A DNA stretch of 56,874 nucleotides, taken from assembly GCA_016208765.1 (NCBI GenBank), contig JACQXK010000015.1, positions 1 to 56,874 on the forward strand, written 5' to 3'. The translations under genes and the position numbers were made by a program. The DNA is from Candidatus Omnitrophota bacterium. Its GTDB lineage: Bacteria; Omnitrophota; Gorgyraeia; Gygaellales; Profunditerraquicolaceae. How positions within the stretch are numbered: the stretch's first letter is position 1; each line of letters starts with the position of its first letter. Under the pieces are notes generated by a model, which searched no databases, was not told where the DNA came from, and saw only the letters and a list, made by a program, of their open reading frames with translations. Shown here one piece after another: positions 1 through 56,874 of the stretch.

Positions 1-2
1 TA

Positions 3-1367
3 TTTTCGTTATTTTTATCCAGGACTTTATTATTTTCCCAAACTCAAAACTTCGGTATTAGTTATACTCTTACCGAAGGCGGGACAAAACTTGAGCTTAC
101 ACCGGAAACAAATTACCGCGGTGTTAATGTGGTTGTTAATTCTAATGCTGCTACCCAATATGAAGTGATCCAGAGGATTGTCCAGCCAATTCAAAACCGC
201 GATAATCCTAATCTAACGCTGGGTGAAAATTTAGTGGTGCGTGGTTTAAGAGGCACAAATCAATTTGGGGATTTTCGCATTCCTACTAATGATGTTCCGG
301 TAAGAAATGAGGACAGGCTTTATACTTCCGATTCCGCCGGAGATTCTGACAACTTTACCATTGTTTACGGAATAATTAACATTGATAAGATACCTGCAGG
401 TTATTATCAGGGGCAGATTGCATTTGTCCTGCGCCCTATAAATTCAAACCTTAACGAGCAAACACAATATCTTTATGTGTATGTTGAAGTCAGCCAGCAG
501 GCTGAGACAAAGGCTGCTACTATTGAAATTTCAGGCCCGCTTGGTTCAAGGGCAATTGAGCTTAATCCAAAAAAAGAGGGAATGCAAACAGCGGATTGCC
601 TTGTTAAGATTAACGGAACCTTTAAAGAGAATATTTCACTCAGCCATGTCTTGCAGCGTCCTTTGCAGTCAAACGAAGGAAATCAGGCAGGGCCTGATAT
701 CATTAATGTAGAGGTAAAAGCAGTTAAAGGATTGGGAATTAACAAGCCTTTGCCTTTTGCCGGGATAAGCCAGGATATTTATGCTGCTGATCCGCGTAAT
801 CAGACTGACCAGGATTTTGTGATCACTTACAGCCTCGGGGATGTTTCTAATCTTAAAGCCGGAAGATATACATCGCGTATCGTTTATTACCTCGCAGAAG
901 GCAATAATCCGCCTCGTCCGGTTGGTGAGCTAGACTTAGAATTGCAGATTGACCGGGTTTTTGAACTGGTAATTGCGCCGCAGGAGCAAACAAGCGCAAT
1001 TGAATTTCGCAACCTTAAAGCAGGAGATGAACCAAGGGTAAGCGAGTTAGACTTGGAGGTTAAATCTAATTTGGGTAAGCCTTATCAGGTAACCCAGAAT
1101 GTTTATTCAGATTTAACCGATCCTCAGGGCAATACAATTCCGGGAAAGTATTTCGCAATGAGAACAGAGGGGAGTGCCGATGGGACAAAAGGTAAATTAA
1201 AAGTGCTTGAAGCACAGGAGGTCAAAAAGCAGGATACGATTATGTTTGTTTCAGACAGCAAGGGCTCTCCGGATAAATTTAAAGTTATTTATGAGTTGAC
1301 TATCCCGGAGGATATAAAGGCGGGAAATTACGCGACAAGAATTACTTATTCATTGGTTGAATTGTAA
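3..1367 (+). CDS. 5'-truncated secreted multi-repeat beta-sandwich protein (putative fibre/adhesin subunit)
   Basis: The frame of the listed 129..1367 ORF has no stop codon back to nt 3, so the gene enters from upstream. It has at least three ~130-aa repeats, each ending in a G-x-Y-x3-I-x-[FY]-x-L strand (AGYYQGQIAFVL, AGRYTSRIVYYL, AGNYATRITYSL). No enzyme motifs were seen. Confidence 0.7.
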   Translation, partial: FSLFLSRTLLFSQTQNFGISYTLTEGGTKLELTPETNYRGVNVVVNSNAATQYEVIQRIVQPIQNRDNPNLTLGENLVVRGLRGTNQFGDFRIPTNDVPVRNEDRLYTSDSAGDSDNFTIVYGIINIDKIPAGYYQGQIAFVLRPINSNLNEQTQYLYVYVEVSQQAETKAATIEISGPLGSRAIELNPKKEGMQTADCLVKINGTFKENISLSHVLQRPLQSNEGNQAGPDIINVEVKAVKGLGINKPLPFAGISQDIYAADPRNQTDQDFVITYSLGDVSNLKAGRYTSRIVYYLAEGNNPPRPVGELDLELQIDRVFELVIAPQEQTSAIEFRNLKAGDEPRVSELDLEVKSNLGKPYQVTQNVYSDLTDPQGNTIPGKYFAMRTEGSADGTKGKLKVLEAQEVKKQDTIMFVSDSKGSPDKFKVIYELTIPEDIKAGNYATRITYSLVEL

Positions 1368-1387
1368 CATAGCGAGAGGAGGGTAAA

Positions 1388-2095
1388 ATGAAAACGAAAA
1401 CTTTGTTAAAAAAAATATTGAAAGGGGGTGAAGTAGAAATGAAAAAGATACTTATCGTAGTTATGGTTGTAATGGCGGTAGTTGTAATGACAGGGAGAGA
1501 TTCTTTTGCGGCATTAACTCAAACGATTAATGTAACCGCTACTGTGAATCTTGTTACAGCAAGTATGGCAGCAACTGTCCATCAGGTTAATTCTCAGGGT
1601 ACATGTAGCTACGTTGATGATAAATGGAACACTACGCCTCAGCCGGGAATTACTTTTGGAACACTTGATCTGGACCCAGTATACAACATTTTTCTGCCCA
1701 GAGATAATAGTTATTACGCAGTAGATGTTGCGGTTGTGGATAATAGCGGGTCAAACTGGACGGTTACTCAGACGCGTACTGATTTTAAACTTGCAGGCGG
1801 GACAGCCACTCTTAATGATAATGTTAATGTTGTTTTTCAGAAAGTTGTGAAAGGCGCTTCAGGTTTACCACAAGATGATATAGCAACTGATATAGTGAAA
1901 TACAGCTATACTGACAGCAACAACAAGGCAATTACAAAAGCACAGGTAAGCGGAGGTTGGTTGAGGATACTCTATGGTATTGGAACCGGAAATACCACTG
2001 CGGGCTGTACTGACGCAACTGGAGTAACTCCAATTACATTAGATAAGCCGGCAGGCGCTTATAGCGGAACAGTAACTTTAACTCTTACTCCGTAA
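1388..2095 (+). CDS. small secreted pilin-like subunit (SCPU/DUF4402-like terminal strand)
   Basis: SD GAGGAGGG lies upstream. An alternative ATG at 1439 gives the classical signal peptide MKKILIVVMVVMAVVVMTGRDSFA. An ITFGTLDL motif is present, and the C-terminal strand AGAYSGTVTLTLTP echoes the repeat ends of the upstream gene. Confidence 0.7.
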   Translation: MKTKTLLKKILKGGEVEMKKILIVVMVVMAVVVMTGRDSFAALTQTINVTATVNLVTASMAATVHQVNSQGTCSYVDDKWNTTPQPGITFGTLDLDPVYNIFLPRDNSYYAVDVAVVDNSGSNWTVTQTRTDFKLAGGTATLNDNVNVVFQKVVKGASGLPQDDIATDIVKYSYTDSNNKAITKAQVSGGWLRILYGIGTGNTTAGCTDATGVTPITLDKPAGAYSGTVTLTLTP

Positions 2096-2183
2096 AGAGT
2101 GATTTATATTTAGGTAAGGAAAAGTTAAAAATAAGTTTACAGGCTGCTAAATTATTGTAGAATAACTCTAAAGGAGGAGTTTT

Positions 2184-3059
2184 GTGTTTTATTTAAAAAG
2201 AGCTTTCTTAGGATCATTGTTTACCCTTTTTTTCTTAGGTAATGCCCTTGCTTTAACTCCTCCTTTCCTTGATAAGCAAAAGATCAGGCTATCAATCGCT
2301 CCCGGGCAGGCTTCGTATGGGGATATAGTAATTGAAAATCCTTCAGAAACTTCCCGTAAAATGCGGGTGTATCTGGAAGATTGGTCATATGCTCCGGGAG
2401 GAGATGGCTCAAAGAATTTTGCTCAACAAGGAAGCAGCGTTTCTTCTTGCGCTCCGTGGATAACTTTTTCTCCCACTGAATTTACCTTGCCTGCTTTTGG
2501 TAAACAAAGAATAAGTTTTTCAGTAAAAGTCCCCTCTGATGCAAAAGGGACCCATTATGCGATAATGTTTTTTGAAAGTAACGTTGGAGAAGTCCAGGAG
2601 AACGCTCAGGGTTTTAGCGGAGGATTGAACTTGGCTATAAGGGTTGGCGCGCTTTTTTATATTGAGGCAAAAGGAACCATTAAAAGAAGCGCTATGATAG
2701 AGAACCTGAGCGTAAAACGGGGAAACGCATCTAACCCGTTAACGGTTCAGGTAGATTTAAAAAATTCAGGAAACACGGATATTACTGCAGGCGGTTCGTT
2801 TCATATTATGGATGATGAAGGTTTGATCTTTGCGCGCGGTGAATTTGGTAATGCTTATACATTTGGCGGTGAAACTGCCAAGATGTCAGCAGCTTGGAAA
2901 GAAAAGATCCCTGCCGGAAAATATCATTTGGTTATAACAGTGGATATTGGAAAGGCTCTTGAAGAGCTTAATTTAGGAAGGGGCCCGGTTATTATAAAGG
3001 AAACTGAAATTGAAATTGGCCCTGATTCAACCGTGCTTAAGGCCGGTGAGCTAAATTAA
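2184..3059 (+). CDS. periplasmic two-domain beta-sandwich protein, putative fibre chaperone (PapD/DUF916-like by pattern only)
   Basis: GTG start follows AAAGGAGG. A signal peptide is present (LFFLGNALA). There are two Ig-like halves (LSIAPGQASYGDIVIENPS..RVYLEDW and LTVQVDLKNSGNTDI..GKYHLVITVD). It sits between the subunit genes and the OM protein gene. Confidence 0.6.
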   Translation: MFYLKRAFLGSLFTLFFLGNALALTPPFLDKQKIRLSIAPGQASYGDIVIENPSETSRKMRVYLEDWSYAPGGDGSKNFAQQGSSVSSCAPWITFSPTEFTLPAFGKQRISFSVKVPSDAKGTHYAIMFFESNVGEVQENAQGFSGGLNLAIRVGALFYIEAKGTIKRSAMIENLSVKRGNASNPLTVQVDLKNSGNTDITAGGSFHIMDDEGLIFARGEFGNAYTFGGETAKMSAAWKEKIPAGKYHLVITVDIGKALEELNLGRGPVIIKETEIEIGPDSTVLKAGELN

Positions 3060-3065
3060 CCCTTG

Positions 3066-6000
3066 ATGAAGAAGACCCTTCTTATAGGCACGTTGATTCT
3101 TTCTTTTTTTCTGTTTCAATCCCCTCTTTATGCCTTAAATCAAATCCCGGAATTACTCTGTGAATTAGGTGTTAAATTATATCGCAGCGGAAGATATGCT
3201 GAGGCCTTACATGAGTTCAAGAAAGCCCTTATTGCCAATCCTAATTATATTCCAGCTAAAAAATATATTAAAATGATGGAGCAGGCTAATCTTGCCGAGC
3301 CTGAGATTGTGCCATCTACTTTTAAACCTATCAGCCCTGAGCCAAAGGGCGCTATGAATGAGCTTTTGGATTTAATTGATTTGCAAAGAGAAATGATCCG
3401 GGATAAAGAGTTGATCCAGGTGGAAACGGTTAAGAAAAAAGAGAAGCCTGAAATACCAGCTAAGAAGAAAATTAAGAAACTCAAGACACCGGTTGCAATT
3501 ACCAAGCCGGCTAAGGCGGAAGTTAAACAACCCCAGCCTATTGTCCAACCGAATAAACCAATTGTTGTGCGGCCTAAGCCAGTTGTCAAACAAGATGTGC
3601 AGCCAGCTAAGCAGGGAATTCAGCCAACGGAAATAGTGGTAAAACCATCAGGAACGGCTATTGAGCCAACTAAACTGGCTGAGCAACCAGCCAAGACAGC
3701 AGCTGTTCAGTCTTTAGAGGAAGTTATACAGCCGCCGGAGACAGTTTCCCTGCCAACTACGACAGCTGGTTCTTTGTCATTGCGCGAGGCTAAAGAAAGC
3801 GAAGCAATTTTACTATCAGAGCCTTCAGTGCCTCTTGTAACAGAAAAGAAAAAAGTAAGGGAATTTAAGCCTGCTGAACAAAATGTTATTACTTTAGATA
3901 ATTCGTTAAGCTCTATTCCAAGCCCGATAGAAATTGAAATGGGCAAATCTTTTATTATCAAGGGGAATAATATTTCGCGATATTTAATTACTCAGCCTAA
4001 GTTGGCTAAAGTTCAAAAGAATGGCCCTAATGAATTAATTGTTACCGGTGAAGAGGTTGGTTATACCCAGCTTTTTGTCTGGGATGATTCCGGCCGTTGG
4101 AGCATGGACTTTTTGGGGATACTCCCAAAGCCAGAGGGCCCTACTTATGAAGAGACAATCCGCAAAGAACAGGAGAGGTCGCGGAATTTTCGTTTAAGAT
4201 ATAATCTGGATTGGGTAACTTATGAAGCTGGTAAAGGTGTTTCAGATTTAAAAAGAAGTTCTTATTACTGGACGCATTCTTTGTCGTTGAATGGCCCTAC
4301 TCCTTACGGCGATTTAGATTCTGCTTTTACTATACGCAGGTTAAATATTAATACTGACCTTACTTATCTTACCTTTGGCCTGACTAACGGAGTTTTTGGT
4401 AATTTTAAAGGGTTTAGCCTCAGGGGCATGGATTACAATCCGAATTTTACGAATTTGGCTTTCCAGGGAACTACTTTGCGCGGAGTGATGTTTTCTTCAC
4501 CTGCGTTTAATAATAAATTTAATTATACCACATTTTGGGGAAGAGAAGGTGGTGGCCGTTATGGAAATCTTTCTCCTACTCTTTCCAAAACAGAAAATTC
4601 GTTTATAGCAGGAACTAATTTGCAATATACGCCTACTGACAAACAAAATTATAAATTTACTGTTGTTCATGGCTGGGGCAGGGACAGGGAACCTCTTTTA
4701 AATAAATATGATTACGATTTAATGGGAGACTGGAAGTTGAACAAGCTTTGGGGAATGGGTTATGAAATTGCAAACGATTCTGAAAGATTCGCCCATCTTT
4801 TTAATATTCGTTACCGTAAGCCAAAACTTAGCTTTACTACTGAGCTTCGCAATATTGACAAAGCCTTTAACAGTATTACCAGCCGAGGCTGGAGGCAGGG
4901 TGAATTGGGTGCGTTATTAAATTTAAATTACCAGCCTACTGAAAAATTAAGGATCACCTCAAGCCTTGATGCATACCAAGACAGGCTGTATCCGGCGCTT
5001 GATAATCCCCAGCGCTGGAATCAGGATTTCAATTATAATATGTCTTATCAGGTAGATAATCTGACTGGGGTAAATCTGAGCTATCTTTTGAATAACGACC
5101 AGGGCCGTCTTTCTGAAATACGTTTTCAGAGCCCGGGAATTGGCATCAACAGAGATTTTAATTTATTTAAGAAGAGGCTTTCAACTTATTTTAATTATTA
5201 CCATCAGGAGAATACAAATTTTACTGCGCACAGCGTTGATTATGTTAATGATAAATATTTGGCAGGCCTTCGTTTGGGTATTTTTGGAGGCTTATATTAT
5301 TACGCTAACAAAGAATATAACATGGTAATTGAAGAATCTACTTCAACCCACGCCAATCCTAATGCTTTTGAAACCGGCCTTGACTGGTCCGATCAAATAG
5401 GCAAGACGCCGTTTTTTGGAAACTTACGGTTTACCTATCGCGATGAGGAAGAAACAGATACAAGGATATCATTTTTGTCAGGTCAGGATTATATAGAGGG
5501 TTATTCAAGGTTATCGTATAAACCAAACGCCGATACTGAGGTTTATGGCTCTGCTCGTTTTCGCAATTTATGGGCGGATAATCCTCTGGTAACCAAGGGT
5601 GTTAATATGGATTTTAACGCAGGTATTCGTTATTCCTGGGATACCGGTGTTCACTGGGATGCAGTGGGTAATATTGAAGGTTATGTTTTTAAAGATTTTA
5701 ATTCTGACGGATTAAGGCAGCGCGATGAGCCTCCGGTTGAGGGCATAAAAATATGGCTTGGAAAAAATAAATTTCAGGTAACTGATCTGTTTGGTTATTA
5801 TAAATTTAAAGGTGTCAGGGCGCGTAAGGCGTTCGTCAGCCTTGATGCGACTACTTTGCCAAGAGGTTATATTGTTACCGTGCCTTTAGTGCAAGAGGTT
5901 CCGATTATAAATCATCGCACGCAAAAGGCTGATTTTGGCGTTATTTCCGAGACAGAAATCAGTGGGTGTATATTTGAAGATATTGATGGAAATGGCGAAT

Positions 6001-6245
6001 ACACAAAAGAGGACAAGGGTGTTGCAGGGATTGTGGTAACTTTAGAAGATGGTTCTAAATCAATTACTGACGTCCGCGGGAAATATTCATTTAGAAACGC
6101 AACTCCCGGTGAACATGCTATTAATGTTGATATAAATACTATTCCGGTTTATTATCTGCCGCAAAAAGCCCTGAAAAAACAAATCACCCTTTTTGAAGGG
6201 GTGAATTATGTTTTTGACTTGCCTCTAAAAAGAATTGAAGAGTAG
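3066..6245 (+). CDS. large outer-membrane protein: signal peptide, TPR, Pro/Lys/Gln-rich linker, pilus/secretin N-terminal-like domain, beta-barrel, two C-terminal SdrD-B/Cna-B-like domains
   Basis: ATG at 3066 gives MKKTLLIGTLILSFFLFQSPLYA. A TPR-like segment is present (YRSGRYAEALHEFKKALIANPNY). ITQPKLAKVQKNGPNELIVTGEEVGYTQLFVWD resembles the pilus-formation N-terminal domain. A long stretch of alternating aromatic beta strands follows. The C-terminus has GYVFKDFNSDG..YYKFKGV and GCIFEDIDGNGEY..GKYSFRN. Confidence 0.7.
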   Translation: MKKTLLIGTLILSFFLFQSPLYALNQIPELLCELGVKLYRSGRYAEALHEFKKALIANPNYIPAKKYIKMMEQANLAEPEIVPSTFKPISPEPKGAMNELLDLIDLQREMIRDKELIQVETVKKKEKPEIPAKKKIKKLKTPVAITKPAKAEVKQPQPIVQPNKPIVVRPKPVVKQDVQPAKQGIQPTEIVVKPSGTAIEPTKLAEQPAKTAAVQSLEEVIQPPETVSLPTTTAGSLSLREAKESEAILLSEPSVPLVTEKKKVREFKPAEQNVITLDNSLSSIPSPIEIEMGKSFIIKGNNISRYLITQPKLAKVQKNGPNELIVTGEEVGYTQLFVWDDSGRWSMDFLGILPKPEGPTYEETIRKEQERSRNFRLRYNLDWVTYEAGKGVSDLKRSSYYWTHSLSLNGPTPYGDLDSAFTIRRLNINTDLTYLTFGLTNGVFGNFKGFSLRGMDYNPNFTNLAFQGTTLRGVMFSSPAFNNKFNYTTFWGREGGGRYGNLSPTLSKTENSFIAGTNLQYTPTDKQNYKFTVVHGWGRDREPLLNKYDYDLMGDWKLNKLWGMGYEIANDSERFAHLFNIRYRKPKLSFTTELRNIDKAFNSITSRGWRQGELGALLNLNYQPTEKLRITSSLDAYQDRLYPALDNPQRWNQDFNYNMSYQVDNLTGVNLSYLLNNDQGRLSEIRFQSPGIGINRDFNLFKKRLSTYFNYYHQENTNFTAHSVDYVNDKYLAGLRLGIFGGLYYYANKEYNMVIEESTSTHANPNAFETGLDWSDQIGKTPFFGNLRFTYRDEEETDTRISFLSGQDYIEGYSRLSYKPNADTEVYGSARFRNLWADNPLVTKGVNMDFNAGIRYSWDTGVHWDAVGNIEGYVFKDFNSDGLRQRDEPPVEGIKIWLGKNKFQVTDLFGYYKFKGVRARKAFVSLDATTLPRGYIVTVPLVQEVPIINHRTQKADFGVISETEISGCIFEDIDGNGEYTKEDKGVAGIVVTLEDGSKSITDVRGKYSFRNATPGEHAINVDINTIPVYYLPQKALKKQITLFEGVNYVFDLPLKRIEE

Positions 6246-6250
6246 CTTCT

Positions 6251-6568
6251 TTACCTGCTGTAAATAGTCTGAGTGTTTACCTGTTGCATGTTCCCGTCTG
6301 CTAATTGAATTTCTCTTTCATTTTCCTGCTGAATTAATTCCTGCGATTTTGTCTCGGATTCATTTTCAGTGTAGTTTTTTTCTTCAGCAATAACTTCATT
6401 ATTTTTCTGTTCATTAGCGTTCCTGTAAGGTGGAGCATTCACCCCGGGTATAGCGGGTATTGTGCAGCTCATTGCAATTGAAACAGTGTTTCCTGCAAAA
6501 CAATTTCCGGCAAAGGCCAGTGCTAAGAGCGTTAAAACCGCTACTTTCATAAGTATTTCTTTTTTCAT
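6251..6568 (-). CDS. small secreted protein with acidic/Gln-rich tail, unknown function
   Basis: The internal ATG at 6568 is preceded by AGGAGGCGGA and gives the signal peptide MKKEILMKVAVLTLLALAFAGNCFA. The gene is convergent with the OM protein gene, with stop codons 5 nt apart. Confidence 0.6.
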   Translation of the reverse strand: MKKEILMKVAVLTLLALAFAGNCFAGNTVSIAMSCTIPAIPGVNAPPYRNANEQKNNEVIAEEKNYTENESETKSQELIQQENEREIQLADGNMQQVNTQTIYSR

Positions 6569-6608
6569 GATCCGCCTCCTGTTTACCGTGGCTGGTGGAG
6601 GATTAAAA

Positions 6609-6643
6609 TAAAAAAACCCTAAAGGCAAGTTCGCTTTAGGGTT
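6609..6643 (-). terminator. intrinsic terminator downstream of the 1084-aa gene
   Basis: On the minus strand, CCCTAAAG-(9 nt loop)-CTTTAGGG is followed by a T7-8 run. Confidence 0.6.
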
Positions 6644-6816
6644 ATAGTTTCAACTCTTTGGTAGCTGGCTATCTCGTCATTATTTTAATTTTCAATTAAT
6701 AATGACGGACCCTTTAGTTTTGCGTACTCGGGATTACTCCCGGTTTGCCTTTGTCAGTAGTTACATTAAATTGTCAAAGTGTTATATTCTTCTTACGAAA
6801 AAAGTATAACATATAC

Positions 6817-9800
6817 TTATGTTGTTTTCAAGGCAGGCGAAGAAAAATATACTTCTATTGTGTTTATTTGCCGGTTCCTTAGTTGTTCTGCAAAAGGTTC
6901 AGGAATGGTATTGGAGTTTATTTCAACGGGATTGTTATCTTTGTCGCGAAAGGTTATTTTATTAATTTTTGCGCAGTTTTTACCAAAAGTATCCGCTCTG
7001 CCCTTATTATAATATATTACCTTAATATTACTAAACAGGTTAAAGGTGTATGTTTTTTCTTTTTTGGTAAACATCCAGCCTGGTAAACAGGGGGAAAGCT
7101 TGAAATTTAAGTTTCCAGATTCGTTAACAAAAAAAGGCTTTTTTCCAATATTCATCAAAAGCCACATTTCTATAAATTCAGCAGTTGACCCGGAAAGCCT
7201 TGCAACAAAACCATTGCCATGAAGTTTTGTATCGGGGAAGGCGCTTGAGACAATAAATGATGAATTTTCAAGTATACTTCTGCCGTAGCGTTCTGGTTTT
7301 TGGAAAGGTATCAGCAAATTTTTAAATTCCTCAAAGAATTCTTCGTTGAGCCCTTGTTTTAAGAGTTCAAGCAGGTATTTATATTCCATGTGCAGCCAGA
7401 TTGACTCATTTTCAAGCCAACCCGGAGTAAAGACTCTGCATCTTCCGATTTCTTCAGGCATGCTGTTAAGTGATGCTGTTACTTTATACATTTTAAGTTT
7501 TTTGTCAAAAAGCTCACTGTTCTTAGTCGCCTTATACAGTTGTTGCGCTGTTTTTTTATCTTCTGAAAGCCGCAAGGCATGCATTTGTCCTTCTAAGAAA
7601 TGAGGGACTCTTTTTTGGGTAAATTTCTTTGGTTTAAAAGAGTGCTCGCTAATAGTTTCATATTCTGTAACTTCGTGAAAGAAATAGGAGCAATAGATAT
7701 TGATTTTTTTATCCAATCCTTTTTCAATGGCAAGATTCACTTTACGCAGTGCATTTTCAATGATGATCAGTAATTCCGGGGAGTCAATTTCAGGTTCGCT
7801 GCCAATGAAGCCAAAATGTATTTTTTGCCTGTAATCTTCCTTGAGAGAAGCGCTGCTATCCCAATATAAATAATCTTTTTCATCGGATGTTCCAATAAAA
7901 TAGTTATTAATCAATGAGTTAATTCCGACGAGAAGATCATATATTTCCTCGGTTACCTTAACTTTCTTGACAGTGGTTTTTTCAAGAATAGACTCAATTA
8001 TTAAGATCAACCGTTTTAATTCAAATGTTTCGCAAAGAGAGGAACCAAAGAGCGCAGGCAGGCCGTTCAAGGCATCGTACCAATTTGGTTTTTCAGCTTC
8101 CATTTCAATTCCGCAGCCGGATGGGTCAAAGGAGGATAATTTGTTTGCCAAAAGGCAAAGCAGCTTGTTTATTAATGTTGTCTGATAAATTTCTCCCTGA
8201 CCAAAAGAGGATCTTGCCACATGCGGCTGTTCTGAGCGTTTTTTAATTAAATCTTTTTTAGCGTTGTCTATTTTTAAGGCATGCAACTGGCGAGGCAATC
8301 CGTTATAAAAAACATATTTCTCAGAGCGGGGTTTAACAACCTCCCAATTATCATAAAAGGTAAAAGCTCTTTTATGGAAAATAATTTCTTCTGATTTTTC
8401 CGGATAAATCGATAAATAGCTTTCTAAAAGGTCAAGATTGTATGTCCAGTGGTCTGTCCAAAAGCCTTCGCCGTGTTCTGCATCTTGAATTCTGGTGGAG
8501 TTATGAATAAGAATCCCCAGAAAATCATCATAAGAAATTATCGGTTTTATGCGGTGTTCTTCTAAAAATAAAATTACCTCTCCTGGCGAAAAAGGCTTTT
8601 TGGTAAAACTGATGATTTCTCCAAGTTGTTTGTCGTTAAGGCAATCTTTTAGAGAGTTTCCTAATTCAGGTTCGTTTTTAAGTAAGAAGACAGTGCCTTT
8701 AATTGTCAAAGGGTTAAACCCGTCTGCCTGGATCAGGTTAAAGAAATCTACCAAATTAGTTTCCTTGATTTCAGGGTTAAACCAGAGGTCTGACCTGCGG
8801 TTCTGGTTCATATCGCGATAACTACCGTTTCCTTGAGAAAAATAAGCCGGTTGAAGTTGAAATTTGTTGTAATCTCTTTCCAAGTCTCCGTGTTTTCTGG
8901 AGTATAAATAGAAGACATTTTTTTGTTCAGAAGAATTAAAAACAACCGGGTATCCGCCGCGTAAAATATTATCAAGATAGGTATTTTTGGCGTATAGATC
9001 AAACTCGCGCGAACTGCTTTGGGTTTGGATATCTTTTTGCAGGTTTGCGATTAATTCCTGATTTTCCTTTTGTTTATTTCTGAAATATTCAGCAGAGGCA
9101 ATGCGCTTAATTGCTGAGTTAAGTGTTGCAGCGCTGCGCATCTGGCCGCTTACTGAATAGATGTTTTTCTCGCTATTTCCGGCTATCTGGAAGTCAGCAA
9201 ATAAAAAAGCGCAGGGAGTTTTGCTGGTGACTTTTTCGTTTTTAGGCGGCATGAACCTGGAATTATCCTTGAATTTATCCGGGAAAGCAAAGTCTGTTAC
9301 TTGGCCAAATATATTTTCAGGGTCTGTAATAGGTTTAATAATCCTTGTTTTGTTCTTGTCTTGATAAAATCCTAAATAAAAGTTTCCTTCTTTAATATGC
9401 ACGACTTCCGGCCTGTCGTGCGGTTGAACTGCTAATTTATAGAAGGGAGCATTATTTTCAAGATTTTCCACGCGCATCCAGGCTTCAATGGTGCGGCCGA
9501 GTTTTTTGAGGAAAAAATTCGCTGTTCCAAAAGGGACGATTTGCGGAATACCGTCTAAGATTTGTATCTTCTTAGGAGTGCGGCTCAGGTTTTTAATACT
9601 AACGATTCTGGCTAATCCTGCATAATTGTCATTTGGAATATTGAAATATTCTACTGTAACTTTAATTCCAAACGTTGTATTTGTCTCTTCAAGGCGAAGC
9701 CCTTCTGGAAGAATGTACATTGCATTTGAGATCTTAAAGCCTGAATTGTTCAGGGTAGCTTGAAAAGGTTCGTAAAAATAATCTTTCTTTGCGGATGAGA

Positions 9801-10071
9801 TTTTAAGAAAAGTGCGGAAACCGCAAGATGAAACAGCCTGCCATGCTTTGTTTGCCGGCTGAAATTCCATGATAGCATGGTCCTTGTCTTTGGTGCCGAA
9901 ACTGCATACACATTGCGCCCTGTTTACATAAAAAACCCACATTGGAATACCGTATTTTCCGGCAATTCCCGGGAAGAAGTTAGCAAACGGCTTGGAAAGG
10001 TTGTAATTTTCTATGACAAATTCGCCTGATGAATTAAGATGATATTTTGTTTTTTCTGTGGTTTTAGCCAT
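6817..10071 (-). CDS. large cytoplasmic protein, GH94/cellobiose-phosphorylase-like (alpha/alpha)6 superfamily (tentative)
   Basis: 1084-aa ORF with SD (GGAGAAATC) and no signal peptide. Motifs FANFFPGIAGKYGIPMWVFYVNR and GSYRDMNQNRRSD resemble the R-D-x-N-Q-D region of glycoside phosphorylases as I recall it. The function is not secure. Confidence 0.45.
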   Translation of the reverse strand: MAKTTEKTKYHLNSSGEFVIENYNLSKPFANFFPGIAGKYGIPMWVFYVNRAQCVCSFGTKDKDHAIMEFQPANKAWQAVSSCGFRTFLKISSAKKDYFYEPFQATLNNSGFKISNAMYILPEGLRLEETNTTFGIKVTVEYFNIPNDNYAGLARIVSIKNLSRTPKKIQILDGIPQIVPFGTANFFLKKLGRTIEAWMRVENLENNAPFYKLAVQPHDRPEVVHIKEGNFYLGFYQDKNKTRIIKPITDPENIFGQVTDFAFPDKFKDNSRFMPPKNEKVTSKTPCAFLFADFQIAGNSEKNIYSVSGQMRSAATLNSAIKRIASAEYFRNKQKENQELIANLQKDIQTQSSSREFDLYAKNTYLDNILRGGYPVVFNSSEQKNVFYLYSRKHGDLERDYNKFQLQPAYFSQGNGSYRDMNQNRRSDLWFNPEIKETNLVDFFNLIQADGFNPLTIKGTVFLLKNEPELGNSLKDCLNDKQLGEIISFTKKPFSPGEVILFLEEHRIKPIISYDDFLGILIHNSTRIQDAEHGEGFWTDHWTYNLDLLESYLSIYPEKSEEIIFHKRAFTFYDNWEVVKPRSEKYVFYNGLPRQLHALKIDNAKKDLIKKRSEQPHVARSSFGQGEIYQTTLINKLLCLLANKLSSFDPSGCGIEMEAEKPNWYDALNGLPALFGSSLCETFELKRLILIIESILEKTTVKKVKVTEEIYDLLVGINSLINNYFIGTSDEKDYLYWDSSASLKEDYRQKIHFGFIGSEPEIDSPELLIIIENALRKVNLAIEKGLDKKINIYCSYFFHEVTEYETISEHSFKPKKFTQKRVPHFLEGQMHALRLSEDKKTAQQLYKATKNSELFDKKLKMYKVTASLNSMPEEIGRCRVFTPGWLENESIWLHMEYKYLLELLKQGLNEEFFEEFKNLLIPFQKPERYGRSILENSSFIVSSAFPDTKLHGNGFVARLSGSTAEFIEMWLLMNIGKKPFFVNESGNLNFKLSPCLPGWMFTKKEKTYTFNLFSNIKVIYYNKGRADTFGKNCAKINKITFRDKDNNPVEINSNTIPEPFAEQLRNRQINTIEVYFSSPALKTT

Positions 10072-10136
10072 GATTTCTCCTTAGCTGATAGATTGAAATA
10101 TTCTACCTGTTTTATTGCTTTTGTCCATAAAAAATA

Positions 10137-10164
10137 TTGCGGTTAGTAAAAAGTGTGCTATAAT
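10137..10164 (+). promoter_or_regulatory. sigma70-like promoter for the HEPN/MNT pair
   Basis: TTGCGG, then 16 nt, then TGcTATAAT (extended -10). The predicted TSS is about 2-3 nt before the ATG at 10174, implying a nearly leaderless mRNA. Confidence 0.45.
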
Positions 10165-10173
10165 AATTGGCAT

Positions 10174-10569
10174 ATGAGCGATAATGCTAAATATCTTAAT
10201 GAATGGTTGCAACAAGCTGAATATGATTTGGCCACAGCTAAAGCAATGCTTGATGCTGGCAGGAATATTTATTGCGTATTTATGTGTCACTTATCCCTTG
10301 AAAAAGCGCTTAAAGCAGCTTATTTGAAGAAAATTGATAAGGTTCCTCCTAAAATCCACAGTCTTATATATTTAGCGCAAAGTTCAGAGGTATCTTTAGC
10401 AAAGGATCATAAAGATTTTATAGAGAGTCTTGATGAGGTGAGCGTTCCTGCAAGGTATCCGACGGAGCTTGATTCAGCTTTAAAGGATTATGATAAAAAT
10501 AGGACGGAAGGGATTTTCAATAAAAGCAGGGAGATATTAGAATGGCTGAAGTTAGAATTAAAGAAGTAG
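10174..10569 (+). CDS. HEPN domain protein
   Basis: LQQAEYDLATAKAMLDAGRNIYCVFMCHLSLEKALKA and VPARYPTE are typical of PF05168-type HEPN. The listed GTG at 10153 lies inside the promoter, so I prefer the ATG at 10174. Confidence 0.8.
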   Translation: MSDNAKYLNEWLQQAEYDLATAKAMLDAGRNIYCVFMCHLSLEKALKAAYLKKIDKVPPKIHSLIYLAQSSEVSLAKDHKDFIESLDEVSVPARYPTELDSALKDYDKNRTEGIFNKSREILEWLKLELKK

Positions 10570-10871
10570 TTGGGCTTATACTTGATTTTTTGGCTCAACG
10601 CAATATTAAAGTTGACAAGGCAGTTCTTTTTGGTTCTCAGGCGAGAGGGGATTTTAGGGAGGATAGCGATATAGATATAGCTATCGTTTCAAAAGATTTT
10701 GAGGGAAAGGATATTTTTCAAAAGGCGCAAATGTTAAAAGGCCTAAAATGGTTTTTGATAGAAAAAATTTGTTTGCCGTTTGATATTATTCCGCTTTCGC
10801 CTTCTGAATGGGACAGCCCCTCTTTAATTGCGCAGTTTGCAAGAGAAGGGACGGAAATAAGTTTATATTAG
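10542..10871 (+). CDS. minimal nucleotidyltransferase (MNT), partner of HEPN
   Basis: LFGSQARGDFREDSDIDIAIV is the G-S-x(n)-D-x-D pol-beta NTase motif. SD GGGAGA is present. The gene overlaps the HEPN gene by 28 nt. Confidence 0.85.
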   Translation: MAEVRIKEVVGLILDFLAQRNIKVDKAVLFGSQARGDFREDSDIDIAIVSKDFEGKDIFQKAQMLKGLKWFLIEKICLPFDIIPLSPSEWDSPSLIAQFAREGTEISLY

Positions 10872-10887
10872 AAAATTGTAAAAAAAC

Positions 10888-10915
10888 TTGAAATATGGCG
10901 ATTTTGTGGTAAACT
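10888..10915 (+). promoter_or_regulatory. candidate promoter of the giant secreted-protein gene
   Basis: TTGAAA, then 16 nt, then TGgTAAACT (extended -10-like). Confidence 0.3.
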
Positions 10916-10990
10916 TACTTCATTGTTAAAAAATTAGGCTTCTAAGGCTTTGGAGGAGCTTTAGAAACGGATTTTGCAGGTTAAATTTTG

Positions 10991-11036
10991 AATCCGGATT
11001 GACTTATAAAATTGTCAGTCCGGATTTTTATTTTTA
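10991..11036 (+). terminator. strong terminator-like hairpin in the leader of the 11050 gene
   Basis: 13-bp stem AATCCGGATTGAC / GTCAGTCCGGATT (12 Watson-Crick pairs plus 1 GU) with a 10-nt loop, followed by TTTATTTTTAT. The SD AAGGAGG starts immediately after it. Confidence 0.6.
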
Positions 11037-11049
11037 TAAGGAGGAATAG

Positions 11050-14000
11050 ATGTCAAAAAAAATCAATAAGGTGGTAGCGTTATTTTTAACAATTTCATTT
11101 GTTTTTCAGCAGGTTGGCTTTGCGCAGATCGCTGGTGTAGAGTTAAATTTGGCAGGCGCTTTGGTAAGAATGCAGGGTAATGTGGTTACGGATAAATTCC
11201 GCCCTGCGCATATGAGATTTTTCTCTTATGACAGCCTGCATAATAATTTTAAGCTGATTTTGGACAAAGGTGACCTTAAAAATCTTAAGGGAACTGAACT
11301 TGATAATGTTTCTAAAGAATTGATGAATTATTTTTTGGTTGGGGTTACTTTAAACAACGATGCTTTTTGGGTAAACTTACGCCCAGACTCAGAAAATGAA
11401 ATAATTGATAATTTATTGGCTAAAACTGATGTGGGTAAAATTATGCTGGAAGCAGATCTTGAGCTTAAAAAAGATACTGCAAGCTTTACCTCTCCACAGA
11501 CCACTGAAGGCAAAGCTTATTGGAATAAATTATATAAGAAGGCAGAAGAGTTGTTTGGTTCAGATCAGATAACTATCCCAACTTTAACCCGCCCGTGGAT
11601 TGTGCCGGATGAAGTAATTGTGCGTGAGAATAAGGATTCGGCGTATGTTTACAAGGCCAGCTTGAAAGTGATGCTGGAGCAGGATCATTTGAAAAATTCG
11701 GTAAAGTATTCTTTTAAGGATCCGCGGCAAAAAGAATTAAATGAATACTCCAGTCAGTTGATCCGGGAGTTGATCATTCCAAAACTTAATAGGGAGGTAA
11801 ATACATCCAAGAAATATTCCCAGCTAAGGCAGGTTTTATTTTCATTGATACTTTCTCGTTGGTTTAAGAGCCGTTTTCAGGGGAAAGCAGGTGATTACGC
11901 GGCATTAATAAATAAAGCTAACCTGGCGAATCTAACCTCAAAAACTGCCTGGTCAGCAACTACTTATTTTAAAGCCTACCAGGAGTCTTTTAATAAAGGT
12001 GAATATAATATAAAGGAACCGGTTTACACGCCTACAGGCCAAGTGATCAGGAGTTATTTTAGCGGTGGCGCTGATTTAACTGGAAAATCTCTCCCAGCAT
12101 TTGGAAACACAGCAGCAAGCCCGTTAGGATTTGGAGCATTGCCCGGCATAGGAGATATTACTAGTGCGTTAAAAAACAATCGGGACATGGTTTCTGTAGG
12201 TGGCGCTGATAAGTCAGCAGCCAGCCCGATATCAGCCGAGTATGCTGCACAAATGCTCAAGAACATACTTTCCCGGTTAGAAGATGAGTTAGATACAAAT
12301 CTATTAAATCAAGCGCGTAATCTGCTTGAGAATGAACCACTAAAGACAGCACTGCACCAAAAAGATCAGGTATATCAAAATCAGGGTTTTATTAATCAAG
12401 TAATAAATATATTTCTGGGTATTAAAATAAAAGGCGAGCGGACAATCCCAGAATTGCAATCAGTATTAACTATTGGCAGTCTAATAAGTAGTAATTTTCT
12501 TCAACAACTCTCAGGCAAGTTTTTGGAAAGAATATATGACCAGGTTCGTGGTTCCTTTGTTGAGGAGAATATAAGGAGTATGGCAATTCTGTTTGATAGC
12601 GAACTTGGAAGGTCTTTCTTAAATCCAAATTCATTTAAGAAGCTTATAGAAATATTCTTGAGTAATGTAGTGTCAGAGATAGACAATATGATGCCACCAC
12701 CATCATACAAGAATGATGAAAGATTAATTTTAATAGAAAGATATGGTTCTAAGGTATTGAAAGATTTTATTATTCCTAACTGTCGGTTTATCATTGGTGG
12801 ACAAGACACTGGTATTTTTGATACAGTGCTTAGTAACTTAGATGATATTGGGCCAGGTATTGATATTAAAAATGAGTTTGACAAGATGAATAAAGAGCAG
12901 TTTATTAAATTCTACAATCATTTATTCTCTGCGCTATTATTTTCTAAAAAGCGTACCGTTGACGGCGATAACAAAATTATTGAACAAATAAAAGATATAT
13001 CATCGGTATATTTTTCGGGATCCTCTCCGCTGCAGTCAGCAGGAAGCCCGGTGGAGGATAATGAAGCTTTAAAATTGCTCTCCGGATACGTACGTGACTT
13101 TAAGGATGCTTTTAATCGCTGTATGAGAGAAATATCCCAATCTGTTATTGGTATAACATCCTCTAGTGGTTCTGTCGGGCTTGTAATGAGTGGAAGTATA
13201 ATAGATGGATCTCTTGGTACAATGAGAACATCTATTGATGAATTAGATAAGTTTGAATTAGAGAATGTTCCTAAGGATAGAATTAGTACCTATTTGACTA
13301 CATTAGGAGCGCTTAAAAAAGAAGTTGAGAGTGCCGCGAAAAATGATTCTGTTAGAAGGAATGACTATCATAGGGTTCAAGCGCTCGTTTCAGAATTCAT
13401 TGATAAATTAACTGGTATTCAGAAGGTTCCAAGTGGTCCACAAGCGGGATCATCTAGCCCGGTTGGGGAAGGCGCTTCATTTAAAGCCACAGATATGAGT
13501 AATGCTTTTCTTAGATTTAAAGGGACGCTCAATCTAATGCCGGAAGTTAATAAACAAAGGGGAATGAGGCCTGGAAATCTCGCTCTTGCAGTTTCTACTG
13601 AAGCATTAGAAGAAACCCTTAACATTCTTAAGGATATTCTTGAAGGAGTAGATGTTTTGATAGAAAAAGCAGAAATAAATCGGGCGTTGGATCTTTTGAG
13701 AAATTACAAAGAACAGCTTAAGGGTGATTTGGACCCGACTGGTCCAATGTATAAATATCTTTGGTTAATAAGAGATGCTGATGATGCTATTGGAAAAGCT
13801 ATTAAGAAATTGGAAGGAAAATCGGCGGCTTCTAGGGGAGGAGCAAGCAGCGCATTGTTAAATGATGGCTCCGCGAAGGAAAGGGAAAAAATATGGCAGC
13901 CCGATGAGATAGATGCGGCAATTGCTCAGGCTGAGAAAACTAATGTGACTGGTCCGAATACTAATGATGATTATCGTGCTGTTGTTCGTTTAGCTGATAT

Positions 14001-15435
14001 TTCGGGAATGAGCGAAGGTCAATTCCGGAAAGTGGAAAGATTATTATTAACCTTAGTTACAACAGAAGCTTCTGGGAAATTATTAGGAGTAATGGCCGAA
14101 AAAACTTTGGCCGCAGTGCGCGCCAATCATTCGCGATTTTCCCATGCGCAATCTGTTAAGCAAAATCAGCCGGTAGTTACAGGCTTTCTTCGTGAAACAC
14201 AGTCTCCCAAAGAAATTGAAACTATTATCAGGCTATTCTCCGGGTTGTTAGAAGAATTGCAGTATTCAAAAGGGAACGAGCCTGAGAGGCGTTTAGCTAT
14301 AGATATGCTGGGAAATTTAGGCGGAATGAACAAGGAGCAATTTTTTAGAGTAGTTGAGACTATTCATAAGTATCTGTTTTATAGTTCGTTTCGTTATTTT
14401 GAAATTGCCGCAGAAAACTTAAGAGGCCTATTTGTATGGTATTACCCAATCAGAGACCCTGAAAATAAAAAGCTTTTTGATAAATTTGAAGAAAATCTTG
14501 ATAGGATTAGAAAGCTGGAAGAAAATGGAGCTGCAGAATCTTCTCGGAAAATCGCCTTTATTATATCCTTGTTGAAAGATTTTGAATTATATAAAAAGAA
14601 TGGAAGGTTTTTAATGCTTGAAGAACTGGCTCCAATAACTACTCCTGTTATTTATAAAAATCTTGCTAAGGATGCGGTTACATATTATGTGCGGGATTTG
14701 GTTAATTCTAACAAAAACAAACCACTGGGCGGGGTGGGGGAGATAAATATTGCTTTACTTCAAGCTCAAATTGATAAGGCTGTTGAGCGGCTTGCTACTT
14801 TTGTGCATGGAGAATTTATTAATGGGCAAATTCCTGTTTATTCGGATGATAGGCAGCAAATTCAGGCATTTATGCAGGCAGCAGGCAGAATATTAGAAAA
14901 CAAAAATTACTGGTGGGTTAAGGCAAGCATTAATCAGGCGGCATATCATATGCGGCTGATTGAAGAGGCGCAACAGAAGGAAGTAATGAGCTCTTCTTCG
15001 GTAAATTCTGATTTAGATAATGTGAAGAGAGCTATTGGGAATGGTGACGAGTCATGGCTTGGGGAGTTATCAGGAAGCTTAGATCCTGAAGCGGCTCGCA
15101 TGGCGCAAAATGCCCTTTCTGATATGCGTAATAGACAAAATCAAAATCCTAGAGGTGATGGTAGATACTATAGTGGCAGGAGAGATACTCCATATTTTAA
15201 TAATGTGAATAGAATTGAAGAGTATTGGAAAGTGAGAGATGACTGGGGCAAGAGTAGAGGTTCTTCTGCTATCACGACAGCAGCGAGCCCTGCTGGTTCT
15301 CTTGATTCCAGTGGGATTTTAGATGTTGCTGCAATGGCGGATTCGGGATTTAATTACAAGGAAGAATATTCGTGTTTCCTCGCCATTAGCCACAGACTGG
15401 ATTTACTTGCGAGACAATTTCAAAAATATCTTTGA
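11050..15435 (+). CDS. modular secreted protein of unknown function (frame A, 1461 aa)
   Basis: AAGGAGG SD. Signal peptide MSKKINKVVALFLTISFVFQQVGFAQ. Helical modules are separated by Ser/Pro linkers (AASPLG, AASPISAEY, GSSPLQSAGSPVED, GSSSPVGEG, AASPAGS). It ends TGA TAA. Confidence 0.8.
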   Translation: MSKKINKVVALFLTISFVFQQVGFAQIAGVELNLAGALVRMQGNVVTDKFRPAHMRFFSYDSLHNNFKLILDKGDLKNLKGTELDNVSKELMNYFLVGVTLNNDAFWVNLRPDSENEIIDNLLAKTDVGKIMLEADLELKKDTASFTSPQTTEGKAYWNKLYKKAEELFGSDQITIPTLTRPWIVPDEVIVRENKDSAYVYKASLKVMLEQDHLKNSVKYSFKDPRQKELNEYSSQLIRELIIPKLNREVNTSKKYSQLRQVLFSLILSRWFKSRFQGKAGDYAALINKANLANLTSKTAWSATTYFKAYQESFNKGEYNIKEPVYTPTGQVIRSYFSGGADLTGKSLPAFGNTAASPLGFGALPGIGDITSALKNNRDMVSVGGADKSAASPISAEYAAQMLKNILSRLEDELDTNLLNQARNLLENEPLKTALHQKDQVYQNQGFINQVINIFLGIKIKGERTIPELQSVLTIGSLISSNFLQQLSGKFLERIYDQVRGSFVEENIRSMAILFDSELGRSFLNPNSFKKLIEIFLSNVVSEIDNMMPPPSYKNDERLILIERYGSKVLKDFIIPNCRFIIGGQDTGIFDTVLSNLDDIGPGIDIKNEFDKMNKEQFIKFYNHLFSALLFSKKRTVDGDNKIIEQIKDISSVYFSGSSPLQSAGSPVEDNEALKLLSGYVRDFKDAFNRCMREISQSVIGITSSSGSVGLVMSGSIIDGSLGTMRTSIDELDKFELENVPKDRISTYLTTLGALKKEVESAAKNDSVRRNDYHRVQALVSEFIDKLTGIQKVPSGPQAGSSSPVGEGASFKATDMSNAFLRFKGTLNLMPEVNKQRGMRPGNLALAVSTEALEETLNILKDILEGVDVLIEKAEINRALDLLRNYKEQLKGDLDPTGPMYKYLWLIRDADDAIGKAIKKLEGKSAASRGGASSALLNDGSAKEREKIWQPDEIDAAIAQAEKTNVTGPNTNDDYRAVVRLADISGMSEGQFRKVERLLLTLVTTEASGKLLGVMAEKTLAAVRANHSRFSHAQSVKQNQPVVTGFLRETQSPKEIETIIRLFSGLLEELQYSKGNEPERRLAIDMLGNLGGMNKEQFFRVVETIHKYLFYSSFRYFEIAAENLRGLFVWYYPIRDPENKKLFDKFEENLDRIRKLEENGAAESSRKIAFIISLLKDFELYKKNGRFLMLEELAPITTPVIYKNLAKDAVTYYVRDLVNSNKNKPLGGVGEINIALLQAQIDKAVERLATFVHGEFINGQIPVYSDDRQQIQAFMQAAGRILENKNYWWVKASINQAAYHMRLIEEAQQKEVMSSSSVNSDLDNVKRAIGNGDESWLGELSGSLDPEAARMAQNALSDMRNRQNQNPRGDGRYYSGRRDTPYFNNVNRIEEYWKVRDDWGKSRGSSAITTAASPAGSLDSSGILDVAAMADSGFNYKEEYSCFLAISHRLDLLARQFQKYL

Positions 15436-16114
15436 TAAAGTAGTTTCTGATACATTTACTAAATATGATAGGATAATAGTTTATAAATCAGGCTGGAGCC
15501 TAGTGCTGACTTCTTCTGGCTCTGAAACATCAGTAGAGGCAACAGATGATAAAGGAAATTTTGTTTTTAAAAGAAGTCAGCCACTTGAGCCTTTAGAGTT
15601 AGGATATGCTGAGTCAGGTTGGATTATTATATCAACAATGGAAAAAGAGTCAGTAATCAGAGAATTCTTGGCACAAGAAATTGCTGATGAAGCAAAGAAA
15701 GCCAGCTCATCATTAATTACTCCAAATCAAAAAGGCGGTATTGATTTTAGAGACAGGGCAATGCAGATTAAGTATGAAGCTCTGGGGAGTTTTAGCAAAC
15801 TTGATTTTTCAAAGCTTAGCTCAAATCCTGCTTTAGCGAAGATGAACCTTGATGCTGAATGGAAACAGATAAGCACAGCAGTGGGGAATGGCTATGTAAT
15901 TTCTGGACAAAGAATTGAAGAGTTTATAATTGCTTGTAACCAGAAAGGCCAGCTTAATACCAGGGCTGATGAACTACTTTGTTTCTTAGCTGATTATTGC
16001 AGGCTTCTTGAAAAAGAATGCTGTTCTACACTATTTTTTTGTTCAGTAATAAAAATTTCTGCTCGCACACGAGATTTTTTGCCGTGTGCTTCGGTTTACG
16101 GCTCACTCTCGTAA
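15323..16114 (+). CDS. probable C-terminal continuation of the 11050 gene in the +1 frame, with its 3' end apparently truncated
   Basis: There is no plausible start or SD. The sequence continues the linker/module grammar (VSSPLATDWIYLRDNFKNIF; KKASSSLITPNQKGGIDFRD). The last ~30 codons (STLFFCSVIKISARTRDFLPCASVYGSLS) read into a hairpin element and look non-genic. Confidence 0.55.
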   Translation: MLLQWRIRDLITRKNIRVSSPLATDWIYLRDNFKNIFDKVVSDTFTKYDRIIVYKSGWSLVLTSSGSETSVEATDDKGNFVFKRSQPLEPLELGYAESGWIIISTMEKESVIREFLAQEIADEAKKASSSLITPNQKGGIDFRDRAMQIKYEALGSFSKLDFSKLSSNPALAKMNLDAEWKQISTAVGNGYVISGQRIEEFIIACNQKGQLNTRADELLCFLADYCRLLEKECCSTLFFCSVIKISARTRDFLPCASVYGSLS

Positions 16115-16208
16115 CGGGTTTCGCAAAACCTGTGTACTCTCGTTCGCCGTAAAACCTAGCACACTAGTAATTATAGCGATGCCAAAAAATCTCTGATTGT
16201 GTGCTCAC
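16061..16208. repeat. ~150-nt long imperfect inverted repeat (hairpin element)
   Basis: Paired blocks are GCACAC/GTGTGC, GAGATTTTTT/AAAAAATCTC, GTGTGCT/AGCACAC, GGTTTACGGC/GCCGTAAAACC and GGTTT-cgc-AAACC at the centre (~16122). Confidence 0.6.
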
Positions 16209-16259
16209 AGAAACTTTTATTGCTTTAGATATCATGATAGTACAAAATGAATTAAAGCC

Positions 16260-16285
16260 GTAACGGAGGTTTAAACCTCCGTTAC
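16260..16285. repeat. perfect 26-nt palindrome
   Basis: GTAACGGAGGTTTAAACCTCCGTTAC is self-complementary. Confidence 0.9.
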
Positions 16286-16329
16286 AGTCCTCCCAGGTTA
16301 GAATTATAACTTTTATTTTTACGGGTGAC

Positions 16330-16600
16330 AAGGCATGTTTTAAGCAGCACGTTAGAAAGCTCTTGCGGGCATGGTTCGCCCGCTATCACATAGTTGGCGA
16401 GAGCAAGAGCTTTCGCCCGAGCGAAGATTTTCCACGCAGGGGAAAATCAAGCGGTGCTGCGAGAAATATGCCTTGGCACCCGAATACGCTAAGTGTTACC
16501 GAGAAACACAAGCCAAGGCAGAGTTTAAGTGAATAAATCTCGTGAGCGAAGAGAAATTTTTGTTGCTGATAAATTTCCCAGATAAACTTCACATATCACT
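16330..16600 (+). other. relatively GC-rich multi-hairpin non-coding region (candidate ncRNA or element remnant; strand uncertain)
   Basis: Stems seen: AAAGCTCTTGC..GCAAGAGCTTT (11 bp), GGGC..GCCC, TTCGC-ccga-GCGAA, ATTTTCC..GGAAAAT, TGCCTTGGC..GCCAAGGCA (9 bp) enclosing GTGTT..AACAC, and GAAATTT..AAATTTC. I recognised no Rfam family. Confidence 0.35.
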
Positions 16601-16650
16601 TTACTTTTCTTATTAAGGTAATATAATTATATTTTAATTAAGGAGCAGAG

Positions 16651-16938
16651 ATGGCAATAGACAAAAAGACAGTGGAATATGTGGCGCATTTGGCGCGTAT
16701 TGAGTTGCAGGATAAGGAGTTAGAGAAGTTGTCTTCGCAATTGCATGATATTTTGGGTTTTATTGATAAATTATCAGAGTTGGATACAAAAGATGTCCTG
16801 CCTACAAGCCATATTCTGCCCATTAATAATGTTCTTCGTAATGATCAACCAGGACAATCATTAACTCCGGCTAAAGCATTAGAAAATGCGCCAAGCTCAG
16901 AAGGAAATTTCTTTACTGTGCCAAAGGTAATTGAATAA
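16651..16938 (+). CDS. gatC: Asp/Glu-tRNA amidotransferase subunit C
   Basis: SD AAGGAGCAGAG. 95 aa with [30 protein letters not shown], typical of GatC. It is followed by gatA and gatB. Confidence 0.9.
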
Positions 16939-16939
16939 T

Positions 16940-18367
16940 ATGGAATTGCATAAACTTACCGCCCACGAATTAATCCCTAAATTAGAAACGAAGGAAATTA
17001 GCGCAGAGGATATTTTGCAGGCGCTATATTCTCGCATTAAATCTATTGATTCCAAAGTTAATGCCTATGTCCGCCGGCAAAATGATTCGAGTTTTAGGGA
17101 CAGTCCCCAAGAAACGGGGACAGTCCCTATTACAATCAAAGACAATATTTGTACACAAGGATTGAATACCGAATGTTGCTCAAAGATATTAGGCGGTTTT
17201 AAGCCTCCGTATGACGCCACCGTAATTAAAAAATTAAAAGCTGCCGGATTAAGTATATTTAATTTTAAGGCGAATATGGATGAGTTTGCCTTTGGCTCAT
17301 CAACGGAGAATTCATTCTTTGGCACGACACATAATCCGTGGGATTTAGAGCGAGTGCCTGGAGGCTCATCCGGTGGATCTGCAGCATGCGTTGCAGCAGA
17401 TGAGGCAATTTGGGCGCTTGGCTCAGATACTGGCGGCTCCATTAGGCAGCCTGCAAGTTTCTGTGGGGTGGTTGGGTTGAAGCCGACTTATGGCAGAGTT
17501 TCCCGTTATGGTTTGATTGCTTTTGCCTCAAGCCTTGATCAGATTGGCCCGATTACCAAAGATGTGCGCGATAATGCAATGCTTTTAAATATTATTTCCG
17601 GTTATGATGCGCTTGATTCTACTTCAATAAATACAGCAGTACAGGATTATACTAAGTCGCTTACCAACGATGTTAAAGGATTAAAGATCGGTGTTCCCAA
17701 AGAATATTTTGTTGAGGGAATGGATAAAGAAGTTGAGGGTGCGTTGCAGGAGGCTATAAATAAATTAAAATCACTCGGAGCCGAAGTAAAAGAGGTAAGC
17801 CTTCCGCATTCCAAATACGCTGTTCCGGTTTATTATATTATAGCTACTGCTGAGGCAAGTTCTAATTTGGCGCGTTTTGACGGAGTGCAATATGGTTTTC
17901 GCGCCCAGCAAACTCAGAATTTAATTGATATGTATAAAAAAACCCGCGGCCAGGGTTTTGGCGACGAGGCAAAAAGAAGAATAATCTTGGGGACATTCGT
18001 GCTTTCGCACGGTTATTACGACGCTTATTATCTGCGCGCTTTAAAAGTGCGCACGCTTATTAAGCAGGATTTTGATAAGGTGTTTAAAGATTTTGACTGT
18101 ATTATTGCTCCAACTGCGCCTACGCCTGCATTTAAAATCGGCGAAAAAGTGTCTGATCCGTTAAAAATGTATTTATCTGATATTTATACAATCTCGGTAA
18201 ATTTAGCAGGGATTCCGGCGATATCTTTACCGTGCGGATTTACCAAGGCAGGTTTACCAATCGGAATGCAGATTATGTCTAAGCCGTTTGCAGAAGAAAT
18301 GATTTACAGGGTTGCGTATACTTATGAACAAAATACAGATTGGCATAAATCTAAGCCAAAAATATAA
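16940..18367 (+). CDS. gatA: Asp/Glu-tRNA amidotransferase subunit A
   Basis: ATG at 16940, 1 nt after the gatC stop. Amidase signature [15 protein letters not shown] and IKDNI are present. Confidence 0.93.
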
Positions 18368-19800
18368 TGGAATTTGAACCGGTAATCGGATTAGAAGTTC
18401 ATTTGCATTTAAAGACCAAGACTAAGGCCTTCTGTGGATGCTCTACGGAATTTGGCGGCCAGCCTAATTCGCAGGTTTGCCCGGTGTGTTTAGGATTTCC
18501 GGGGACTTTGCCGGTTTTAAATAAGGTTGCTTTAGAATATGCGATCAAGGCCGGCCTTGCTTTAAATTGCACGGTAAACAAGTTTACTAAATTTGACCGT
18601 AAGAATTATTTTTATCCTGATTTGCCCAAAGATTATCAAATCTCTCAGTATGATTTTCCGGTCTCAAGCAATGGTTTCTTGGAAATTGACATTGATGGTA
18701 AAATCAAACGTATCGGCATTACCCGCGCCCATCTGGAAGAAGATGCAGGCAAATTAATTCATAAAGATTCTGTCAGCCTTGTTGATTTTAACCGCACAGG
18801 AATTGCTTTATTGGAAATTGTGAGTATGCCGGAAATCAATTCTCCTCAGGAGGCTTACGAATATTTAACTGGTTTAAAAAGTATTCTTAAATATTTGGGA
18901 GTTTCCGACTGTGATATGGAAAAAGGCTCGCTTCGTTGTGATGCCAATGTCTCTATCCGCCCAAAAGGCACAATTCCATTAGGAGTAAAGGCAGAGTTAA
19001 AAAATATGAATTCTTTTAAGGCAGTAAGAGACGCGCTTGAATATGAAATAGAGCGTCAAGCTAAATGTTTAGAGGCAGGAGAAAAAATTATTCAGGAAAC
19101 AAGGCTTTGGGATGAAAAACAGGGATGCAGTGTTGTTATGCGCACAAAAGAGGGCGCGCAGGATTATCGTTATTTTCCTGAGCCGGATTTAACTACTTTT
19201 ATAATTGACTCGGGTTTAATTGATGAAATCCGCAAAAGCATTCCGGAATTGCCGCGTGAAAAATATCAGCGTTTTATTAAAGAATACGGTTTGTCAATTT
19301 ATGATGCTAAATTACTTGTTTTAATCAGAGAAGATGCGGACTTTGCAGAAAGCTGTATGCAAACTTATGCTAATAATGATAAAAAGCTGATTGTAAACTG
19401 GCTTAATGGAGCGCTGCTTTCCGAGGCAAATGCGCGCAATTGCCAACTGTGTCAATTAGGGATCAAGGCACAAGATTTGGTAGAGTTGGTTAATTTTGTT
19501 GAGCGTCAGGAAATTTCAAATCTTTCGGCAAAAACAGTATTGACCCAGATGATTGAAACAAAAAAAGGCCCTGCTGAAATTATTAAAGAAAAGAATTTAT
19601 CCCAGATTTCTGACACAGGCGCTTTAGACGGATTTATTGAAGAAGCTATAAAAGAAAATGAAAAATCAGTGGCAGATTATAAGGCCGGAAAAGAAAATGC
19701 GCTGATGTTTTTGGTGGGGCAGGTAATGAAGAAATCTAAAGGAAAGGCAAACCCGAAGACAGCACAGGAATTAATAAAGCGGAGGCTGGAAAATGCGTAA
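18367..19800 (+). CDS. gatB: Asp/Glu-tRNA amidotransferase subunit B
   Basis: [26 protein letters not shown]-terminus. C-terminal YqeY/GatB domain (VGQVMKKSKGKANP). Confidence 0.93.
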   Translation: MEFEPVIGLEVHLHLKTKTKAFCGCSTEFGGQPNSQVCPVCLGFPGTLPVLNKVALEYAIKAGLALNCTVNKFTKFDRKNYFYPDLPKDYQISQYDFPVSSNGFLEIDIDGKIKRIGITRAHLEEDAGKLIHKDSVSLVDFNRTGIALLEIVSMPEINSPQEAYEYLTGLKSILKYLGVSDCDMEKGSLRCDANVSIRPKGTIPLGVKAELKNMNSFKAVRDALEYEIERQAKCLEAGEKIIQETRLWDEKQGCSVVMRTKEGAQDYRYFPEPDLTTFIIDSGLIDEIRKSIPELPREKYQRFIKEYGLSIYDAKLLVLIREDADFAESCMQTYANNDKKLIVNWLNGALLSEANARNCQLCQLGIKAQDLVELVNFVERQEISNLSAKTVLTQMIETKKGPAEIIKEKNLSQISDTGALDGFIEEAIKENEKSVADYKAGKENALMFLVGQVMKKSKGKANPKTAQELIKRRLENA

Positions 19801-21076
19801 GAAGATCATTTTCGGATTTATTTTAATTATCGGCGTATTTATTTATGCAAGGTTCGGGATTTCCGCTATTGAGCAGAAAAAGAAAGACGAGTTGTATAAA
19901 CAAGTTGAACTTTTTTCTGATTCTCTGGCGATTATTCAGTCGGAATATGTGGATGAGCCCAAGCCAAAAGATCTGATTTACGGCGCGTTAAAAGGAATGC
20001 TCGGTTCGCTTGACCCGCACAGCCAGTTTATGGATCCGGACACTTATAATGAATTAAAAGTTGATACCGAGGGTAAATTTGGGGGATTGGGAATTGAGAT
20101 TACCATTAAAGACGGATTGTTGACAGTTGTTACTCCTATTGAAGATACTCCTGCGTGGAAGGCCGGGCTTAGAGCAGGGGACAGGATTGTAAAGATCAAT
20201 GACGACTTAACGCGGGACATGTCTTTAACAGATGCAGTAAAGCGTATGCGCGGAAAAGTAGGTGAGTCAGTAAATTTATCAATCTTAAGAGAATCCGAGA
20301 AGAAAATCCTTGATTTTAAAATTACCCGCGATGTGATTAAAATCAAGGATATAAAAGAAGCAAGGATCCTTGAAGATGGCATTGGTTATATTCGCTTATC
20401 AGAATTTCGTGAAAATACTTCAAAAGATTTAAATATCGCATTAGAGAATCTGAGTAAACAGGGGATGAGCGGACTTGTTATAGATTTGCGCAATAATCCC
20501 GGCGGGCTTTTGGATGTTGCAGTCAAGGTGGCTGAAAAATTCACCCCAAAAGGAAAGATGATTGTTTACACTAAGGGCAGAAAGCCTTCGCAAAACCTTG
20601 AATTCATTTCTAAAGAGAATAAGCCAATCTTAGATTTACCGATTGTAATTTTAATTAATGAAGGCTCAGCTTCGGGAAGCGAGATCGTCGCCGGATGCCT
20701 TCAGGATTATAAACGGGCAATTGTTGTGGGGACAAAGTCGTTTGGTAAGGGTTCTGTTCAGACAGTGATCCCATTAGGAGATGGTTCTGCTTTACGCCTT
20801 ACTACCAGTAAATATTTTACTCCTTCCGGCAAGGTAATCCACGGTAATGGTGTCAACCCAGATATTGTGGTTGAAGAGGGTAAAATTGAATTAGGACAGC
20901 CGGATAAGCAAAAGATTGAGAACAAGGAAAATGTTTTTGAAGAAATTGATAAAAAAGAACAACTAAAGCAGGATAAAAAGTTTGAATATAAATCGGATAA
21001 CCAGTTAATGCGCGCAGTAGATATTTTGAAGGCCTTAAAATTCTATGACTCCAAAGACAAAGCGCAAAAGCAATAA
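19793..21076 (+). CDS. ctpA: S41 carboxy-terminal processing protease with PDZ domain
   Basis: N-terminal TM segment. PDZ domain (GLGIEITIKDGLLTVVTPIEDTPAWKAGLRAGDRIVKIN). S41 motifs LINEGSASGSEI and GTKSFGKGSVQ. Confidence 0.88.
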   Translation: MRKKIIFGFILIIGVFIYARFGISAIEQKKKDELYKQVELFSDSLAIIQSEYVDEPKPKDLIYGALKGMLGSLDPHSQFMDPDTYNELKVDTEGKFGGLGIEITIKDGLLTVVTPIEDTPAWKAGLRAGDRIVKINDDLTRDMSLTDAVKRMRGKVGESVNLSILRESEKKILDFKITRDVIKIKDIKEARILEDGIGYIRLSEFRENTSKDLNIALENLSKQGMSGLVIDLRNNPGGLLDVAVKVAEKFTPKGKMIVYTKGRKPSQNLEFISKENKPILDLPIVILINEGSASGSEIVAGCLQDYKRAIVVGTKSFGKGSVQTVIPLGDGSALRLTTSKYFTPSGKVIHGNGVNPDIVVEEGKIELGQPDKQKIENKENVFEEIDKKEQLKQDKKFEYKSDNQLMRAVDILKALKFYDSKDKAQKQ

Positions 21077-21866
21077 TAATATTTTAAAATTTATAATAGG
21101 CATCCTGTTAGCTTTTATTTTGCTGCAATGGGTGTTTGTTACTGTTAGTAAGCCCAGAAAAGCAGCTCCGCCTGTAGTTTGTCCTCCTGAGATAAAAATT
21201 AAAGGTAAAATCGCAATTGTAATTGATGACTGGGGATATAATCTTAACAATTTGCCAATCGTGGAAGGGATCAGGTATCCTTTTACTGCGGCGATCCTGC
21301 CTAACTTAGGCTCTTCTGCAAAAGTAGCTAAAGAATTGAATGCGCGCGGCTTTGAAGTGATCTTGCATCTTCCAATGCAGCCTCACGGAAAAAATAATCT
21401 GGAAAAGAATACGATACGGCTTGTCTTAAATGAACATGAGATAAAAGATATTATGGATATGGATTTGGCAAATATTGTTTACGCTAAAGGGGTTTCTAAT
21501 CATATGGGTTCTGAAGCAACCGAAGATGCGCGGGTGATGGGCATTGTTTTCAAAGAATTAAAAAATAGAAATCTTTATTTTCTGGATAGTTTTGTTTCAA
21601 ATAAATCTGTATGCGAAAAGTTGGCCAAGAAAACCGGTTTGCCTTTTGCAAAAAGAGATATTTTCTTAGATAATGATCAGGATCCTGCTTATATAAAAGC
21701 CCAGATAAATAAGTTAAAAAGGAAAGCAAGGATGAAAGGCGAGGCAATCGGCATCGGGCATGACCGCAGGAATACCTTGCTGGTATTAAAAGAAGTAATG
21801 CCGCAGATAGAAAACGAAGGGTATAAGTTTGTATTGGTTTCTGATTTAGTTAAATCGGAGAGATAA
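21045..21866 (+). CDS. divergent polysaccharide deacetylase family protein (YibQ-like)
   Basis: N-terminal TM segment. IAIVIDDWGYN, HLPMQP and NHMGS motifs. The position after ctpA is typical. Confidence 0.75.
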   Translation: MTPKTKRKSNNNILKFIIGILLAFILLQWVFVTVSKPRKAAPPVVCPPEIKIKGKIAIVIDDWGYNLNNLPIVEGIRYPFTAAILPNLGSSAKVAKELNARGFEVILHLPMQPHGKNNLEKNTIRLVLNEHEIKDIMDMDLANIVYAKGVSNHMGSEATEDARVMGIVFKELKNRNLYFLDSFVSNKSVCEKLAKKTGLPFAKRDIFLDNDQDPAYIKAQINKLKRKARMKGEAIGIGHDRRNTLLVLKEVMPQIENEGYKFVLVSDLVKSER

Positions 21867-22882
21867 TGCTTGTTTTAGGGATTGAAACATCATGCGACGA
21901 GACTTCGGTTGCCGTGGTAAAAGACGGCAAAAAAGTTTTAGCAAACCAAGTCAGCTCAAGTTTAAACCTGCATAAGAAACACGGCGGTGTGATCCCTGAA
22001 ATTGCCTCTCGGATGCAATTAGAAACTATTGCCTCGGTTGGTGAAGCGGCGATAATAAAAGCAGGTATTAAATTAAAAGACATAGATTTAGTAAGCGTGA
22101 CTAATCATCCGGGCTTATTGGGGTCTTTGCTTGTGGGAGTTTCTTTTGCAAAGTCAGTAGCTTTAAGCTTGAATTGCCCTTTGTTGGGAGTAGATCATAT
22201 TCATAGTCATTTTTATGCGAATTTTCTGGATGCAAAAGGAGTGGAATTGCCGTTTGTAGCACTCGTTGTCTCCGGCGGGCATACAAGTTTATTTTATGTT
22301 AAGGATTTTGATAAAATTTCTATTTTAGGAGAGACGCAGGATGATGCCTGCGGAGAGGCTTTTGATAAAGTGGCGAAAATACTTGGTTTGGGTTATCCGG
22401 GAGGGCCGCATATTGAAAAACTGGCAAGGCAGGGTGATCCGCGTAAAATAAAATTTGCATGCTCAGGAACTAAGGGAGAATTTGATTTTAGTTTTAGCGG
22501 AATAAAGACAGCAGTGTTGTATTATGTGAATAACAGGCGACTGGCTACCGGCTTGCCCCGAGCAAAATCAATGGGCGAGCAGCAATTAAAAAGCGATATC
22601 GCTGCAAGTTTTCAAGAAACAGTGATTGACACCTTGATCAGAAAATCATTTTTAGCCTGTAAAACAACAAAGACAAACCGTTTGGTGATCGGAGGCGGAG
22701 TGGTGGCTAATGGAAGGTTAAGAGAAAAATTTCTTGCCTCAGGAAATACCGAGGGGATAAATTGTTATTTTCCTCCGGTATCTTTGTGCATAGATAATGC
22801 TGCAATGATAGCTGGTTTTGGCTATCAATTGTTTAAGAAGGGTTTCAGGTCGAACTTAAGCTTGAATGCTTTGCCAAGTTAA
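21866..22882 (+). CDS. tsaD: tRNA N6-threonylcarbamoyladenosine transferase
   Basis: MLVLGIETSCDETSVAVV, GGHT and GGGVVAN motifs. Confidence 0.92.
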   Translation: MLVLGIETSCDETSVAVVKDGKKVLANQVSSSLNLHKKHGGVIPEIASRMQLETIASVGEAAIIKAGIKLKDIDLVSVTNHPGLLGSLLVGVSFAKSVALSLNCPLLGVDHIHSHFYANFLDAKGVELPFVALVVSGGHTSLFYVKDFDKISILGETQDDACGEAFDKVAKILGLGYPGGPHIEKLARQGDPRKIKFACSGTKGEFDFSFSGIKTAVLYYVNNRRLATGLPRAKSMGEQQLKSDIAASFQETVIDTLIRKSFLACKTTKTNRLVIGGGVVANGRLREKFLASGNTEGINCYFPPVSLCIDNAAMIAGFGYQLFKKGFRSNLSLNALPS

Positions 22883-22890
22883 AGAAAGAG

Positions 22891-23343
22891 GTGAATATGC
22901 TTTCTGATAAAGATATCATAGTGCGTTTGACCCTAACAGTGGTCTTAAGCGGTTTGATTGGGCTTGAGAGGCAGATCCATCGCAGGACCGCAGGGCTTCG
23001 TACTCACATTCTCGTGTCACTTGGTTCATGCCTTATCATGTTGACATCACTGTATGTTTTTGATATATATAAGGATATCACGACATTAGATCCTGTTCGT
23101 ATTGCCGCGGGAGTTATTACCGGTATTGGTTTCTTGGGAGCAGGTACAATTATCCGCGACAGAGAAGGGGTAAAAGGATTAACTACCGCTGCAAGCCTTT
23201 GGGTTGTCGCCGGGATTGGTTTGGCAGTTGGGTGTGGTTTTCAACAAGCAGCAGTTTATACTACTATTTTGTCTTTGGTGGTCCTTTTCTTTCTGCGTTA
23301 CATTGAAGGCATGATATTTTTTGAAGAGAAGAAGAAGGCATAA
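22891..23343 (+). CDS. MgtC/SapB family membrane protein
   Basis: GLERQIHRRTAGLRTHILVSLGSCL motif and four TM helices. The start could be GTG 22891 or ATG 22897. Confidence 0.8.
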   Translation: MNMLSDKDIIVRLTLTVVLSGLIGLERQIHRRTAGLRTHILVSLGSCLIMLTSLYVFDIYKDITTLDPVRIAAGVITGIGFLGAGTIIRDREGVKGLTTAASLWVVAGIGLAVGCGFQQAAVYTTILSLVVLFFLRYIEGMIFFEEKKKA

Positions 23344-23360
23344 AAAAAGAGGAGGTGGCT

Positions 23361-23864
23361 ATGTCTTTCAAGAAAAAGCTGGAAGAAAAAGTCCTTGATG
23401 TGGATGCGGCAATGCAAGGAACATTAAGTTTTAAGGATCCGGTCAATCTGAGGATCAACGGTAAATTTGAAGGCAACCTTGAAACAAGGGGTAATTTAAC
23501 TATCGGGCAGGCTGCGACGGTGGTTGCTGATATTGTCGGGGATAATATAATTGTAGGCGGAAGGGTGCGCGGAAGAATAACTGCAAAAGAGAGATTGACC
23601 TTGCTTCCTACTGCGATAGTTGAAGGGGAAATTTATCCGGTTAAACTTAATGTTGCAGAGGGCGCAATTATGGAAGGCAGATGTTTTATGCTGCATGATT
23701 TCCTGAATCCAGAAGAACTTGCCAGATACCTTGAGGTGGACATTAACTCAATTATGGAGTGGGCAGGGAGCGGAAAAATTCCGGCACACAAAGAAGGTGA
23801 AAACTGGAGATTTGAGAGAAAGGCAATTGATTCCTGGGTAGCGTCGGATAAGATTGAGAGATAA
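23361..23864 (+). CDS. bactofilin-domain protein fused to a C-terminal excisionase-type HTH
   Basis: AGGAGG lies 5 nt before the ATG at 23361. Bactofilin beta-helix repeats are present (INGKFEGNLETRGNLTIG..VGGRVRGRITAKERLTLL..VEGEIYP..AEGAIMEG). The C-terminus PEELARYLEVDINSIMEWAGSGKIPAHKEGENWRFERKAIDSWV is HTH_17-like. Confidence 0.8.
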   Translation: MSFKKKLEEKVLDVDAAMQGTLSFKDPVNLRINGKFEGNLETRGNLTIGQAATVVADIVGDNIIVGGRVRGRITAKERLTLLPTAIVEGEIYPVKLNVAEGAIMEGRCFMLHDFLNPEELARYLEVDINSIMEWAGSGKIPAHKEGENWRFERKAIDSWVASDKIER

Positions 23865-23869
23865 TCTTT

Positions 23870-24181
23870 ATGGCTGAAGAAAAACTTTTGACTGTAAGGG
23901 ATGTTTCTATAATTTTGCATGTTTCTGAGAAAAAAGTACTGGAACTTGCAGAAAGCGGAGAGGTCCCTGCTTATAAAATCGGCGGGGTGTATTTACGTTT
24001 TAAAAAGGAGCAGGTCTATGAATACAAAAAACGCCTGCATCCTCATGCCGCAAAAGAGGAAGCCGCTCAAAAATATTCCTTAAATGAACGGATAAAGGAT
24101 TTTCTGTATTTTAATGACTTCTATGTTTTTTCCGCCATTGTGATTACAGTTCTATTGTTTGTAATTTTCAGGGGATATTAA
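23870..24181 (+). CDS. excisionase-type HTH protein with C-terminal transmembrane anchor
   Basis: LLTVRDVSIILHVSEKKVLELAESGEVPAYKIGGVYLRFKKEQV is the HTH_17 pattern. The C-terminal hydrophobic helix is FYVFSAIVITVLLFVIF. Confidence 0.7.
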   Translation: MAEEKLLTVRDVSIILHVSEKKVLELAESGEVPAYKIGGVYLRFKKEQVYEYKKRLHPHAAKEEAAQKYSLNERIKDFLYFNDFYVFSAIVITVLLFVIFRGY

Positions 24182-24185
24182 CGGC

Positions 24186-24854
24186 ATGGCGCAAAAACAC
24201 GGGTTTTGCGATTTTGGTTTTGCAAAAATAGATACAGACCGTACAAGGCGCAAGGGGTTTTCTGAAGTTATTTACTGCCCGGGAAAAACAAAAGGGCATT
24301 TAAAGAAAATTTGTTTTGGTTTAATTAAACACAAAGAAGACCTCTTGCTTACCCGGCTTGAAAAAGAAAATTTCACTTATCTAAAAAAATCAATTCCTAA
24401 ACTTCAATACAACTCAACGGCAAAAATAGCTTATCTTCTGCAAAAAAAGAAACAGGCCAAAAAAGGGCTGGTTTTGATTCTTTCTGCCGGGACAGCTGAT
24501 ATCCCGGTTGCCGAGGAGGCTGCTGTTACACTTGAAGTGATGGGGAACCGGGTTGAGAGGCTTTATGATGTGGGAGTTGCCGGGGTGCACAGGTTGCTTG
24601 CGCATATGGATTCATTGAGAAAAGCCAAAGTAATTATTATTGTTGCCGGGATGGAAGCTGCTTTGGCAAGCTTGGTAAGCGGCTTGGTGAGCGCTCCTGT
24701 AGTGGCTGTGCCTACAAGCTGCGGTTATGGCGCAAATTTCGGAGGCTTGTCGTCTTTATTAACAATGTTAAACAGCTGTTCTCCCGGGATAGGTGTAGTA
24801 AATATTGATAATGGTTTTGGAGCAGGTTTTCTTGCCAGTTTAATTAATAATTAA
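24186..24854 (+). CDS. larB: nickel-pincer cofactor biosynthesis protein LarB (PurE-like NaAD carboxylase/hydrolase)
   Basis: DTDRTRRKGFSEVIYCPGKT and ILSAGTADIPVAEEAAVTLEVMG..VGVAGVHRL match the LarB/AIR-carboxylase-like family. Confidence 0.8.
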   Translation: MAQKHGFCDFGFAKIDTDRTRRKGFSEVIYCPGKTKGHLKKICFGLIKHKEDLLLTRLEKENFTYLKKSIPKLQYNSTAKIAYLLQKKKQAKKGLVLILSAGTADIPVAEEAAVTLEVMGNRVERLYDVGVAGVHRLLAHMDSLRKAKVIIIVAGMEAALASLVSGLVSAPVVAVPTSCGYGANFGGLSSLLTMLNSCSPGIGVVNIDNGFGAGFLASLINN

Positions 24855-24867
24855 TTGAGGGTTTGTA

Positions 24868-26199
24868 ATGGCGCTTTCAGGATTAGATATTTATAAATTG
24901 TTACCTAAAACAAACTGCCGGGAATGCGGGTTTGCTACCTGCCTTGCATTTGCTATGCAGCTTGCTAAAAAATCTGTGAGTTTGGAGAAATGCCCCTATG
25001 TAAGCGAGGAGGCAAAGAAAATATTAGAAGCTTCAAGCCAGCCGCCTATAAAATTGATTACCTTAGGAACAGGCGAAACAAAGTTTGATGTTGGCAATGA
25101 GGCCGTGATGTTTAGGCACGAAGAAAAGTTTCATCATGAGTGCGGAATAGGTTTTATTATTGAAGATAATTTGAAAGATGCAGAAATCAAAGTTCTCCTT
25201 AATAAAATAAATCAACTTAGTTTTGAGCGTGTGGGTTTGCAATTAAATGTTAATTTAGTCGCGCTAAAGCAAAATGGGCAGGCTGGCAGGTTTATAGAGG
25301 CGCTTAAGCTGGTTTTGTCGTCTACCAGTTTGCCTTTGGTTTTGATGAGCGATAACGTTGCGGCATTAAGGCCGGCGCTTGAGCTAATCAGAGATAAGAA
25401 GCCTCTTATTTACCAGGCGAATAAAAATAATTTTAGCGAATTGGCAAAATTAGCGATAGAGTTTAAGGCGGTATTGGTTGTTCAGGATACGGATTTGGAT
25501 GTATTGTCGGGATTGGCCCAGGAAATAAATAAATTAGGCGCAGTTGATTTATTGCTTGATACAGGAAAGAAAAGTATTTCTGAAAAGATCTGGGACCTGA
25601 CACAGATACGCAGGCTTGCTTTAAAGAAATCTAACCGTAGTTTTGGTTATCCGACAATAGTTATTGTTGAGGAAAATGATCCTTATGAAGAGGCCGTTGA
25701 GGTTGCAACTTATATTTCAAAATATGCCGGGGTCATTTTGATGAAGGGCATTGAGGCATGGGAGAGCTTGAGCCTTTTGACCCTGCGCCAGAATATTTAC
25801 ACTGATCCGCAGAAGCCTTTACAAATTGAGCCTAAACTTTATCCGGTAGGGCAGGCAGGCAAGAGCTCGCCTGTTTTGGTGACTACGAATTTCTCATTAT
25901 CGTATTATACTGTTTTAAGCGAAGTGGAGGCAAGCAAGATCCCTTCATACATCTTAAGCGTGGATACCGAGGGTATGTCGGTTTTGACGGCATGGGCAGC
26001 GGAAAAGTTTACTCCTGGCAAGATTTCCGATTCGCTTAATCAATTTGGTGTAGCAGATATGCTTTCACACAAGAATTTGATTATGCCCGGTTATGTTGCC
26101 ATGATTAGCGGCGAATTTGAAGATACATCCGGCTGGAAAATAACTGTCGGGCCAAAAGAATCAGCAGGGCTTCCGTCATTCTTAAAGAATGTATCATGA
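24868..26199 (+). CDS. acsC: corrinoid iron-sulfur protein large subunit (AcsC/CdhE)
   Basis: The N-terminal 4Fe-4S motif LPKTNCRECGFATCLAFAMQLA..KCPYV is present. The length of 443 aa fits, as does the context with acsD and acsE. Confidence 0.9.
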   Translation: MALSGLDIYKLLPKTNCRECGFATCLAFAMQLAKKSVSLEKCPYVSEEAKKILEASSQPPIKLITLGTGETKFDVGNEAVMFRHEEKFHHECGIGFIIEDNLKDAEIKVLLNKINQLSFERVGLQLNVNLVALKQNGQAGRFIEALKLVLSSTSLPLVLMSDNVAALRPALELIRDKKPLIYQANKNNFSELAKLAIEFKAVLVVQDTDLDVLSGLAQEINKLGAVDLLLDTGKKSISEKIWDLTQIRRLALKKSNRSFGYPTIVIVEENDPYEEAVEVATYISKYAGVILMKGIEAWESLSLLTLRQNIYTDPQKPLQIEPKLYPVGQAGKSSPVLVTTNFSLSYYTVLSEVEASKIPSYILSVDTEGMSVLTAWAAEKFTPGKISDSLNQFGVADMLSHKNLIMPGYVAMISGEFEDTSGWKITVGPKESAGLPSFLKNVS

Positions 26200-28121
26200 C
26201 AAAATTTAAAGTAACATTTTATCCGGATAATAAAACCATTGAAGTGGAAAAAGACAAAACCATTCTTTCTGCTGCTCTTTCTGCAGGCGTGTTGCTTAAT
26301 ACTTCCTGCGGCGGCGACGGAGTATGCGGCAGGTGCAAGGTTATTGTCAAAAAAGGCAAGGTCATTACCCAGCCAAGCGGTGCAATTACCCTTGAAGAAA
26401 AAAGGCAGCAAATGTATTTGGCGTGTGTTACCACTGTGCATAGCGATTTGGAAATAGAGATACCTGTTCAATCGCGGATTGATTTTGAGAAATTATCGCC
26501 TCAGGAATTGGCTCTAAGATTAAAAGGGCTTTATTCTGATTCTGAAGATGTCATTGAATCAGGGCAGGATATTATTGAAGGAGTCTTTAAGCATTCGCCA
26601 TTATCAACAAAGATATATTTAGAATTGGCTGAGCCTACGCTGGATGATAGCATAAGTGATTTGGAAAGACTTTACCGCCAGGTGCGTCGTGTTCAGGGCG
26701 TAGCTACAATGCAGACAGGTTTATATAATATCAGGCAATTAGGAGAATTGCTGCGTGATGCGGACTGGAAAGTTACTGTTACTTTGGGCAAGCGCAATGA
26801 TACAGTAGAAATTGTCTTGATTGAACCAGGGAATACTTCGCAGAATAATTTCGGGCTTTGTTTTGATATCGGGACAACTACTATTTCAGGCCAGTTGGTT
26901 GATTTAAACCAGAAAAAAGTCTTAGGGACAAAAGCCACATATAATAAGCAGGCTGTTTTTGGAAGCGATGTTATTACGCGCATAATTTATGCCCACCAAG
27001 AAAGCGGGCTGGAGAAATTACATAATGCTGTTTCTGATACAATGAATCAAATTGCAAAAGAATTGATCAATGAACATAAGATTGATATTAATGATGTGGC
27101 TTGTGTTGTCTGCGCAGGAAATACCACGATGATCCATCTTTTGTTAAGCGTTGACCCAAGCTATATCCGCAGGCATCCATATGTTCCGACGGCAAATTTT
27201 GTTCCGGTAATTAGAGCGGCTGAGGCAGGGATCAAAATTAATCCGCGGGGTTTATTGTCATGTGTACCGGGCGTGTCAAGTTATGTGGGAGGGGATACAA
27301 CGAGCGGTGTTTTGGCCAGCGGTATTTATAAGCAGGATGATTTGAGTATCCTTATTGATATCGGCACCAATGGCGAGATTGTTTTAGGAAACAAGGATTT
27401 TCTGGTTGCCTGCGCTGCTTCTGCAGGCCCTGCATTTGAAGGCAGCGGAGTAAGTTGCGGCATGCGCTCAAGTGCCGGGGCAATTCAGAAAGTAAGTATT
27501 AATCCGAAAGACTACAAGGTTAATTATACTACAATTGGTGATGCAAGGCCGCGCGGTATTTGCGGCTCAGGTTACATAGACATTTTGGCAGAGATGTTAA
27601 AAGCAGGCATTATTGATAAGAGTGGAAAATTAAGGCCGGAGAATAATAAACATATCCGTCAGGCAGATTCCGGGAGGGAATTTGTGATTGTTTTTAAAGA
27701 AGATACTGATTCTTCTGCCGATATAGTAATTACTGAAACAGATATTGAGAATCTTAAGCGCGCAAAAGCGGCAATTTTCTCGGCAACTGCGATTTTAGTA
27801 AGGCATATGGAACTTGATTTTTCTCTGATTAAGAAATTCTATATTGCAGGCGGTTTTGGCACTTATGTGAATATTGATAATGCGGTTCAGATCGGCTTAT
27901 TGCCGGATCTGGAAAGAAATAAGTTTTTGTTTATCGGAAATAGTTCTTTAGCCGGAGCCAGACAGGTGCTTTTATCAGACGAAGCAATGAAAAAAGCTGA
28001 TGATATTGCGCGCAAGATCACTTATTTTGAGCTTTCAGTTGATCCGGGTTATATGGATGAATATGGCGCAGCGTTGTTTTTTCCGCATACGGATCTAACC
28101 AGGTTTCCGAGTATAAAATAA
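26196..28121 (+). CDS. acsV: reductive activator of corrinoid Fe-S protein (RACo; 2Fe-2S ferredoxin + ASKHA ATPase)
   Basis: N-terminal plant-type ferredoxin domain (CGGDGVCGRCKV). DUF4445/ASKHA body (FDIGTTTISG, IDIGTNGE). ATGA overlap with acsC. Confidence 0.85.
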   Translation: MTKFKVTFYPDNKTIEVEKDKTILSAALSAGVLLNTSCGGDGVCGRCKVIVKKGKVITQPSGAITLEEKRQQMYLACVTTVHSDLEIEIPVQSRIDFEKLSPQELALRLKGLYSDSEDVIESGQDIIEGVFKHSPLSTKIYLELAEPTLDDSISDLERLYRQVRRVQGVATMQTGLYNIRQLGELLRDADWKVTVTLGKRNDTVEIVLIEPGNTSQNNFGLCFDIGTTTISGQLVDLNQKKVLGTKATYNKQAVFGSDVITRIIYAHQESGLEKLHNAVSDTMNQIAKELINEHKIDINDVACVVCAGNTTMIHLLLSVDPSYIRRHPYVPTANFVPVIRAAEAGIKINPRGLLSCVPGVSSYVGGDTTSGVLASGIYKQDDLSILIDIGTNGEIVLGNKDFLVACAASAGPAFEGSGVSCGMRSSAGAIQKVSINPKDYKVNYTTIGDARPRGICGSGYIDILAEMLKAGIIDKSGKLRPENNKHIRQADSGREFVIVFKEDTDSSADIVITETDIENLKRAKAAIFSATAILVRHMELDFSLIKKFYIAGGFGTYVNIDNAVQIGLLPDLERNKFLFIGNSSLAGARQVLLSDEAMKKADDIARKITYFELSVDPGYMDEYGAALFFPHTDLTRFPSIK

Positions 28122-28873
28122 TGGGTTACGTTATAGCGATGGCAGGAAAAGGCGGCACAGGCAAAACTACAATTGCCGCTCTAATTGTTAGGTTAATCAA
28201 AGAAAAGAAACTCGGTTCAATTTTAGCAGTTGATGCTGATCCAAATAGTAATTTGGGAGAGGCTCTGGGAGTTGTGCCGCAAAAGAGTATCGGCACAATA
28301 CTTGATGAGATCTCAAAACATCCGGAAAAAATCCCTTCAGGGATGCCAAAAGACAGGTTTATTGAATATGAAGTGCAAACGGCAATTGCTGAAGGAGAGG
28401 GTTTTGATGTACTCACAATGGGCAGGCCCGAGGGGCCGGGATGTTATTGTTACGTGAATAATGCTTTAAGGGCGGTTATGGATAAATTGATCAAGGATTA
28501 TAATTACATAGTGATTGATAATGAGGCAGGCTTAGAGCATTTATCCCGGCGCACAACAAGATCAGCTGATGCAATGGTGGTTGTTTCAAGTTTGTCTGCG
28601 GTAGGGTTAAAAGCAGCTCAAAGGATTAGTGAGTTGGCGAGTGAAATTGATATTAAGATCAAGAAACGTTTTCTTATTTTAAATTTAAGCCCTGATAATA
28701 TTACGGCTGATAAGTTTAAAGGCCTGAATTTTGAATACCTTGGAAGTATTCCTGACGACGAAGAGATTAGCCTGATTAGTTTAAATGGGCAATCGCTAAT
28801 GAGCTTAAATGAAAAAGCAAAGAGTTTAATTGTGCTTGGTAAAATTGGAGAAAAGATATGGCAACGCAACTGA
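28121..28873 (+). CDS. cooC: CooC/AcsF-type Ni-insertion ATPase
   Basis: P-loop GKGGTGKTT and the metal-binding CxC motif (GPGCYCYVN). MinD/ParA fold length. Confidence 0.88.
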   Translation: MGYVIAMAGKGGTGKTTIAALIVRLIKEKKLGSILAVDADPNSNLGEALGVVPQKSIGTILDEISKHPEKIPSGMPKDRFIEYEVQTAIAEGEGFDVLTMGRPEGPGCYCYVNNALRAVMDKLIKDYNYIVIDNEAGLEHLSRRTTRSADAMVVVSSLSAVGLKAAQRISELASEIDIKIKKRFLILNLSPDNITADKFKGLNFEYLGSIPDDEEISLISLNGQSLMSLNEKAKSLIVLGKIGEKIWQRN

Positions 28874-29829
28874 TGATAGAGAAGTGGCTTGGGAATGTTT
28901 CAACGACCACGATTGGAGCCACTAAAGCCGAGGGCGGCACCCGCGCAAATGTTGTGAAAATCGGCGGCGAGCAAGGTTTGCCATTTCTTTTTCAGGAGGC
29001 AGCCATGCCAAATAAGCCGGTAATCGCCTTTGAGGTCTGGGACATTCCTCCTGTAGATTGGCCGGATGAGCTGGTTAAATCATTGGGCAGCGTTGTAAAT
29101 GACCCGTTCGCCTGGGCCGAGAAGTGTGTCAGTGAATATAAGGCTAAAATTCTTTGTGTACGCATGCAGGGGGCACACCCAGATTTTGGAAATAAAAGCG
29201 CTGATGATTCAGCAAAGTTTATTTCGCAATTATTAAAAAAAGTCAGTGTTCCTTTGATTATTGTCGGTTCAGGAGATGACCAGAAAGACAGCCAGGTATT
29301 GCCTCTTTGCTGTGAGGCGGCAAAGTCAGAGCGTTGTCTTGTTGGCAGCGCTGTGCAGGAGAATTACAAGACACTCGTCGGGGCTGTATTGGCTGACGGG
29401 CATAATATAATTGCAGAATCGCCCATTGATATTAATATTGCCAAGCAGTTAAATATTCTAATTTCCGATATGGGCCTTTCGCTTGATAGGATAGTGATTA
29501 ATCCGACGATTGGGGCGTTAGGGTATGGTTTAGAATACGCTTATTCTATTATGGAGCGGGCTCGGCTTGCAGCTTTAGCAGGTGATAAAACCGTAGGAAG
29601 CCCTTTTATTTGTTTTGTGGGGCAGGAGACCTGGAGGACAAAAGAGGCAATGATTTCACAAAAAGAATTTCCGGCTTGGGGCCCGGAGGCCCAACGAGGA
29701 GTTGCCTGGGAGATTGTAACTGCAGCTGCTTTAATTCAGGCAGGAGCAGATCTTTTGGTAATGCGGCATCCGAAGGCAGTTGAAAAAGTGAATAAATACA
29801 TTGGTAGCTTGATGGAGAGTTCGTTATAG
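28858..29829 (+). CDS. acsD: corrinoid iron-sulfur protein small subunit (AcsD/CdhD)
   Basis: VVKIGGEQGLPFL N-terminal motif, 323 aa, TIM-barrel-type pattern, and operon context. Confidence 0.85.
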   Translation: MATQLMIEKWLGNVSTTTIGATKAEGGTRANVVKIGGEQGLPFLFQEAAMPNKPVIAFEVWDIPPVDWPDELVKSLGSVVNDPFAWAEKCVSEYKAKILCVRMQGAHPDFGNKSADDSAKFISQLLKKVSVPLIIVGSGDDQKDSQVLPLCCEAAKSERCLVGSAVQENYKTLVGAVLADGHNIIAESPIDINIAKQLNILISDMGLSLDRIVINPTIGALGYGLEYAYSIMERARLAALAGDKTVGSPFICFVGQETWRTKEAMISQKEFPAWGPEAQRGVAWEIVTAAALIQAGADLLVMRHPKAVEKVNKYIGSLMESSL

Positions 29830-29869
29830 AGTTGCTCAAGTAATCCAATAACGAAAAGGGCGATTAAAT

Positions 29870-30658
29870 ATGTATATAATTGGTGAATTGATCAACGGGA
29901 TGTACGCCAATATCGGCTCGGCAATTAAAGAAAAGAATAAATCCGTAATTCAAAAGTGCGCTCTTGATCAGGTTAATGCCGGAGCAGATGCTTTGGACAT
30001 TAATTGCGGCCCGGCATCAAGTCAGCCGGTTTTAGATATGGCCTGGCTTGTGGAAGTGGTTCAGGAAGTAACCGTTAAGCCTTTGTCTCTTGATTCCAGT
30101 AAGCCTGTGGCAATTGAATCAGGATTAAAGGTTTTAAAGAATAAAGGGATTATAAATTCTACAACTGCAGACTCAGGAAAACTGGAGATTTTAGTCCCTT
30201 TAGCAAAGAAATACAACGCCAAGTTAATCGGTATTACCATAAGCGCAAAAGGTATTCCTCAGAATAAGGATCAGCGTTTAGAGTTAGCAGCAACGATAAT
30301 TTCTTTTTGTTCGGATGCAGGGTTTTCTTTGGAAGATCTTTTTCTTGATCCTATCTTAATGCCGGTTAATGTTGCCCAGGCGCAGATGATGGACATTCTT
30401 GAATCAATAAGAGAGTTTAAAGTTATTGCCGGGCCGTCTTTAAAGACTATTATAGGTTTGAGTAATGTTTCACAGGGCGCCCATCAGAGGCCTTTGATAA
30501 ATCGTACCTTTGCAGTTATGGCAGCAGCATATGGCCTGGATGCAGCCATACTTAATCCTCTGGATAAAGATTTGATGGATGCGATAATCAGCGCAGAGTT
30601 GATATTAAACAAGCAGATATATTGCGACGCGTATTTAGATGCTTATAGAAAAAAGTAA
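29870..30658 (+). CDS. acsE: methyltetrahydrofolate:corrinoid/iron-sulfur protein methyltransferase
   Basis: MYIIGELING..AGADALDINCGP..INSTT is the pterin-binding MeTr pattern. 262 aa. Confidence 0.85.
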   Translation: MYIIGELINGMYANIGSAIKEKNKSVIQKCALDQVNAGADALDINCGPASSQPVLDMAWLVEVVQEVTVKPLSLDSSKPVAIESGLKVLKNKGIINSTTADSGKLEILVPLAKKYNAKLIGITISAKGIPQNKDQRLELAATIISFCSDAGFSLEDLFLDPILMPVNVAQAQMMDILESIREFKVIAGPSLKTIIGLSNVSQGAHQRPLINRTFAVMAAAYGLDAAILNPLDKDLMDAIISAELILNKQIYCDAYLDAYRKK

Positions 30659-31049
30659 AATTAGAAGGTTAAAAGTTTTCCGCCACCTTTTTCGCTTCCG
30701 CGGGTTTTTAAATGGGTTTAAATATGCGATATTGGGTATAGGGTATTTATTTTTGTACCACCGCAATATGCGCGTAATTTTTCTTTTTGGTATTGCGGCT
30801 TTTTTGGGCGGGGTTTATTTAAAGTTAAAAGGCATAGAATTGGCCGCGCTTTGTATTACGATCACCCTGGTTTTTATGGCCGAGATATTTAATACTGCTA
30901 TTGAGTTGGTGTTAGATATGACCACAAGAAAATACCACGCGCTTGTAAAATTAGTTAAAGATATTTCAGCTGCAGTGGTTTTGATCGCCTCAATAAATGC
31001 CGTTGCAGTCGGTACAATACTATTTACCAAAAAAATCTTTGGTTATTAG
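30639..31049 (+). CDS. dgkA: diacylglycerol/undecaprenol kinase family membrane protein
   Basis: AEIFNTAIELVLD motif, three TM helices, ~130 aa. Confidence 0.8.
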   Translation: MLIEKSKIRRLKVFRHLFRFRGFLNGFKYAILGIGYLFLYHRNMRVIFLFGIAAFLGGVYLKLKGIELAALCITITLVFMAEIFNTAIELVLDMTTRKYHALVKLVKDISAAVVLIASINAVAVGTILFTKKIFGY

Positions 31050-31056
31050 ATAAATT

Positions 31057-31065
31057 TGGTATAAT
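31057..31065 (+). promoter_or_regulatory. extended -10 element upstream of tRNA(CAU)
   Basis: TGgTATAAT lies 34 nt upstream of the mature tRNA 5' end. Confidence 0.4.
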
Positions 31066-31098
31066 ATTTGCTCGTTATTGTTTTGATAATTAGATTTC

Positions 31099-31172
31099 GG
31101 CGGAGTAGCTCAGCCTGATAGAGCACGCGGCTCATACCCGCTTGGTCGGTGGTTTAAATCCACTCTCCGCCA
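31099..31172 (+). tRNA. tRNA with CAU anticodon (Met, or Ile2 after lysidinylation)
   Basis: Cloverleaf: GGCGGAG/CTCCGCC acceptor stem, GCTC/GAGC D stem, anticodon loop CTCATAC, T arm GGTGG-TTTAAAT-CCACT, discriminator A. 74 nt, no encoded CCA. Confidence 0.88.
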
Positions 31173-31321
31173 TAAATTGCCAGCTATAGCTTAATCGGCA
31201 AAATAAACAGTGGTACTTTGAGCGAGCTATTAGGGAGGCTATGATGAGCGAAAAAGTGCCAGTCGCCGCCACTAAATTTTGATAGAATATTGCTAACAGT
31301 TATTCAAGAAATGGAGGTTAA

Positions 31322-31711
31322 ATGGCAAAGAAAATTGTGAGCTTGGTTTTTGTTTCTTTCTTTGTTTTAAATTTAGCTGGTTGCATTCCTTTGTTAGCAG
31401 GCGCTGCCGGAGGCGGTGGAACTGCGGTTTGGCTTTCAGGTAAATTATCGCAGGAAGTAGAGGGCTCGTTTGATAAAACAATTGAAGCGGCAAAAAAGGC
31501 TTTGCGTTCAATGGACCTGGAAGTAACTAAGACGACTGTAGATAAAAATATTGCCCAGATTATGAGCAAATATACTGATGGCAAGACTATATGGATTGAT
31601 GTGCGAAGGATCAGCCAAAAGCGTTCAAAGGTGGATGTAAGAGTTGGTGTAATTGAAGGTGATAAAGAGGCGGCAGATAAAATATTAAAGAAGATTGAAA
31701 GATATTTATAA
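31322..31711 (+). CDS. small lipoprotein (DUF3568-like)
   Basis: GGAGG SD. Lipobox LNLAGC after a signal peptide. Gly-rich segment GAAGGGGTAVW. Confidence 0.7.
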   Translation: MAKKIVSLVFVSFFVLNLAGCIPLLAGAAGGGGTAVWLSGKLSQEVEGSFDKTIEAAKKALRSMDLEVTKTTVDKNIAQIMSKYTDGKTIWIDVRRISQKRSKVDVRVGVIEGDKEAADKILKKIERYL

Positions 31712-31727
31712 TTTGATTTATTTGGAT

Positions 31728-31778
31728 AAGGGGCGGCTTCTTGTTGATGATAACTGTGAAACGCCCCTTATTATTTTA
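31728..31778 (+). terminator. possible intrinsic terminator
   Basis: AAGGGGCG..(26 nt)..CGCCCCTT followed by ATTATTTT. The large loop lowers confidence. Confidence 0.4.
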
Positions 31779-31780
31779 AA

Positions 31781-32764
31781 ATGTTTCTGAAAAAAGCCCA
31801 AGATACAATTAAAAAGTATAACTTGATTAAAAAAGATGATCGTATTGTTATTGGTGTCTCCGGAGGCCCGGATTCTTTAGCATTGTTATTTCTGTTGCAC
31901 AGCCTAAGAGATGAAATGCAGCTTGTTTTGCACGTGGCGCATTTGGATCATATGTTGCGCAAAGATTCTCATAAAGATGCGCAGTTCGTAAAAATTGCCT
32001 CCGAGAGGCTCGGGATCCCTGTTACCTGCGGTAAGGCCGATGTAAAAAAACTGGTTGTTAACGGGTCTTTTGAAGAAGCAGCCAGAAATGCGCGCTTTGC
32101 GTTTTTCTTAGAAACGGCAAAGAAAATAAATGCAAAGAAAATTGCCTTAGGGCATAACCTTGATGACCAGGCAGAGACTGTATTGATGCGCTTTTTGCGC
32201 GGAAGCGGGCTTTACGGTTTAGCAGGAATTATTCCAAAAAGAAAAATTTATGGCCTTGAAATTATCAGGCCGTTAATTGAAATAAAAAGAAGTGGAATTG
32301 AGGCATATTTAAAAAACAAGGGCATTAAGCCGCGTATTGACATTACAAATTCTCAGGATATTTATTTTCGCAACAAAATCCGCAATAGGCTCCTGCCGCT
32401 TTTGGAAAAGGAATATAACAAAAATATTAAAGAGGTATTGGCAAATACCGCCCAAAGCCTGGGGGCTGATTATGATTATCTTGATAAGATTGCACAAGCT
32501 TGGCTAAAGGGAAAGAGCACAAGGCTTGATATCGCAAAACTTGTTTTACTGCATCAGGCAATCAGGCGTTTAGTTTTTCGTAAGGCGATTGCAGCAGTTA
32601 AAGGAGATATCCGTCGTATTAGTTTTCAGCACATCAGGGAAATTGAGGATCTTTTACAGAGCCGCCCTGTAAATTCTATTGTTGACCTGCCTAAAGGAGT
32701 TTCTGTCTTAAAAAAACAGAAATTCCTGGTTTTTTATCTTAGGAAATCACGCACAAATGCTTGA
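31781..32764 (+). CDS. tilS: tRNA(Ile)-lysidine synthase
   Basis: PP-loop VIGVSGGPDSLALL and HLDHMLR, ~327 aa. The position upstream of ftsH is the classical arrangement. Confidence 0.9.
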   Translation: MFLKKAQDTIKKYNLIKKDDRIVIGVSGGPDSLALLFLLHSLRDEMQLVLHVAHLDHMLRKDSHKDAQFVKIASERLGIPVTCGKADVKKLVVNGSFEEAARNARFAFFLETAKKINAKKIALGHNLDDQAETVLMRFLRGSGLYGLAGIIPKRKIYGLEIIRPLIEIKRSGIEAYLKNKGIKPRIDITNSQDIYFRNKIRNRLLPLLEKEYNKNIKEVLANTAQSLGADYDYLDKIAQAWLKGKSTRLDIAKLVLLHQAIRRLVFRKAIAAVKGDIRRISFQHIREIEDLLQSRPVNSIVDLPKGVSVLKKQKFLVFYLRKSRTNA

Positions 32765-32830
32765 TTTTATATATACTTAGGGCTATAATAATAAATCTAA
32801 ATTAAATAATCCATTACAATAGGGGAGAAT

Positions 32831-35365
32831 ATGGCTAATAATAAGTCAAAAAAGAATAATGTTTTGAAACGCATTCCTTTCGGTTTAATTTTCGCTGTAC
32901 TTATAGTTTTAATCGTTATTAATTCTATGAGCGGGCCTTTTCCGGGGCTTCCTCAGGAAAAAAGCTACAGCGATTTTTATCACCTCTTAAAAGAAAACCC
33001 TGAGAAAATTAAATTCGTTACAAAGACTGAAACCGTTCTGCAGGGTGAGCTTACGGATAATTCAAAGTTTTTTGTGCACATTCCTGATAATGACCAGGAA
33101 TTGCTTAGCTTAATGCGCACGAATTTGAAGAATTTTGATGTAAAGCCGCCGCGCACTTTCTGGGCGGGGCTTCTTTTTAATCTGGGGCCTATTTTGTTGT
33201 TGATACTTTTTTGGTGGTTCATGGCTGCCCGCGGCGAGCAACTGGGTTCAAGGATCATGTCTTTTGGAAAGATCCGCCCGAAGATACATACTGAAACAGA
33301 GAAGGCAACCTTTGATGATGTTGCCGGAGTTGATGAAGCAAAGGAAGAATTAAAAGAGGTTATTGAGTTTTTAATGGATCCGAAAAAATTTCAGAAGCTC
33401 GGAGGAAAGATTCCGAAAGGAGTCTTGTTGGTTGGGCCTCCTGGTTGCGGCAAGACTTTGATTGCGCGGGCAGTTGCCGGTGAGGCGGGCGTGCCGTTTT
33501 TTAGTATCTCAGGCTCTGATTTTGTGGAGATGTTTGTGGGTGTTGGAGCAAGCAGAGTGCGCGATTTATTTGAACAGGGCCGGCGTGCTGCAAAAACTTC
33601 CGGTAAAGGGGCAATAATTTTTATTGATGAAATTGACGCTGTGGGAAGGTTGCGGTTTTCCGGGATTGGCGGCGGGCATGATGAACGCGAGCAAACTTTA
33701 AATGCCTTGCTTGTTGAAATGGATGGTTTTGATACTTTACAGGGCTTGATCCTTATTGCGGCAACTAATCGTCCGGATACGCTTGATCCTGCATTGATGC
33801 GGCCGGGTAGATTTGACCGCAACATTATAGTTAATTTACCGGATATCAGGGGCCGTGAAGAAATACTCAAAGTCCATACCCGTAAAATTAAGTTGGCTGA
33901 AAATGTTAATTTAAAGTCACTTGCTTCACAGACTCCTGGTTTTTCAGGAGCTGATCTTGCCAATCTTTGTAATGAAGCGGCATTATTGGCTGCAAGGCAT
34001 AATAAAGAAACTGTGGAGATGATTGATTTTGAGAAGTCAGTGGAAAGAGTGTTGATGGGCCCGGAGAAAAAGAGCCATATTATGTCCAAGAAAGAAAAAG
34101 AAATTACATCTTTGCATGAATCAGGGCACGCGTTAATGTCTTTGTTGCTTCCGGAAGTAAACCCTTTAAAGAAAGTTTCTATTATTCCGCGTGGTTTGGC
34201 AGGCGGATATACATTCACTCCTCCGTTAGAAGACAGGCATTATTGGACAAAAAAAGAATTAATCGCAGAGATTACAATGATGCTTGGCGGAAGAGCTTCG
34301 GAAGAAATTTGCTTAAGCGAGGTAACTACCGGGGCCCAGAACGACCTTGAGATGGCCACGCAAATGGCGCGCAGGATGGTTACTCAATTTGGCATGTCTG
34401 AAAAATTAGGGCATATAACTTTAGGCAGGCGCGAAGGCCTGGTATTTTTAGGCCGGGATATTGCTGAAGAGAGAAATTATAGCGATGAAACCGCGCACCT
34501 TATTGATGAAGAAGTCAAGAAGATCATTGATGAAGGGTATTTAAAAGCAAAGGAAATGTTAAAACAAAACTTAGAGAACTTAAGGCTGCTTTCGAATACC
34601 TTGCTTGAGAAAGAAGTGATGGACGGAGAAGCGGTAAAGCAATTGCTGATTAAGATCATGGCGCCTAAGGCAATGCATTATCTGGTGAGGCTAAATTCAA
34701 TTTCCAATATCTGTGCAAATATATTAAAACAGGATATGCTTTCTTTGGGAGGAGAGGTTGCTGTCTGCCGAGGCGCCTTAACCGGAGAAGTCAAGAAAAC
34801 AGATTGCCTTGTGATGGGCAATCTCTTGCAGCTTAGCCGGCTTGCAGGCAAGGTCTCCAGGCAGCCATTTGGATTGGACAAGGTTTCTCAGCATCTATTG
34901 TGTGCTCTCGCCAATTATTCCCGCCATGATTTTATTTTGAAGGTGGGGAAATTCAGGCTTAATCTTGGCAAGCGCGTCCATTTGATGGGTGTATTGAATT
35001 TGACTCAGGATTCTTTTAGCAAAGACGGGTTGTATTCGCACTCTCTCAGGGAAATTAAAAGCTATGCGTTGAAAATGGTACGAGACGGAGCGGATATCCT
35101 TGATATAGGCGGAGAATCATCGCGGCCCGGAGCAAAAGTTCTGTCTGCGAAAGAAGAGATAAAGAGAATAATTCCGTTAATCAAATCACTGGTTAAAAAA
35201 ATAAAAGTTCCCGTATCTGTTGATACTTATAAGCCTGAAGTTGCTAAAGCTGCATTAGACAATGGGGCTTTAATTGTCAATGATATAACCGGGTTAAGAA
35301 GTGCAGTAATGGCAAAAGTTGTTGCCAGATATAAAGCTGGCTTGGTGATCATGCATATGAAGTGA
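32831..35365 (+). CDS. ftsH: ATP-dependent zinc metalloprotease FtsH, reading on without a stop into the N-terminal two thirds of FolP
   Basis: Walker [32 protein letters not shown], zinc site HESGHAL. From about aa 610 (nt 34658) the same frame encodes FolP sequence ([13 protein letters not shown].., [32 protein letters not shown]). Confidence 0.85.
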
Positions 35366-35761
35366 ATGCCGTCTAATATGCAGAATAATCCTGAATATAA
35401 ATCTTTGCTCGTTGAGATCATTGAATATTTAGATTCAGCGATCAAGCGAGCGCAGGAAGCAGGAATAGATAAAGAAAAAATTATTGTTGATCCTGGCATT
35501 GGATTTGGGAAAACAGTTGAGCATAATTTAGAGATTTTAAACAGGCTTTCGGAGTTAAGGGTTTTAGGCAGGCCGATTTTAATAGGTACTTCAAGAAAGT
35601 CTTTTATCGGGAAAATACTGGGCCTTAAGCCTGAAGAAAGGCTGTCCGGAACAATTTCCAGCTGCGTGTTAGCAGCTTCAGCTGGAGCAAGGGTATTAAG
35701 GGTGCATGATGTTAAAGAGGTAAAAGAGGCATTAAAGATCTACGAGGCGATAAATGGATAG
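34658..35761 (+). pseudogene. folP: dihydropteroate synthase, lacking its own upstream stop/RBS context and interrupted by an in-frame TGA at 35363..35365
   Basis: The two listed ORFs (..35365 and 35366..35761) are in the same frame. The junction VIMHMK-TGA-MPSNMQNNPEY aligns with E. coli LMHMQ-G-NPKTMQEAPKY (from memory). The downstream half carries DPGIGFGK and GTSRKSFIG. Confidence 0.75.
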
Positions 35762-36527
35762 TTTAAATTTTATTTTAATACATTGGCGGCCGGCACTAGA
35801 GATCCTTATTTTATGGTTTTTGATTTATCATATTATGCTTTTCTTTGAAGGCACCCGCGCGATACAGGTACTGCGAGGGATTGTTATTCTTTTAGTCATT
35901 TTCTTTGTTTTTCAGTTTTTTAATTTCAGCATACTTGACTGGATAATGACTAAGCTTTTTGCAATTTCTGTTATTGCGATATTTATTATTTTCGCCCCCG
36001 AGATCAGGCAGGGCCTGGCAAGGCTTGGTCAGCGTAATTTATTCGGGACAACTTTGCCTCCGGAGGAATGGGATTCTGTTTTAAAAGAGGTCTGTAATGC
36101 TTCAGAGAATCTTTCTAAGCAAAGGATAGGTGCGTTGATCGCCATAGAAAAGAATGATCCTTTATCTGCTTATATTGAAAGCGGAGTTATGGTTGATGGA
36201 AAGGTTTCTTCAGATTTATTGGAAACAGTCTTTACTCCTAAAAGCATGCTTCATGATGGCGGGGTTGTTATACAGTTTGGCCGCCTTGCTGCCGCAGGAT
36301 GCATATTTCCCTTAAATCAACATCAGGAACTTAGCCGCGTTTTTGGCACGCGCCACCGTGCTGCGCTTGGTTTAAGCGATGAAACCGATTCGCTTATTAT
36401 TGTTGTATCTGAGGAAAGGCAGGACATTACTTTAGTGTATCGGGGAAGGATGTATAAAGACTTAAGCTCGGAGGAATTATTTACAAAGACAAGGGAATTT
36501 ATAAAACTAAAAAAAGAAAATGAGTAA
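35754..36527 (+). CDS. cdaA: diadenylate cyclase (c-di-AMP synthase), membrane-anchored
   Basis: Three N-terminal TM helices. DAC domain motifs HDGGVVI and GTRHRAALGLSDETDSLIIVVSEE. Confidence 0.9.
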   Translation: MDSLNFILIHWRPALEILILWFLIYHIMLFFEGTRAIQVLRGIVILLVIFFVFQFFNFSILDWIMTKLFAISVIAIFIIFAPEIRQGLARLGQRNLFGTTLPPEEWDSVLKEVCNASENLSKQRIGALIAIEKNDPLSAYIESGVMVDGKVSSDLLETVFTPKSMLHDGGVVIQFGRLAAAGCIFPLNQHQELSRVFGTRHRAALGLSDETDSLIIVVSEERQDITLVYRGRMYKDLSSEELFTKTREFIKLKKENE

Positions 36528-36660
36528 AGAAAAGGCATCTATTGTTTACCGCATAAAGCACTGTTTTACTTATCATCCGGCCTTAAAAATAGTTTCGTTG
36601 ATCCTGGCTGTGGTTGTCTGGTTTTATGTCAGGGGAGAAATCTCAAGGTTTAACTTTTAA
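36520..36660 (+). pseudogene. 46-codon remnant of a CdaR/YbbR-like regulator (TM helix only)
   Basis: MSKEKASIVYRIKHCFTYHPALKIVSLILAVVVWFYVRGE.. matches the characteristic N-terminal anchor of YbbR-domain proteins, which normally follow cdaA. No YbbR domains follow, and pdxJ starts 2 nt later. Confidence 0.45.
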
Positions 36661-36661
36661 G

Positions 36662-37372
36662 ATGCCAAGATTGGGAGTAAATATTGATCATGTGGCAACC
36701 TTAAGAGAGGCGCGTAAAGGTATTGAGCCCGAGCCTGTTATGGCAGCTTTATTGGCTCAGGCATCCGGAGCTGATTCAATAGTGGTGCATTTACGCGAGG
36801 ATCGCAGGCATATCAAAGACAGCGATGTTTTTAATCTAAGAAATATATTACATACGCGTTTGAATCTTGAGATGTCAGCTGCTGATGAGATTGTTGATAT
36901 TGCCTGTAAAGTTGTGCCTGACCAGGCGACGCTTGTGCCTGAAAAAAGGCAGGAGCTGACTACTGAAGGCGGATTAGATGTGGCAAACAATTTCAATAAG
37001 CTAAATAAGGCCATTAAGAAATTAAAAGATCACAATATTGAAGTAAGTTTGTTTATAGACCCTGATAAGAAACAAATTTCTGCAGCAAAAAAGATTGGCG
37101 CAAGCATGATTGAGATTCATACTGGAAGATTTGCTGATGCCACAAGTAAAAATGAAGAGGATAAATATTTCAAGGAAATAAAACTTTCAACCGTATTTGC
37201 CAGAAAGATCGGTTTATCCGTTAATGCCGGGCATGGTTTAAATTATCATAATGTCAGCCGTATTGCAAAAATCACCGGGATAGAAGAATTGAACATAGGT
37301 CATTCTATAATTTGCCGCTCGGTGTTTGTAGGGTTAGGCAGGGCGGTAGAAGAAATGAAGGCTTTGATATGA
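36662..37372 (+). CDS. pdxJ: pyridoxine 5'-phosphate synthase
   Basis: MPRLGVNIDHVATLREAR start, preferred over the listed 36614 start. HLREDRRHI and EIHTG motifs. Confidence 0.9.
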   Translation: MPRLGVNIDHVATLREARKGIEPEPVMAALLAQASGADSIVVHLREDRRHIKDSDVFNLRNILHTRLNLEMSAADEIVDIACKVVPDQATLVPEKRQELTTEGGLDVANNFNKLNKAIKKLKDHNIEVSLFIDPDKKQISAAKKIGASMIEIHTGRFADATSKNEEDKYFKEIKLSTVFARKIGLSVNAGHGLNYHNVSRIAKITGIEELNIGHSIICRSVFVGLGRAVEEMKALI

Positions 37373-37725
37373 TCATTGGAACAGGCGTGGATATTACTGA
37401 AGTAAGGCGCCTTAAGCAGGCGGTTGAAAAATGGGGGGATGCTTTTTTAAATCGTTTGTTTACGGATAATGAATTGGAGAATGCCAAAACGCGCGGAAGT
37501 TTATACCAGCACCTTGCCGGAAGATTCGCCGCAAAAGAAGCAATTTTTAAAGCAATGGGTGATGCGGATTTGAGCTGGAAAGACGTGCAGATACTTAACG
37601 ATAAAGATGGCAGGCCATGTTGCAGTATTTTAAACGGGCGCGGCAAGAATGTAGATGTGCATATTTCCATTTCTCATGTAAAAAGCTATGCGACTGCCTT
37701 TGCGATTGTTACAAAGAAGCCCTGA
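37369..37725 (+). CDS. acpS: holo-[acyl-carrier-protein] synthase
   Basis: ATGA overlap with pdxJ. MIIGTGVDITEVRR, FAAKEAIFKA and ISISH motifs. Confidence 0.88.
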   Translation: MIIGTGVDITEVRRLKQAVEKWGDAFLNRLFTDNELENAKTRGSLYQHLAGRFAAKEAIFKAMGDADLSWKDVQILNDKDGRPCCSILNGRGKNVDVHISISHVKSYATAFAIVTKKP

Positions 37726-38551
37726 TTCACATAAGGGAGATTTCGGCCATATTTTTATTCTTGCCGGCTCTGCGCGGTTTTCCGGGGCAGCTGTCCTTTG
37801 TGCGGGCGCGGCAATGCGCTCCGGCTCAGGGATGGTAACCTTGGGTATCCCTAAAGGCATTAATAATGCTGTTATAAAAATTAAGCCTTTGGAGGTGATC
37901 ACGCTGCCTTTGCCTGAAACACAAGAAAAGACATTAAGTTTGGCCGGGCTCAAGAAAATTTACGATTTTTCAAAAAAGACCGATGTCTTGATAGTTGGGC
38001 CGGGGCTATCCCAAAACAAAAACACACAGTTATTAATACGTAAAGTAATCTCAAAAATCTCTAAGCCTATGGTTATTGACGCTGACGGGCTTAATGCATT
38101 AGCAGGGCATTTGAATATTCTGAAAAAAAATGCCAAACGAAAACTGAAAATTATATTAACGCCACACCCGGGTGAGATGGCGCGGCTTTTAGATGTTAGT
38201 GTAAGAGAGGTGCAGGAGAATAGAAAAAAGGTTGCACAAAAATTAGCTTGCGATTATAATATTACAGTTGTCTTAAAGGGTTCTAAGACGATAGTTACAG
38301 ATTCCGAAGGTAATTTTTACGAGAATAGAACCGGAAATCCAGGGATGAGCTCTGCAGGAACAGGGGATGTCCTTAGCGGGATAATCGCCAGTTTCTTGGG
38401 ACAGAAGTTAAGCGTTTTTGAAGCGGCAAAATACGCTGTGTATCTGCATGGTTTAGCCGGCGATTTAGCAGCTAAAGATAAAACTCAGCTTGGATTAATT
38501 GCTTCGGATATAATTGAAAATATTCCTCGGGCGATTAAGATTTGTTCTTAA
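37688..38551 (+). CDS. nnrD: ADP-dependent NAD(P)H-hydrate dehydratase (YjeF C-terminal type, no epimerase domain)
   Basis: HKGDFGHIFILAGS, VIDADGLN and AGTGDVLSG motifs. Confidence 0.85.
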   Translation: MRLPLRLLQRSPDSHKGDFGHIFILAGSARFSGAAVLCAGAAMRSGSGMVTLGIPKGINNAVIKIKPLEVITLPLPETQEKTLSLAGLKKIYDFSKKTDVLIVGPGLSQNKNTQLLIRKVISKISKPMVIDADGLNALAGHLNILKKNAKRKLKIILTPHPGEMARLLDVSVREVQENRKKVAQKLACDYNITVVLKGSKTIVTDSEGNFYENRTGNPGMSSAGTGDVLSGIIASFLGQKLSVFEAAKYAVYLHGLAGDLAAKDKTQLGLIASDIIENIPRAIKICS

Positions 38552-38579
38552 AGATGTTTTAAAAGAGTTAAGATGATTC

Positions 38580-38652
38580 GCCGGCGTAGCTCAGTTGGTA
38601 GAGCGTCTGTTTTGTAAACAGATGGTCGGGGGTTCGATTCCTCTCGCCGGCT
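38580..38652 (+). tRNA. tRNA-Thr(UGU)
   Basis: GCCGGCG/CGCCGGC acceptor stem, anticodon loop TTTGTAA, T loop TTCGATT. 73 nt. Confidence 0.9.
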
Positions 38653-38664
38653 TTGAAAAATTAT

Positions 38665-38747
38665 GGGTAGGTACCCAAGTGGCCAAAGGGGGCAGACTGT
38701 AAATCTGCTGCACCTGTGCTTCAGAGGTTCGAATCCTCTCCTGCCCA
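38665..38747 (+). tRNA. tRNA-Tyr(GUA), class II with long variable arm
   Basis: GGGTAGG/CCTGCCC acceptor stem, anticodon loop CTGTAAA, 14-nt variable arm, T loop TTCGAAT. 83 nt. Confidence 0.9.
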
Positions 38748-38870
38748 TTAAATTTTTACGACAAGGAAAAATTTAATGGCACTTGAGCGAGGAAAAGCGC
38801 CGCGACAAGCGACGCCCGAGCGAAAGTGCATATACTTTGTCTTTGACGCTGCTTGTAGAACAATAGATTC

Positions 38871-38941
38871 GCGGGAGTAGTTCAGTGGTAGAACAATAGC
38901 CTTCCAAGCTATATATGAGGGTTCGATTCCCTTCTCCCGCT
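38871..38941 (+). tRNA. tRNA-Gly(UCC)
   Basis: GCGGGAG/CTCCCGC acceptor stem, anticodon loop CTTCCAA, T loop TTCGATT. 71 nt. Confidence 0.9.
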
Positions 38942-39029
38942 TTTGATAATTCAGGTCCTGTGGCCTTGCGGCCCCAGGATTAAAATTTCAGAATTGAAAG
39001 AGGTAAAGAAAGAGAAATCTGCCAAAGAT

Positions 39030-39440
39030 ATGCCTAAAGAAAATATACAAGAAACAAACATAGAATTCTCCGGACCAGAACGCAGGCAATTTGTCCGGCT
39101 TGATTATGCCGCTCCTTTAGCTTATAAAGTTTGTAAAAAAGAAACAATCAGCAATATCCTTCAAGGTTATACAGTTAATGTCAGCCAATCCGGAGCACTC
39201 TGTAAAATCAAAGATAAAGTAAGAAAGAACGATATACTTTGGGTATCTTTTGACAGGAATGCTTTAAATATTTGTAAAGATATGGAAAAGAACGCTGTAA
39301 TTTATCAAAATGGAATCATCGGTAAAGTTGTGCGCATAGAGCATAATAGGGACAAAGATTATGAAATCGGTATCCGTTTTATTACCAAGGAAGAAAAAAA
39401 CTTCAACAATATTTATCCAAAAGTGCATTTTTTAATTTAA
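39030..39440 (+). CDS. PilZ domain protein (c-di-GMP receptor type)
   Basis: RRQFVR (RxxxR) and NVSQSG (D/N-x-S-x-x-G). ATG at 39030 is preferred because the listed TTG at 38943 abuts tRNA-Gly. Confidence 0.75.
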   Translation: MPKENIQETNIEFSGPERRQFVRLDYAAPLAYKVCKKETISNILQGYTVNVSQSGALCKIKDKVRKNDILWVSFDRNALNICKDMEKNAVIYQNGIIGKVVRIEHNRDKDYEIGIRFITKEEKNFNNIYPKVHFLI

Positions 39441-40444
39441 TGAAAAAAACAAATATTGCAGTTTTAGGCGATGGTGGCTGGGGGACAACATTAGCTATTT
39501 TGCTCTCACGCAAGGGATTTTCAGTCAGCATGTGGGGGGCCTTTAGTGATTATGTAGAGTATCTGGATAAGAAGCGTATCAACTCCAGGTTCCTGCCCGG
39601 CGTAAAGATTCCTGGTAACATCCATATTACCTCGCGAATCAAAGACGCTCTTAATAATAAAGATTTGGTTATTCTTGCTGCTCCTTCGCAGCATACACGG
39701 GAAGTTCTGTCAAAGTTAAAAAAAACCGGGCATTCGCATAATGCTATTTATTTAAGCGTTACCAAGGGTATTGAAATAGGGACACTTAAAAGGATCTCTG
39801 AAATTGTTCATCATGAGCTGGGTAATGTTAAGCTTGCTGTGCTTTCTGGGCCGACAATCGCGCAAGAGGTTGCAAAGGGAGTGCCTACGAGCGCAGTAAT
39901 AGCCTCAAGGGATATCCAAGTGCGCAAATTATTGCAGCAAATTTTTATGACTGATCGTTTTAGGATTTACACCAGTGATGATGTTATTGGAGTAGAATTG
40001 GGAGGGAGCCTTAAGAATATTATTGCTATTGCCTGCGGAATCTCAGATGGACTTGGTTTTGGGACAAACACCAAAGCTGCTATTCTTGCAAGAGGCTTGG
40101 CTGAGATCTCCCGTTTAGGGCATAAGATGGGGGCGAGGGTAAATAGTTTTAGCGGTTTGAGCGGTTTAGGGGATTTAGTTACTACTTGTATCAGTTTGCA
40201 AAGCCGCAATAGGTTTGTAGGCGAGTCAATCGGAAAAGGGAAAACCTTAAAACAAGTTATTGCGCATATGCAGATGGTAGCAGAGGGTATCCCTACTACT
40301 AAATCAGCAGTTTCTTTAAGTAAAAAATATAAGATTGAAATGCCGATAACTCAACAAGTTTATCAGGTTTTATATCGTAATAAATCTCCTTTAAAAGCGG
40401 TGAATGATTTGATGACGCGTAAAGGAAAAGAAGAGCACTTGTAA
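39440..40444 (+). CDS. gpsA: NAD(P)H-dependent glycerol-3-phosphate dehydrogenase
   Basis: VLGDGGWGTTLA Rossmann motif, GSLKN, and a GpsA-like C-terminus. Confidence 0.9.
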   Translation: MKKTNIAVLGDGGWGTTLAILLSRKGFSVSMWGAFSDYVEYLDKKRINSRFLPGVKIPGNIHITSRIKDALNNKDLVILAAPSQHTREVLSKLKKTGHSHNAIYLSVTKGIEIGTLKRISEIVHHELGNVKLAVLSGPTIAQEVAKGVPTSAVIASRDIQVRKLLQQIFMTDRFRIYTSDDVIGVELGGSLKNIIAIACGISDGLGFGTNTKAAILARGLAEISRLGHKMGARVNSFSGLSGLGDLVTTCISLQSRNRFVGESIGKGKTLKQVIAHMQMVAEGIPTTKSAVSLSKKYKIEMPITQQVYQVLYRNKSPLKAVNDLMTRKGKEEHL

Positions 40445-40573
40445 AATTAGCAATTTGTGATTGGGCGTGTCCCGTTACAAATTGCCGCTCTTTAAATTTT
40501 AGTACAATTTGTGATTGGGTGGGCGTGCCCCGTTACAAATTGTCGGCTCTTTAAATTTTAGTACAATTTGTAA
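40445..40573 (+). repeat. two tandem ~54/59-nt units, each a degenerate copy of the tRNA-Pro leader and 5' end plus its inverted complement
   Basis: Unit structure is TAG(T)ACAATTTGT-GATTGGG(TGG)GCGTG(T/C)CCCGTT-ACAAATTG(C/T)C(G)GCTCTTTAAATT. The third copy of TTAGTACAATTTGT runs straight into the tRNA (AACGGGGCGTG). Confidence 0.85.
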
Positions 40574-40651
40574 CGGGGCGTGGCTCAGTTTGGCTAGAGC
40601 GCTTGAATGGGGTTCAAGAGGTCGACAGTTCAAGTCTGTCCGCCCCGACCA
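40574..40651 (+). tRNA. tRNA-Pro(GGG) with encoded CCA
   Basis: CGGGGCG/CGCCCCG acceptor stem, anticodon loop ATGGGGT, T loop TTCAAGT, and ACCA at the 3' end. Confidence 0.9.
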
Positions 40652-40673
40652 TATTTAAAAAAGGAGGCTGAAA

Positions 40674-41027
40674 ATGGCTTATGGGGGTCCTGAAAGAAGA
40701 AGTTCTCAAAGGGTTTTCGGGCGTTTTATTGTCTCCTATAGGGTACTTGAAGAAGCTGATAATGCCGATATTTCACAAACAAAGAACATTAGTATGGGAG
40801 GCATGCTTCTTACTACAAACCGGGCATTTGACCCTGGGACGAACCTTGCTTTAGAGATACGCCTTCCTTTTGATCCGCATCCAATTATGCTGATTGGTAA
40901 AGTGATTGAGTCACGTGTAATTACCAAAGATTTGATTTATGATACGCGGCTTATGTTTTTGGCAGTAGATGAGAACCATCGTAAAGTTATGAATGAAACA
41001 ATTGCACATTATTCCAAGAAAGGATAA
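40674..41027 (+). CDS. PilZ domain protein
   Basis: AGGAGG SD. RRSSQR (RxxxR) and NISMGG (N-x-S-x-x-G). Confidence 0.8.
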   Translation: MAYGGPERRSSQRVFGRFIVSYRVLEEADNADISQTKNISMGGMLLTTNRAFDPGTNLALEIRLPFDPHPIMLIGKVIESRVITKDLIYDTRLMFLAVDENHRKVMNETIAHYSKKG

Positions 41028-41030
41028 TTA

Positions 41031-42245
41031 ATGAGAAAAATAAACTTGGGAATAATCGGTTTTGGGAATGTAGGCGCAGGGGTTATAAAAATTTTGCGCG
41101 AGAAGAAAAGTTTGTTATCCGAGAAAATTGGCATTGAAATAAATGTCAAGAAAGTTTGCGACAAAGACATAATTTCCAAAAGAAACGTAAGCGTTGATAA
41201 GGCTCTTTTGACCCGTAATCCTAAAGATATCCTTGATGATCCGCAAATTGATATTGTTGTTGAGCTTGTAGGAGGAATTAATCCTGCAAAGGAGTTTATC
41301 ACAAGCGCGTTAAATAAGGGAAAGCATGTGGTAACTGCGAATAAAGCATTGCTTGCCCAGGATGGGCAGGAATTGTTAAGCCTGGCTGATGACCGGGGAA
41401 AGAACATTTATTTTGAGGCTTCTGTAGGCGCGGGTATCCCGATAATTAAATCTGTCAGGGAAGGCCTGGTTGCCAATAATTTTAAAAGTGTATATGGTAT
41501 AGTAAATGGAACGTCCAATTTTATTTTATCGCGGATGTCGGAAAATAACTGTACATTTAATCAGGCATTAAAAGAAGCGCAGGAAAAAGGTTTTGCCGAA
41601 AAAGACCCTACCTTAGACATAGAAGGGATAGATTCCTGCCACAAACTGGTTTTGTTGACCTATTTATGTTTCGGCAGGTTTATTAAGATCAGCGATGTTT
41701 TTGTTGAGGGAATATCCAAAATTTCAACGGCTGATGTTTGCTATGCTAATGAAATTGGCCTGCAGATTAAGCTGCTTGCGATTGCAAAAAAGGAAGGCAA
41801 TGATCTTGAGGTCAGGGTGCATCCGACATTAATACCAAAGTCAAGTTTGTTGGCATCTGTTTCCGGAGTTTTTAACGCGATTTATGTAGATAGCGATTTG
41901 GCAGGCGATTTGCTTTTTTACGGGCCCGGGTCCGGACAGTTGATTGTTCAGGATAAAACAATCAGGAACCTGAGAAGTACAGATGATTTTGAAAGCAGAT
42001 ATTATATTCGTTTTATGGCTTTGGATAAACCCGGGGTACTTGCAAAAATCTCCGGAGTCCTGGCAAAGTTCGGGATTAGTATTGCTTCGGTGACCCAAAA
42101 GGAACATCGCAAGGCCCATGTTGTGCCGATAGTAATGATAATCCATCAGGCAAAAGAAAAAAATTTACGCCTTGCCTTGGCAGCCATCAGCCGATTGGAT
42201 GTAATCAAAGAGGCAGCAGTGGCAATCAGGATGGAAGAGATATGA
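41031..42245 (+). CDS. hom: homoserine dehydrogenase with C-terminal ACT domain
   Basis: LGIIGFGNVGAGV, HVVTANKAL and EASVGAGIPII motifs. ACT domain (DKPGVLAKISGVLAKFGISIASV). Confidence 0.9.
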   Translation: MRKINLGIIGFGNVGAGVIKILREKKSLLSEKIGIEINVKKVCDKDIISKRNVSVDKALLTRNPKDILDDPQIDIVVELVGGINPAKEFITSALNKGKHVVTANKALLAQDGQELLSLADDRGKNIYFEASVGAGIPIIKSVREGLVANNFKSVYGIVNGTSNFILSRMSENNCTFNQALKEAQEKGFAEKDPTLDIEGIDSCHKLVLLTYLCFGRFIKISDVFVEGISKISTADVCYANEIGLQIKLLAIAKKEGNDLEVRVHPTLIPKSSLLASVSGVFNAIYVDSDLAGDLLFYGPGSGQLIVQDKTIRNLRSTDDFESRYYIRFMALDKPGVLAKISGVLAKFGISIASVTQKEHRKAHVVPIVMIIHQAKEKNLRLALAAISRLDVIKEAAVAIRMEEI

Positions 42246-43333
42246 AGAGCAATAGGTATCAAGGTTTAATTAACAAATACCGGAAGTATCTTCCGGTTTC
42301 AGATAAAACGCCTGTTATTACTTTAAACGAAGGGAATACTCCTTTGATTTATGCCGGTTATTTATCGGGATTGATCGGCAAAAATATTGAAGTTTATTTA
42401 AAGTATGAAGGCTTGAATCCTACAGGTTCTTTTAAGGATCGCGGGATGACCATGGCAATATCCAAGGCCTGCGAGGAGAAATCAAGAGCAGTGATTTGCG
42501 CCTCAACAGGGAATACTTCAGCTTCTGCTGCTGCATATGCGGCAAGGGCTGGTATAAAATGTATTGTGCTTATTCCCGAGGGTGCAATTGCTTTAGGTAA
42601 ATTAAGCCAGGCATTAATTCATAATGCTGAGGTTTTGGCGGTTAAGGGTAATTTTGACGATGCGCTTATGCTGGTAAGGGAAATTTCCGGAAAATATCCT
42701 GTAACTTTAGTTAATTCGCTTAATCCATACCGCATTGAAGGGCAAAAAACAGCGAGTTTTGAAATTTGCGATTTTCTTGAAGCAGCTCCTGATTTTCAGG
42801 TAATGCCGGTTGGAAACGCAGGAAATATTACTGCATATTGGAAAGGGTATAAAGAATATCGTGGTTCAGGAAAAATTAAAACTTTGCCTAAGATGCTCGG
42901 TTTTCAGGCCGCAGGGTCTGCCCCGATTGTAAAAGGCCATCCTATAAAACATCCTAAAACAATTGCTACTGCAATTAAGATTGGAAATCCTGCCAGCTGG
43001 AAACAGGCTGAAAATGCCCGCGATGAATCAGGCGGATTAATTGATATGGTTACAGATAAAGAGATTATTGCAGCTTATAAATTGCTGGCAGCCAAAGAGG
43101 GTGTTTTCGCAGAACCTGCATCCTGCGCTTCCGTCGCTGGGCTCATAAAATTTTCCAAGAGCGGCTATTTTAAAAGGCGACAGGCGACAGGCGACAGGCG
43201 ACAGGCGACAAAGATAGTTTGTATTTTAACCGGCCATGGTCTCAAGGATCCTGACCGTGCAATTAAAAGTGTAAAAGCGCCAAAAGTTGTAAAGCCGGAT
43301 TTGAAAGTAATATTGAAAGAGATTGGGTATTGA
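42242..43333 (+). CDS. thrC: threonine synthase
   Basis: PLP-lysine motif NPTGSFKDRGMT and TGNTSASAAAYAA. ATGA overlap with hom. Confidence 0.9.
   Translation: MKSNRYQGLINKYRKYLPVSDKTPVITLNEGNTPLIYAGYLSGLIGKNIEVYLKYEGLNPTGSFKDRGMTMAISKACEEKSRAVICASTGNTSASAAAYAARAGIKCIVLIPEGAIALGKLSQALIHNAEVLAVKGNFDDALMLVREISGKYPVTLVNSLNPYRIEGQKTASFEICDFLEAAPDFQVMPVGNAGNITAYWKGYKEYRGSGKIKTLPKMLGFQAAGSAPIVKGHPIKHPKTIATAIKIGNPASWKQAENARDESGGLIDMVTDKEIIAAYKLLAAKEGVFAEPASCASVAGLIKFSKSGYFKRRQATGDRRQATKIVCILTGHGLKDPDRAIKSVKAPKVVKPDLKVILKEIGY
43176..43210 (+). repeat. heptanucleotide tandem array (GGCGACA)x5 inside thrC
   Basis: The sequence is ggcgacaggcgacaggcgacaggcgacaggcgaca. In the thrC frame it encodes RRQATGDRRQAT. 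Confidence 0.95.
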
Positions 43334-43368
43334 TAACTTAATTCGTAACTCGTAAATGGAGAGATTGA

Positions 43369-44007
43369 ATGAAGCTAAAAAATAAACGAATTCTTATTAC
43401 AGGCGGGCCGACGTGGGTTCCTATTGATAATGTTAGAGTGATCAGTAATGTAGCCACTGGAGAAACCGGCGTGATTTTAGCCGAAAAGTTGATTAAAGAA
43501 GGCGCAAAGGTTACATTACTGCTCGGCCCTGCAACAAACCGTTGTTTAAATAAGAAAATCAGAGTTTTAAATTTCAGGTATTTTAGTGATTTATTAAGGT
43601 TGATGGTTGATGAGGTAAAACAACGCAAGTATGATGTTTTAATTCATTCAGCGGCAGTTTCAGATTATTGCCTTGAATCTGCGGAAAAACTAAAAATCAG
43701 CTCAAATCTTAAAAGATTAAAACTTGTTTTGATGCCTACTCCCAAAATCATTGATTTAATAAAGAAAATTGATAGTTCAATTTTCCTGGTTGGTTTTAAA
43801 TTTGAGTTAGGTATCAGCAAGGAAGGGCTGATTAAAAGGGCCCTTAATTTGATCCGGCGCTCAAAGCTTGATTTAGCAGTAGCGAATACAATTTCCGGAG
43901 AGCATTATGAGTCTTATGTTGTTGATTATGGGGTAGTAAGCGAGCCTTATTACAGCAGAGAGAAGTTGGCGGACGGTTTGATTAAAGAAATCGCGCAGGA
44001 GTTGTGA
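43369..44007 (+). CDS. coaB: phosphopantothenate-cysteine ligase, stand-alone CoaB domain
   Basis: ILITGGPTWVPIDNVRVISNVATGETG matches the CoaB half of CoaBC. No flavoprotein (CoaC) half is attached. Confidence 0.75.
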   Translation: MKLKNKRILITGGPTWVPIDNVRVISNVATGETGVILAEKLIKEGAKVTLLLGPATNRCLNKKIRVLNFRYFSDLLRLMVDEVKQRKYDVLIHSAAVSDYCLESAEKLKISSNLKRLKLVLMPTPKIIDLIKKIDSSIFLVGFKFELGISKEGLIKRALNLIRRSKLDLAVANTISGEHYESYVVDYGVVSEPYYSREKLADGLIKEIAQEL

Positions 44008-44017
44008 AATTATCTTA

Positions 44018-44911
44018 ATGCGTAAAATTCTCCTTTTCTTTTTATTTGTTTTACTTTTTCTAATAAGCTCTAATATTTTTGCTTTTGAATTTCCACAGCC
44101 TCAAGGCTGGGTTAATGATTTTGCAAACGTTATCAATCAGGAATATAAAGATAAGCTTAACGCATTAATCAGCGAACTTGAGCAAAAAACTTCTGCTGAA
44201 ATAGCGGTAGTTACAGTTGAATCAATTTCTCCATATGATGAAAAAGAATATGCAAGGCAGGTTTTTGATAACTGGAAAATAGGCAAGAAAGATAAGGATA
44301 ACGGCATACTGGTTCTTTTGGCCATAAAAGAAAGGCTTTGGCGGATAGAAACTGGATATGGCGTAGAAGGAATCTTGCCTGATGGGCTTTGTGGTGAAAT
44401 AGGCCGTAATTATATGGTGCCATATTTTAAAGAAGGTAATTATGCGCAGGGTTTGTATAATGGCGTCGCGGCTATCTCAAAGATAGTTGCTTTAAATAGC
44501 AATGTGGCGCTTAGCAGTTTATCCGGGGCAAATCTTTCTAACGGAGTAAATTTTGCTAAAGGAAGACAACCTAAGTCCGATCTTTTTGTTAACTTGTTTG
44601 CCTTTTTTTTCTTTTTGGTTTGGAATTTGCCTTGGCCAATTTTTATCGGTTTGCCGTTTACCATTATTTTTGCTTTGGTCTTCTTTCAAATTTCGTTTTT
44701 TTCCGGAAGTCTTGTTATTGCAGGCTATTTTGCGTCATTAATTATCAGGTTTCTTTATTGGAAAAGGCTGCCTCCGGGGAAAAGAAGCAATTTCTTTAAA
44801 GGGCAAAATTATGGAGGAAGATTTTCTGGCGGCGGTGGTTTTGGCGGAAGCGGCTCAGGAGGATTTGGCGGCGGGGGTGGAGGCGGTGGTGGCGCAGGGG
44901 GCAGATTTTAA
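44018..44911 (+). CDS. TPM-domain protein with TM segments and Gly-rich tail
   Basis: Signal peptide. GWVNDFANVINQEYKDKLNALISELEQKTSAEIAVVTVESI is the TPM phosphatase-like domain. C-terminal GGGGFGGSGSGGFGGGGGGGGGAGG. Confidence 0.8.
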   Translation: MRKILLFFLFVLLFLISSNIFAFEFPQPQGWVNDFANVINQEYKDKLNALISELEQKTSAEIAVVTVESISPYDEKEYARQVFDNWKIGKKDKDNGILVLLAIKERLWRIETGYGVEGILPDGLCGEIGRNYMVPYFKEGNYAQGLYNGVAAISKIVALNSNVALSSLSGANLSNGVNFAKGRQPKSDLFVNLFAFFFFLVWNLPWPIFIGLPFTIIFALVFFQISFFSGSLVIAGYFASLIIRFLYWKRLPPGKRSNFFKGQNYGGRFSGGGGFGGSGSGGFGGGGGGGGGAGGRF

Positions 44912-44945
44912 TTGCGTCAGTTGTATTAATTAGCAAGGAGAAAAA

Positions 44946-45503
44946 ATGAAGAAAATACTCATAGGTTTATTAATTGCAGCTGTGGTTGTTGTTGCATTAT
45001 TTATTGGAGTTTATAACGGGATTGTCTCAAAGCATGAAAATATTACAGCTAAATGGGCGCAAGTGGAGAACCAGCTTCAGCGCAGGAATGACCTGATCCC
45101 TAACCTGGTTAATTCTGTAAAGGGTTATGCGTCGCATGAAAAAAATGTATTTGAAGAAGTAACTAATGCCCGCTCGCGCTGGGCAAATGCAACTTCAGTG
45201 GATGAAAAAGTTAAGGCTGCAGGTGCAATTGATTCAGCATTATCAAGATTACTTTTGGTGGCTGAAAATTACCCGAATTTAAAAGCGGATCAGGTTTTTC
45301 TAAAGTTAATGGATGAATTATCCGGCACTGAAAACCGGATTGCAGTTGAAAGAATGCGTTATAATGAAGCTGTCAGGGATTATAACGTAACTGTCAGAAA
45401 ATTTCCGGGTAATATTATTAGCGGAATGTTTGGTTATAAGGTTGCGACAGAATACTTCCAGGCCCAAGATAAAGCCGAAGTAGTTCCGGAAGTAAAGTTT
45501 TAA
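44946..45503 (+). CDS. lemA: LemA family protein
   Basis: N-terminal TM segment. AKWAQVENQLQRRNDLIPNLVNSVKGYASHEK is the LemA signature. Confidence 0.88.
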   Translation: MKKILIGLLIAAVVVVALFIGVYNGIVSKHENITAKWAQVENQLQRRNDLIPNLVNSVKGYASHEKNVFEEVTNARSRWANATSVDEKVKAAGAIDSALSRLLLVAENYPNLKADQVFLKLMDELSGTENRIAVERMRYNEAVRDYNVTVRKFPGNIISGMFGYKVATEYFQAQDKAEVVPEVKF

Positions 45504-45511
45504 TTACGAAT

Positions 45512-46717
45512 ATGAAATATATCGTATTAGTTGGCGATGGCATGGCGGATTATCCGATAAAGGAGCTTGGGGATCGCACTCCCCTTGAGGCAGCACGAAC
45601 TCCGAATATGGATTTTATTGCCAAACACGGAAGATTGGGCAGGGTTAGGACTGTTCCCGAGGGAAAAAGCCCGGCTTCTGATGTGGCCAATATGACTATT
45701 CTTGGCTATGATCCTAAGAAATATTATACCGGCAGAGGCCCGCTTGAGGCGGCTAATTTAGGCGTTGAATTAGAAAATAACGATGTTGCTTTTCGCTGTA
45801 ATTTAGTTACAGCAACAAATGATACATTGGTGGATTATAGCGCAGGACATATCAATTCCAAGGAATCAGAGATCTTAATTAAATTTATTGATGAAAGGCT
45901 TGGTTCTGAGAGGGTTAAATTTTATCCTGGAATCAGTTACCGTCATTTAATGGTTGTAAAGAATGGCGCTAAGGATAAACTACAGGATTTGATTTGCAAG
46001 CCTCCGCATGACATTACCGGGCAGAGCATCTCCAAGAATCTTCCCAAAGGTGACGGAGCCGATTTTATTATTGAATTGATGCAAGGATCCCGCAGTGTGT
46101 TGGAAAAACATGAGATAAACCAGGTGAGGATTGATCTTAAGGAAAATCCGGGTAATATGATTTGGCTTTGGGGGCAAGGGCAGAAACCTTCCATGCCTAC
46201 TTTTAGGCATAAATATAGTTTGGATGGAAGCGTTATTTCCGCTGTTGATTTAATAAAAGGCCTGGGCAGGATATTAGGTTTAAATGTGATTAATGTGCCG
46301 GGCGCAACCGGATATTATGATACAGATTATGAGGCCAAAGCCAAAGCCGCTATCGGTTCATTAAAAGACAATGATTTTGTTTTTGTGCATGTTGAGGCCC
46401 CTGATGAAGCAGGGCATAATGGGGACTTGAGGGAAAAGTTACTGGCTATTGAGCGTTTTGACCAGATGGTAGTAGGCGCCATACTTAACGCCTATAAGCT
46501 TAAAAAGAATTTTCGTATTTTAGTTCTGCCTGATCATGCCACCCCTGTTGCTGTAAAGACTCATACATCAGAACCGGTGCTTTTTGGTATTTTTGGCAAA
46601 GGAATAGTAGGCAGGGGATTTTTAAATTACTCTGAAAAAGAGGCAGAAAAATCGGATCTTTATTTTGAGGATGGCTCCGGGTTAATGGATTATTTCCTGA
46701 AAATTTCAGAAGAATAA
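45512..46717 (+). CDS. ApgM-type cofactor-independent phosphoglycerate mutase homologue (possibly the proposed alternative homoserine kinase)
   Basis: MKYIVLVGDGMADYP, metalloenzyme motifs HVEAPDEAGHNGD and PDHATP. It lies within a hom-thrC..lysC neighbourhood that lacks thrB. Confidence 0.75.
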   Translation: MKYIVLVGDGMADYPIKELGDRTPLEAARTPNMDFIAKHGRLGRVRTVPEGKSPASDVANMTILGYDPKKYYTGRGPLEAANLGVELENNDVAFRCNLVTATNDTLVDYSAGHINSKESEILIKFIDERLGSERVKFYPGISYRHLMVVKNGAKDKLQDLICKPPHDITGQSISKNLPKGDGADFIIELMQGSRSVLEKHEINQVRIDLKENPGNMIWLWGQGQKPSMPTFRHKYSLDGSVISAVDLIKGLGRILGLNVINVPGATGYYDTDYEAKAKAAIGSLKDNDFVFVHVEAPDEAGHNGDLREKLLAIERFDQMVVGAILNAYKLKKNFRILVLPDHATPVAVKTHTSEPVLFGIFGKGIVGRGFLNYSEKEAEKSDLYFEDGSGLMDYFLKISEE

Positions 46718-46731
46718 TTAAGGGGAAGAAT

Positions 46732-47952
46732 ATGTCTAAGGGTTTAATTGTGCAGAAATTCGGAGGTTCCTCTGTAGCCAATGTTGAACGCATCCAGAAC
46801 GTTGCCAAGCGGGTTACGGGTTATAGAAAAAAGGGTTTTGATGTAGTTGTGGTTGTCTCTGCGTTAGGAGACACTACTGATGAATTAATTGAATTAGCCG
46901 GTCAAATTACAACTGACCCGTCAGAACGTGAAATGGATATGTTGCTTTCAACGGGAGAGCAGATTTCAGTGGCGTTATTGGCCATGGCAATTCATAAACT
47001 TGGGCTTGAGGCAATTTCTTTTACCGGTTCACAGGTCGGGATTGTTACTGACAAAAGTCACACTAAGGCGCGGATTGTAAAGATTGCCACGGATAGAATA
47101 AAAAATGAAATAAAAAAAGGAAGAATTGTCATTGTTGCAGGGTTTCAGGGGGTTACTCCTGATGACGATATTACAACTTTAGGCCGCGGAGGTTCTGATT
47201 TGACTGCCGTTGCTCTTGCCAAGGAGCTTAAGGCAGATGAATGCGAGATTTATACTGATGTAGACGGTATTTATTCTACTGACCCGCGCATAGAGCCTAA
47301 GGCAAAAAAGATTGCTCAGATTACTTATGATGAGATGCTGGAGATGGCGTCTCTGGGCGCACAAGTGATGCAGGCGCGCTCAATTGAGGTGGCTAAGAAA
47401 TTCGATGTTCCGATTCACGTGCGTTCTTCATTCTCCGATAAAGAAGGGACTATGATTATTAAGGAGGTAAAAAATATGGAAGATGTTTTGGTTACGGGGA
47501 TTACTTTAAATAAAAACGAAGCTAAAATTACCATCTGCGACGTCCCGGATAAGCCCGGAGTGGCGGCAAAGATCTTCAAGGAACTTGCTGGATCCGGAAT
47601 CAGTGTAGATATGATCGTGCAAAATGTCAGCCATACTCGTAAAACCGATATTTCTTTTACTGTTAATAAAAATGATGCCGCAAGGACAATTAAAGCCATT
47701 AAGAAAGTAAATTCTGATATTGGGGCTGGAGAAGTTTTGGTGGATGAAGGCATTTCCCGGATTTCTATTGTAGGCGTGGGAATGAAATCTCATCATGGCG
47801 TGGCTGCTAAGATGTTTGAAACCCTGGCCCATGAAAAGATTAATATTGAGATGATTTCTACTTCTGATATAAGCATTTCTTGTATTATAAAGAAGAACCT
47901 TGGTGAAACAGCAGTTAAGATCTTGCACGAAAAATTTAACTTATCCAAATAG
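46732..47952 (+). CDS. lysC: aspartate kinase with tandem ACT domains
   Basis: IVQKFGGSSVAN, GRGGSDLTAVALA and the C-terminal ACT pair. Confidence 0.92.
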   Translation: MSKGLIVQKFGGSSVANVERIQNVAKRVTGYRKKGFDVVVVVSALGDTTDELIELAGQITTDPSEREMDMLLSTGEQISVALLAMAIHKLGLEAISFTGSQVGIVTDKSHTKARIVKIATDRIKNEIKKGRIVIVAGFQGVTPDDDITTLGRGGSDLTAVALAKELKADECEIYTDVDGIYSTDPRIEPKAKKIAQITYDEMLEMASLGAQVMQARSIEVAKKFDVPIHVRSSFSDKEGTMIIKEVKNMEDVLVTGITLNKNEAKITICDVPDKPGVAAKIFKELAGSGISVDMIVQNVSHTRKTDISFTVNKNDAARTIKAIKKVNSDIGAGEVLVDEGISRISIVGVGMKSHHGVAAKMFETLAHEKINIEMISTSDISISCIIKKNLGETAVKILHEKFNLSK

Positions 47953-47959
47953 GAGAACT

Positions 47960-49528
47960 ATGCAAAAAGTCAGGTTATATGATACCACTTTACGCGATGG
48001 TGCTCAGGGCGAGGGGATTTCATATTCAGTAATGGACAAGATCCGCATCGCGCAGGAATTGGACATGTTTGGGGTCCATTATATTGAAGGCGGGTGGCCG
48101 GGTTCAAATCCCAAGGATATGGAATTTTTTAAGAAAATGAATCAAAAGCCGCTTAAGAATGCTCAATTAGTGGCTTTTAGCATGACTCGCAGGGTGGGTA
48201 TAAAAGCATCTCAAGATACAAATATTAAGGCTTTGGTAAAATGCGGGGCTGGAATTGTTTCTATTGTCGGCAAAACTTGGGATTTGCATGTAAAAGATGT
48301 GTTAAAGATTTCTCTGGAAGAAAATCTTGAGATGATCAAGGATACGATTAATTTTCTTATTTCACAGGGGATCACTGTATTTTATGATGCCGAGCATTTT
48401 TTTGATGCTTATCGCGCTAATAAGGCGTATGCTTTAAAAACCCTGCAGGCGGCTCAGGATGCGGGGGCTCAGGCAATTTGTTTGTGTGATACCAATGGCG
48501 GGGCATTAACCTCAGAAGTTTCAAGAGTTGTTACCCAAGTAAAACATGAAATTAAGGTTGATTTGGGAATTCATTGTCACAATGATGCCGGCTTAGCAGT
48601 GGCAAATTCAATTATTGCAGTAGAAGCCGGTTGCAGTATTGTGCAAGGGACAATTAACGGTTACGGAGAGCGTTGTGGAAATGCGGATTTAATCCAGATT
48701 ATTGCCAATCTTAAATTTAAATTAGGGATTGATTGTATTAACAATGAAAGATTAAAGGAGTTAACCAAGGTCTCGCATTTTGTAAGCGAAATAAGCAATA
48801 TGAGGTTAAGAGATGACCAGCCGTATGTGGGTGGTTCAAGTTTTGCGCATAAGGGCGGTATGCATATTAACGCTGTAATGAAAAACTCAAAGGCTTATGA
48901 ACATATTGATCCTGTTCTTGTGGGCAATCACCGCAGGATCCTTGTTTCTGAGCTCGCCGGTAAGACCGGTATTTTATTGCGCGCAAAAGATTTGGAATTA
49001 GATTTGTCTAAGCAGGACCCGAAGACGAAAAAGTTATTGGAATTGGTGCAAAAACTGGAGCATCAGGGGTATCATTTTGAGGCAGCAGAAGCATCTTTTG
49101 AACTTTTAATGAAGAAGGCAATTAAAAAATATAAAAAATTCTTTGAGTTGGAGGGTTTTAAGATTGTAATTGAGAAGCGTTCTGATAAAAGAATTGTTTC
49201 TGAGGCAGTGATTAAGCTTAAGGTTAAGGGTGTGAGGGAACATACTGCTGCTGAAGGAGACGGGCCGATAAATGCGCTGGACAATGCTTTACGTAAGGCC
49301 TTAAAAGAATTTTATCCGACATTATCAAAGATGCATTTGTCTGATTTTAAAGTGCGCGTTTTAGATGAAAAAGCAGGGACTGCCGCTCGCGTGCGGGTAT
49401 TGATTCAGTCACAGGATGAGACTGACACATGGAACACAATCGGGGTTTCAGGAAATATTATTGAAGCCAGCTGGCAGGCGCTTGTTGACAGCGTTGAATA
49501 TAAGCTTTTAAAAGATAAAATAAAATGA
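47960..49528 (+). CDS. cimA: citramalate synthase (IPMS/CimA family)
   Basis: AGGAGA SD before the ATG at 47960. VRLYDTTLRDGAQGEGISYSV, HCHNDAGLAVANS and the C-terminal LeuA-dimer-type domain. Confidence 0.8.
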   Translation: MQKVRLYDTTLRDGAQGEGISYSVMDKIRIAQELDMFGVHYIEGGWPGSNPKDMEFFKKMNQKPLKNAQLVAFSMTRRVGIKASQDTNIKALVKCGAGIVSIVGKTWDLHVKDVLKISLEENLEMIKDTINFLISQGITVFYDAEHFFDAYRANKAYALKTLQAAQDAGAQAICLCDTNGGALTSEVSRVVTQVKHEIKVDLGIHCHNDAGLAVANSIIAVEAGCSIVQGTINGYGERCGNADLIQIIANLKFKLGIDCINNERLKELTKVSHFVSEISNMRLRDDQPYVGGSSFAHKGGMHINAVMKNSKAYEHIDPVLVGNHRRILVSELAGKTGILLRAKDLELDLSKQDPKTKKLLELVQKLEHQGYHFEAAEASFELLMKKAIKKYKKFFELEGFKIVIEKRSDKRIVSEAVIKLKVKGVREHTAAEGDGPINALDNALRKALKEFYPTLSKMHLSDFKVRVLDEKAGTAARVRVLIQSQDETDTWNTIGVSGNIIEASWQALVDSVEYKLLKDKIK

Positions 49529-49529
49529 T

Positions 49530-49700
49530 GCTCCTGTAGATTATCAGAAGGCAGCTAAAAATTCTAAGTTTGTAAATCTTAATAATATTAAGATACCGAC
49601 GATATCCATAGACGACCTTATTAAGATGAAAAAGGTTTCTAACCGTCAGCAAGACAAGAAAGACATAGAATATCTAAAAAAGATTTCTAATGAAAAATAA
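49530..49700 (+). pseudogene. C-terminal fragment of a small nucleotidyltransferase-like (TA-associated) protein, no start
   Basis: The open frame [56 protein letters not shown] begins 2 nt after the cimA stop. The pattern I-x-[IV]-P-x-IS-x-x-DLI-x-x-K-x-x-S-x-R-x-x-D is the tail of a ~150-aa family as I recall it. Confidence 0.4.
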
Positions 49701-49866
49701 AATTTGCGGTTTTAGTTATTCATTAAATATGCAGCAAATTCAGAAGTATAAGAAAATTCCTTTGAAGTTGCGGCTTGAATGGCTCTATCAAGCTAATCTT
49801 TTAAGGAGATTCTATCCTCAGAAGATAACTAAACTACAAGATAAATTCCGAAAGGGAGCGCTTTAG
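49690..49866 (+). CDS. 58-aa hypothetical protein overlapping the fragment's stop (possible cognate small partner)
   Basis: The ATG at 49690 overlaps the TAA of the fragment. [58 protein letters not shown]. There is no clear SD. Confidence 0.3.
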
Positions 49867-49871
49867 CTTTC

Positions 49872-51533
49872 ATGGAAATCCCATCTCGTTACAATCCAAA
49901 AGAAACCGAAGATAAATGGTATAAATTCTGGCAAGAGCAAGGCTTTTTTGCAGCAAAGCCAAACCCTGATAAAAAGCCATTTACCATTGTTATCCCTCCG
50001 CCCAATGTTACGGGTATTCTGCATATGGGGCATGCTTTAAATAATACTATTCAGGATATTCTTATTCGTTACCATCGTGCAAAAGGCGAAGAAGCGCTTT
50101 GGATGCCGGGCACTGACCACGCGGGTATTGCCACGCAAAATGTGGTAGAAAAGTCTATCGCTAAAGAAGGCTTAAAGCGCAATGATTTAGGAAGGGGAAG
50201 ATTTATTGAACGCGTATGGCTTTGGAAAGAGCAATACGGCTCAACAATTATCAAGCAGCTAAAAAAACTCGGCGCTTCTTGTGACTGGGATCGTATTCGT
50301 TTTACCATGGATGAGGATTATTCCAAGTCAGTTCTTGAGGTTTTCGTCCGCCTCTACGAAAAAGGCCTTATATATCGGGGCAGTTATATTATTAACTGGT
50401 GTCCGCGTTGTCAGACTGCCTTGTCTGATGAAGAAGCGCCTCATCATGAGCTGCAGGGAAATCTTTATTATCTGAAGTATCCATTGAAGGATAATCCTGA
50501 TGAGTTTGTGGTTGTGGCGACGACGCGCCCTGAAACCATGCTTGGTGATACTGCTGTTGCGGTTAATCCCAAAGATAAAAGGTATAAGAAACTGATTGGA
50601 AAAAGTTTGATTTTGCCGCTTGTAAATCGCGAGATAAAGATTATAGCTGACAGTATGATAGATGCTAAGTTTGGCACCGGTGCAGTTAAAGTTACCCCTG
50701 CGCATGATCCAAATGATTATGCAATGGGTAAAAAGCATGATCTTGAATTTGTTAATGTGATGTATCCGGATGGCAGGATGAATGAATCAGCCGGCGACTA
50801 TAAGGGTATGGACCGGTTTGAGGCAAGAGAAGTAATTTTAGAGGACTTAAAAGAAAAAGGCCTGTTAGAAAAAATTGAGCCGCATACTTTGTCAGCCGGG
50901 CATTGTTATCGCTGCCATACAATCATTGAGCCGTATTTGTCTAAACAGTGGTTTGTTAAAATGGCTCCATTGGCAAAGCCAGCTATAGAGGCAGTTAAAA
51001 AAGGTAAGATAAAGTTTTATCCCAAGCGCTGGACTAAAGTATATTTAAACTGGATGGAGAATATCCAGGATTGGTGTATTTCAAGGCAGATTTGGTGGGG
51101 GCATCGTTTGCCTGTTTACTATTGTAAAAAATGCGAAGAGGCTCAAAAAACTGGAGTTATTGTTTCCCGCGACAGGCCTGAAAAGTGCCCGGAGTGCGGG
51201 TCAATAGATATTTATCAGGATGAAGATGTTTTGGATACCTGGTTCTCAAGCTGGCTCTGGCCATTCGCTACATTTTATTGGCCGTTTGATGGCCGCCAGT
51301 TTGTTGGACAGGAGACAGGAGACAGGAGACAGGAAGATCTCAAGTATTTTTACCCTACCTCCGCTCTTGTGACTGCTCCGGAAATTATCTTTTTCTGGGT
51401 AGCGCGCATGATTATGGCAGGTTTGGAATTTATGAATGAGATCCCGTTTAAGGATGTGTATATCCATGGCACGGTGCGTGATATTGAAGGTAAGAAAATG
51501 TCCAAGTCTCTGGGCAATATTATTGTTATCTAA
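49872..51533 (+). pseudogene. valS: valyl-tRNA synthetase, N-terminal 553 codons (catalytic + editing domains), ending 9 codons after KMSKS
   Basis: HIGH-type motif [15 protein letters not shown], a CP1 editing domain, and [10 protein letters not shown] followed by VI-stop instead of the conserved DP..[8 protein letters not shown]. Confidence 0.85.
51306..51334 (+). repeat. heptanucleotide tandem array (GGAGACA, about 4 units) inside valS
   Basis: The sequence is ggaca ggagaca ggagaca ggagaca gga. In frame it encodes [10 protein letters not shown]. Confidence 0.95.
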
Positions 51534-52488
51534 GGAGAGGCTTGAGCAAGGCAGGAACTTTGCCAATAAAATCTGGAATGCTTCGCGATTTATCCTGATG
51601 AACCTGGATGCCCAGAATATCCGGGTAGATTTGTGCCAATTTACAAAAAAAGAAGACCTGAGTTTGGTAAATCGCTGGATCTTGAGCCGTTTTTATTCGG
51701 TGCTTAAAGAATTAAATAAAAATCTTGATAATTTTAAATTTAATGAAGCCGCAAACCTTTTATATAGTTTTTTCTGGCATGAATTCTGCGATTGGTATTT
51801 AGAATTGGCAAAGCCAATTTTGGTTAACAGAGAACAGAGTACAGAGAACAGAAATACGCAGGTGGTAATGTACAAGGTGCTGGAGAAGTTTTTAAGAGCG
51901 CTGCATCCGTTTATGCCTTTTATTACCGAGGAGATTTGGCAGAATTTACCGCACGAAGGTAAGTCTATAATGGTTCAGCCGATTCCTCATTTGCAAGAGG
52001 CGTTAATTGACAAAAAGATTGAAAATAAAGTTGGAGTTGTGTTTGATGTAATTACGACTATTAGAAATATGCGCGTAGAATTGGAGGTTTTACCTCAGGA
52101 TAAAGTTAATGTAGAAATATTTTCCGGTAAAACCATGAAAATTACGCTTGAGTTAATGTCGCAGGATATAAAAAACTTGGCAAAAATTGATTGTTTAAGC
52201 CTTCAGGAAAATTATCAGCACAAGAGCGGCCAGTTTGTAAATGTTTTAAAAGATATGCATATCGTAATTCCTCTGGCAGGGCTGATTGACATTGATAAGT
52301 ATAAAGAGAAGCTAAAGCAGCGTATAGTAAAGGCAGAATCCGATATAAAAGCAAAAGAAGCTATGCTTTGTAATGATAGTTTTGTTAAACGGGCTCCGGC
52401 TGAAGTTGTGGGTAAGGAGCGGGAGAGGCTTGGGGAATTAAAGGATTCGTTGCACAAACTAAAGGCGGTGAAAGATGCCATCGGCTAA
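51529..52488 (+). pseudogene. valS: valyl-tRNA synthetase, C-terminal part (anticodon-binding + coiled coil) in a different frame
   Basis: Homology resumes at [25 protein letters not shown]. The listed upstream part of this ORF (from 51436) is out-of-frame overlap with the N-terminal part. It ends in the typical coiled coil. Confidence 0.85.
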
Positions 52489-53359
52489 AGTTTTTCTTTC
52501 AGAAGCACTGCCGGAGCTTAATCCGGAAAAGTTAGATTCAATTGTGCGCCACGCTTTGATTGAAGATATTGGTAAAGGTGATATTACAACACAGCTGACT
52601 ATCCCCAGGGAAAAAGAGATCAAGGCGGTGATTGTTGCGAATCAGGATTGTGTGGTCTGCGGTTTGCCTGCCGCAGAGCGGGTATTCAAGATTATGGATA
52701 TTGAGACTAAGTTTGATGCGCAGGTTAAAGAAGGCCAAAGCGTCAAGAAAGGCCGGAAAATAATTTTATTAAGTGGCTTGGCTGCAAGTATTCTTACTGC
52801 AGAGAGGGTGGCTCTTAATTTATTGAGCATGCTTTCCGGGATTGCTACAAAAACAAAGGAATATGTAAATGAAGTAAAGCCTAATAAAGTAAAAATATTG
52901 GACACACGAAAAACAATCCCCGGTTTAAGAGAATTGCAAAAATATGCCGTGCGAATCGGAGGAGGTTACAGCCATCGTATGGGCCTTGATGAAATGATCT
53001 TGATCAAGGATAACCATATCAAAGTTACCGAAGGATATGAAAAGCTTCCGAGTGTGCCTAAGGGTTTTAAAATTGAAATTGAAGTGCAGAATATGGAAGA
53101 ATTCAAGCACGCGTTACGTTTCAAGCCGGATGTAATAATGCTTGATAATATGGGCATTAATCAGATGAAAGAAGCAGTAAAAGTCCGCGATAATACACCG
53201 TTTAAAAGCCATCACCCGCCTACAAAATTAGAGGCTTCAGGCGGAATAACTTTAAAGAATGTTAAAGAAGTTGCTTCAACTGGTGTAGATATTATTTCTG
53301 TCGGTGAATTGACGCATTCAATTGATTCCGTTGATTTGAGCCTGGATATATTGGATTAA
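52475..53359 (+). CDS. nadC: nicotinate-nucleotide pyrophosphorylase (quinolinate phosphoribosyltransferase)
   Basis: [28 protein letters not shown] and LIKDNH motifs. Confidence 0.9.
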
Positions 53360-55323
53360 TGAACAGTTTCAAGCTCGTTTCCAATTACAAGCCCTGTGGC
53401 GACCAGCCAAGGGCAATAAAGGAATTAACGGATTCAATTAATTCCGGGAAAACTCATCAGACACTTTTGGGTGTCACTGGTTCAGGAAAAACTTTTACCC
53501 TCGCTAATGTAATTGAGAAAATCAGCCAGCCGACATTAGTGATTTCCCACAACAAAACTCTTGCCGCCCAGCTTTACTCCGAGTTTAAAGAATTCTTCCC
53601 GCATAATGCAGTAGAATATTTTGTGAGTTACTATGATTATTACCAGCCTGAGGCATACATTCCCTCAACAGATACTTATATAGAAAAAGATTCTGCTATT
53701 AATGACCGTCTTGACCGTTTGCGGCTTTCTGCGACTACGTCTTTGATGTGCAGAAAAGATGTTTTAATTGTTGCCTCAGTATCTTGTATTTACAATCTCG
53801 GCTCTCCGCAAGATTATCGTGATATGCTGGTTTTTATTGAGAAAGGTTTAGTAATCAGCCGGGATGAAATTATTACGAAACTTATCAAGATCCAGTATGA
53901 AAGAAATGATTACGAGTTTGTTCGCGGAAGGATTCGTGTGCGAGGTGATATTTTAGAGATTTTTCCATCGTATGAACAAAAAGCTCTGCGGATTAATTTG
54001 TCAATGGACACAGTTGAGAAAATTTCTGAGATAGACCCGGTTTCCGGAAAGGTATTGGTTGAGCTTGAAAAAATAGCAATTTATCCGGCTAAGCATTTTG
54101 TTGTTTCCGGCATTTACATTGATAAGGCTATTAGTTCAATTTCACAGGAACTTGAAATTCAACTTGAGATATTAAAAAGCCAAAATAAGCTGCTTGAAGC
54201 GCAAAGGCTCCAGCAACGCACTAAATACGATATGGAAATGCTCAAGGAAATCGGCTATTGCCATGGCATTGAGAATTATTCGCGGCATTTATCCGAGCGG
54301 CCGCCGGGCTCCAGGCCATATTGCCTGATAGATTATTTCCCAAAAGATTTCTTAACCATAATTGACGAATCGCATGTAACGTTACCGCAGATTAGAGGAA
54401 TGTATGAAGGAGACCGTGCAAGAAAAGAGGTGCTTGTTAACTATGGTTTTCGGCTGCCTTCTTGCCTTGAGAACAGGCCGTTGAAATTTGACGAATTTAA
54501 TACTTTGCAAAAACAAATGGTTTTTGTTTCGGCTACACCCAACGAATATGAAATAAAAAAAAGCGGCAGTGTTGTTGTGGAGCAGATCATTCGCCCCACC
54601 GGTTTAGTTGATCCGGAAATAATCATAAGGCCAATTGAAGGCCAAATTGATGATTTGGTAAGAGAAATTGCAAAACGCGCAAAGAAGAACGAAAGGGTGT
54701 TGGTTACTACTCTTACCAAGAGGATGAGCGAGGATTTAACTACCTATTTACAGCAAAAGGGATTAAAGGTAAAATATCTGCATTCTGAGGTTGAGACAAT
54801 TGAGCGCTCAAAGATACTGCGGGACCTGCGAAAAAAAGAATTTGATTGCCTGGTGGGGATTAATTTATTGCGGGAAGGCCTGGATTTGCCGGAAGTTTCA
54901 TTGGTTGCGATATTAGATGCGGATAAAGAAGGGTTTTTGCGTTCTGCAACATCCTTAATTCAGGTTTCCGGGCGCGCTGCCAGAAACATTAACGGCACGG
55001 TTATTATGTACGCTGATACCGTAACCGGCTCTATGAAAAAGGCGATTGATGAAAGTAATCGTCGCCGGAAGATTCAACTGGAGTTTAATGATAAGAACAG
55101 AATTACTCCGCGCTCAATTCAAAAGGCAATAAAAGAAGGAATAGAAGACTTGGCTCAGGCAGAAGAATTTGTCCAGGAATTAACCGAAGAAGCCAAGGAT
55201 GAATACGAATTAAGAAAATATATTTCAGAGCTTGATTATGAAATGGAGCTTTGTGCGAGAAATTTGCAGTTTGAAAAAGCAGCGCAAATTAGAGACAGGA
55301 TAAAGGAGTTGAAAGGGCTATAG
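53359..55323 (+). CDS. uvrB: excinuclease ABC subunit B
   Basis: [10 protein letters not shown] Walker [11 protein letters not shown] beta-hairpin region, helicase motifs, and the C-terminal UVR domain ([16 protein letters not shown]). Confidence 0.95.
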
Positions 55324-55350
55324 TTATAGCTTTAACCAACCGTATTTATT

Positions 55351-56082
55351 ATGCTACTTGCGATTGATATTGGAAATACAAATATAACCTTCGGATTATT
55401 TAAGCAAAATAAACTTGTTAAGGTCTTTAATATTCCGACGAAAAGCTATAACATTGGCATATTTAAAAAGAAACTTGGTAAGCTTGGTTTTAGTGATACA
55501 ATAATATGCAGTGTCGTGCCTAAGATAACTCGTGTTTTGGCGCATGATTTGCGTGGAATTGTTAACACGCGTGCTCTTGTTGTAGGGCAGGATATAATGG
55601 TGCCCATTAAAAACTGTTATCGTAAGCCTAAACAGGTTGGGCAGGATCGTTTGGTTAATGCTTATGCCGGAGTCAAGCTTTATGGCAAGCCGCTTGTGGT
55701 GGTAGATTTTGGAACTGCGGTTACATTTGATGTTATTTCTAATAAAGGTGAATATCTTGGTGGTATGATTATTCCGGGATTGGGAGTTTCGCTGGATGCG
55801 CTTTCAAAATATACAGCATTGCTTCCAAAGGTTAGATTAGAGCCGCCCAAAGAGTTTATCGGACGTGATACAAAAAGCAGCATACTTTCGGGAGTTGTTT
55901 ACGGATATGCCGCGCTTTGTGATGATTTATCCGCAAGAATTAAGTCAAAAATTGGGACTAAGGCAAAGGTGATTGGTACGGGTGGTAATGTTGCTTTGAT
56001 CGGTAAATATTGCAAGAGCCTTGATAGAGTTAATAAGAATTTGACACTGCTTGGTTTAAATTTACTCAACAAAAGGAGCTAA
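55351..56082 (+). CDS. coaX: type III pantothenate kinase
   Basis: MLLAIDIGNTNITFGL, DFGTAVTFD and GTGGN motifs. Confidence 0.9.
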   Translation: MLLAIDIGNTNITFGLFKQNKLVKVFNIPTKSYNIGIFKKKLGKLGFSDTIICSVVPKITRVLAHDLRGIVNTRALVVGQDIMVPIKNCYRKPKQVGQDRLVNAYAGVKLYGKPLVVVDFGTAVTFDVISNKGEYLGGMIIPGLGVSLDALSKYTALLPKVRLEPPKEFIGRDTKSSILSGVVYGYAALCDDLSARIKSKIGTKAKVIGTGGNVALIGKYCKSLDRVNKNLTLLGLNLLNKRS

Positions 56083-56084
56083 TT

Positions 56085-56573
56085 ATGCGGACAACCTTAA
56101 GTTGTTTTTTATTTTTGTTTTTTGCGGTTTTTATCTTTTTCGGCGATGCTCATGCAAGGCTGAATAAATATACTCAAGACATCGGAATATCGCAGGTAGA
56201 GTGGCAGCTGATGAATCAAAACATTGCTTTGCGGGGCAGCAATACTTTTGCTGCGCCATTTGTATTAAATAATATTTCTTTTAGCCGGGACTTGGTAAAG
56301 ATCGTAGTGGAATTTTCCGGTGATTCAAAAGACGCTACTGATGAAAACTTACAAAAATCTCTGGAAATAATTACCAAGTTTTTGCGCAATGATTTTTCTG
56401 AATTTGACCCAAACAAAGATCTGGTAATAGATTATAAATTAACAACTCCGGACCCTGATAAAATGCTTTACATTAAATATAAAGGAAAAGACGAATGGAG
56501 CGACGGTGGGCTTTTTGAGCGTTCAGAGCAGCCGATCCCGGATGTGGTAAAAAAAGAGACAGGAATGTATTAA
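56085..56573 (+). CDS. secreted hypothetical protein
   Basis: Signal peptide MRTTLSCFLFLFFAVFIFFGDAHA. No recognisable domain. Confidence 0.6.
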   Translation: MRTTLSCFLFLFFAVFIFFGDAHARLNKYTQDIGISQVEWQLMNQNIALRGSNTFAAPFVLNNISFSRDLVKIVVEFSGDSKDATDENLQKSLEIITKFLRNDFSEFDPNKDLVIDYKLTTPDPDKMLYIKYKGKDEWSDGGLFERSEQPIPDVVKKETGMY

Positions 56574-56596
56574 TAATGAAGTTGAAAGGAGGATGC

Positions 56597-56874
56597 ATGA
56601 GAGTAGTTGTTTTTGTGGTAATTGCATTAATGTGTGTGTTGTCTTTTTGTTCGGCGGCGTTTTGTCAGTCGCAGGCTTCAGAGATTACAAATGATAAGAT
56701 TATTGCCGTAGCTACAGAAGCTGTTAAGGGCCAAGGCATCAGCCTTGAGGATGTAAACATTATTTATGATCAGGATGGAAAGCTCTGGCAGGAGAAATTG
56801 GGTTATGCTAAAGTTGAGGATAATGCAAATCATGGTATCTTGGTCAAGGGTTTTATTAAGAATTACCGTATTGT
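56597..56874 (+). CDS. secreted hypothetical protein, 3'-truncated by the window end
   Basis: GGAGG SD. The ATG at 56597 gives the signal peptide MRVVVFVVIALMCVLSFCSAAFCQ. The frame is open to the last base. Confidence 0.55.
   Translation, partial: MRVVVFVVIALMCVLSFCSAAFCQSQASEITNDKIIAVATEAVKGQGISLEDVNIIYDQDGKLWQEKLGYAKVEDNANHGILVKGFIKNYRI

Follow-up and report, generated by a model that had tools for sequence, protein, structure and literature searches.

The window analyzed here is a stretch of 56,874 nucleotides on a contig of a Candidatus Omnitrophota bacterium. Five consecutive genes, tentatively referred to as p1 to p5, occupy its positions 3-6568:

3..1367, + strand: p1, large subunit, an ORF with 454 aa in the window (homologues ~460-480 aa)
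1388..2095 (ORF), likely 1439..2095, + strand: p2, small subunit, 218 aa, mature ~194 aa (alignment A3)
2184..3059, + strand: p3, periplasmic two-Ig-domain protein, candidate chaperone, 291 aa
3063/3066..6245, + strand: p4, outer-membrane usher-like protein, 1059-1060 aa
6251..6568, - strand: p5, small secreted protein, 105 aa, mature ~80 aa, convergent with p4

An earlier note on this DNA had described five exported proteins, the last of them small and convergent, and all five ORFs are present where it placed them. As read from the sequences, each protein has at its N-terminus a hydrophobic, signal-like segment, after which comes an AxA-type site. The p1 ORF runs off the left edge of the window within its signal peptide, of which only ~10-25 codons are missing by comparison with homologues, and in p2 the conserved Met18 of the ORF points to a likely start at 1439. 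The stop codon of p5 lies 5 nt from that of p4. A gene encoding a GH149-like phosphorylase adjoins p5 in the window and in loci L003 and L004.

Relatives of p3 number 161 in species-representative genomes, and co-conservation was counted in the neighborhoods of 64 p3-p4 pairs, with testable loci as denominators. Beside the pair we found p1, positioned upstream of p3, in 49 of 50 loci, a small subunit in 56 of 58, and p5 in 48 of 54, while p4 always comes directly 3' of p3, which it adjoins or overlaps in essentially all loci. The five-gene block is seen in three different genomic contexts. Many loci contain several small-subunit paralogues, as in pilus operons, and some have extra subunit-chaperone pairs, like multi-chaperone chaperone-usher (CU) operons. 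The five genes thus travel together through the phylum Omnitrophota, an uncultured nanobacterial phylum, and the co-conservation on which the earlier note had staked its reading is found across it. The lineage, which had been judged far from Proteobacteria, is indeed so, as every named homologue is from an Omnitrophota MAG. A homologous contig carries BamA, LpxC, and LpxD, by which the host is predicted to be a diderm.

The repeated beta-sandwich modules proposed for the large subunit are borne out by p1, which contains three homologous modules (hhalign: module 3 versus module 1, 99.8%, E 5.5e-29; module 1 versus module 2, 99.5%; module 3 versus module 2, 99.3%):

48..512, + strand: p1 module 1 (aa 16-170; hhalign)
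462..491, + strand: extra strand after module 1, TQYLYVYVEV (module alignment and PSSM)
513..953, + strand: p1 module 2 (aa 171-317; hhalign)
924-953, + strand: module 2's own extra strand, GELDLELQID, included in module 2
954..1364, + strand: p1 module 3 (aa 318-454), ending ...AGNYATRITYSLVEL, then the stop codon

Modules 1 and 2 each have one further conserved strand beyond the AGxYxxxIxYxL strand, at which module 3 ends. The alignment of modules 1 and 2 covers this extra strand (columns 3-151 versus 3-149), and module 3 stops ~24 residues earlier, aligning to positions 1-131 of 155 in module 1 and 3-130 of 162 in module 2; by these alignments module 3 lacks the last strand of the other two, and its fold is predicted to be truncated. 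All members of the p1 family alignment (A5, n=34) end in ...AGDYSTRITYSLxE[IL]. Module 3 opens with RVFELVIAP, a segment that aligns with the N-terminus of mature p1, and because that N-terminus begins at the first strand of module 1 (NFGISYTLTEGG), p1 has no N-terminal extension. TQYLYVYVEV is often the best p1 window for a PSSM built from small-subunit N-termini, and we infer that it completes module 1 in cis as its last strand and that module 3 is a strand-acceptor (pilin) domain. The only PDB match of the p1 profile is a CfaE-CfaB fusion and is not significant. Sub-threshold matches to CPR_Pam_pilin_C (NCBIfam) are present in 14 of the 34 p1 members (best 1e-7), including aa 403-450 of the window's p1, where the match reaches 26 bits against a family cut-off of 55 bits; the Pam pilin C domain is a donor-strand-exchange pilin domain (bioRxiv 10.64898/2026.03.03.709456). 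The large subunit p1 is a candidate tip subunit.

The small subunit p2 has relatives in 390 representative clusters at E <= 1e-3, a set to which no Pfam family corresponds. Two of its segments are the following:

1511..1567, + strand: mature N-terminal extension of p2, ALTQTINVTATVNLVTASM (family consensus SQTVNVxATVP)
2051..2092, + strand: C-terminal strand, AGAYSGTVTLTLTP, the last residues of p2

By hhalign, p2 matches p1 module 1 (E 6.5e-6) and module 3 (E 3.5e-5), and in both alignments its C-terminus falls at the AGxY strand. The extension is conserved directly after the signal peptide, N-terminal to the region aligned with the p1 modules, and resembles both the extra p1 strands, TQYLYVYVEV in particular, and the CfaB N-terminus VEKNITVTASVDP. 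These alignments show p2 as a single module, predicted to be truncated, preceded by a conserved ~30-residue N-terminal extension that probably acts as a donor strand. The C-terminal strand had been singled out in the earlier note as resembling SCPU/DUF4402-type pilins. It is exactly the p2 C-terminus and varies hardly at all among 14 homologues (invariant residues G223, Y225, G227, V229, T230, T232, and L233), but the likeness did not hold at the profile level, where p2 has no SCPU/DUF4402 Pfam match at E <= 1; an alignment of 15 columns pairs it with the C-terminal PTAGNYSGVVSLVMT of CfaB (P 0.016). Self-sufficient subunits would have spoken against a fiber, and, as far as the sequences tell, p2 and p1 module 3 both stop before the extra strand of the paralogous modules. 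A donor-like extension joined to an acceptor-type truncated module is the hallmark of a self-polymerizing subunit, making p2 a candidate for the polymerizing shaft subunit.

The alignment divides p5 into three parts, namely an N-terminus like a donor strand, an acidic linker that varies, and a C-terminal motif, TxY[ST]R, that is conserved:

6437..6493, - strand: mature N-terminus of p5, GNTVSIAMSCTIPAIPGVN, with the same pattern as the small-subunit extension TVNVNATVPTMTGGL

Iterated HMMs of p5 and p2 converge on the same set of ORFs, and in hhalign their mature parts align at columns 2-26 with 2-27 (P 0.004), a stretch of only ~25 residues. In each of the examples listed, the highest score of the small-subunit N-terminal PSSM falls on the mature N-terminus of p5, with a median of 10.3 bits that 0.18% of control ORFs reach (99th percentile of shuffled p5, 6.9); most of the control ORFs are not secreted, and part of the small-subunit set had been brought in by the p5 HMM itself. 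By these comparisons p5 carries an N-terminal motif matching the p2 extension and has no recognizable module, so that it is most likely a previously undescribed "donor-strand-only" mini-protein and a candidate chain terminator or anchor.

The two-Ig-domain architecture claimed for p3 is confirmed by its AF2 model (pLDDT 90.1), which has two Ig-like domains. In a Foldseek search of the PDB, WxLIP is the best match (8e-11) and RbmA is also at the top, followed by CfaA, CsuC, FimC, CupB2, EcpB, YadV, and Caf1M at 1e-8 to 1e-6; the target-normalized TM-score (TMt) to CU chaperones is up to 0.61, with CfaA and CsuC among the best. Of the proteins whose structure is known, EcpB alone has a sequence similarity to p3 that can be detected (phmmer E 0.0035, profile 0.002, hhalign 85% over 158 columns, which span domain 1 and reach into the beginning of domain 2); FimC, EcpE, and CfaA give no significant hhalign match to the p3 family. 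The invariant R35 in the first strand of p3 aligns with Arg8 of FimC. A candidate G1-type complementing strand can also be recognized:

2631..2669, + strand: last strand of p3 domain 1, LAIRVGALFYIEA (aa 150-162; DSSP and pLDDT)

This strand is preceded by a low-confidence, disordered loop (aa 137-147), aligns with ...SARIGTILVV of EcpB, and contains an invariant R153 and conserved L157, F158, Y159, and E161. The model shows p3 with a predicted PapD-like two-Ig fold as in CU chaperones, and p3 is a candidate periplasmic chaperone. WxLIP (DUF916-DUF3324) is encoded in the WxL clusters of Firmicutes, and its two tandem Ig-like domains bind a partner by strand insertion (PMC10599100). If p3 were a WxLIP-like envelope adaptor holding p1 and p2 by beta-hairpin insertion, as has been proposed for WxLIP and WxL proteins, with p4 an unrelated outer-membrane protein, its best structural match, the weak WxLIP_PGBD matches in 7 of 40 p3 homologues, and the shared mode of action would be explained. 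We consider this very improbable: WxLIP has a C-terminal transmembrane helix (PMC10599100), which is absent from the p3 sequence; p1 and p2 lack WxL domains, the partners in WxL systems; those systems belong to monoderm Firmicutes and involve no usher or fiber; and p3 is adjacent to or overlaps p4, whose best matches are ushers, in essentially all loci.

Several domains can be distinguished in p4, for which Pfam matches TPR, T2SS-T3SS_pil_N, and two copies of SdrD_B:

3147..3872, + strand: TPR-like unit (aa 29-62) and low-complexity linker (to ~aa 270)
3870..4121, + strand: periplasmic N-terminal beta domain (aa 270-353; Pfam pil_N aa 288-345)
4191..5642, + strand: beta-barrel (aa 377-860; ~26 strands by DSSP of the AF2 model)
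5664..6242, + strand: two C-terminal beta-sandwiches (aa 868-959 and 965-1060; SdrD_B/CarboxypepD_reg-like)

The outer-membrane barrel with pilus-N-like and Cna-B-like domains described in the earlier note is recovered by Pfam (T2SS-T3SS_pil_N 8.9e-11, SdrD_B 2.1e-16) and by the AF2 model, which covers aa 270-1060 (pLDDT 86). Among 45 homologues the TPR-like segment (TPR_2, 5e-6) is conserved in the consensus, and the Pro/Lys/Val/Glu-rich linker of ~200 aa is variable. The N-domain, which matches the N-domain of a secretin-family protein weakly (8jvb, E 0.098), occupies the position of the usher N-terminal domain, and the two beta-sandwiches those of usher CTD1 and CTD2. In Foldseek the best 11 PDB matches are FimD/PapC (E 2e-18 to 5e-14, 760-816 columns), against 3e-9 for the first match that is not an usher. 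The usher matches have low TM-scores (0.33-0.40), and those structures that comprise only the usher barrel (2vqi, 3ohn) do not outscore TonB-dependent transporters; the term "usher-like" therefore rests on domain order. That order, in the model, is the usher's: a periplasmic N-domain, a large barrel, and two C-terminal beta-sandwiches. The earlier statement that p4 has no plug or usher features thus stands for the sequence and the plug and fails for the domain order. Unlike FimD/PapC, p4 has ~26 strands rather than 24, an N-domain of another family (PF13629), an extra TPR unit and the ~200 aa linker, no sequence similarity to these ushers (the p4 family has no significant hhalign match to FimD, EcpC, or CfaC), and apparently no plug between barrel strands, because the insertions in the predicted strand list are all <= ~18 residues.

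A porin, LptD, or TonB-type barrel, considered as an identity for p4, was rejected, as the best structural matches are full-length ushers. TonB-dependent transporters do occur among the lower Foldseek matches, and one might picture a glycan capture and uptake system in which p1 and p2 bind carbohydrates and p4 is the uptake channel, linked to the neighboring GH149-like phosphorylase; a GH26 domain is found at the N-terminus of three distant relatives of p2. We give this reading hardly any credence, since Pfam finds neither a TonB-dependent receptor domain nor a plug domain in p4, ushers outrank transporters by ~9 orders of magnitude in E-value, the GH149-like neighbor is missing in other contexts, and GH26 fusions would fit enzyme-tipped fibers equally.

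We consider it fairly probable that the locus encodes a CU-like machine that assembles a surface fiber by donor-strand exchange, the mechanism of the CU pili of E. coli, in a diderm Omnitrophota cell. Sec would carry all five proteins through the inner membrane. In the periplasm, the last strand of p3 domain 1 would then close the groove left open in p1 and p2, and the p3-subunit complexes would dock on p4 at its periplasmic domains. Because p1 lacks a donor extension, it would enter first and become the distal tip or adhesin, followed by the serial addition of p2, each N-terminal strand being inserted into the groove of the preceding subunit. As p5 has a putative donor strand and no groove, it would occupy the last groove and end growth, and may tether the fiber via its conserved C-terminal motif. 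The donor-strand, groove, and chaperone complementation among p1, p2, and p3 is deduced from their sequences. The fiber is predicted here from the genes, and its role would likely be attachment to surfaces or host cells.

No component matches Pfam PapD_N, PapD_C, Usher, PapC_N/C, Fimbrial, SCPU, or DUF4402; standard family models miss the proteins because the parts are so divergent. The divergent or new CU-type fiber pathway with a non-canonical usher suggested in the earlier note is nevertheless supported, having come through three of the four tests set beforehand, on the subunits as judged by their sequences, the barrel, and synteny. Two features of the models argue against a CU system: that of p4 lacks the plug, one of the parts that define an usher, and the top matches of p3, WxLIP and RbmA, are not pilus chaperones. 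Both of these are surface scaffolds, as would suit display or secretion without polymerization, in which p3 chaperones p1 and p2, p4 exports single surface-held adhesins whose missing strand is permanently supplied by p3, p4, or p5, and no fiber forms. The p3 and p4 folds and synteny also fit this, p5 could be a permanent in-trans strand for single subunits, and a fiber predicted from genes leaves room for it. We nonetheless regard it as unlikely, given the donor-like extension and acceptor-type truncated module of p2 and the pilus-operon-like multiplicity of small-subunit paralogues in many loci.

Among known CU systems, the E. coli common pilus (ECP/Mat, EcpA-EcpB-EcpC-EcpD-EcpE) resembles the proposed fiber pathway in the sequence similarity of EcpB to p3 and in having two chaperones, EcpB and EcpE, as some Omnitrophota loci have two chaperone paralogues. 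Its large multi-domain tip subunit, EcpD, is a further likeness to p1 as proposed here, and its usher EcpC, unlike p4, is canonical and contains a plug. It differs in gene order and in lacking a p5-like gene, and p4 and p3 have no similarity to EcpC and EcpE respectively. Ig-like domains make up the tip subunit in class 5 (CFA/I, alpha) and archaic (Csu, sigma) pili. Their chaperones CfaA and CsuC match the p3 model, the p2 C-terminal motif AGxYSGxVxLxxT shares AGxYxGxV with CfaB, and the CfaB donor strand NITVTASVDP resembles the p2 N-terminus TQTINVTATV; however, profile comparisons with CfaA, CfaB, and CfaC give nothing significant, there is no SCPU/DUF4402 match, and p4 is plugless with pil_N, TPR, and SdrD_B-type domains.

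Outside Proteobacteria, a donor-strand-exchange pilus, Pam, was recently found in the ultra-small, host-dependent CPR bacteria, and Pam pilins were found by its authors only in CPR (bioRxiv 10.64898/2026.03.03.709456). Pam belongs to monoderm cells and has membrane-anchored chaperones and no outer-membrane component (bioRxiv 10.64898/2026.03.03.709456), whereas the Omnitrophota locus has the soluble p3 and an usher-like outer-membrane protein. Besides the sub-threshold CPR_Pam_pilin_C matches in the C-terminal module of p1, the two have in common a possible terminator, since PamR is proposed to end the pilus by N-terminal strand insertion (bioRxiv 10.64898/2026.03.03.709456), the same role as that proposed here for p5.

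Five genes at the left edge of the window probably encode a chaperone-usher (CU)-like fibre assembled by donor-strand exchange, in which subunits complete each other's folds by strand insertion. We refer to their products as p1 to p5, listed here with the features found within them and with the next gene downstream.

3..1367 (+): p1, large three-module subunit and candidate tip, 454 aa, running past the left edge of the window
1388..2095 (+): p2, small subunit and candidate shaft; probable start at 1439, from a conserved Met at codon 18
2184..3059 (+): p3, two-Ig-domain candidate chaperone, 291 aa
p3 aa 150-162: last strand of domain 1, LAIRVGALFYIEA, with alternating hydrophobic residues
3063/3066..6245 (+): p4, usher-like outer-membrane protein, 1060 aa
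p4 aa 29-62: TPR unit (Pfam)
p4 aa 288-345: T2SS-T3SS_pil_N domain (Pfam, 8.9e-11)
p4 C-terminus: two SdrD_B/CarboxypepD_reg-type domains (Pfam, 2.1e-16)
6251..6568 (-): p5, small secreted protein convergent to p4, 105 aa
6817..10071 (-): GH149-like glucan phosphorylase, 1084 aa, the next gene after p5

Reading of the sequences revealed a hydrophobic signal-like segment and an AxA-type site at the N-terminus of all five proteins; in p1, only part of the signal peptide is cut by the window edge, according to an alignment with 33 homologues. The same reading found no lipobox in any of the five, including at the signal-peptide cleavage sites of p1, p2, and p5, and no C-terminal membrane helix in p3. 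The five families are named "hypothetical" or generically, and none has a Pfam model. Pfam and NCBIfam searches with all of the proteins returned only the TPR, pil_N, and SdrD_B domains of p4 and a sub-threshold Pam pilin match in p1.

BLAST of p1 against itself and against p2 found nothing, and the repeats in p1 were revealed by profile comparison alone. Slices of a 34-sequence alignment resolve it into three homologous modules, with hhalign probabilities of 99.8% for module 3 vs. module 1 (E 5.5e-29; hhalign E-values here and below are those of single pairwise comparisons), 99.3% for module 3 vs. module 2, and 99.5% for module 1 vs. module 2. An F-x-L-S/V...EGG-type strand opens each module, which also contains the motif AGxYxxxIxYxL. 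In modules 1 and 2 this motif leads, via a short linker, into a further conserved strand (TQYLYVYVEV and GELDLELQID, respectively), and the alignment of the two modules spans both strands. Module 3 is alignable to position 131 of 155 in module 1 and 130 of 162 in module 2, and right after that point p1 ends (...AGNYATRITYSLVEL, stop), as do all 34 homologues. Module 3 thus lacks a strand that is present in its own paralogues, and looks as a donor-strand acceptor should. The p2 family aligns with both module 1 (E 6.5e-6, 85%) and module 3 (E 3.5e-5, 72%) in hhalign, and since the p2 C-terminus (AGAYSGTVTLTLTP, stop) falls at the AGxYxxxIxYxL motif in both alignments, p2 appears to be truncated as well. 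The third module of p1 and the whole of mature p2 behind its N-terminal extension are therefore both predicted to be incomplete Ig-like folds without the last (G) strand, like the subunits of CU systems.

A candidate for the missing strand is found at the other end of p2. About 30 mature residues of p2 precede the region aligning with the p1 modules, whereas mature p1 starts directly at the first strand of module 1. This extension is conserved, with alternating hydrophobic residues (SQTVNVxATVP; in the window ALTQTINVTATV), and resembles the in-cis strand TQYLYVYVEV of p1. It also resembles the donor strand of CfaB (VEKNITVTASVDP, as in the 3f83 alignment), and over 15 columns the C-terminal motifs of p2 and CfaB match (P 0.016; non-significant in hhalign). 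Like CU pilins, p2 would thus carry an N-terminal donor extension, which is absent from p1. By architecture, p1 would be a tip subunit, since its N-terminal domains are complete, its acceptor domain is C-terminal, and it has no donor strand; p2 (donor strand plus acceptor domain) would be a polymerising pilin. Alternatively, the same machinery might export surface proteins that do not polymerise, a reading that shares the export apparatus with the one favoured here and leaves the paired candidate donor and acceptor regions of p2 without a role in a shaft; we consider it unlikely.

The earlier note had likened the C-terminal strand of p2 to that of SCPU/DUF4402-type pilins, a likeness that profile searches did not recover: neither PF05229 nor PF14352 matched p1, p2, or 31 diverse p2 relatives at E <= 0.1-1, and the sole DUF4402 match was a weak one (0.026) in a p3 homologue. 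Nothing relevant came from searching the PDB with p1, p2, and p4 by sequence and by profile. The C-terminal module of p1 gave sub-threshold matches to the NCBIfam model CPR_Pam_pilin_C in 14 of the 34 homologues (best 1e-7), a model of the truncated Ig-like domain found in Pam pilins, which assemble by donor-strand exchange (bioRxiv 10.64898/2026.03.03.709456). However, p1 itself scores 26.4 bits against a curated cut-off of 55, and the Pam system differs in having membrane-anchored chaperones and no outer-membrane component, whereas p3 lacks a transmembrane helix and p4 is an outer-membrane protein.

The AF2 model of p3 (40 homologues, mean pLDDT 90) consists of two beta-sandwich domains, and p3 as modelled would have the two Ig-like domains and PapD-like fold of a periplasmic CU chaperone. 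When this model was compared with the PDB by Foldseek, WxLIP of Enterococcus, a Firmicutes envelope protein, ranked first (8e-11) and RbmA next. These were followed by CU chaperones, at least eight different ones among the matches, including CfaA, CsuC, FimC, CupB2, EcpB, YadV, and Caf1M (1e-8 to 1e-6), and then by the PapD-like/ASH domains of CEP192; the TM-score normalised to target was 0.60-0.61 for CfaA. WxLIP binds its partner by strand insertion (PMC10599100), so that the structural neighbourhood of p3 consistently comprises strand-complementing adaptors.

By sequence, EcpB, the E. coli common-pilus chaperone, is the sole protein of known structure matched by p3 (phmmer E 0.0035; family profile E 0.002; in hhalign, 158 aligned columns across domain 1 and the beginning of domain 2, with 85% probability and P 6e-6), while hhalign of the p3 family with FimC, EcpE, and CfaA was non-significant. 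No Pfam family reaches threshold in p3 or its 40 homologues: PapD_N and PapD_C (PF00345/PF02753) are not found at E <= 0.1, PapD_N not even weakly, and the weak matches are to Fn3_5 in 19 and WxLIP_PGBD in 7 of the 40 homologues. The latter matches and the top Foldseek rank are what an anchoring complex similar to that of WxLIP would have in its favour, whereas p3 lacks the transmembrane helix of WxLIP; we regard such a complex as quite improbable.

In the cleft of CU chaperones, conserved basic residues (PapD Arg8/Lys112) anchor the C-terminus of the subunit. All 40 homologues share three basic residues with p3, namely K33 and R35 of the first strand and R153 of the final domain-1 strand; R35 lines up with FimC Arg8, within an overall non-significant alignment, and R153 with an Arg of EcpB. 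The only low-confidence loop of the model (aa 137-147) lies directly before the strand at aa 150-162, and together the two recall the G1 strand of CU chaperones and the F1-G1 loop before it.

NCBI names the homologues of p4 "pilus assembly protein N-terminal domain-containing protein" or "SdrD B-like domain-containing protein". Across the family the TPR unit is kept and a Pro/Lys-rich linker of ~200 aa is variable; ushers have no counterpart of either. The AF2 model of aa 270-1060 (45 homologues; pLDDT 86, pTM 0.62) shows, in order, a small N-terminal beta domain, a short helix at aa 362-372, strands, and two C-terminal beta-sandwiches, with ~26 long strands in an uninterrupted series between aa 377 and 860. 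This is the order found in ushers (N-domain, 24-strand barrel, two C-domains), albeit at low TM-scores to these (0.33-0.40). In Foldseek against the PDB, the best 11 matches were full-length FimD and PapC (2e-18 to 5e-14, 760-816 aligned columns); TonB-dependent transporters and porins came next, none better than 3e-9. Usher barrels on their own (2vqi, 3ohn) scored about equal to transporters, and the usher signal of p4 therefore comes from the shared order of N-domain, barrel, and two C-domains. A system for glycan capture and uptake could draw on the lower-ranking transporter matches; set against the lead of the full-length ushers, we find this reading of the block very improbable.

Ushers carry a plug domain of ~80 residues between strands 6 and 7. 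No plug is predicted in the p4 barrel, because the longest inter-strand segment in the model is only ~18 residues. The Usher, PapC_N, and PapC_C families (PF00577/PF13954/PF13953) matched neither p4 nor the precomputed Pfam annotations of 120 homologues, no usher was found in the PDB with the p4 profile, and hhalign of the p4 family with FimD, EcpC, and CfaC was non-significant. These hhalign comparisons, as well as those with FimC, EcpE, CfaA, and CfaB, set family profiles against single E. coli sequences, which are weak templates, so that non-significant hhalign results are compatible with remote homology. As modelled, p4 is usher-like by domain order, not by sequence.

Behind the signal peptide, members of the p5 family have a mature N-terminus that is highly conserved (G[DN]SVTISMSCTIPSIPGVNAP), then an acidic or polar linker that varies, and finally a conserved C-terminus (...VxT[IL]Y[ST]R). 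Iterated HMMs of p5 and p2 reached the same set of ORFs, and with signal peptides removed, residues 2-26 of p5 align with residues 2-27 of p2 in hhalign (P 0.004), at a low probability because the stretch is short. For 89 distinct small subunits, which were collected partly with the p5 HMM, we built a PSSM from the first 16 residues of the mature protein. In each of 15 p5 homologues listed, its best match is the mature N-terminus, and in p1 homologues its best score often lies exactly at the in-cis strand TQYLYVYVEV. The median over all 60 p5 homologues is 10.3 bits, a score reached by 0.18% of 1085 control ORFs of comparable length (mostly not secreted proteins), and the 99th percentile for shuffled p5 is 6.9. 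Position by position, TVNVNATVPTMTGGL of the p2 family corresponds to TISMSCTIPSIPGVN of p5. If this resemblance is functional, p5 would fill a groove without offering one, and growth would therefore stop; its C-terminal motif perhaps anchors the fibre. Such a role parallels that proposed for the N-terminal strand of PamR, while PapH/FimI-type terminators are full pilin domains, unlike p5. To our knowledge, closing a fibre by a protein consisting of a donor strand and a tail is a principle that has not been described for any diderm pilus.

Homologues of p3 (192, at 40-69% identity) and p4 (157) come from metagenomes only, and the named ones are all Candidatus Omnitrophota/Omnitrophica. When one genome per GTDB species was scanned, 161 p3 relatives came up, and the titles of the best 80 of these are almost all Omnitrophota, a few having generic or other submitter labels. 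The block is found in three mutually unrelated genomic contexts: with exonuclease VII, dxs, and pyruvate:ferredoxin oxidoreductase (POR) in locus L001, with bamA and lpx genes on another contig, and with lepA and gatCAB in locus L003. The BamA and Lpx genes on a homologous contig indicate that the host is diderm. Across 83 loci, ORF calling and iterated HMM searches yielded 64 adjacent p3-p4 pairs. Among pairs with enough flank, p1 was present beside 49 of 50, at least one small subunit of ~200 aa beside 56 of 58, and a convergent p5 beside 48 of 54. The earlier note had made its fibre reading depend on the genes being co-conserved in relatives, and on these counts they are. As in CU systems, the subunit, chaperone, and usher-like genes are clustered and co-inherited.

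Some loci contain two small subunits, two chaperone paralogues, or additional subunit-chaperone pairs. Of the contexts whose genome is known, the closest is L003 (Omnitrophica WOR_2 SM23_72). It encodes a second, more divergent small subunit (8478-9158; 226 aa with the ending GDYSGILTVSTL) and another chaperone paralogue (9194-9997, 267 aa), for which sequence and profile searches of the PDB found nothing; the same MAG has an additional locus, that of P0061. A second subunit, a second chaperone, and a second locus in one MAG make several fibre types per genome likely. Loci L064, L067, L068, L072, and L076, with the submitter labels Elusimicrobia, Clostridia, and "bacterium", have the variant order small subunit, p1, p3, p4 and no convergent p5, and may represent another sub-type or another lineage. 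Two of the three unrelated contexts (L001 15515-16634 and the homologous contig of P0110) have PilZ-domain genes beside the block, which hints at c-di-GMP control. A type IV pilin-like N_methyl gene also lies near the block in L001. Three distant p2 relatives (P0305, P0312, and P0339) have a GH26 domain (Pfam 2.6e-13, 1.3e-8, and 4.6e-7, respectively) N-terminal to a p2-like truncated module, which suggests enzyme-bearing fibre subunits.

By sequence families the block falls outside the CU systems, and the plug is absent. Among functional features, the chaperone fold, the predicted truncated subunit fold and donor extension, and the clustering correspond to CU systems, while for the usher domain order alone matches. 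We therefore file the system as one that appears to work like a CU pathway and belongs to no described clade. Lipoprotein or type V (Bacteroidota FimA/Mfa) pilins were rejected, as no lipobox was found and chaperone-like and usher-like genes are present; type V pili have lipoprotein pilins, a cleaved pro-segment, a C-terminal donor strand, and no usher. Among the papers of the library searched, none ties Omnitrophota to chaperone-usher systems or donor strands.

In the CU-like fibre that we favour, all five proteins would be exported by Sec, p3 would cap the open grooves of the subunits, and the capped subunits would be delivered to p4. The first to pass through would be p1, as the tip, with p2 polymerising behind it and p5 terminating the fibre. 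A further-reaching reading seems possible to us but rather doubtful: the block may be a separate, ancient branch of donor-strand exchange, outside the alpha-to-sigma CU clades and general to Omnitrophota. Its usher would be plugless, gated by the pil_N N-domain or by the fibre, with a TPR arm reaching into the periplasm. The fibre, closed by p5 as nothing but a donor strand and a tail, would be the organelle with which these nanobacteria attach to host or prey, and glycoside hydrolases would serve as tip modules in some relatives.

Omnitrophota are abundant, mostly uncultured, and very small bacteria that are thought to depend on other cells, and we know of no account of how they attach. Conserved throughout the phylum, in at least 161 genomes at species level, a fibre system of this kind is a strong candidate for this attachment. 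If true, it would show how far the CU principle can drift, with a plugless usher bearing secretin-type and TPR modules and with a terminator pared down to its donor strand, and diderms would have a counterpart to the Pam pili recently described in CPR bacteria. The family alignments made here could seed Pfam models for all five families.

Several minor features of the window were also observed. A segment of 17-22 residues precedes the conserved Met of p2 (window 1388-1438; MFKNNNxKQKxxIKEVVK / MKTKTLLKKILKGGEVE) and is common to about half of the homologues in the p2 family alignment; it is either an extended n-region of the signal peptide or a conserved leader or regulatory sequence. The stop codons of p4 and p5 (6245 and 6251) are separated by 5 nt, and a single terminator-like hairpin (TCACCCTTTTTGAAGGGGTGA, 6184-6204, both strands) lies within the 3' end of the p4 coding sequence; counts from a promoter and terminator scan were at chance level and uninformative. 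The product of 6817..10071 matches the NCBIfam GH149 beta-1,3-glucan phosphorylase model below threshold (2.6e-37, 128 bits vs. a cut-off of 1150) and has no Pfam match. L003 and L004 have an ORF of similar length (1072 aa) at the same position and strand. A functional link between this gene and the fibre block was rejected, the gene being confined to the closest contexts. Beyond it are the housekeeping genes gatA/gatB, a CtpA-type protease gene, ftsH, and uvrB, as well as a stand-alone HEPN-domain protein (10153-10569, +; Pfam 1.9e-21), possibly half of a HEPN/MNT toxin-antitoxin pair, and a 1461-aa ORF (11050-15435, +) without a Pfam family at E <= 1e-4. In an 844-aa ORF (32831-35365, +), a complete FtsH (AAA + Peptidase_M41) is followed at the C-terminus by a pterin-binding (DHPS-type) domain of which the first half is present, an arrangement that may reflect a gene fusion, a frameshift, or read-through.

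Follow-up and report, generated by a model that had tools for sequence, protein, structure and literature searches.

The in-frame TGA that interrupts a conserved glycine codon of folP in this Candidatus Omnitrophota draft genome is, with a probability that we put at roughly 85%, a defect of the deposited sequence, namely a local assembly or consensus error, rather than something the bacterium itself carries. The stretch analyzed (hereafter the window) comprises positions 1 to 56,874 of contig JACQXK010000015.1 (assembly GCA_016208765.1), 56,874 nucleotides in length. The window carries states of its own at four places, and contigs assembled independently from public metagenome runs contradict every one of them: the T of the TGA codon, two bases in ftsH, and a 113-base omission at the ftsH-folP junction (Table 1). 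The TGA in folP is at most a rare variant and otherwise an artefact, and it involves no change of the genetic code.

Table 1. Coordinates of the features discussed; positions without a contig label are those of the window.
Feature	Position	Strand	Remarks
ftsH (AAA, M41 peptidase), without its last 8 codons and stop	32831..34648	+	Pfam AAA, AAA_lid_3, Peptidase_M41
Two window-specific bases	34579..34594	+	34579 C (contigs A); 34594 G (contigs T)
Junction, 113 bases absent	34648..34649	+	ftsH end, ftsH stop, 8-base spacer and folP start omitted
folP as in the window	34649..35761	+	Rest of the N-terminal extension plus complete pterin-binding (DHPS) domain; first ~28 codons absent
In-frame TGA at the conserved Gly codon of folP	35363..35365	+	T at 35363 is G (GGA) in independent contigs
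ORF after the stop, 131 aa	35366..35761	+	Encodes the C-terminal portion of the DHPS barrel; no separate gene
valS, two ORFs in different frames	49872-52488, junction 51525/51526		86-base deletion relative to the same-genus genome G001
leuS TGA	C90:3968-3970		Cys in 7/9 relatives, Ser and Thr in the other two
smc TGA	C106:54900-54902		Arg/Lys column
GT1 glycosyltransferase TGA	C109:10568-10570		Lys/Arg column, with other residues too
GT9 heptosyltransferase TAA	C106:28660-28662		Single Pfam domain spans the stop
murE-type Mur ligase TAA	C107:33725-33727	-	Single Pfam domain spans the stop
yebC TAA	C115:170-172	-	Single Pfam domain spans the stop
abiEii (AbiEii nucleotidyltransferase) TAA	C121:49743-49745		Single Pfam domain spans the stop

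An In-Frame TGA Interrupts an Otherwise Well-Conserved folP

The window reads AAG TGA ATG at positions 35360–35368, in the frame of an 844-aa ORF (32831..35365) that ends at the TGA under translation table 11, and a second ORF opens in the same frame with the ATG immediately 3′ of the stop. With an X placed at the stop, Pfam Pterin_bind aligned across it over the entire profile (residues 719–959, profile positions 1–244 of 244, E = 5.6e-82), and the read-through product matched 44 distinct solved DHPS-type chains (best E = 5.8e-73). Read through the stop, the frame therefore holds the full-length pterin-binding TIM-barrel domain of a dihydropteroate synthase (FolP; PF00809, TIGR01496). A phmmer alignment with a solved E. 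coli-type DHPS chain places the X opposite the G of mhmqgnp, the glycine of the MHxxGxP loop.

Comparison with relatives gave the same assignment. A folP match was found in 29 of the 31 same-order genomes searched; a TGA lies inside the match only in the window's genome, and one other genome carries a TAG. All 11 folP loci that we fetched encode glycine at the TGA column (as GGT, GGA, GGG or GGC) in open frames of 399–415 codons with no internal stop (0/11), and a genome of the same genus (G001) reads AAA GGT ACT opposite the window's AAG TGA ATG. As a description of the window, the original prediction of an in-frame TGA at a conserved glycine codon of folP is borne out by both the domain that spans the stop and the glycine in 11 of 11 relatives.

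The rest of the gene is in good condition. Stop and absent start aside, the window's folP shows one conservative departure among 113 columns that are invariant in the 11 relatives, and the orthologue from the same genus reaches 323.4 bits, compared with a TIGR01496 equivalog cut-off of 162.6. Among the other folate genes, whose presence the original prediction had proposed to check, folK and folC occur in the draft without interruption, and a search for folB (PF02152) in the draft found none; Pfam also detected domains of formate-tetrahydrofolate ligase and of MTHFR. The substitutions at conserved positions and the pathway loss that characterize a decaying pseudogene are not what we observed, and the suggestion that folP is decaying here finds no support in its near-perfect conservation or in the intact folK and folC.

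The window's folP resembles an ordinary bacterial FolP (TIGR01496/PF00809) in its complete pterin-binding domain and in following ftsH, a gene order known from E. coli too; the order ftsH-folP-cdaA-like-pdxJ is conserved in the relatives that we inspected. It differs in an additional N-terminal region of about 130 residues, which is conserved in the FolP proteins of this family (residues 1–133 in G001; window positions 34649–34980) and has no match in Pfam or NCBIfam. Look-alikes of this extension in a protein atlas are stand-alone hypothetical proteins of 121–143 aa whose scores of 0.88–0.89 lie below 0.9, making them leads only.

Independent Contigs Contradict the Draft at Four Neighboring Places

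We aligned Logan contigs from four public runs (X1–X4), all groundwater metagenomes from a single study, to window positions 31000–39000, so that the comparison is one of contigs with the draft. The runs contain between 0.51 and 0.96 of the words sampled from window positions 33800–36800, the word depth of the contigs is about 3–7, and Logan contigs lose rare variants. Four records from X1 (1, 2, 4 and 7) show no letters other than the window's across 31000–39000, indicating that they come from the same population as the window, and a fifth (record 3) has a single other letter in 34649–36669.

At position 35363 the contigs read G where the window has T in all three runs that cover it, at full depth in each (6.54/6.54 in X1, 3.7/3.7 in X3 and 3.2/3.2 in X4); X2 has no contig over 35346–35437 and is hence silent at this base. 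The contigs accordingly carry GGA, and folP is complete and reads ...MHMKGMP... behind a normal ftsH end. The ATG that follows the window's TGA is, in the X1 contigs, a plain methionine codon behind GGA. At the level of contigs, this is the very observation, GGA at the site, that the original prediction had named as the one that would overturn it.

The second place is the junction between ftsH and folP. In relatives, FtsH ends with ...LLGIEKKDVV and a stop, whereas the frame in the window continues into folP: compared with the relatives, it lacks the last 8 ftsH codons along with the stop, and also the spacer and ~28 codons at the beginning of folP. Because the 113-base omission takes away the stop of ftsH as well as the start of folP, it yields an in-frame ftsH-folP fusion, and this fusion of ftsH with the upstream half of folP had not been remarked upon in the original prediction. 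In G001 the homologous segment measures exactly 113 nt, and a 10-nt direct repeat flanks it. The X1 contig skips no window letters at 34648/34649 and carries 113 letters between the two positions; 111 extra letters precede 34649 in X2 (record 11) and 25 do so in X3 (record 20), the latter encoding the ...EIKVD..G stretch of the folP N-terminus. None of the contig pieces listed for the four runs bridges the junction as it stands in the window.

The remaining two places are single bases in ftsH. At 34579 the contigs of all four runs have A in place of C, which changes the window's AAC (Asn) to AAA (Lys), and this lysine is invariant in the nine FtsH relatives aligned; at 34594 all three covering runs have T in place of G, a synonymous difference. 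All four features that the contigs contradict lie within 785 bases (34579 to 35363), and relative to the homologues every one of the window-specific states is derived and most are damaging. A/C and G/T swaps are the commonest Illumina miscalls; all three substitutions are of these kinds, but the sites are too few for this pattern to be used.

Two further observations in the aligned region concern other matters. Position 37092 is A or G (Lys or Arg in pdxJ), with G found only in X1 and the other three runs agreeing with the window; this difference is an ordinary population polymorphism. Over a cluster of tRNA genes (Thr, Tyr, Gly; 38580–38941) contigs from many organisms align, with word depths of up to 237 and with several variant letters and joints, and these are not variants of the window's genome.

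Comparable Lesions Recur Elsewhere in the Draft

We scanned the draft in six frames for stops flanked on each side by at least 50 open codons with a codon score above 0.2, and compared the ±180 residues around each site, with an X at the stop, to Pfam. The scan returned 167 sites (109 TAA, 32 TGA and 26 TAG), the majority of which are gene junctions or antisense shadow frames. Genes are interrupted at 4 of the 32 TGA sites, 4 of the 109 TAA sites and none of the 26 TAG sites. One domain extends across the TGA in folP, in leuS and in a GT1 glycosyltransferase, and comparison with relatives shows that a fourth TGA splits smc; single Pfam domains extend across TAA in a GT9 heptosyltransferase, a murE-type Mur ligase, yebC and abiEii (Table 1). 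Since the interrupting stops comprise both TGA and TAA and fall on varied residues, the phenomenon is neither specific to TGA nor bound to one amino acid.

The leuS, smc and GT1 sites are intact in all relatives searched. In leuS, a single departure was found among 382 invariant columns, which, as far as conservation can indicate, fits one wrong base better than it fits decay. The closest LeuRS relatives bear the name Candidatus Omnitrophica or Omnitrophota. Three LeuRS proteins of 93–94% identity, from the sister species and thus outside the window's population, all have Cys at the interrupted position (3/3); an exact-pattern scan of metagenome contigs with an N at the leuS site gave 0 matches. 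The window itself contains a further lesion in valS, which is broken into two ORFs in different frames: a segment following a ten-residue stretch is lost and the frame is shifted, and the missing segment is a conserved one that lies after the KMSKS motif. Single-copy essential genes are among those struck, and no viable cell could combine all of the lesions in leuS, valS, murE and the others.

A Low-Coverage Assembly Error Is the Probable Source of the TGA

A consensus that lacks support in the population is what is expected of a local assembly error in a metagenome-assembled genome (MAG), and it is what the contigs indicate here. We infer that low coverage was the cause. On this reading, the groundwater Omnitrophota-type population represented carries GGA (Gly), and its ftsH has a normal stop, separated by the 8-base spacer from the start of folP. 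The draft departs from this population in an unsupported patch (34579–35363) in which three bases are incorrect and 113 bases between short direct repeats are omitted. Very low read depth is the most likely origin, with error-bearing contig ends joined to one another or a rare variant taken into the consensus, and the outcome would be an imitation of a broken and fused gene. Among the options named in the original prediction, base-call error survives in the form of an unsupported consensus base (G in 3/3 covering runs), recoding is excluded as far as these analyses reach, a decaying folP is not supported, and a genuine nonsense allele in a sample outside the four runs keeps a small probability.

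A published account describes local assembly errors that corrupt protein-coding genes of MAGs, which then enter public databases, and counts 13 such errors in one 1.13-Mb genome, associated with gaps and low coverage (Chen, Anantharaman, Shaiber, Eren and Banfield 2020, PMC7111523). It also presents ra2.py, a tool for checking read support. The present case resembles what is described there in its unsupported consensus, its corrupted coding genes and the occurrence of several lesions per genome, and differs in that support was judged here from the contigs of public runs and not read by read (PMC7111523).

A deletion placed exactly between short direct repeats also resembles a genuine slippage deletion, and this counts against an assembly error. 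The window could record a real strain-level allele of a subpopulation sampled outside the four runs, in which a microhomology deletion that fused folP to ftsH, together with a nonsense mutation, led to the loss of folP, and folate is scavenged. Replication slippage yields deletions between short direct repeats such as the 10-nt repeat of the same-genus sequence, a true polymorphism exists nearby at 37092 (G only in X1), and the clustering of four lesions in one gene region is compatible with such an allele. We nevertheless regard it as unlikely. None of the four window-specific states appears in any of the four runs; folP is otherwise undecayed; the draft retains folK, folC and the domains of formate-tetrahydrofolate ligase and MTHFR; an invariant lysine of the essential FtsH is hit by one of the clustered changes; and leuS, valS and murE of the same draft are likewise interrupted by stops or a deletion, which are not all possible in one cell.

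A more elaborate version, which we consider very improbable, would have the window's haplotype be real in a minority strain, with slippage fusing FtsH to the first 234 FolP residues and the remaining 131 made separately from the ATG; folate synthesis would then be lost, or a two-piece enzyme would operate with one piece tethered to a membrane protease. The T allele alone could exist as a minority, or in a source sample other than those of the four runs, because Logan contigs drop rare variants, depth is low and all runs belong to one study. Assembly error nonetheless remains our preferred explanation for the patch as a whole.

UGA Is an Ordinary Stop Codon in This Genome

Decoding of the UGA, whether by local read-through, a suppressor tRNA, a code-25-like assignment of UGA to glycine, or selenocysteine insertion, would also reconcile the stop with a functional FolP. 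The exact coincidence of the TGA with a glycine codon, one change away from GGA, and the in-frame TGAs of three other conserved genes speak for it. We consider decoding scarcely credible. The contigs read GGA. The four gene-interrupting TGAs align to differing residues (Gly, Cys, Arg/Lys and Lys/Arg), and TAA interrupts genes as frequently as TGA (four sites each, out of 109 and 32 scanned, compared with 0 of 26 for TAG). The original prediction had held that TGAs at glycine positions of many conserved genes would indicate code 25; the 4 interrupting sites among 32, at differing residues, form no such pattern.

Stop-codon usage gives the same answer. The 1688 non-overlapping ORFs of at least 150 aa end in TAA (936), TGA (442, or 26%) or TAG (310), and the observation that other genes of the window end in TGA was confirmed for 10 of its 41 ORFs of that length, a number that includes the ftsH-folP ORF. 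A stretch of at least 60 open codons in the same frame follows 4.8% of TGA-ended ORFs, as compared with 15% of TAA-ended and 13% of TAG-ended ORFs. There are fewer continuations behind TGA because TAA-ended genes more often have an immediate in-frame start; a start in frame directly after the gene (0–2 codons) is far commoner for TAA-ended than for TGA-ended genes.

The translation machinery is likewise conventional. ARAGORN identified 42 tRNAs in the draft, which is 95% complete; neither a tRNA with a UCA anticodon nor a tRNA-Sec is among the 42, and tRNAs for Ala-UGC, Ile and Asn are absent from this set too. The suggested tRNA-Gly(UCA) or suppressor tRNA was thus not encountered among them. 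The release factor 2 gene, prfB, is intact (498.7 bits versus a cut-off of 370) and retains its autoregulatory +1 frameshift site, ...AGA GGT TAT CTT TGA C... (contig C118, ~3240–3300), which whole-genome searches flagged as an internal stop. The CTT TGA C site functions only if RF2 reads UGA as a stop.

The hallmarks of a bacterial selenoprotein (tRNA-Sec, SelA, SelB, a hairpin and Cys in homologues) were not found here: selA had 0 matches in the draft, the best match to the selB model reached 174 bits against a cut-off of 242, and the homologues have Gly at this column. The original prediction's statement that no SECIS-like hairpin lies 3′ of the TGA agrees with the predicted fold of the 81 nt from the stop onward, which is indistinguishable from that of shuffled sequences (z = 0.02).

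In code 25, UGA specifies glycine. The only likeness to that code is the TGA at the conserved glycine position of folP. The differences are that UGA ends 26% of long ORFs in this draft, that RF2 is present while tRNA-Gly(UCA) was not found, that other in-frame TGAs fall at Cys and Arg/Lys columns, and that the TGA base in folP lacks support in the contigs. Stop usage, tRNA content and RF2 all argue against a sense reassignment, and UGA is an ordinary stop in the organism of this draft.

A deliberately split folP, in which termination at the TGA would be coupled to re-initiation at the directly adjacent ATG so that two half-barrels assemble, is hardly plausible despite the position of that ATG: the contigs show it as a mere methionine codon after GGA, all 11 fetched loci are unsplit with only one other stop among the 29 matched genomes, and the nearest GGTGAT lies 16 bases upstream, a spacing too great for a ribosome-binding site.

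Implications for the Species-Representative Genome

The draft serves as the representative genome of its species, and the lesson is mainly a cautionary one. A reader who trusted the sequence as it stands would infer an odd stop codon, a folate pathway that is broken and a fusion protein of FtsH with FolP, yet independent assemblies of the same population back none of the three. From the window a gene caller would output an "FtsH" of 844 aa and a "FolP" fragment of 131 aa. Similar lesions affect no fewer than eight further genes of the draft (leuS, valS, murE, smc, yebC, two glycosyltransferases and abiEii). Read support should be checked before low-coverage MAGs are scanned for recoding or pseudogenes.

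Follow-up and report, generated by a model that had tools for sequence, protein, structure and literature searches.

Can an array of 7-nt units inside the coding sequence of a housekeeping gene act as a switch, or is it a mutational by-product that the gene tolerates? The question is raised by thrC, the threonine synthase gene, in a stretch of 56,874 nt from an Omnitrophota bacterium (referred to here as the window, i.e. the whole of the DNA analysed). A sequence-only reading of this DNA had noticed perfect heptanucleotide units in thrC and proposed that they have the geometry of a slipped-strand contingency switch. We consider it rather likely that the array is a hypermutable heptanucleotide microsatellite which sits in a permissive loop of the protein and is filtered by selection for the reading frame, and that it has probably not evolved as a contingency switch. 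Flipping of thrC between ON and OFF is mechanically possible, but the evidence fits a tolerated by-product of mutation better.

The heptanucleotide array in thrC

The gene and the array within it are located as follows.

42242-43333, + strand: thrC, threonine synthase, intact, 363 aa
43175-43210, + strand: heptanucleotide array, in frame in thrC, encoding RRQATGDRRQAT

The assignment of the gene is based on its match to the solved ThrC of Aquifex (2zsj, E=5e-148, residues 4-363), on the PALP domain PF00291 and on the PLP-lysine motif PTGSFKDRG. Its nearest homologues (91-92% identity) come from metagenome-assembled genomes of Candidatus Omnitrophica/Omnitrophota and are named threonine synthase as well. 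The thrC gene overlaps the hom stop codon by 4 nt, and the neighbourhood consists of housekeeping genes all lying on the + strand (hom, thrC, a gene with a DFP domain, aspartokinase, an HMGL-like synthase, valS, nadC and uvrB). A contig syntenic with the window was found in the NCBI assembly GCA_020063045.1.

Read directly, positions 43175-43210 are (AGGCGAC)x5.1 or, equivalently, (GGCGACA)x5 at 43176-43210, which makes 36 nt without a mismatch. Tandem Repeats Finder (TRF) run on the window returned the same interval with period 7, 5.1 copies, 100% matches and a score of 72, and translation of the ORF 42242-43333 placed the array in the context ..GYFKRRQATGDRRQATKIVCILTGHGLKDP... Direct reading, TRF and ORF translation thus agree on five perfect units in frame in thrC, as had been claimed from the sequence. 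The window contains the pattern GGNGACAGGNGACA 6 times, while shuffles lead one to expect 0.09 matches. Three or more perfect units in a row at period 7 are present in the window only at 43175 and at 51307, the latter in valS, and when periods 5 to 12 were scanned, none apart from 7 reached three units. The two-copy heptamers at 14874, 24841, 35452, 43598 and 46810 are probably due to chance, since about 5 perfect runs of 14-15 nt are expected per 57 kb by a rough estimate. A hairpin or cruciform at the thrC or the valS array was rejected as neither strand folds better than shuffles, and the thrC unit, which contains GG runs only, would be a poor G-quadruplex former.

The window sequence is present in four groundwater-metagenome runs (X1-X4), which were checked as Logan k=31 contigs and not as raw reads. 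A 380-nt contig from run X3 spans positions 43038-43417 with no difference and so provides independent support for five copies, and the contigs of X1 and X2 break at the array. No length variant of the thrC array was found among the Logan contigs of these runs, which do not reveal rare alleles.

Structure and variation of the ThrC loop

The array is an insertion relative to orthologues, as the sequence-only reading had suspected. It adds 9 residues in comparison with the solved structures 2zsj and 6cgq, between ..GYFK and ..IVCILTGHGLKDP, and 7 residues (21 nt) in comparison with the closest relatives. In an AlphaFold2 model of ThrC (pTM 0.84), the insert is situated between the helix 292-306 and the strand 323-329; the mean pLDDT is 60 for residues 311-320, and 92 and 91 for the flanking blocks. 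The array occupies a structurally permissive surface loop. This loop is also the hypervariable spot of the protein in 120 orthologues of 76-92% identity. Loop lengths are bimodal (5-7 aa in 22/120 and 11-14 aa in 84/120, with a few loops of 19 and 23-25 aa), so that they appear to fall in roughly 7-aa quanta.

The nearest relatives are represented by three independent assemblies (L001-L003, 87% DNA identity in thrC), which match the window in gene order and carry AGGCGAC x2 at the site where the window has x5. The only indel in thrC between them and the window is exactly 21 nt long, which corresponds to three units. Arrays of this kind are widespread in ThrC. The orthologues were screened for stretches of at least 7 residues that can be encoded by a perfect 7-nt array. 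Such stretches were detected in 32 of the 120 proteins, against 0.7 per 120 after shuffling, and were confined to two sites, the loop and the N-terminus (residues 3-13). Loop arrays were confirmed in the DNA of L010, L014, L016 and L019. The units of the loop arrays form three groups, AGGCGAC / AGGACAC / AGACAGA, CGAACCA / CGAACTC / CGAACAC and CGACGTG / CGGCGTG. Two proteins of one 90%-identity cluster, P0102 and P0167, have CACGGTA and CTCCGTA, respectively, in every copy. The unit has been replaced throughout the array between these close relatives, a case of concerted evolution. It follows from the related unit groups and from this whole-array replacement that the loop arrays are old occupants of the site, whose turnover outpaces that of the flanks.

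Single-unit frameshift alleles

A scan within 90%-identity clusters revealed two ThrC proteins that end inside the loop array. The contig L204 is identical to L206 in 5805/5811 positions (99.9%) over 5.8 kb but lacks exactly one ACCGAAC unit, and its ThrC has 333 aa instead of 370. The longer in-frame allele is present in three assemblies (L206, L207 and L208), from which L204 differs in thrC only by this unit. Similarly, L205 and L209 are identical in 6990/6990 positions (100%), except that L205 lacks exactly one CGGTCGA unit, and its ThrC has 329 aa instead of 370. Since the truncation deletes the invariant residues C327...D336, both alleles are almost certainly null. As the members of each contig pair are otherwise nearly identical, these one-unit differences indicate that slipped-strand frameshift alleles exist. 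The prediction that gain or loss of a single unit would shift the thrC frame is borne out by these truncated alleles, which come from two sister lineages and not from the locus in the window.

One OFF allele comes from a sample series whose sister samples carry the ON allele. The N-terminal heptamer array, read in the proteins, is identical in each truncated ThrC and its full-length sibling, which argues against a systematic collapse of arrays by the assembler. Both OFF alleles were found in consensus assemblies and could be choices of the assembler rather than dominant alleles. They represent 2 of about 72 evaluable cluster members, a rough fraction that is biased low, given that a truncated protein has a smaller chance of being clustered or listed.

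Arrays in valS and the quality of the window

The sequence-only reading had also pointed to a near-identical array in valS, and four perfect units were indeed found there. The features of the valS region are listed below.

49872-52488, + strand: valS, valyl-tRNA synthetase, present in the window as two ORFs (49872-51533 and about 51534-52488)
51307-51334, + strand: heptanucleotide array (GACAGGA)x4 = (GGAGACA)x4, perfect, in frame in valS, encoding 10 residues
51826-51852, + strand: heptanucleotide array (AACAGAG)x3.9, 90% matches, in frame in valS, encoding NREQSTENRN

The unit of the array at 51307 differs from the thrC unit in one base. The array is conserved in L001 with one mismatch. Its site in ValRS, between WP and DLxYFYPT, holds a short 14-aa loop in more distant relatives, (GTCACTC)x4 followed by a degenerate second array in L004, and a long degenerate GCGAYAW-like insert in L002. 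The array at 51826 lies inside a 21-nt insertion relative to L001 and L002. The Logan contigs of X1 span both valS arrays unchanged.

Two genes of the window have stretches missing. The valS gene lacks 86 nt at 51525/51526, which accounts for its two ORFs, and hom lacks 81 nt at 41942/41943. A Logan contig from X2 has exactly 86 extra letters at the valS position, which indicates that valS is intact in the population, and the same stretch is present in relatives. The possibility that valS of the window is a pseudogene was ruled out since the gap is absent from the Logan contig of the window's sample. The stretch missing from hom is likewise found in Logan contigs of the source samples and in relatives. 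Both gaps are local assembly drop-outs. As the Logan contigs reproduce the arrays exactly, the drop-outs leave the arrays unaffected.

Heptamer arrays across the lineage

The window and 83 related loci (1.07 Mb in total) were scanned for tandem repeats. Among non-redundant TRF arrays of at least 3 copies, 31 had period 7 and every other period was represented at most 6 times. An independent self-match scan, with minima of 4 copies and 80% self-match, yielded 14 arrays with period 6, 39 with period 7, 3 with period 8 and 2 with period 9, but nothing at period 10 or above, and no period-7 array turned up when shuffled sequence was scanned in the same way. Period 7 clearly outnumbers every other class of tandem repeats in the related loci. 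The idea that the array might be peculiar to thrC found no support, as heptamer arrays are found lineage-wide, in valS and in a nadC-like ORF as well as in intergenic DNA. Their settings are protein loops, protein N-termini and the spaces between genes. The seven arrays not contained in long ORFs are located at the ends of genes, with stop codons in their units, which rules out that these intergenic arrays mark split genes.

The units vary from lineage to lineage, even at one and the same site. Within a genome they tend to be more alike: a unit was common (at most 1 mismatch) to 11/21 within-locus array pairs and to 15/504 (3%) of the pairs between loci (p=1e-10), figures which cover about 20-57 kb per genome and in which composition bias is not considered. 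The sharing pairs include arrays 5-14 kb apart in L004, L083, L077 and the window, where the pair is formed by thrC and valS. Units are not uniform within a genome for the third array of the window and for the arrays of L008 and L010. Further contigs with GGCGACA/GGAGACA-like arrays in other contexts were found in the source metagenomes, at a depth of 58 against about 7 at the array. The matches listed in a scan of genome contigs place (GGNGACA) arrays of three or more units in many phyla, above all in filamentous cyanobacteria, and no Omnitrophota were among the matches listed for (GGNGACA)x3.

Comparison with known repeat systems

Classical contingency loci of Haemophilus, Neisseria and Campylobacter have units of 1-5 nt and are enriched in genes for surface structures or host interaction, usually near the 5' end. 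The thrC array resembles them in that a slipped-strand indel in a coding simple sequence repeat (SSR) causes a frameshift which is reversible in principle. It differs in that the genes concerned are housekeeping genes, the arrays lie in permissive loops and the ON state is strongly favoured. In contingency loci, arrays are concentrated in conditionally useful genes; those found here are not, since they also occur in valS, in the nadC-like ORF and between genes. Borg elements of Methanoperedens contain in-frame amino-acid tandem repeats that create disordered regions and have units which are multiples of 3 nt. Like them, the Omnitrophota arrays are perfect, intra-ORF and fast-evolving and add low-complexity, probably disordered peptide, but their unit is 7 nt long and the frame is kept only in three-unit steps.

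The closest parallel in a coding sequence is neuO, the O-acetyltransferase gene of the phage CUS-3 in E. coli K1, which contains a heptanucleotide VNTR with the unit AAGACTC (PMC13001214). As in thrC, 7-nt units are located inside an ORF and the frame is maintained only by steps of three units, each of which adds 7 residues. Slippage changes the copy number in neuO, and the full-length protein is made only at copy numbers divisible by 3 (PMC13001214). The gene is OFF in 65.6% of 64 genomes, about what would be expected (two thirds) if the frame were not under selection (PMC13001214). The neuO gene is accessory, phage-borne and surface-modifying and has its array of 3-53 units in the 5' region, whereas the thrC array has 2-5 units (in the window and its relatives) and lies in a housekeeping enzyme, in a loop close to the 3' end, and similar arrays are found in an essential gene.

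Heptanucleotides are given as the most abundant class of long SSRs (LSSRs) in most prokaryotic genomes in passages of PMC4679880 and PMC4692102 that refer to Mrazek et al. 2007, and polymerase slippage has been suggested as their cause (PMC4679880, PMC4692102). Described examples are the cyanobacterial STRR of Calothrix and Nostoc, GGGNATC of Xanthomonas and Nostoc and TAACTGA of Beggiatoaceae, as well as the GGGACCG x4 elements of Geobacter metallireducens, which lie both within genes and between them (PMC4679880, PMC4692102, PMC2700814). The genome-specific preference for TAACTGA, GGGAATC or GGGACCG was reported in the same papers without a mechanism (PMC4679880, PMC4692102, PMC2700814). The thrC array has the properties of an LSSR: at least three head-to-tail 7-nt copies of high identity (5.1 perfect copies) and a polymorphic copy number (5 vs 2 units, and 4 vs 5 and 3.x vs 4.x in near-identical contigs). 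The LSSRs and the Omnitrophota arrays have further features in common, namely the over-representation of period 7 and copy numbers that vary between relatives. Genome-specific favoured units at many loci, sometimes as inverted pairs, are another trait of LSSRs, which the Omnitrophota arrays may share. The described LSSRs are mainly intergenic and are discussed as regulatory or G-quadruplex elements, whereas many of the Omnitrophota arrays are in frame in conserved housekeeping enzymes and their units differ widely between close lineages. In the literature searched there was no report of such repeats in Omnitrophota, and two genome surveys of the phylum contained no tandem-repeat or heptamer terms. 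What was already known are heptanucleotide LSSRs and one heptanucleotide coding switch, neuO; what is new are pervasive in-frame heptanucleotide microsatellites in housekeeping enzymes, their recurrent sites, their concerted evolution and natural knockouts.

Origin and role of the arrays

If the thrC array is a tolerated hypermutable microsatellite, as we favour, such arrays would expand and contract, most likely because strands slip when the DNA is replicated. Mismatch repair should fail to act on 7-nt loops. Purifying selection for the reading frame would then filter the resulting lengths: differences of three units (21 nt, 7 aa) between alleles would persist, and single-unit changes, which break the frame, would be seen only at low frequency. 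The units within an array would be rapidly homogenised, so that different lineages would come to carry different units at one site. Array length would serve no adaptive purpose on this account. Several points speak against slippage alone. Passing from 2 to 5 units is impossible in one step and the single-unit intermediates are out of frame. The sharing of units by distant arrays of one genome is not predicted. A unit of 6 or 9 nt would leave the frame untouched, and still 7 is the prevailing length.

That reversible ON/OFF threonine synthesis is itself selected appears rather unlikely. Such an adaptive contingency locus would pay in an ultra-small, possibly host-dependent or cross-fed bacterium, in which OFF cells save the cost of the pathway when threonine is supplied and revert by slippage. 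The geometry is right, with a perfect array inside a coding sequence and a unit length not divisible by 3, natural single-unit OFF alleles exist in two lineages on otherwise near-identical backgrounds, and an array persists at the ThrC loop site across many lineages. There is a precedent in neuO, a coding heptanucleotide array that is ON only at multiples of 3 (PMC13001214), and Omnitrophota are described with host-dependent traits (PMC10066038). In a contingency locus, though, both phases would be common, with about two thirds of the alleles OFF if nothing constrains them, and OFF is rare in thrC (2 of about 72, an ascertainment-biased count, vs 65.6% at neuO). Equivalent arrays occur in the nadC-like ORF and in valS, where OFF should be lethal, and the thrC array is located near the 3' end, in a loop, and not in the 5' region. 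The arrays turn up at any position that tolerates an insertion, a pattern that speaks for filtering by selection and not for targeting. A dedicated contingency switch, of which the sequence-only reading had noted the geometry, is not supported: OFF alleles are rare, and the arrays are lineage-wide, lie only at permissive positions and extend to valS.

The objections to slippage alone lead to another explanation, in which a sequence-specific process seeds or maintains the arrays and the copy in thrC is one tolerated insertion. The process might be a dispersing or templated repeat, or a selected binding of a genome-specific protein or RNA to a favoured heptamer, along the lines suggested for the cyanobacterial STRR, GGGAATC of Xanthomonas and TAACTGA of Beggiatoaceae. 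The excess of unit sharing within loci, the further GGCGACA/GGAGACA-like arrays at higher depth in the source metagenomes, the different units held by single sites in different lineages and the (GGNGACA) arrays in many phyla among the matches listed are all in line with it, and genome-specific favoured heptamers are documented elsewhere (PMC4679880, PMC4692102, PMC2700814). The sharing of units by distant arrays, along with these precedents, keeps such seeding or maintenance a live rival, albeit an unlikely one. No candidate protein or template was identified, the units are not uniform within the genomes of the window, L008 and L010, the purine-rich composition of coding strands could inflate unit similarity, and some of the within-locus pairs consist of two neighbouring arrays in inverted orientation, which together make up a single composite element. 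A function of the insert in the protein, such as solubility, interaction or regulation, for which the charged RRQATGD heptad would have been selected, seems highly improbable. The insert is kept in frame, R, K, T and Q abound in the loops of most orthologues, and longer heptad tracts raise the activity of NeuO (PMC13001214). Against this, loop sequences are wholly unconserved between lineages, so that it is the period of the DNA and not the residues that is conserved, about 22/120 orthologues as well as the solved ThrC structures manage with a loop of 5-7 aa, and the confidence of the model at the loop is low. An artefact of assembly or sequencing, by which the array or its copy number would be unreal, can hardly be the explanation. 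It might be suspected from the two drop-outs of the window (81 nt in hom and 86 nt in valS) and from the break of the X1 and X2 contigs at the array, but the X3 contig runs through the array and both flanks without a difference, three independent assemblies of relatives share the AGGCGAC unit at the thrC site, and arrays are present in dozens of independent assemblies.

Significance of the arrays

It is a known oddity of some bacteria that heptanucleotide repeats are over-represented, with an origin still to be explained, and most work has regarded these repeats as intergenic. In the uncultured phylum Omnitrophota, heptamers are the dominant class of repeats and are homogenised faster than point mutations accumulate. 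These arrays provide a clean natural system for asking why 7 nt is favoured, how arrays arise in essential genes when single-unit steps break the frame, and what share microsatellites have in the making of new protein loops and in mutational load. It is unlikely that Omnitrophota (and perhaps other phyla in which heptamer arrays occur) actively seed and homogenise genome-specific heptamer arrays all over the chromosome, essential genes included, and that thrC is a genuine ON/OFF switch of prototrophy. The cell would then live with, or exploit, reversible knockouts of high frequency, as a cross-fed or host-dependent nanobacterium might. In practice, heptamer arrays will give rise to apparent pseudogenes and length variants in metagenome-assembled genomes.

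Assembly gaps in valS and hom

The valS gene is frameshifted into two ORFs in the window by a gap at 51525/51526, where 86 nt present in the valS of L001 and L002, which are among the closest relatives of the window, are absent. This gap is an assembly drop-out and the window valS is not a pseudogene, since a 1279-nt Logan contig of the groundwater metagenome run X2 contains exactly 86 additional letters at this joint. The gap in the homoserine dehydrogenase gene (hom) is a second local drop-out in the window: 81 nt of L001 and L002 (27 aa, in frame) are absent at 41942/41943, and the Logan contigs of both X2 and a second groundwater run, X3, have exactly 81 additional letters there.

Heptamer units and other inserts in ThrC and ValRS

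The loop arrays of the ThrC orthologues P0102 (unit CACGGTA) and P0167 (unit CTCCGTA), which fall into one 90% cluster, differ by changes at the same two positions in all copies, a complete replacement of the unit between very close relatives. In P0054 and P0161, the unit of the N-terminal ThrC array, GTTCATG, itself contains an ATG, and these two proteins differ solely in which of the ATGs within the array is the called start.

In-frame inserts of a non-heptamer kind were also observed at these permissive ThrC sites, the loop and the N-terminus, in other relatives (P0074, P0111, P0158, P0025 and P0152), for example ..SRQSGIPPKAGKRA.. and ..LPTGRQ.., which, judging from the peptides, would be encoded by GC-rich palindromic DNA. 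The ValRS site, where heptamer-derived inserts recur among relatives, likewise carries in-frame inserts of another kind in the related loci L012 (17248-17319) and L048 (11208-11354); the DNA of the former contains repeated GGGACTGTCCC.

Inverted pairs of heptamer arrays lie shortly downstream of thrC in two related loci, L032 (3267-3470; AAGAGTG/TCTTCAC, four times) and L051 (2046-2212; GTTCAAG x4.7 opposite AACCTTG x9.6). These pairs could form long hairpins.

Other repeats and strand composition of the window

Further repeats are associated with the following features:
40451-40582, 59-nt unit x2.3, directly upstream of tRNA-Pro(ggg) and extending into the tRNA gene
40574-40651, tRNA-Pro(ggg)
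44018-44911, TPM-phosphatase-like ORF with a repeat-encoded tail, especially 44866-44894

Every 59-nt unit duplicates the 5' end of tRNA-Pro(ggg) and also contains an inverted repeat, CAATTTGT..ACAAATTG. The array may have been left behind by recurrent integration or duplication events at this tRNA. Repeats of period 9 and period 12 encode the glycine-rich tail, GGGGFGGSGSGGFGGGGGGGGGAGG, with which the TPM-phosphatase-like ORF ends, and the orthologue of this ORF in the related locus L007 has a period-21 array at the tail position.

GC skew is positive in all 2-kb bins of the window (0.03-0.27), and the + strand holds all inspected long ORFs between 38.5 and 55 kb. The three heptamer arrays of the window are purine-rich on the + strand.
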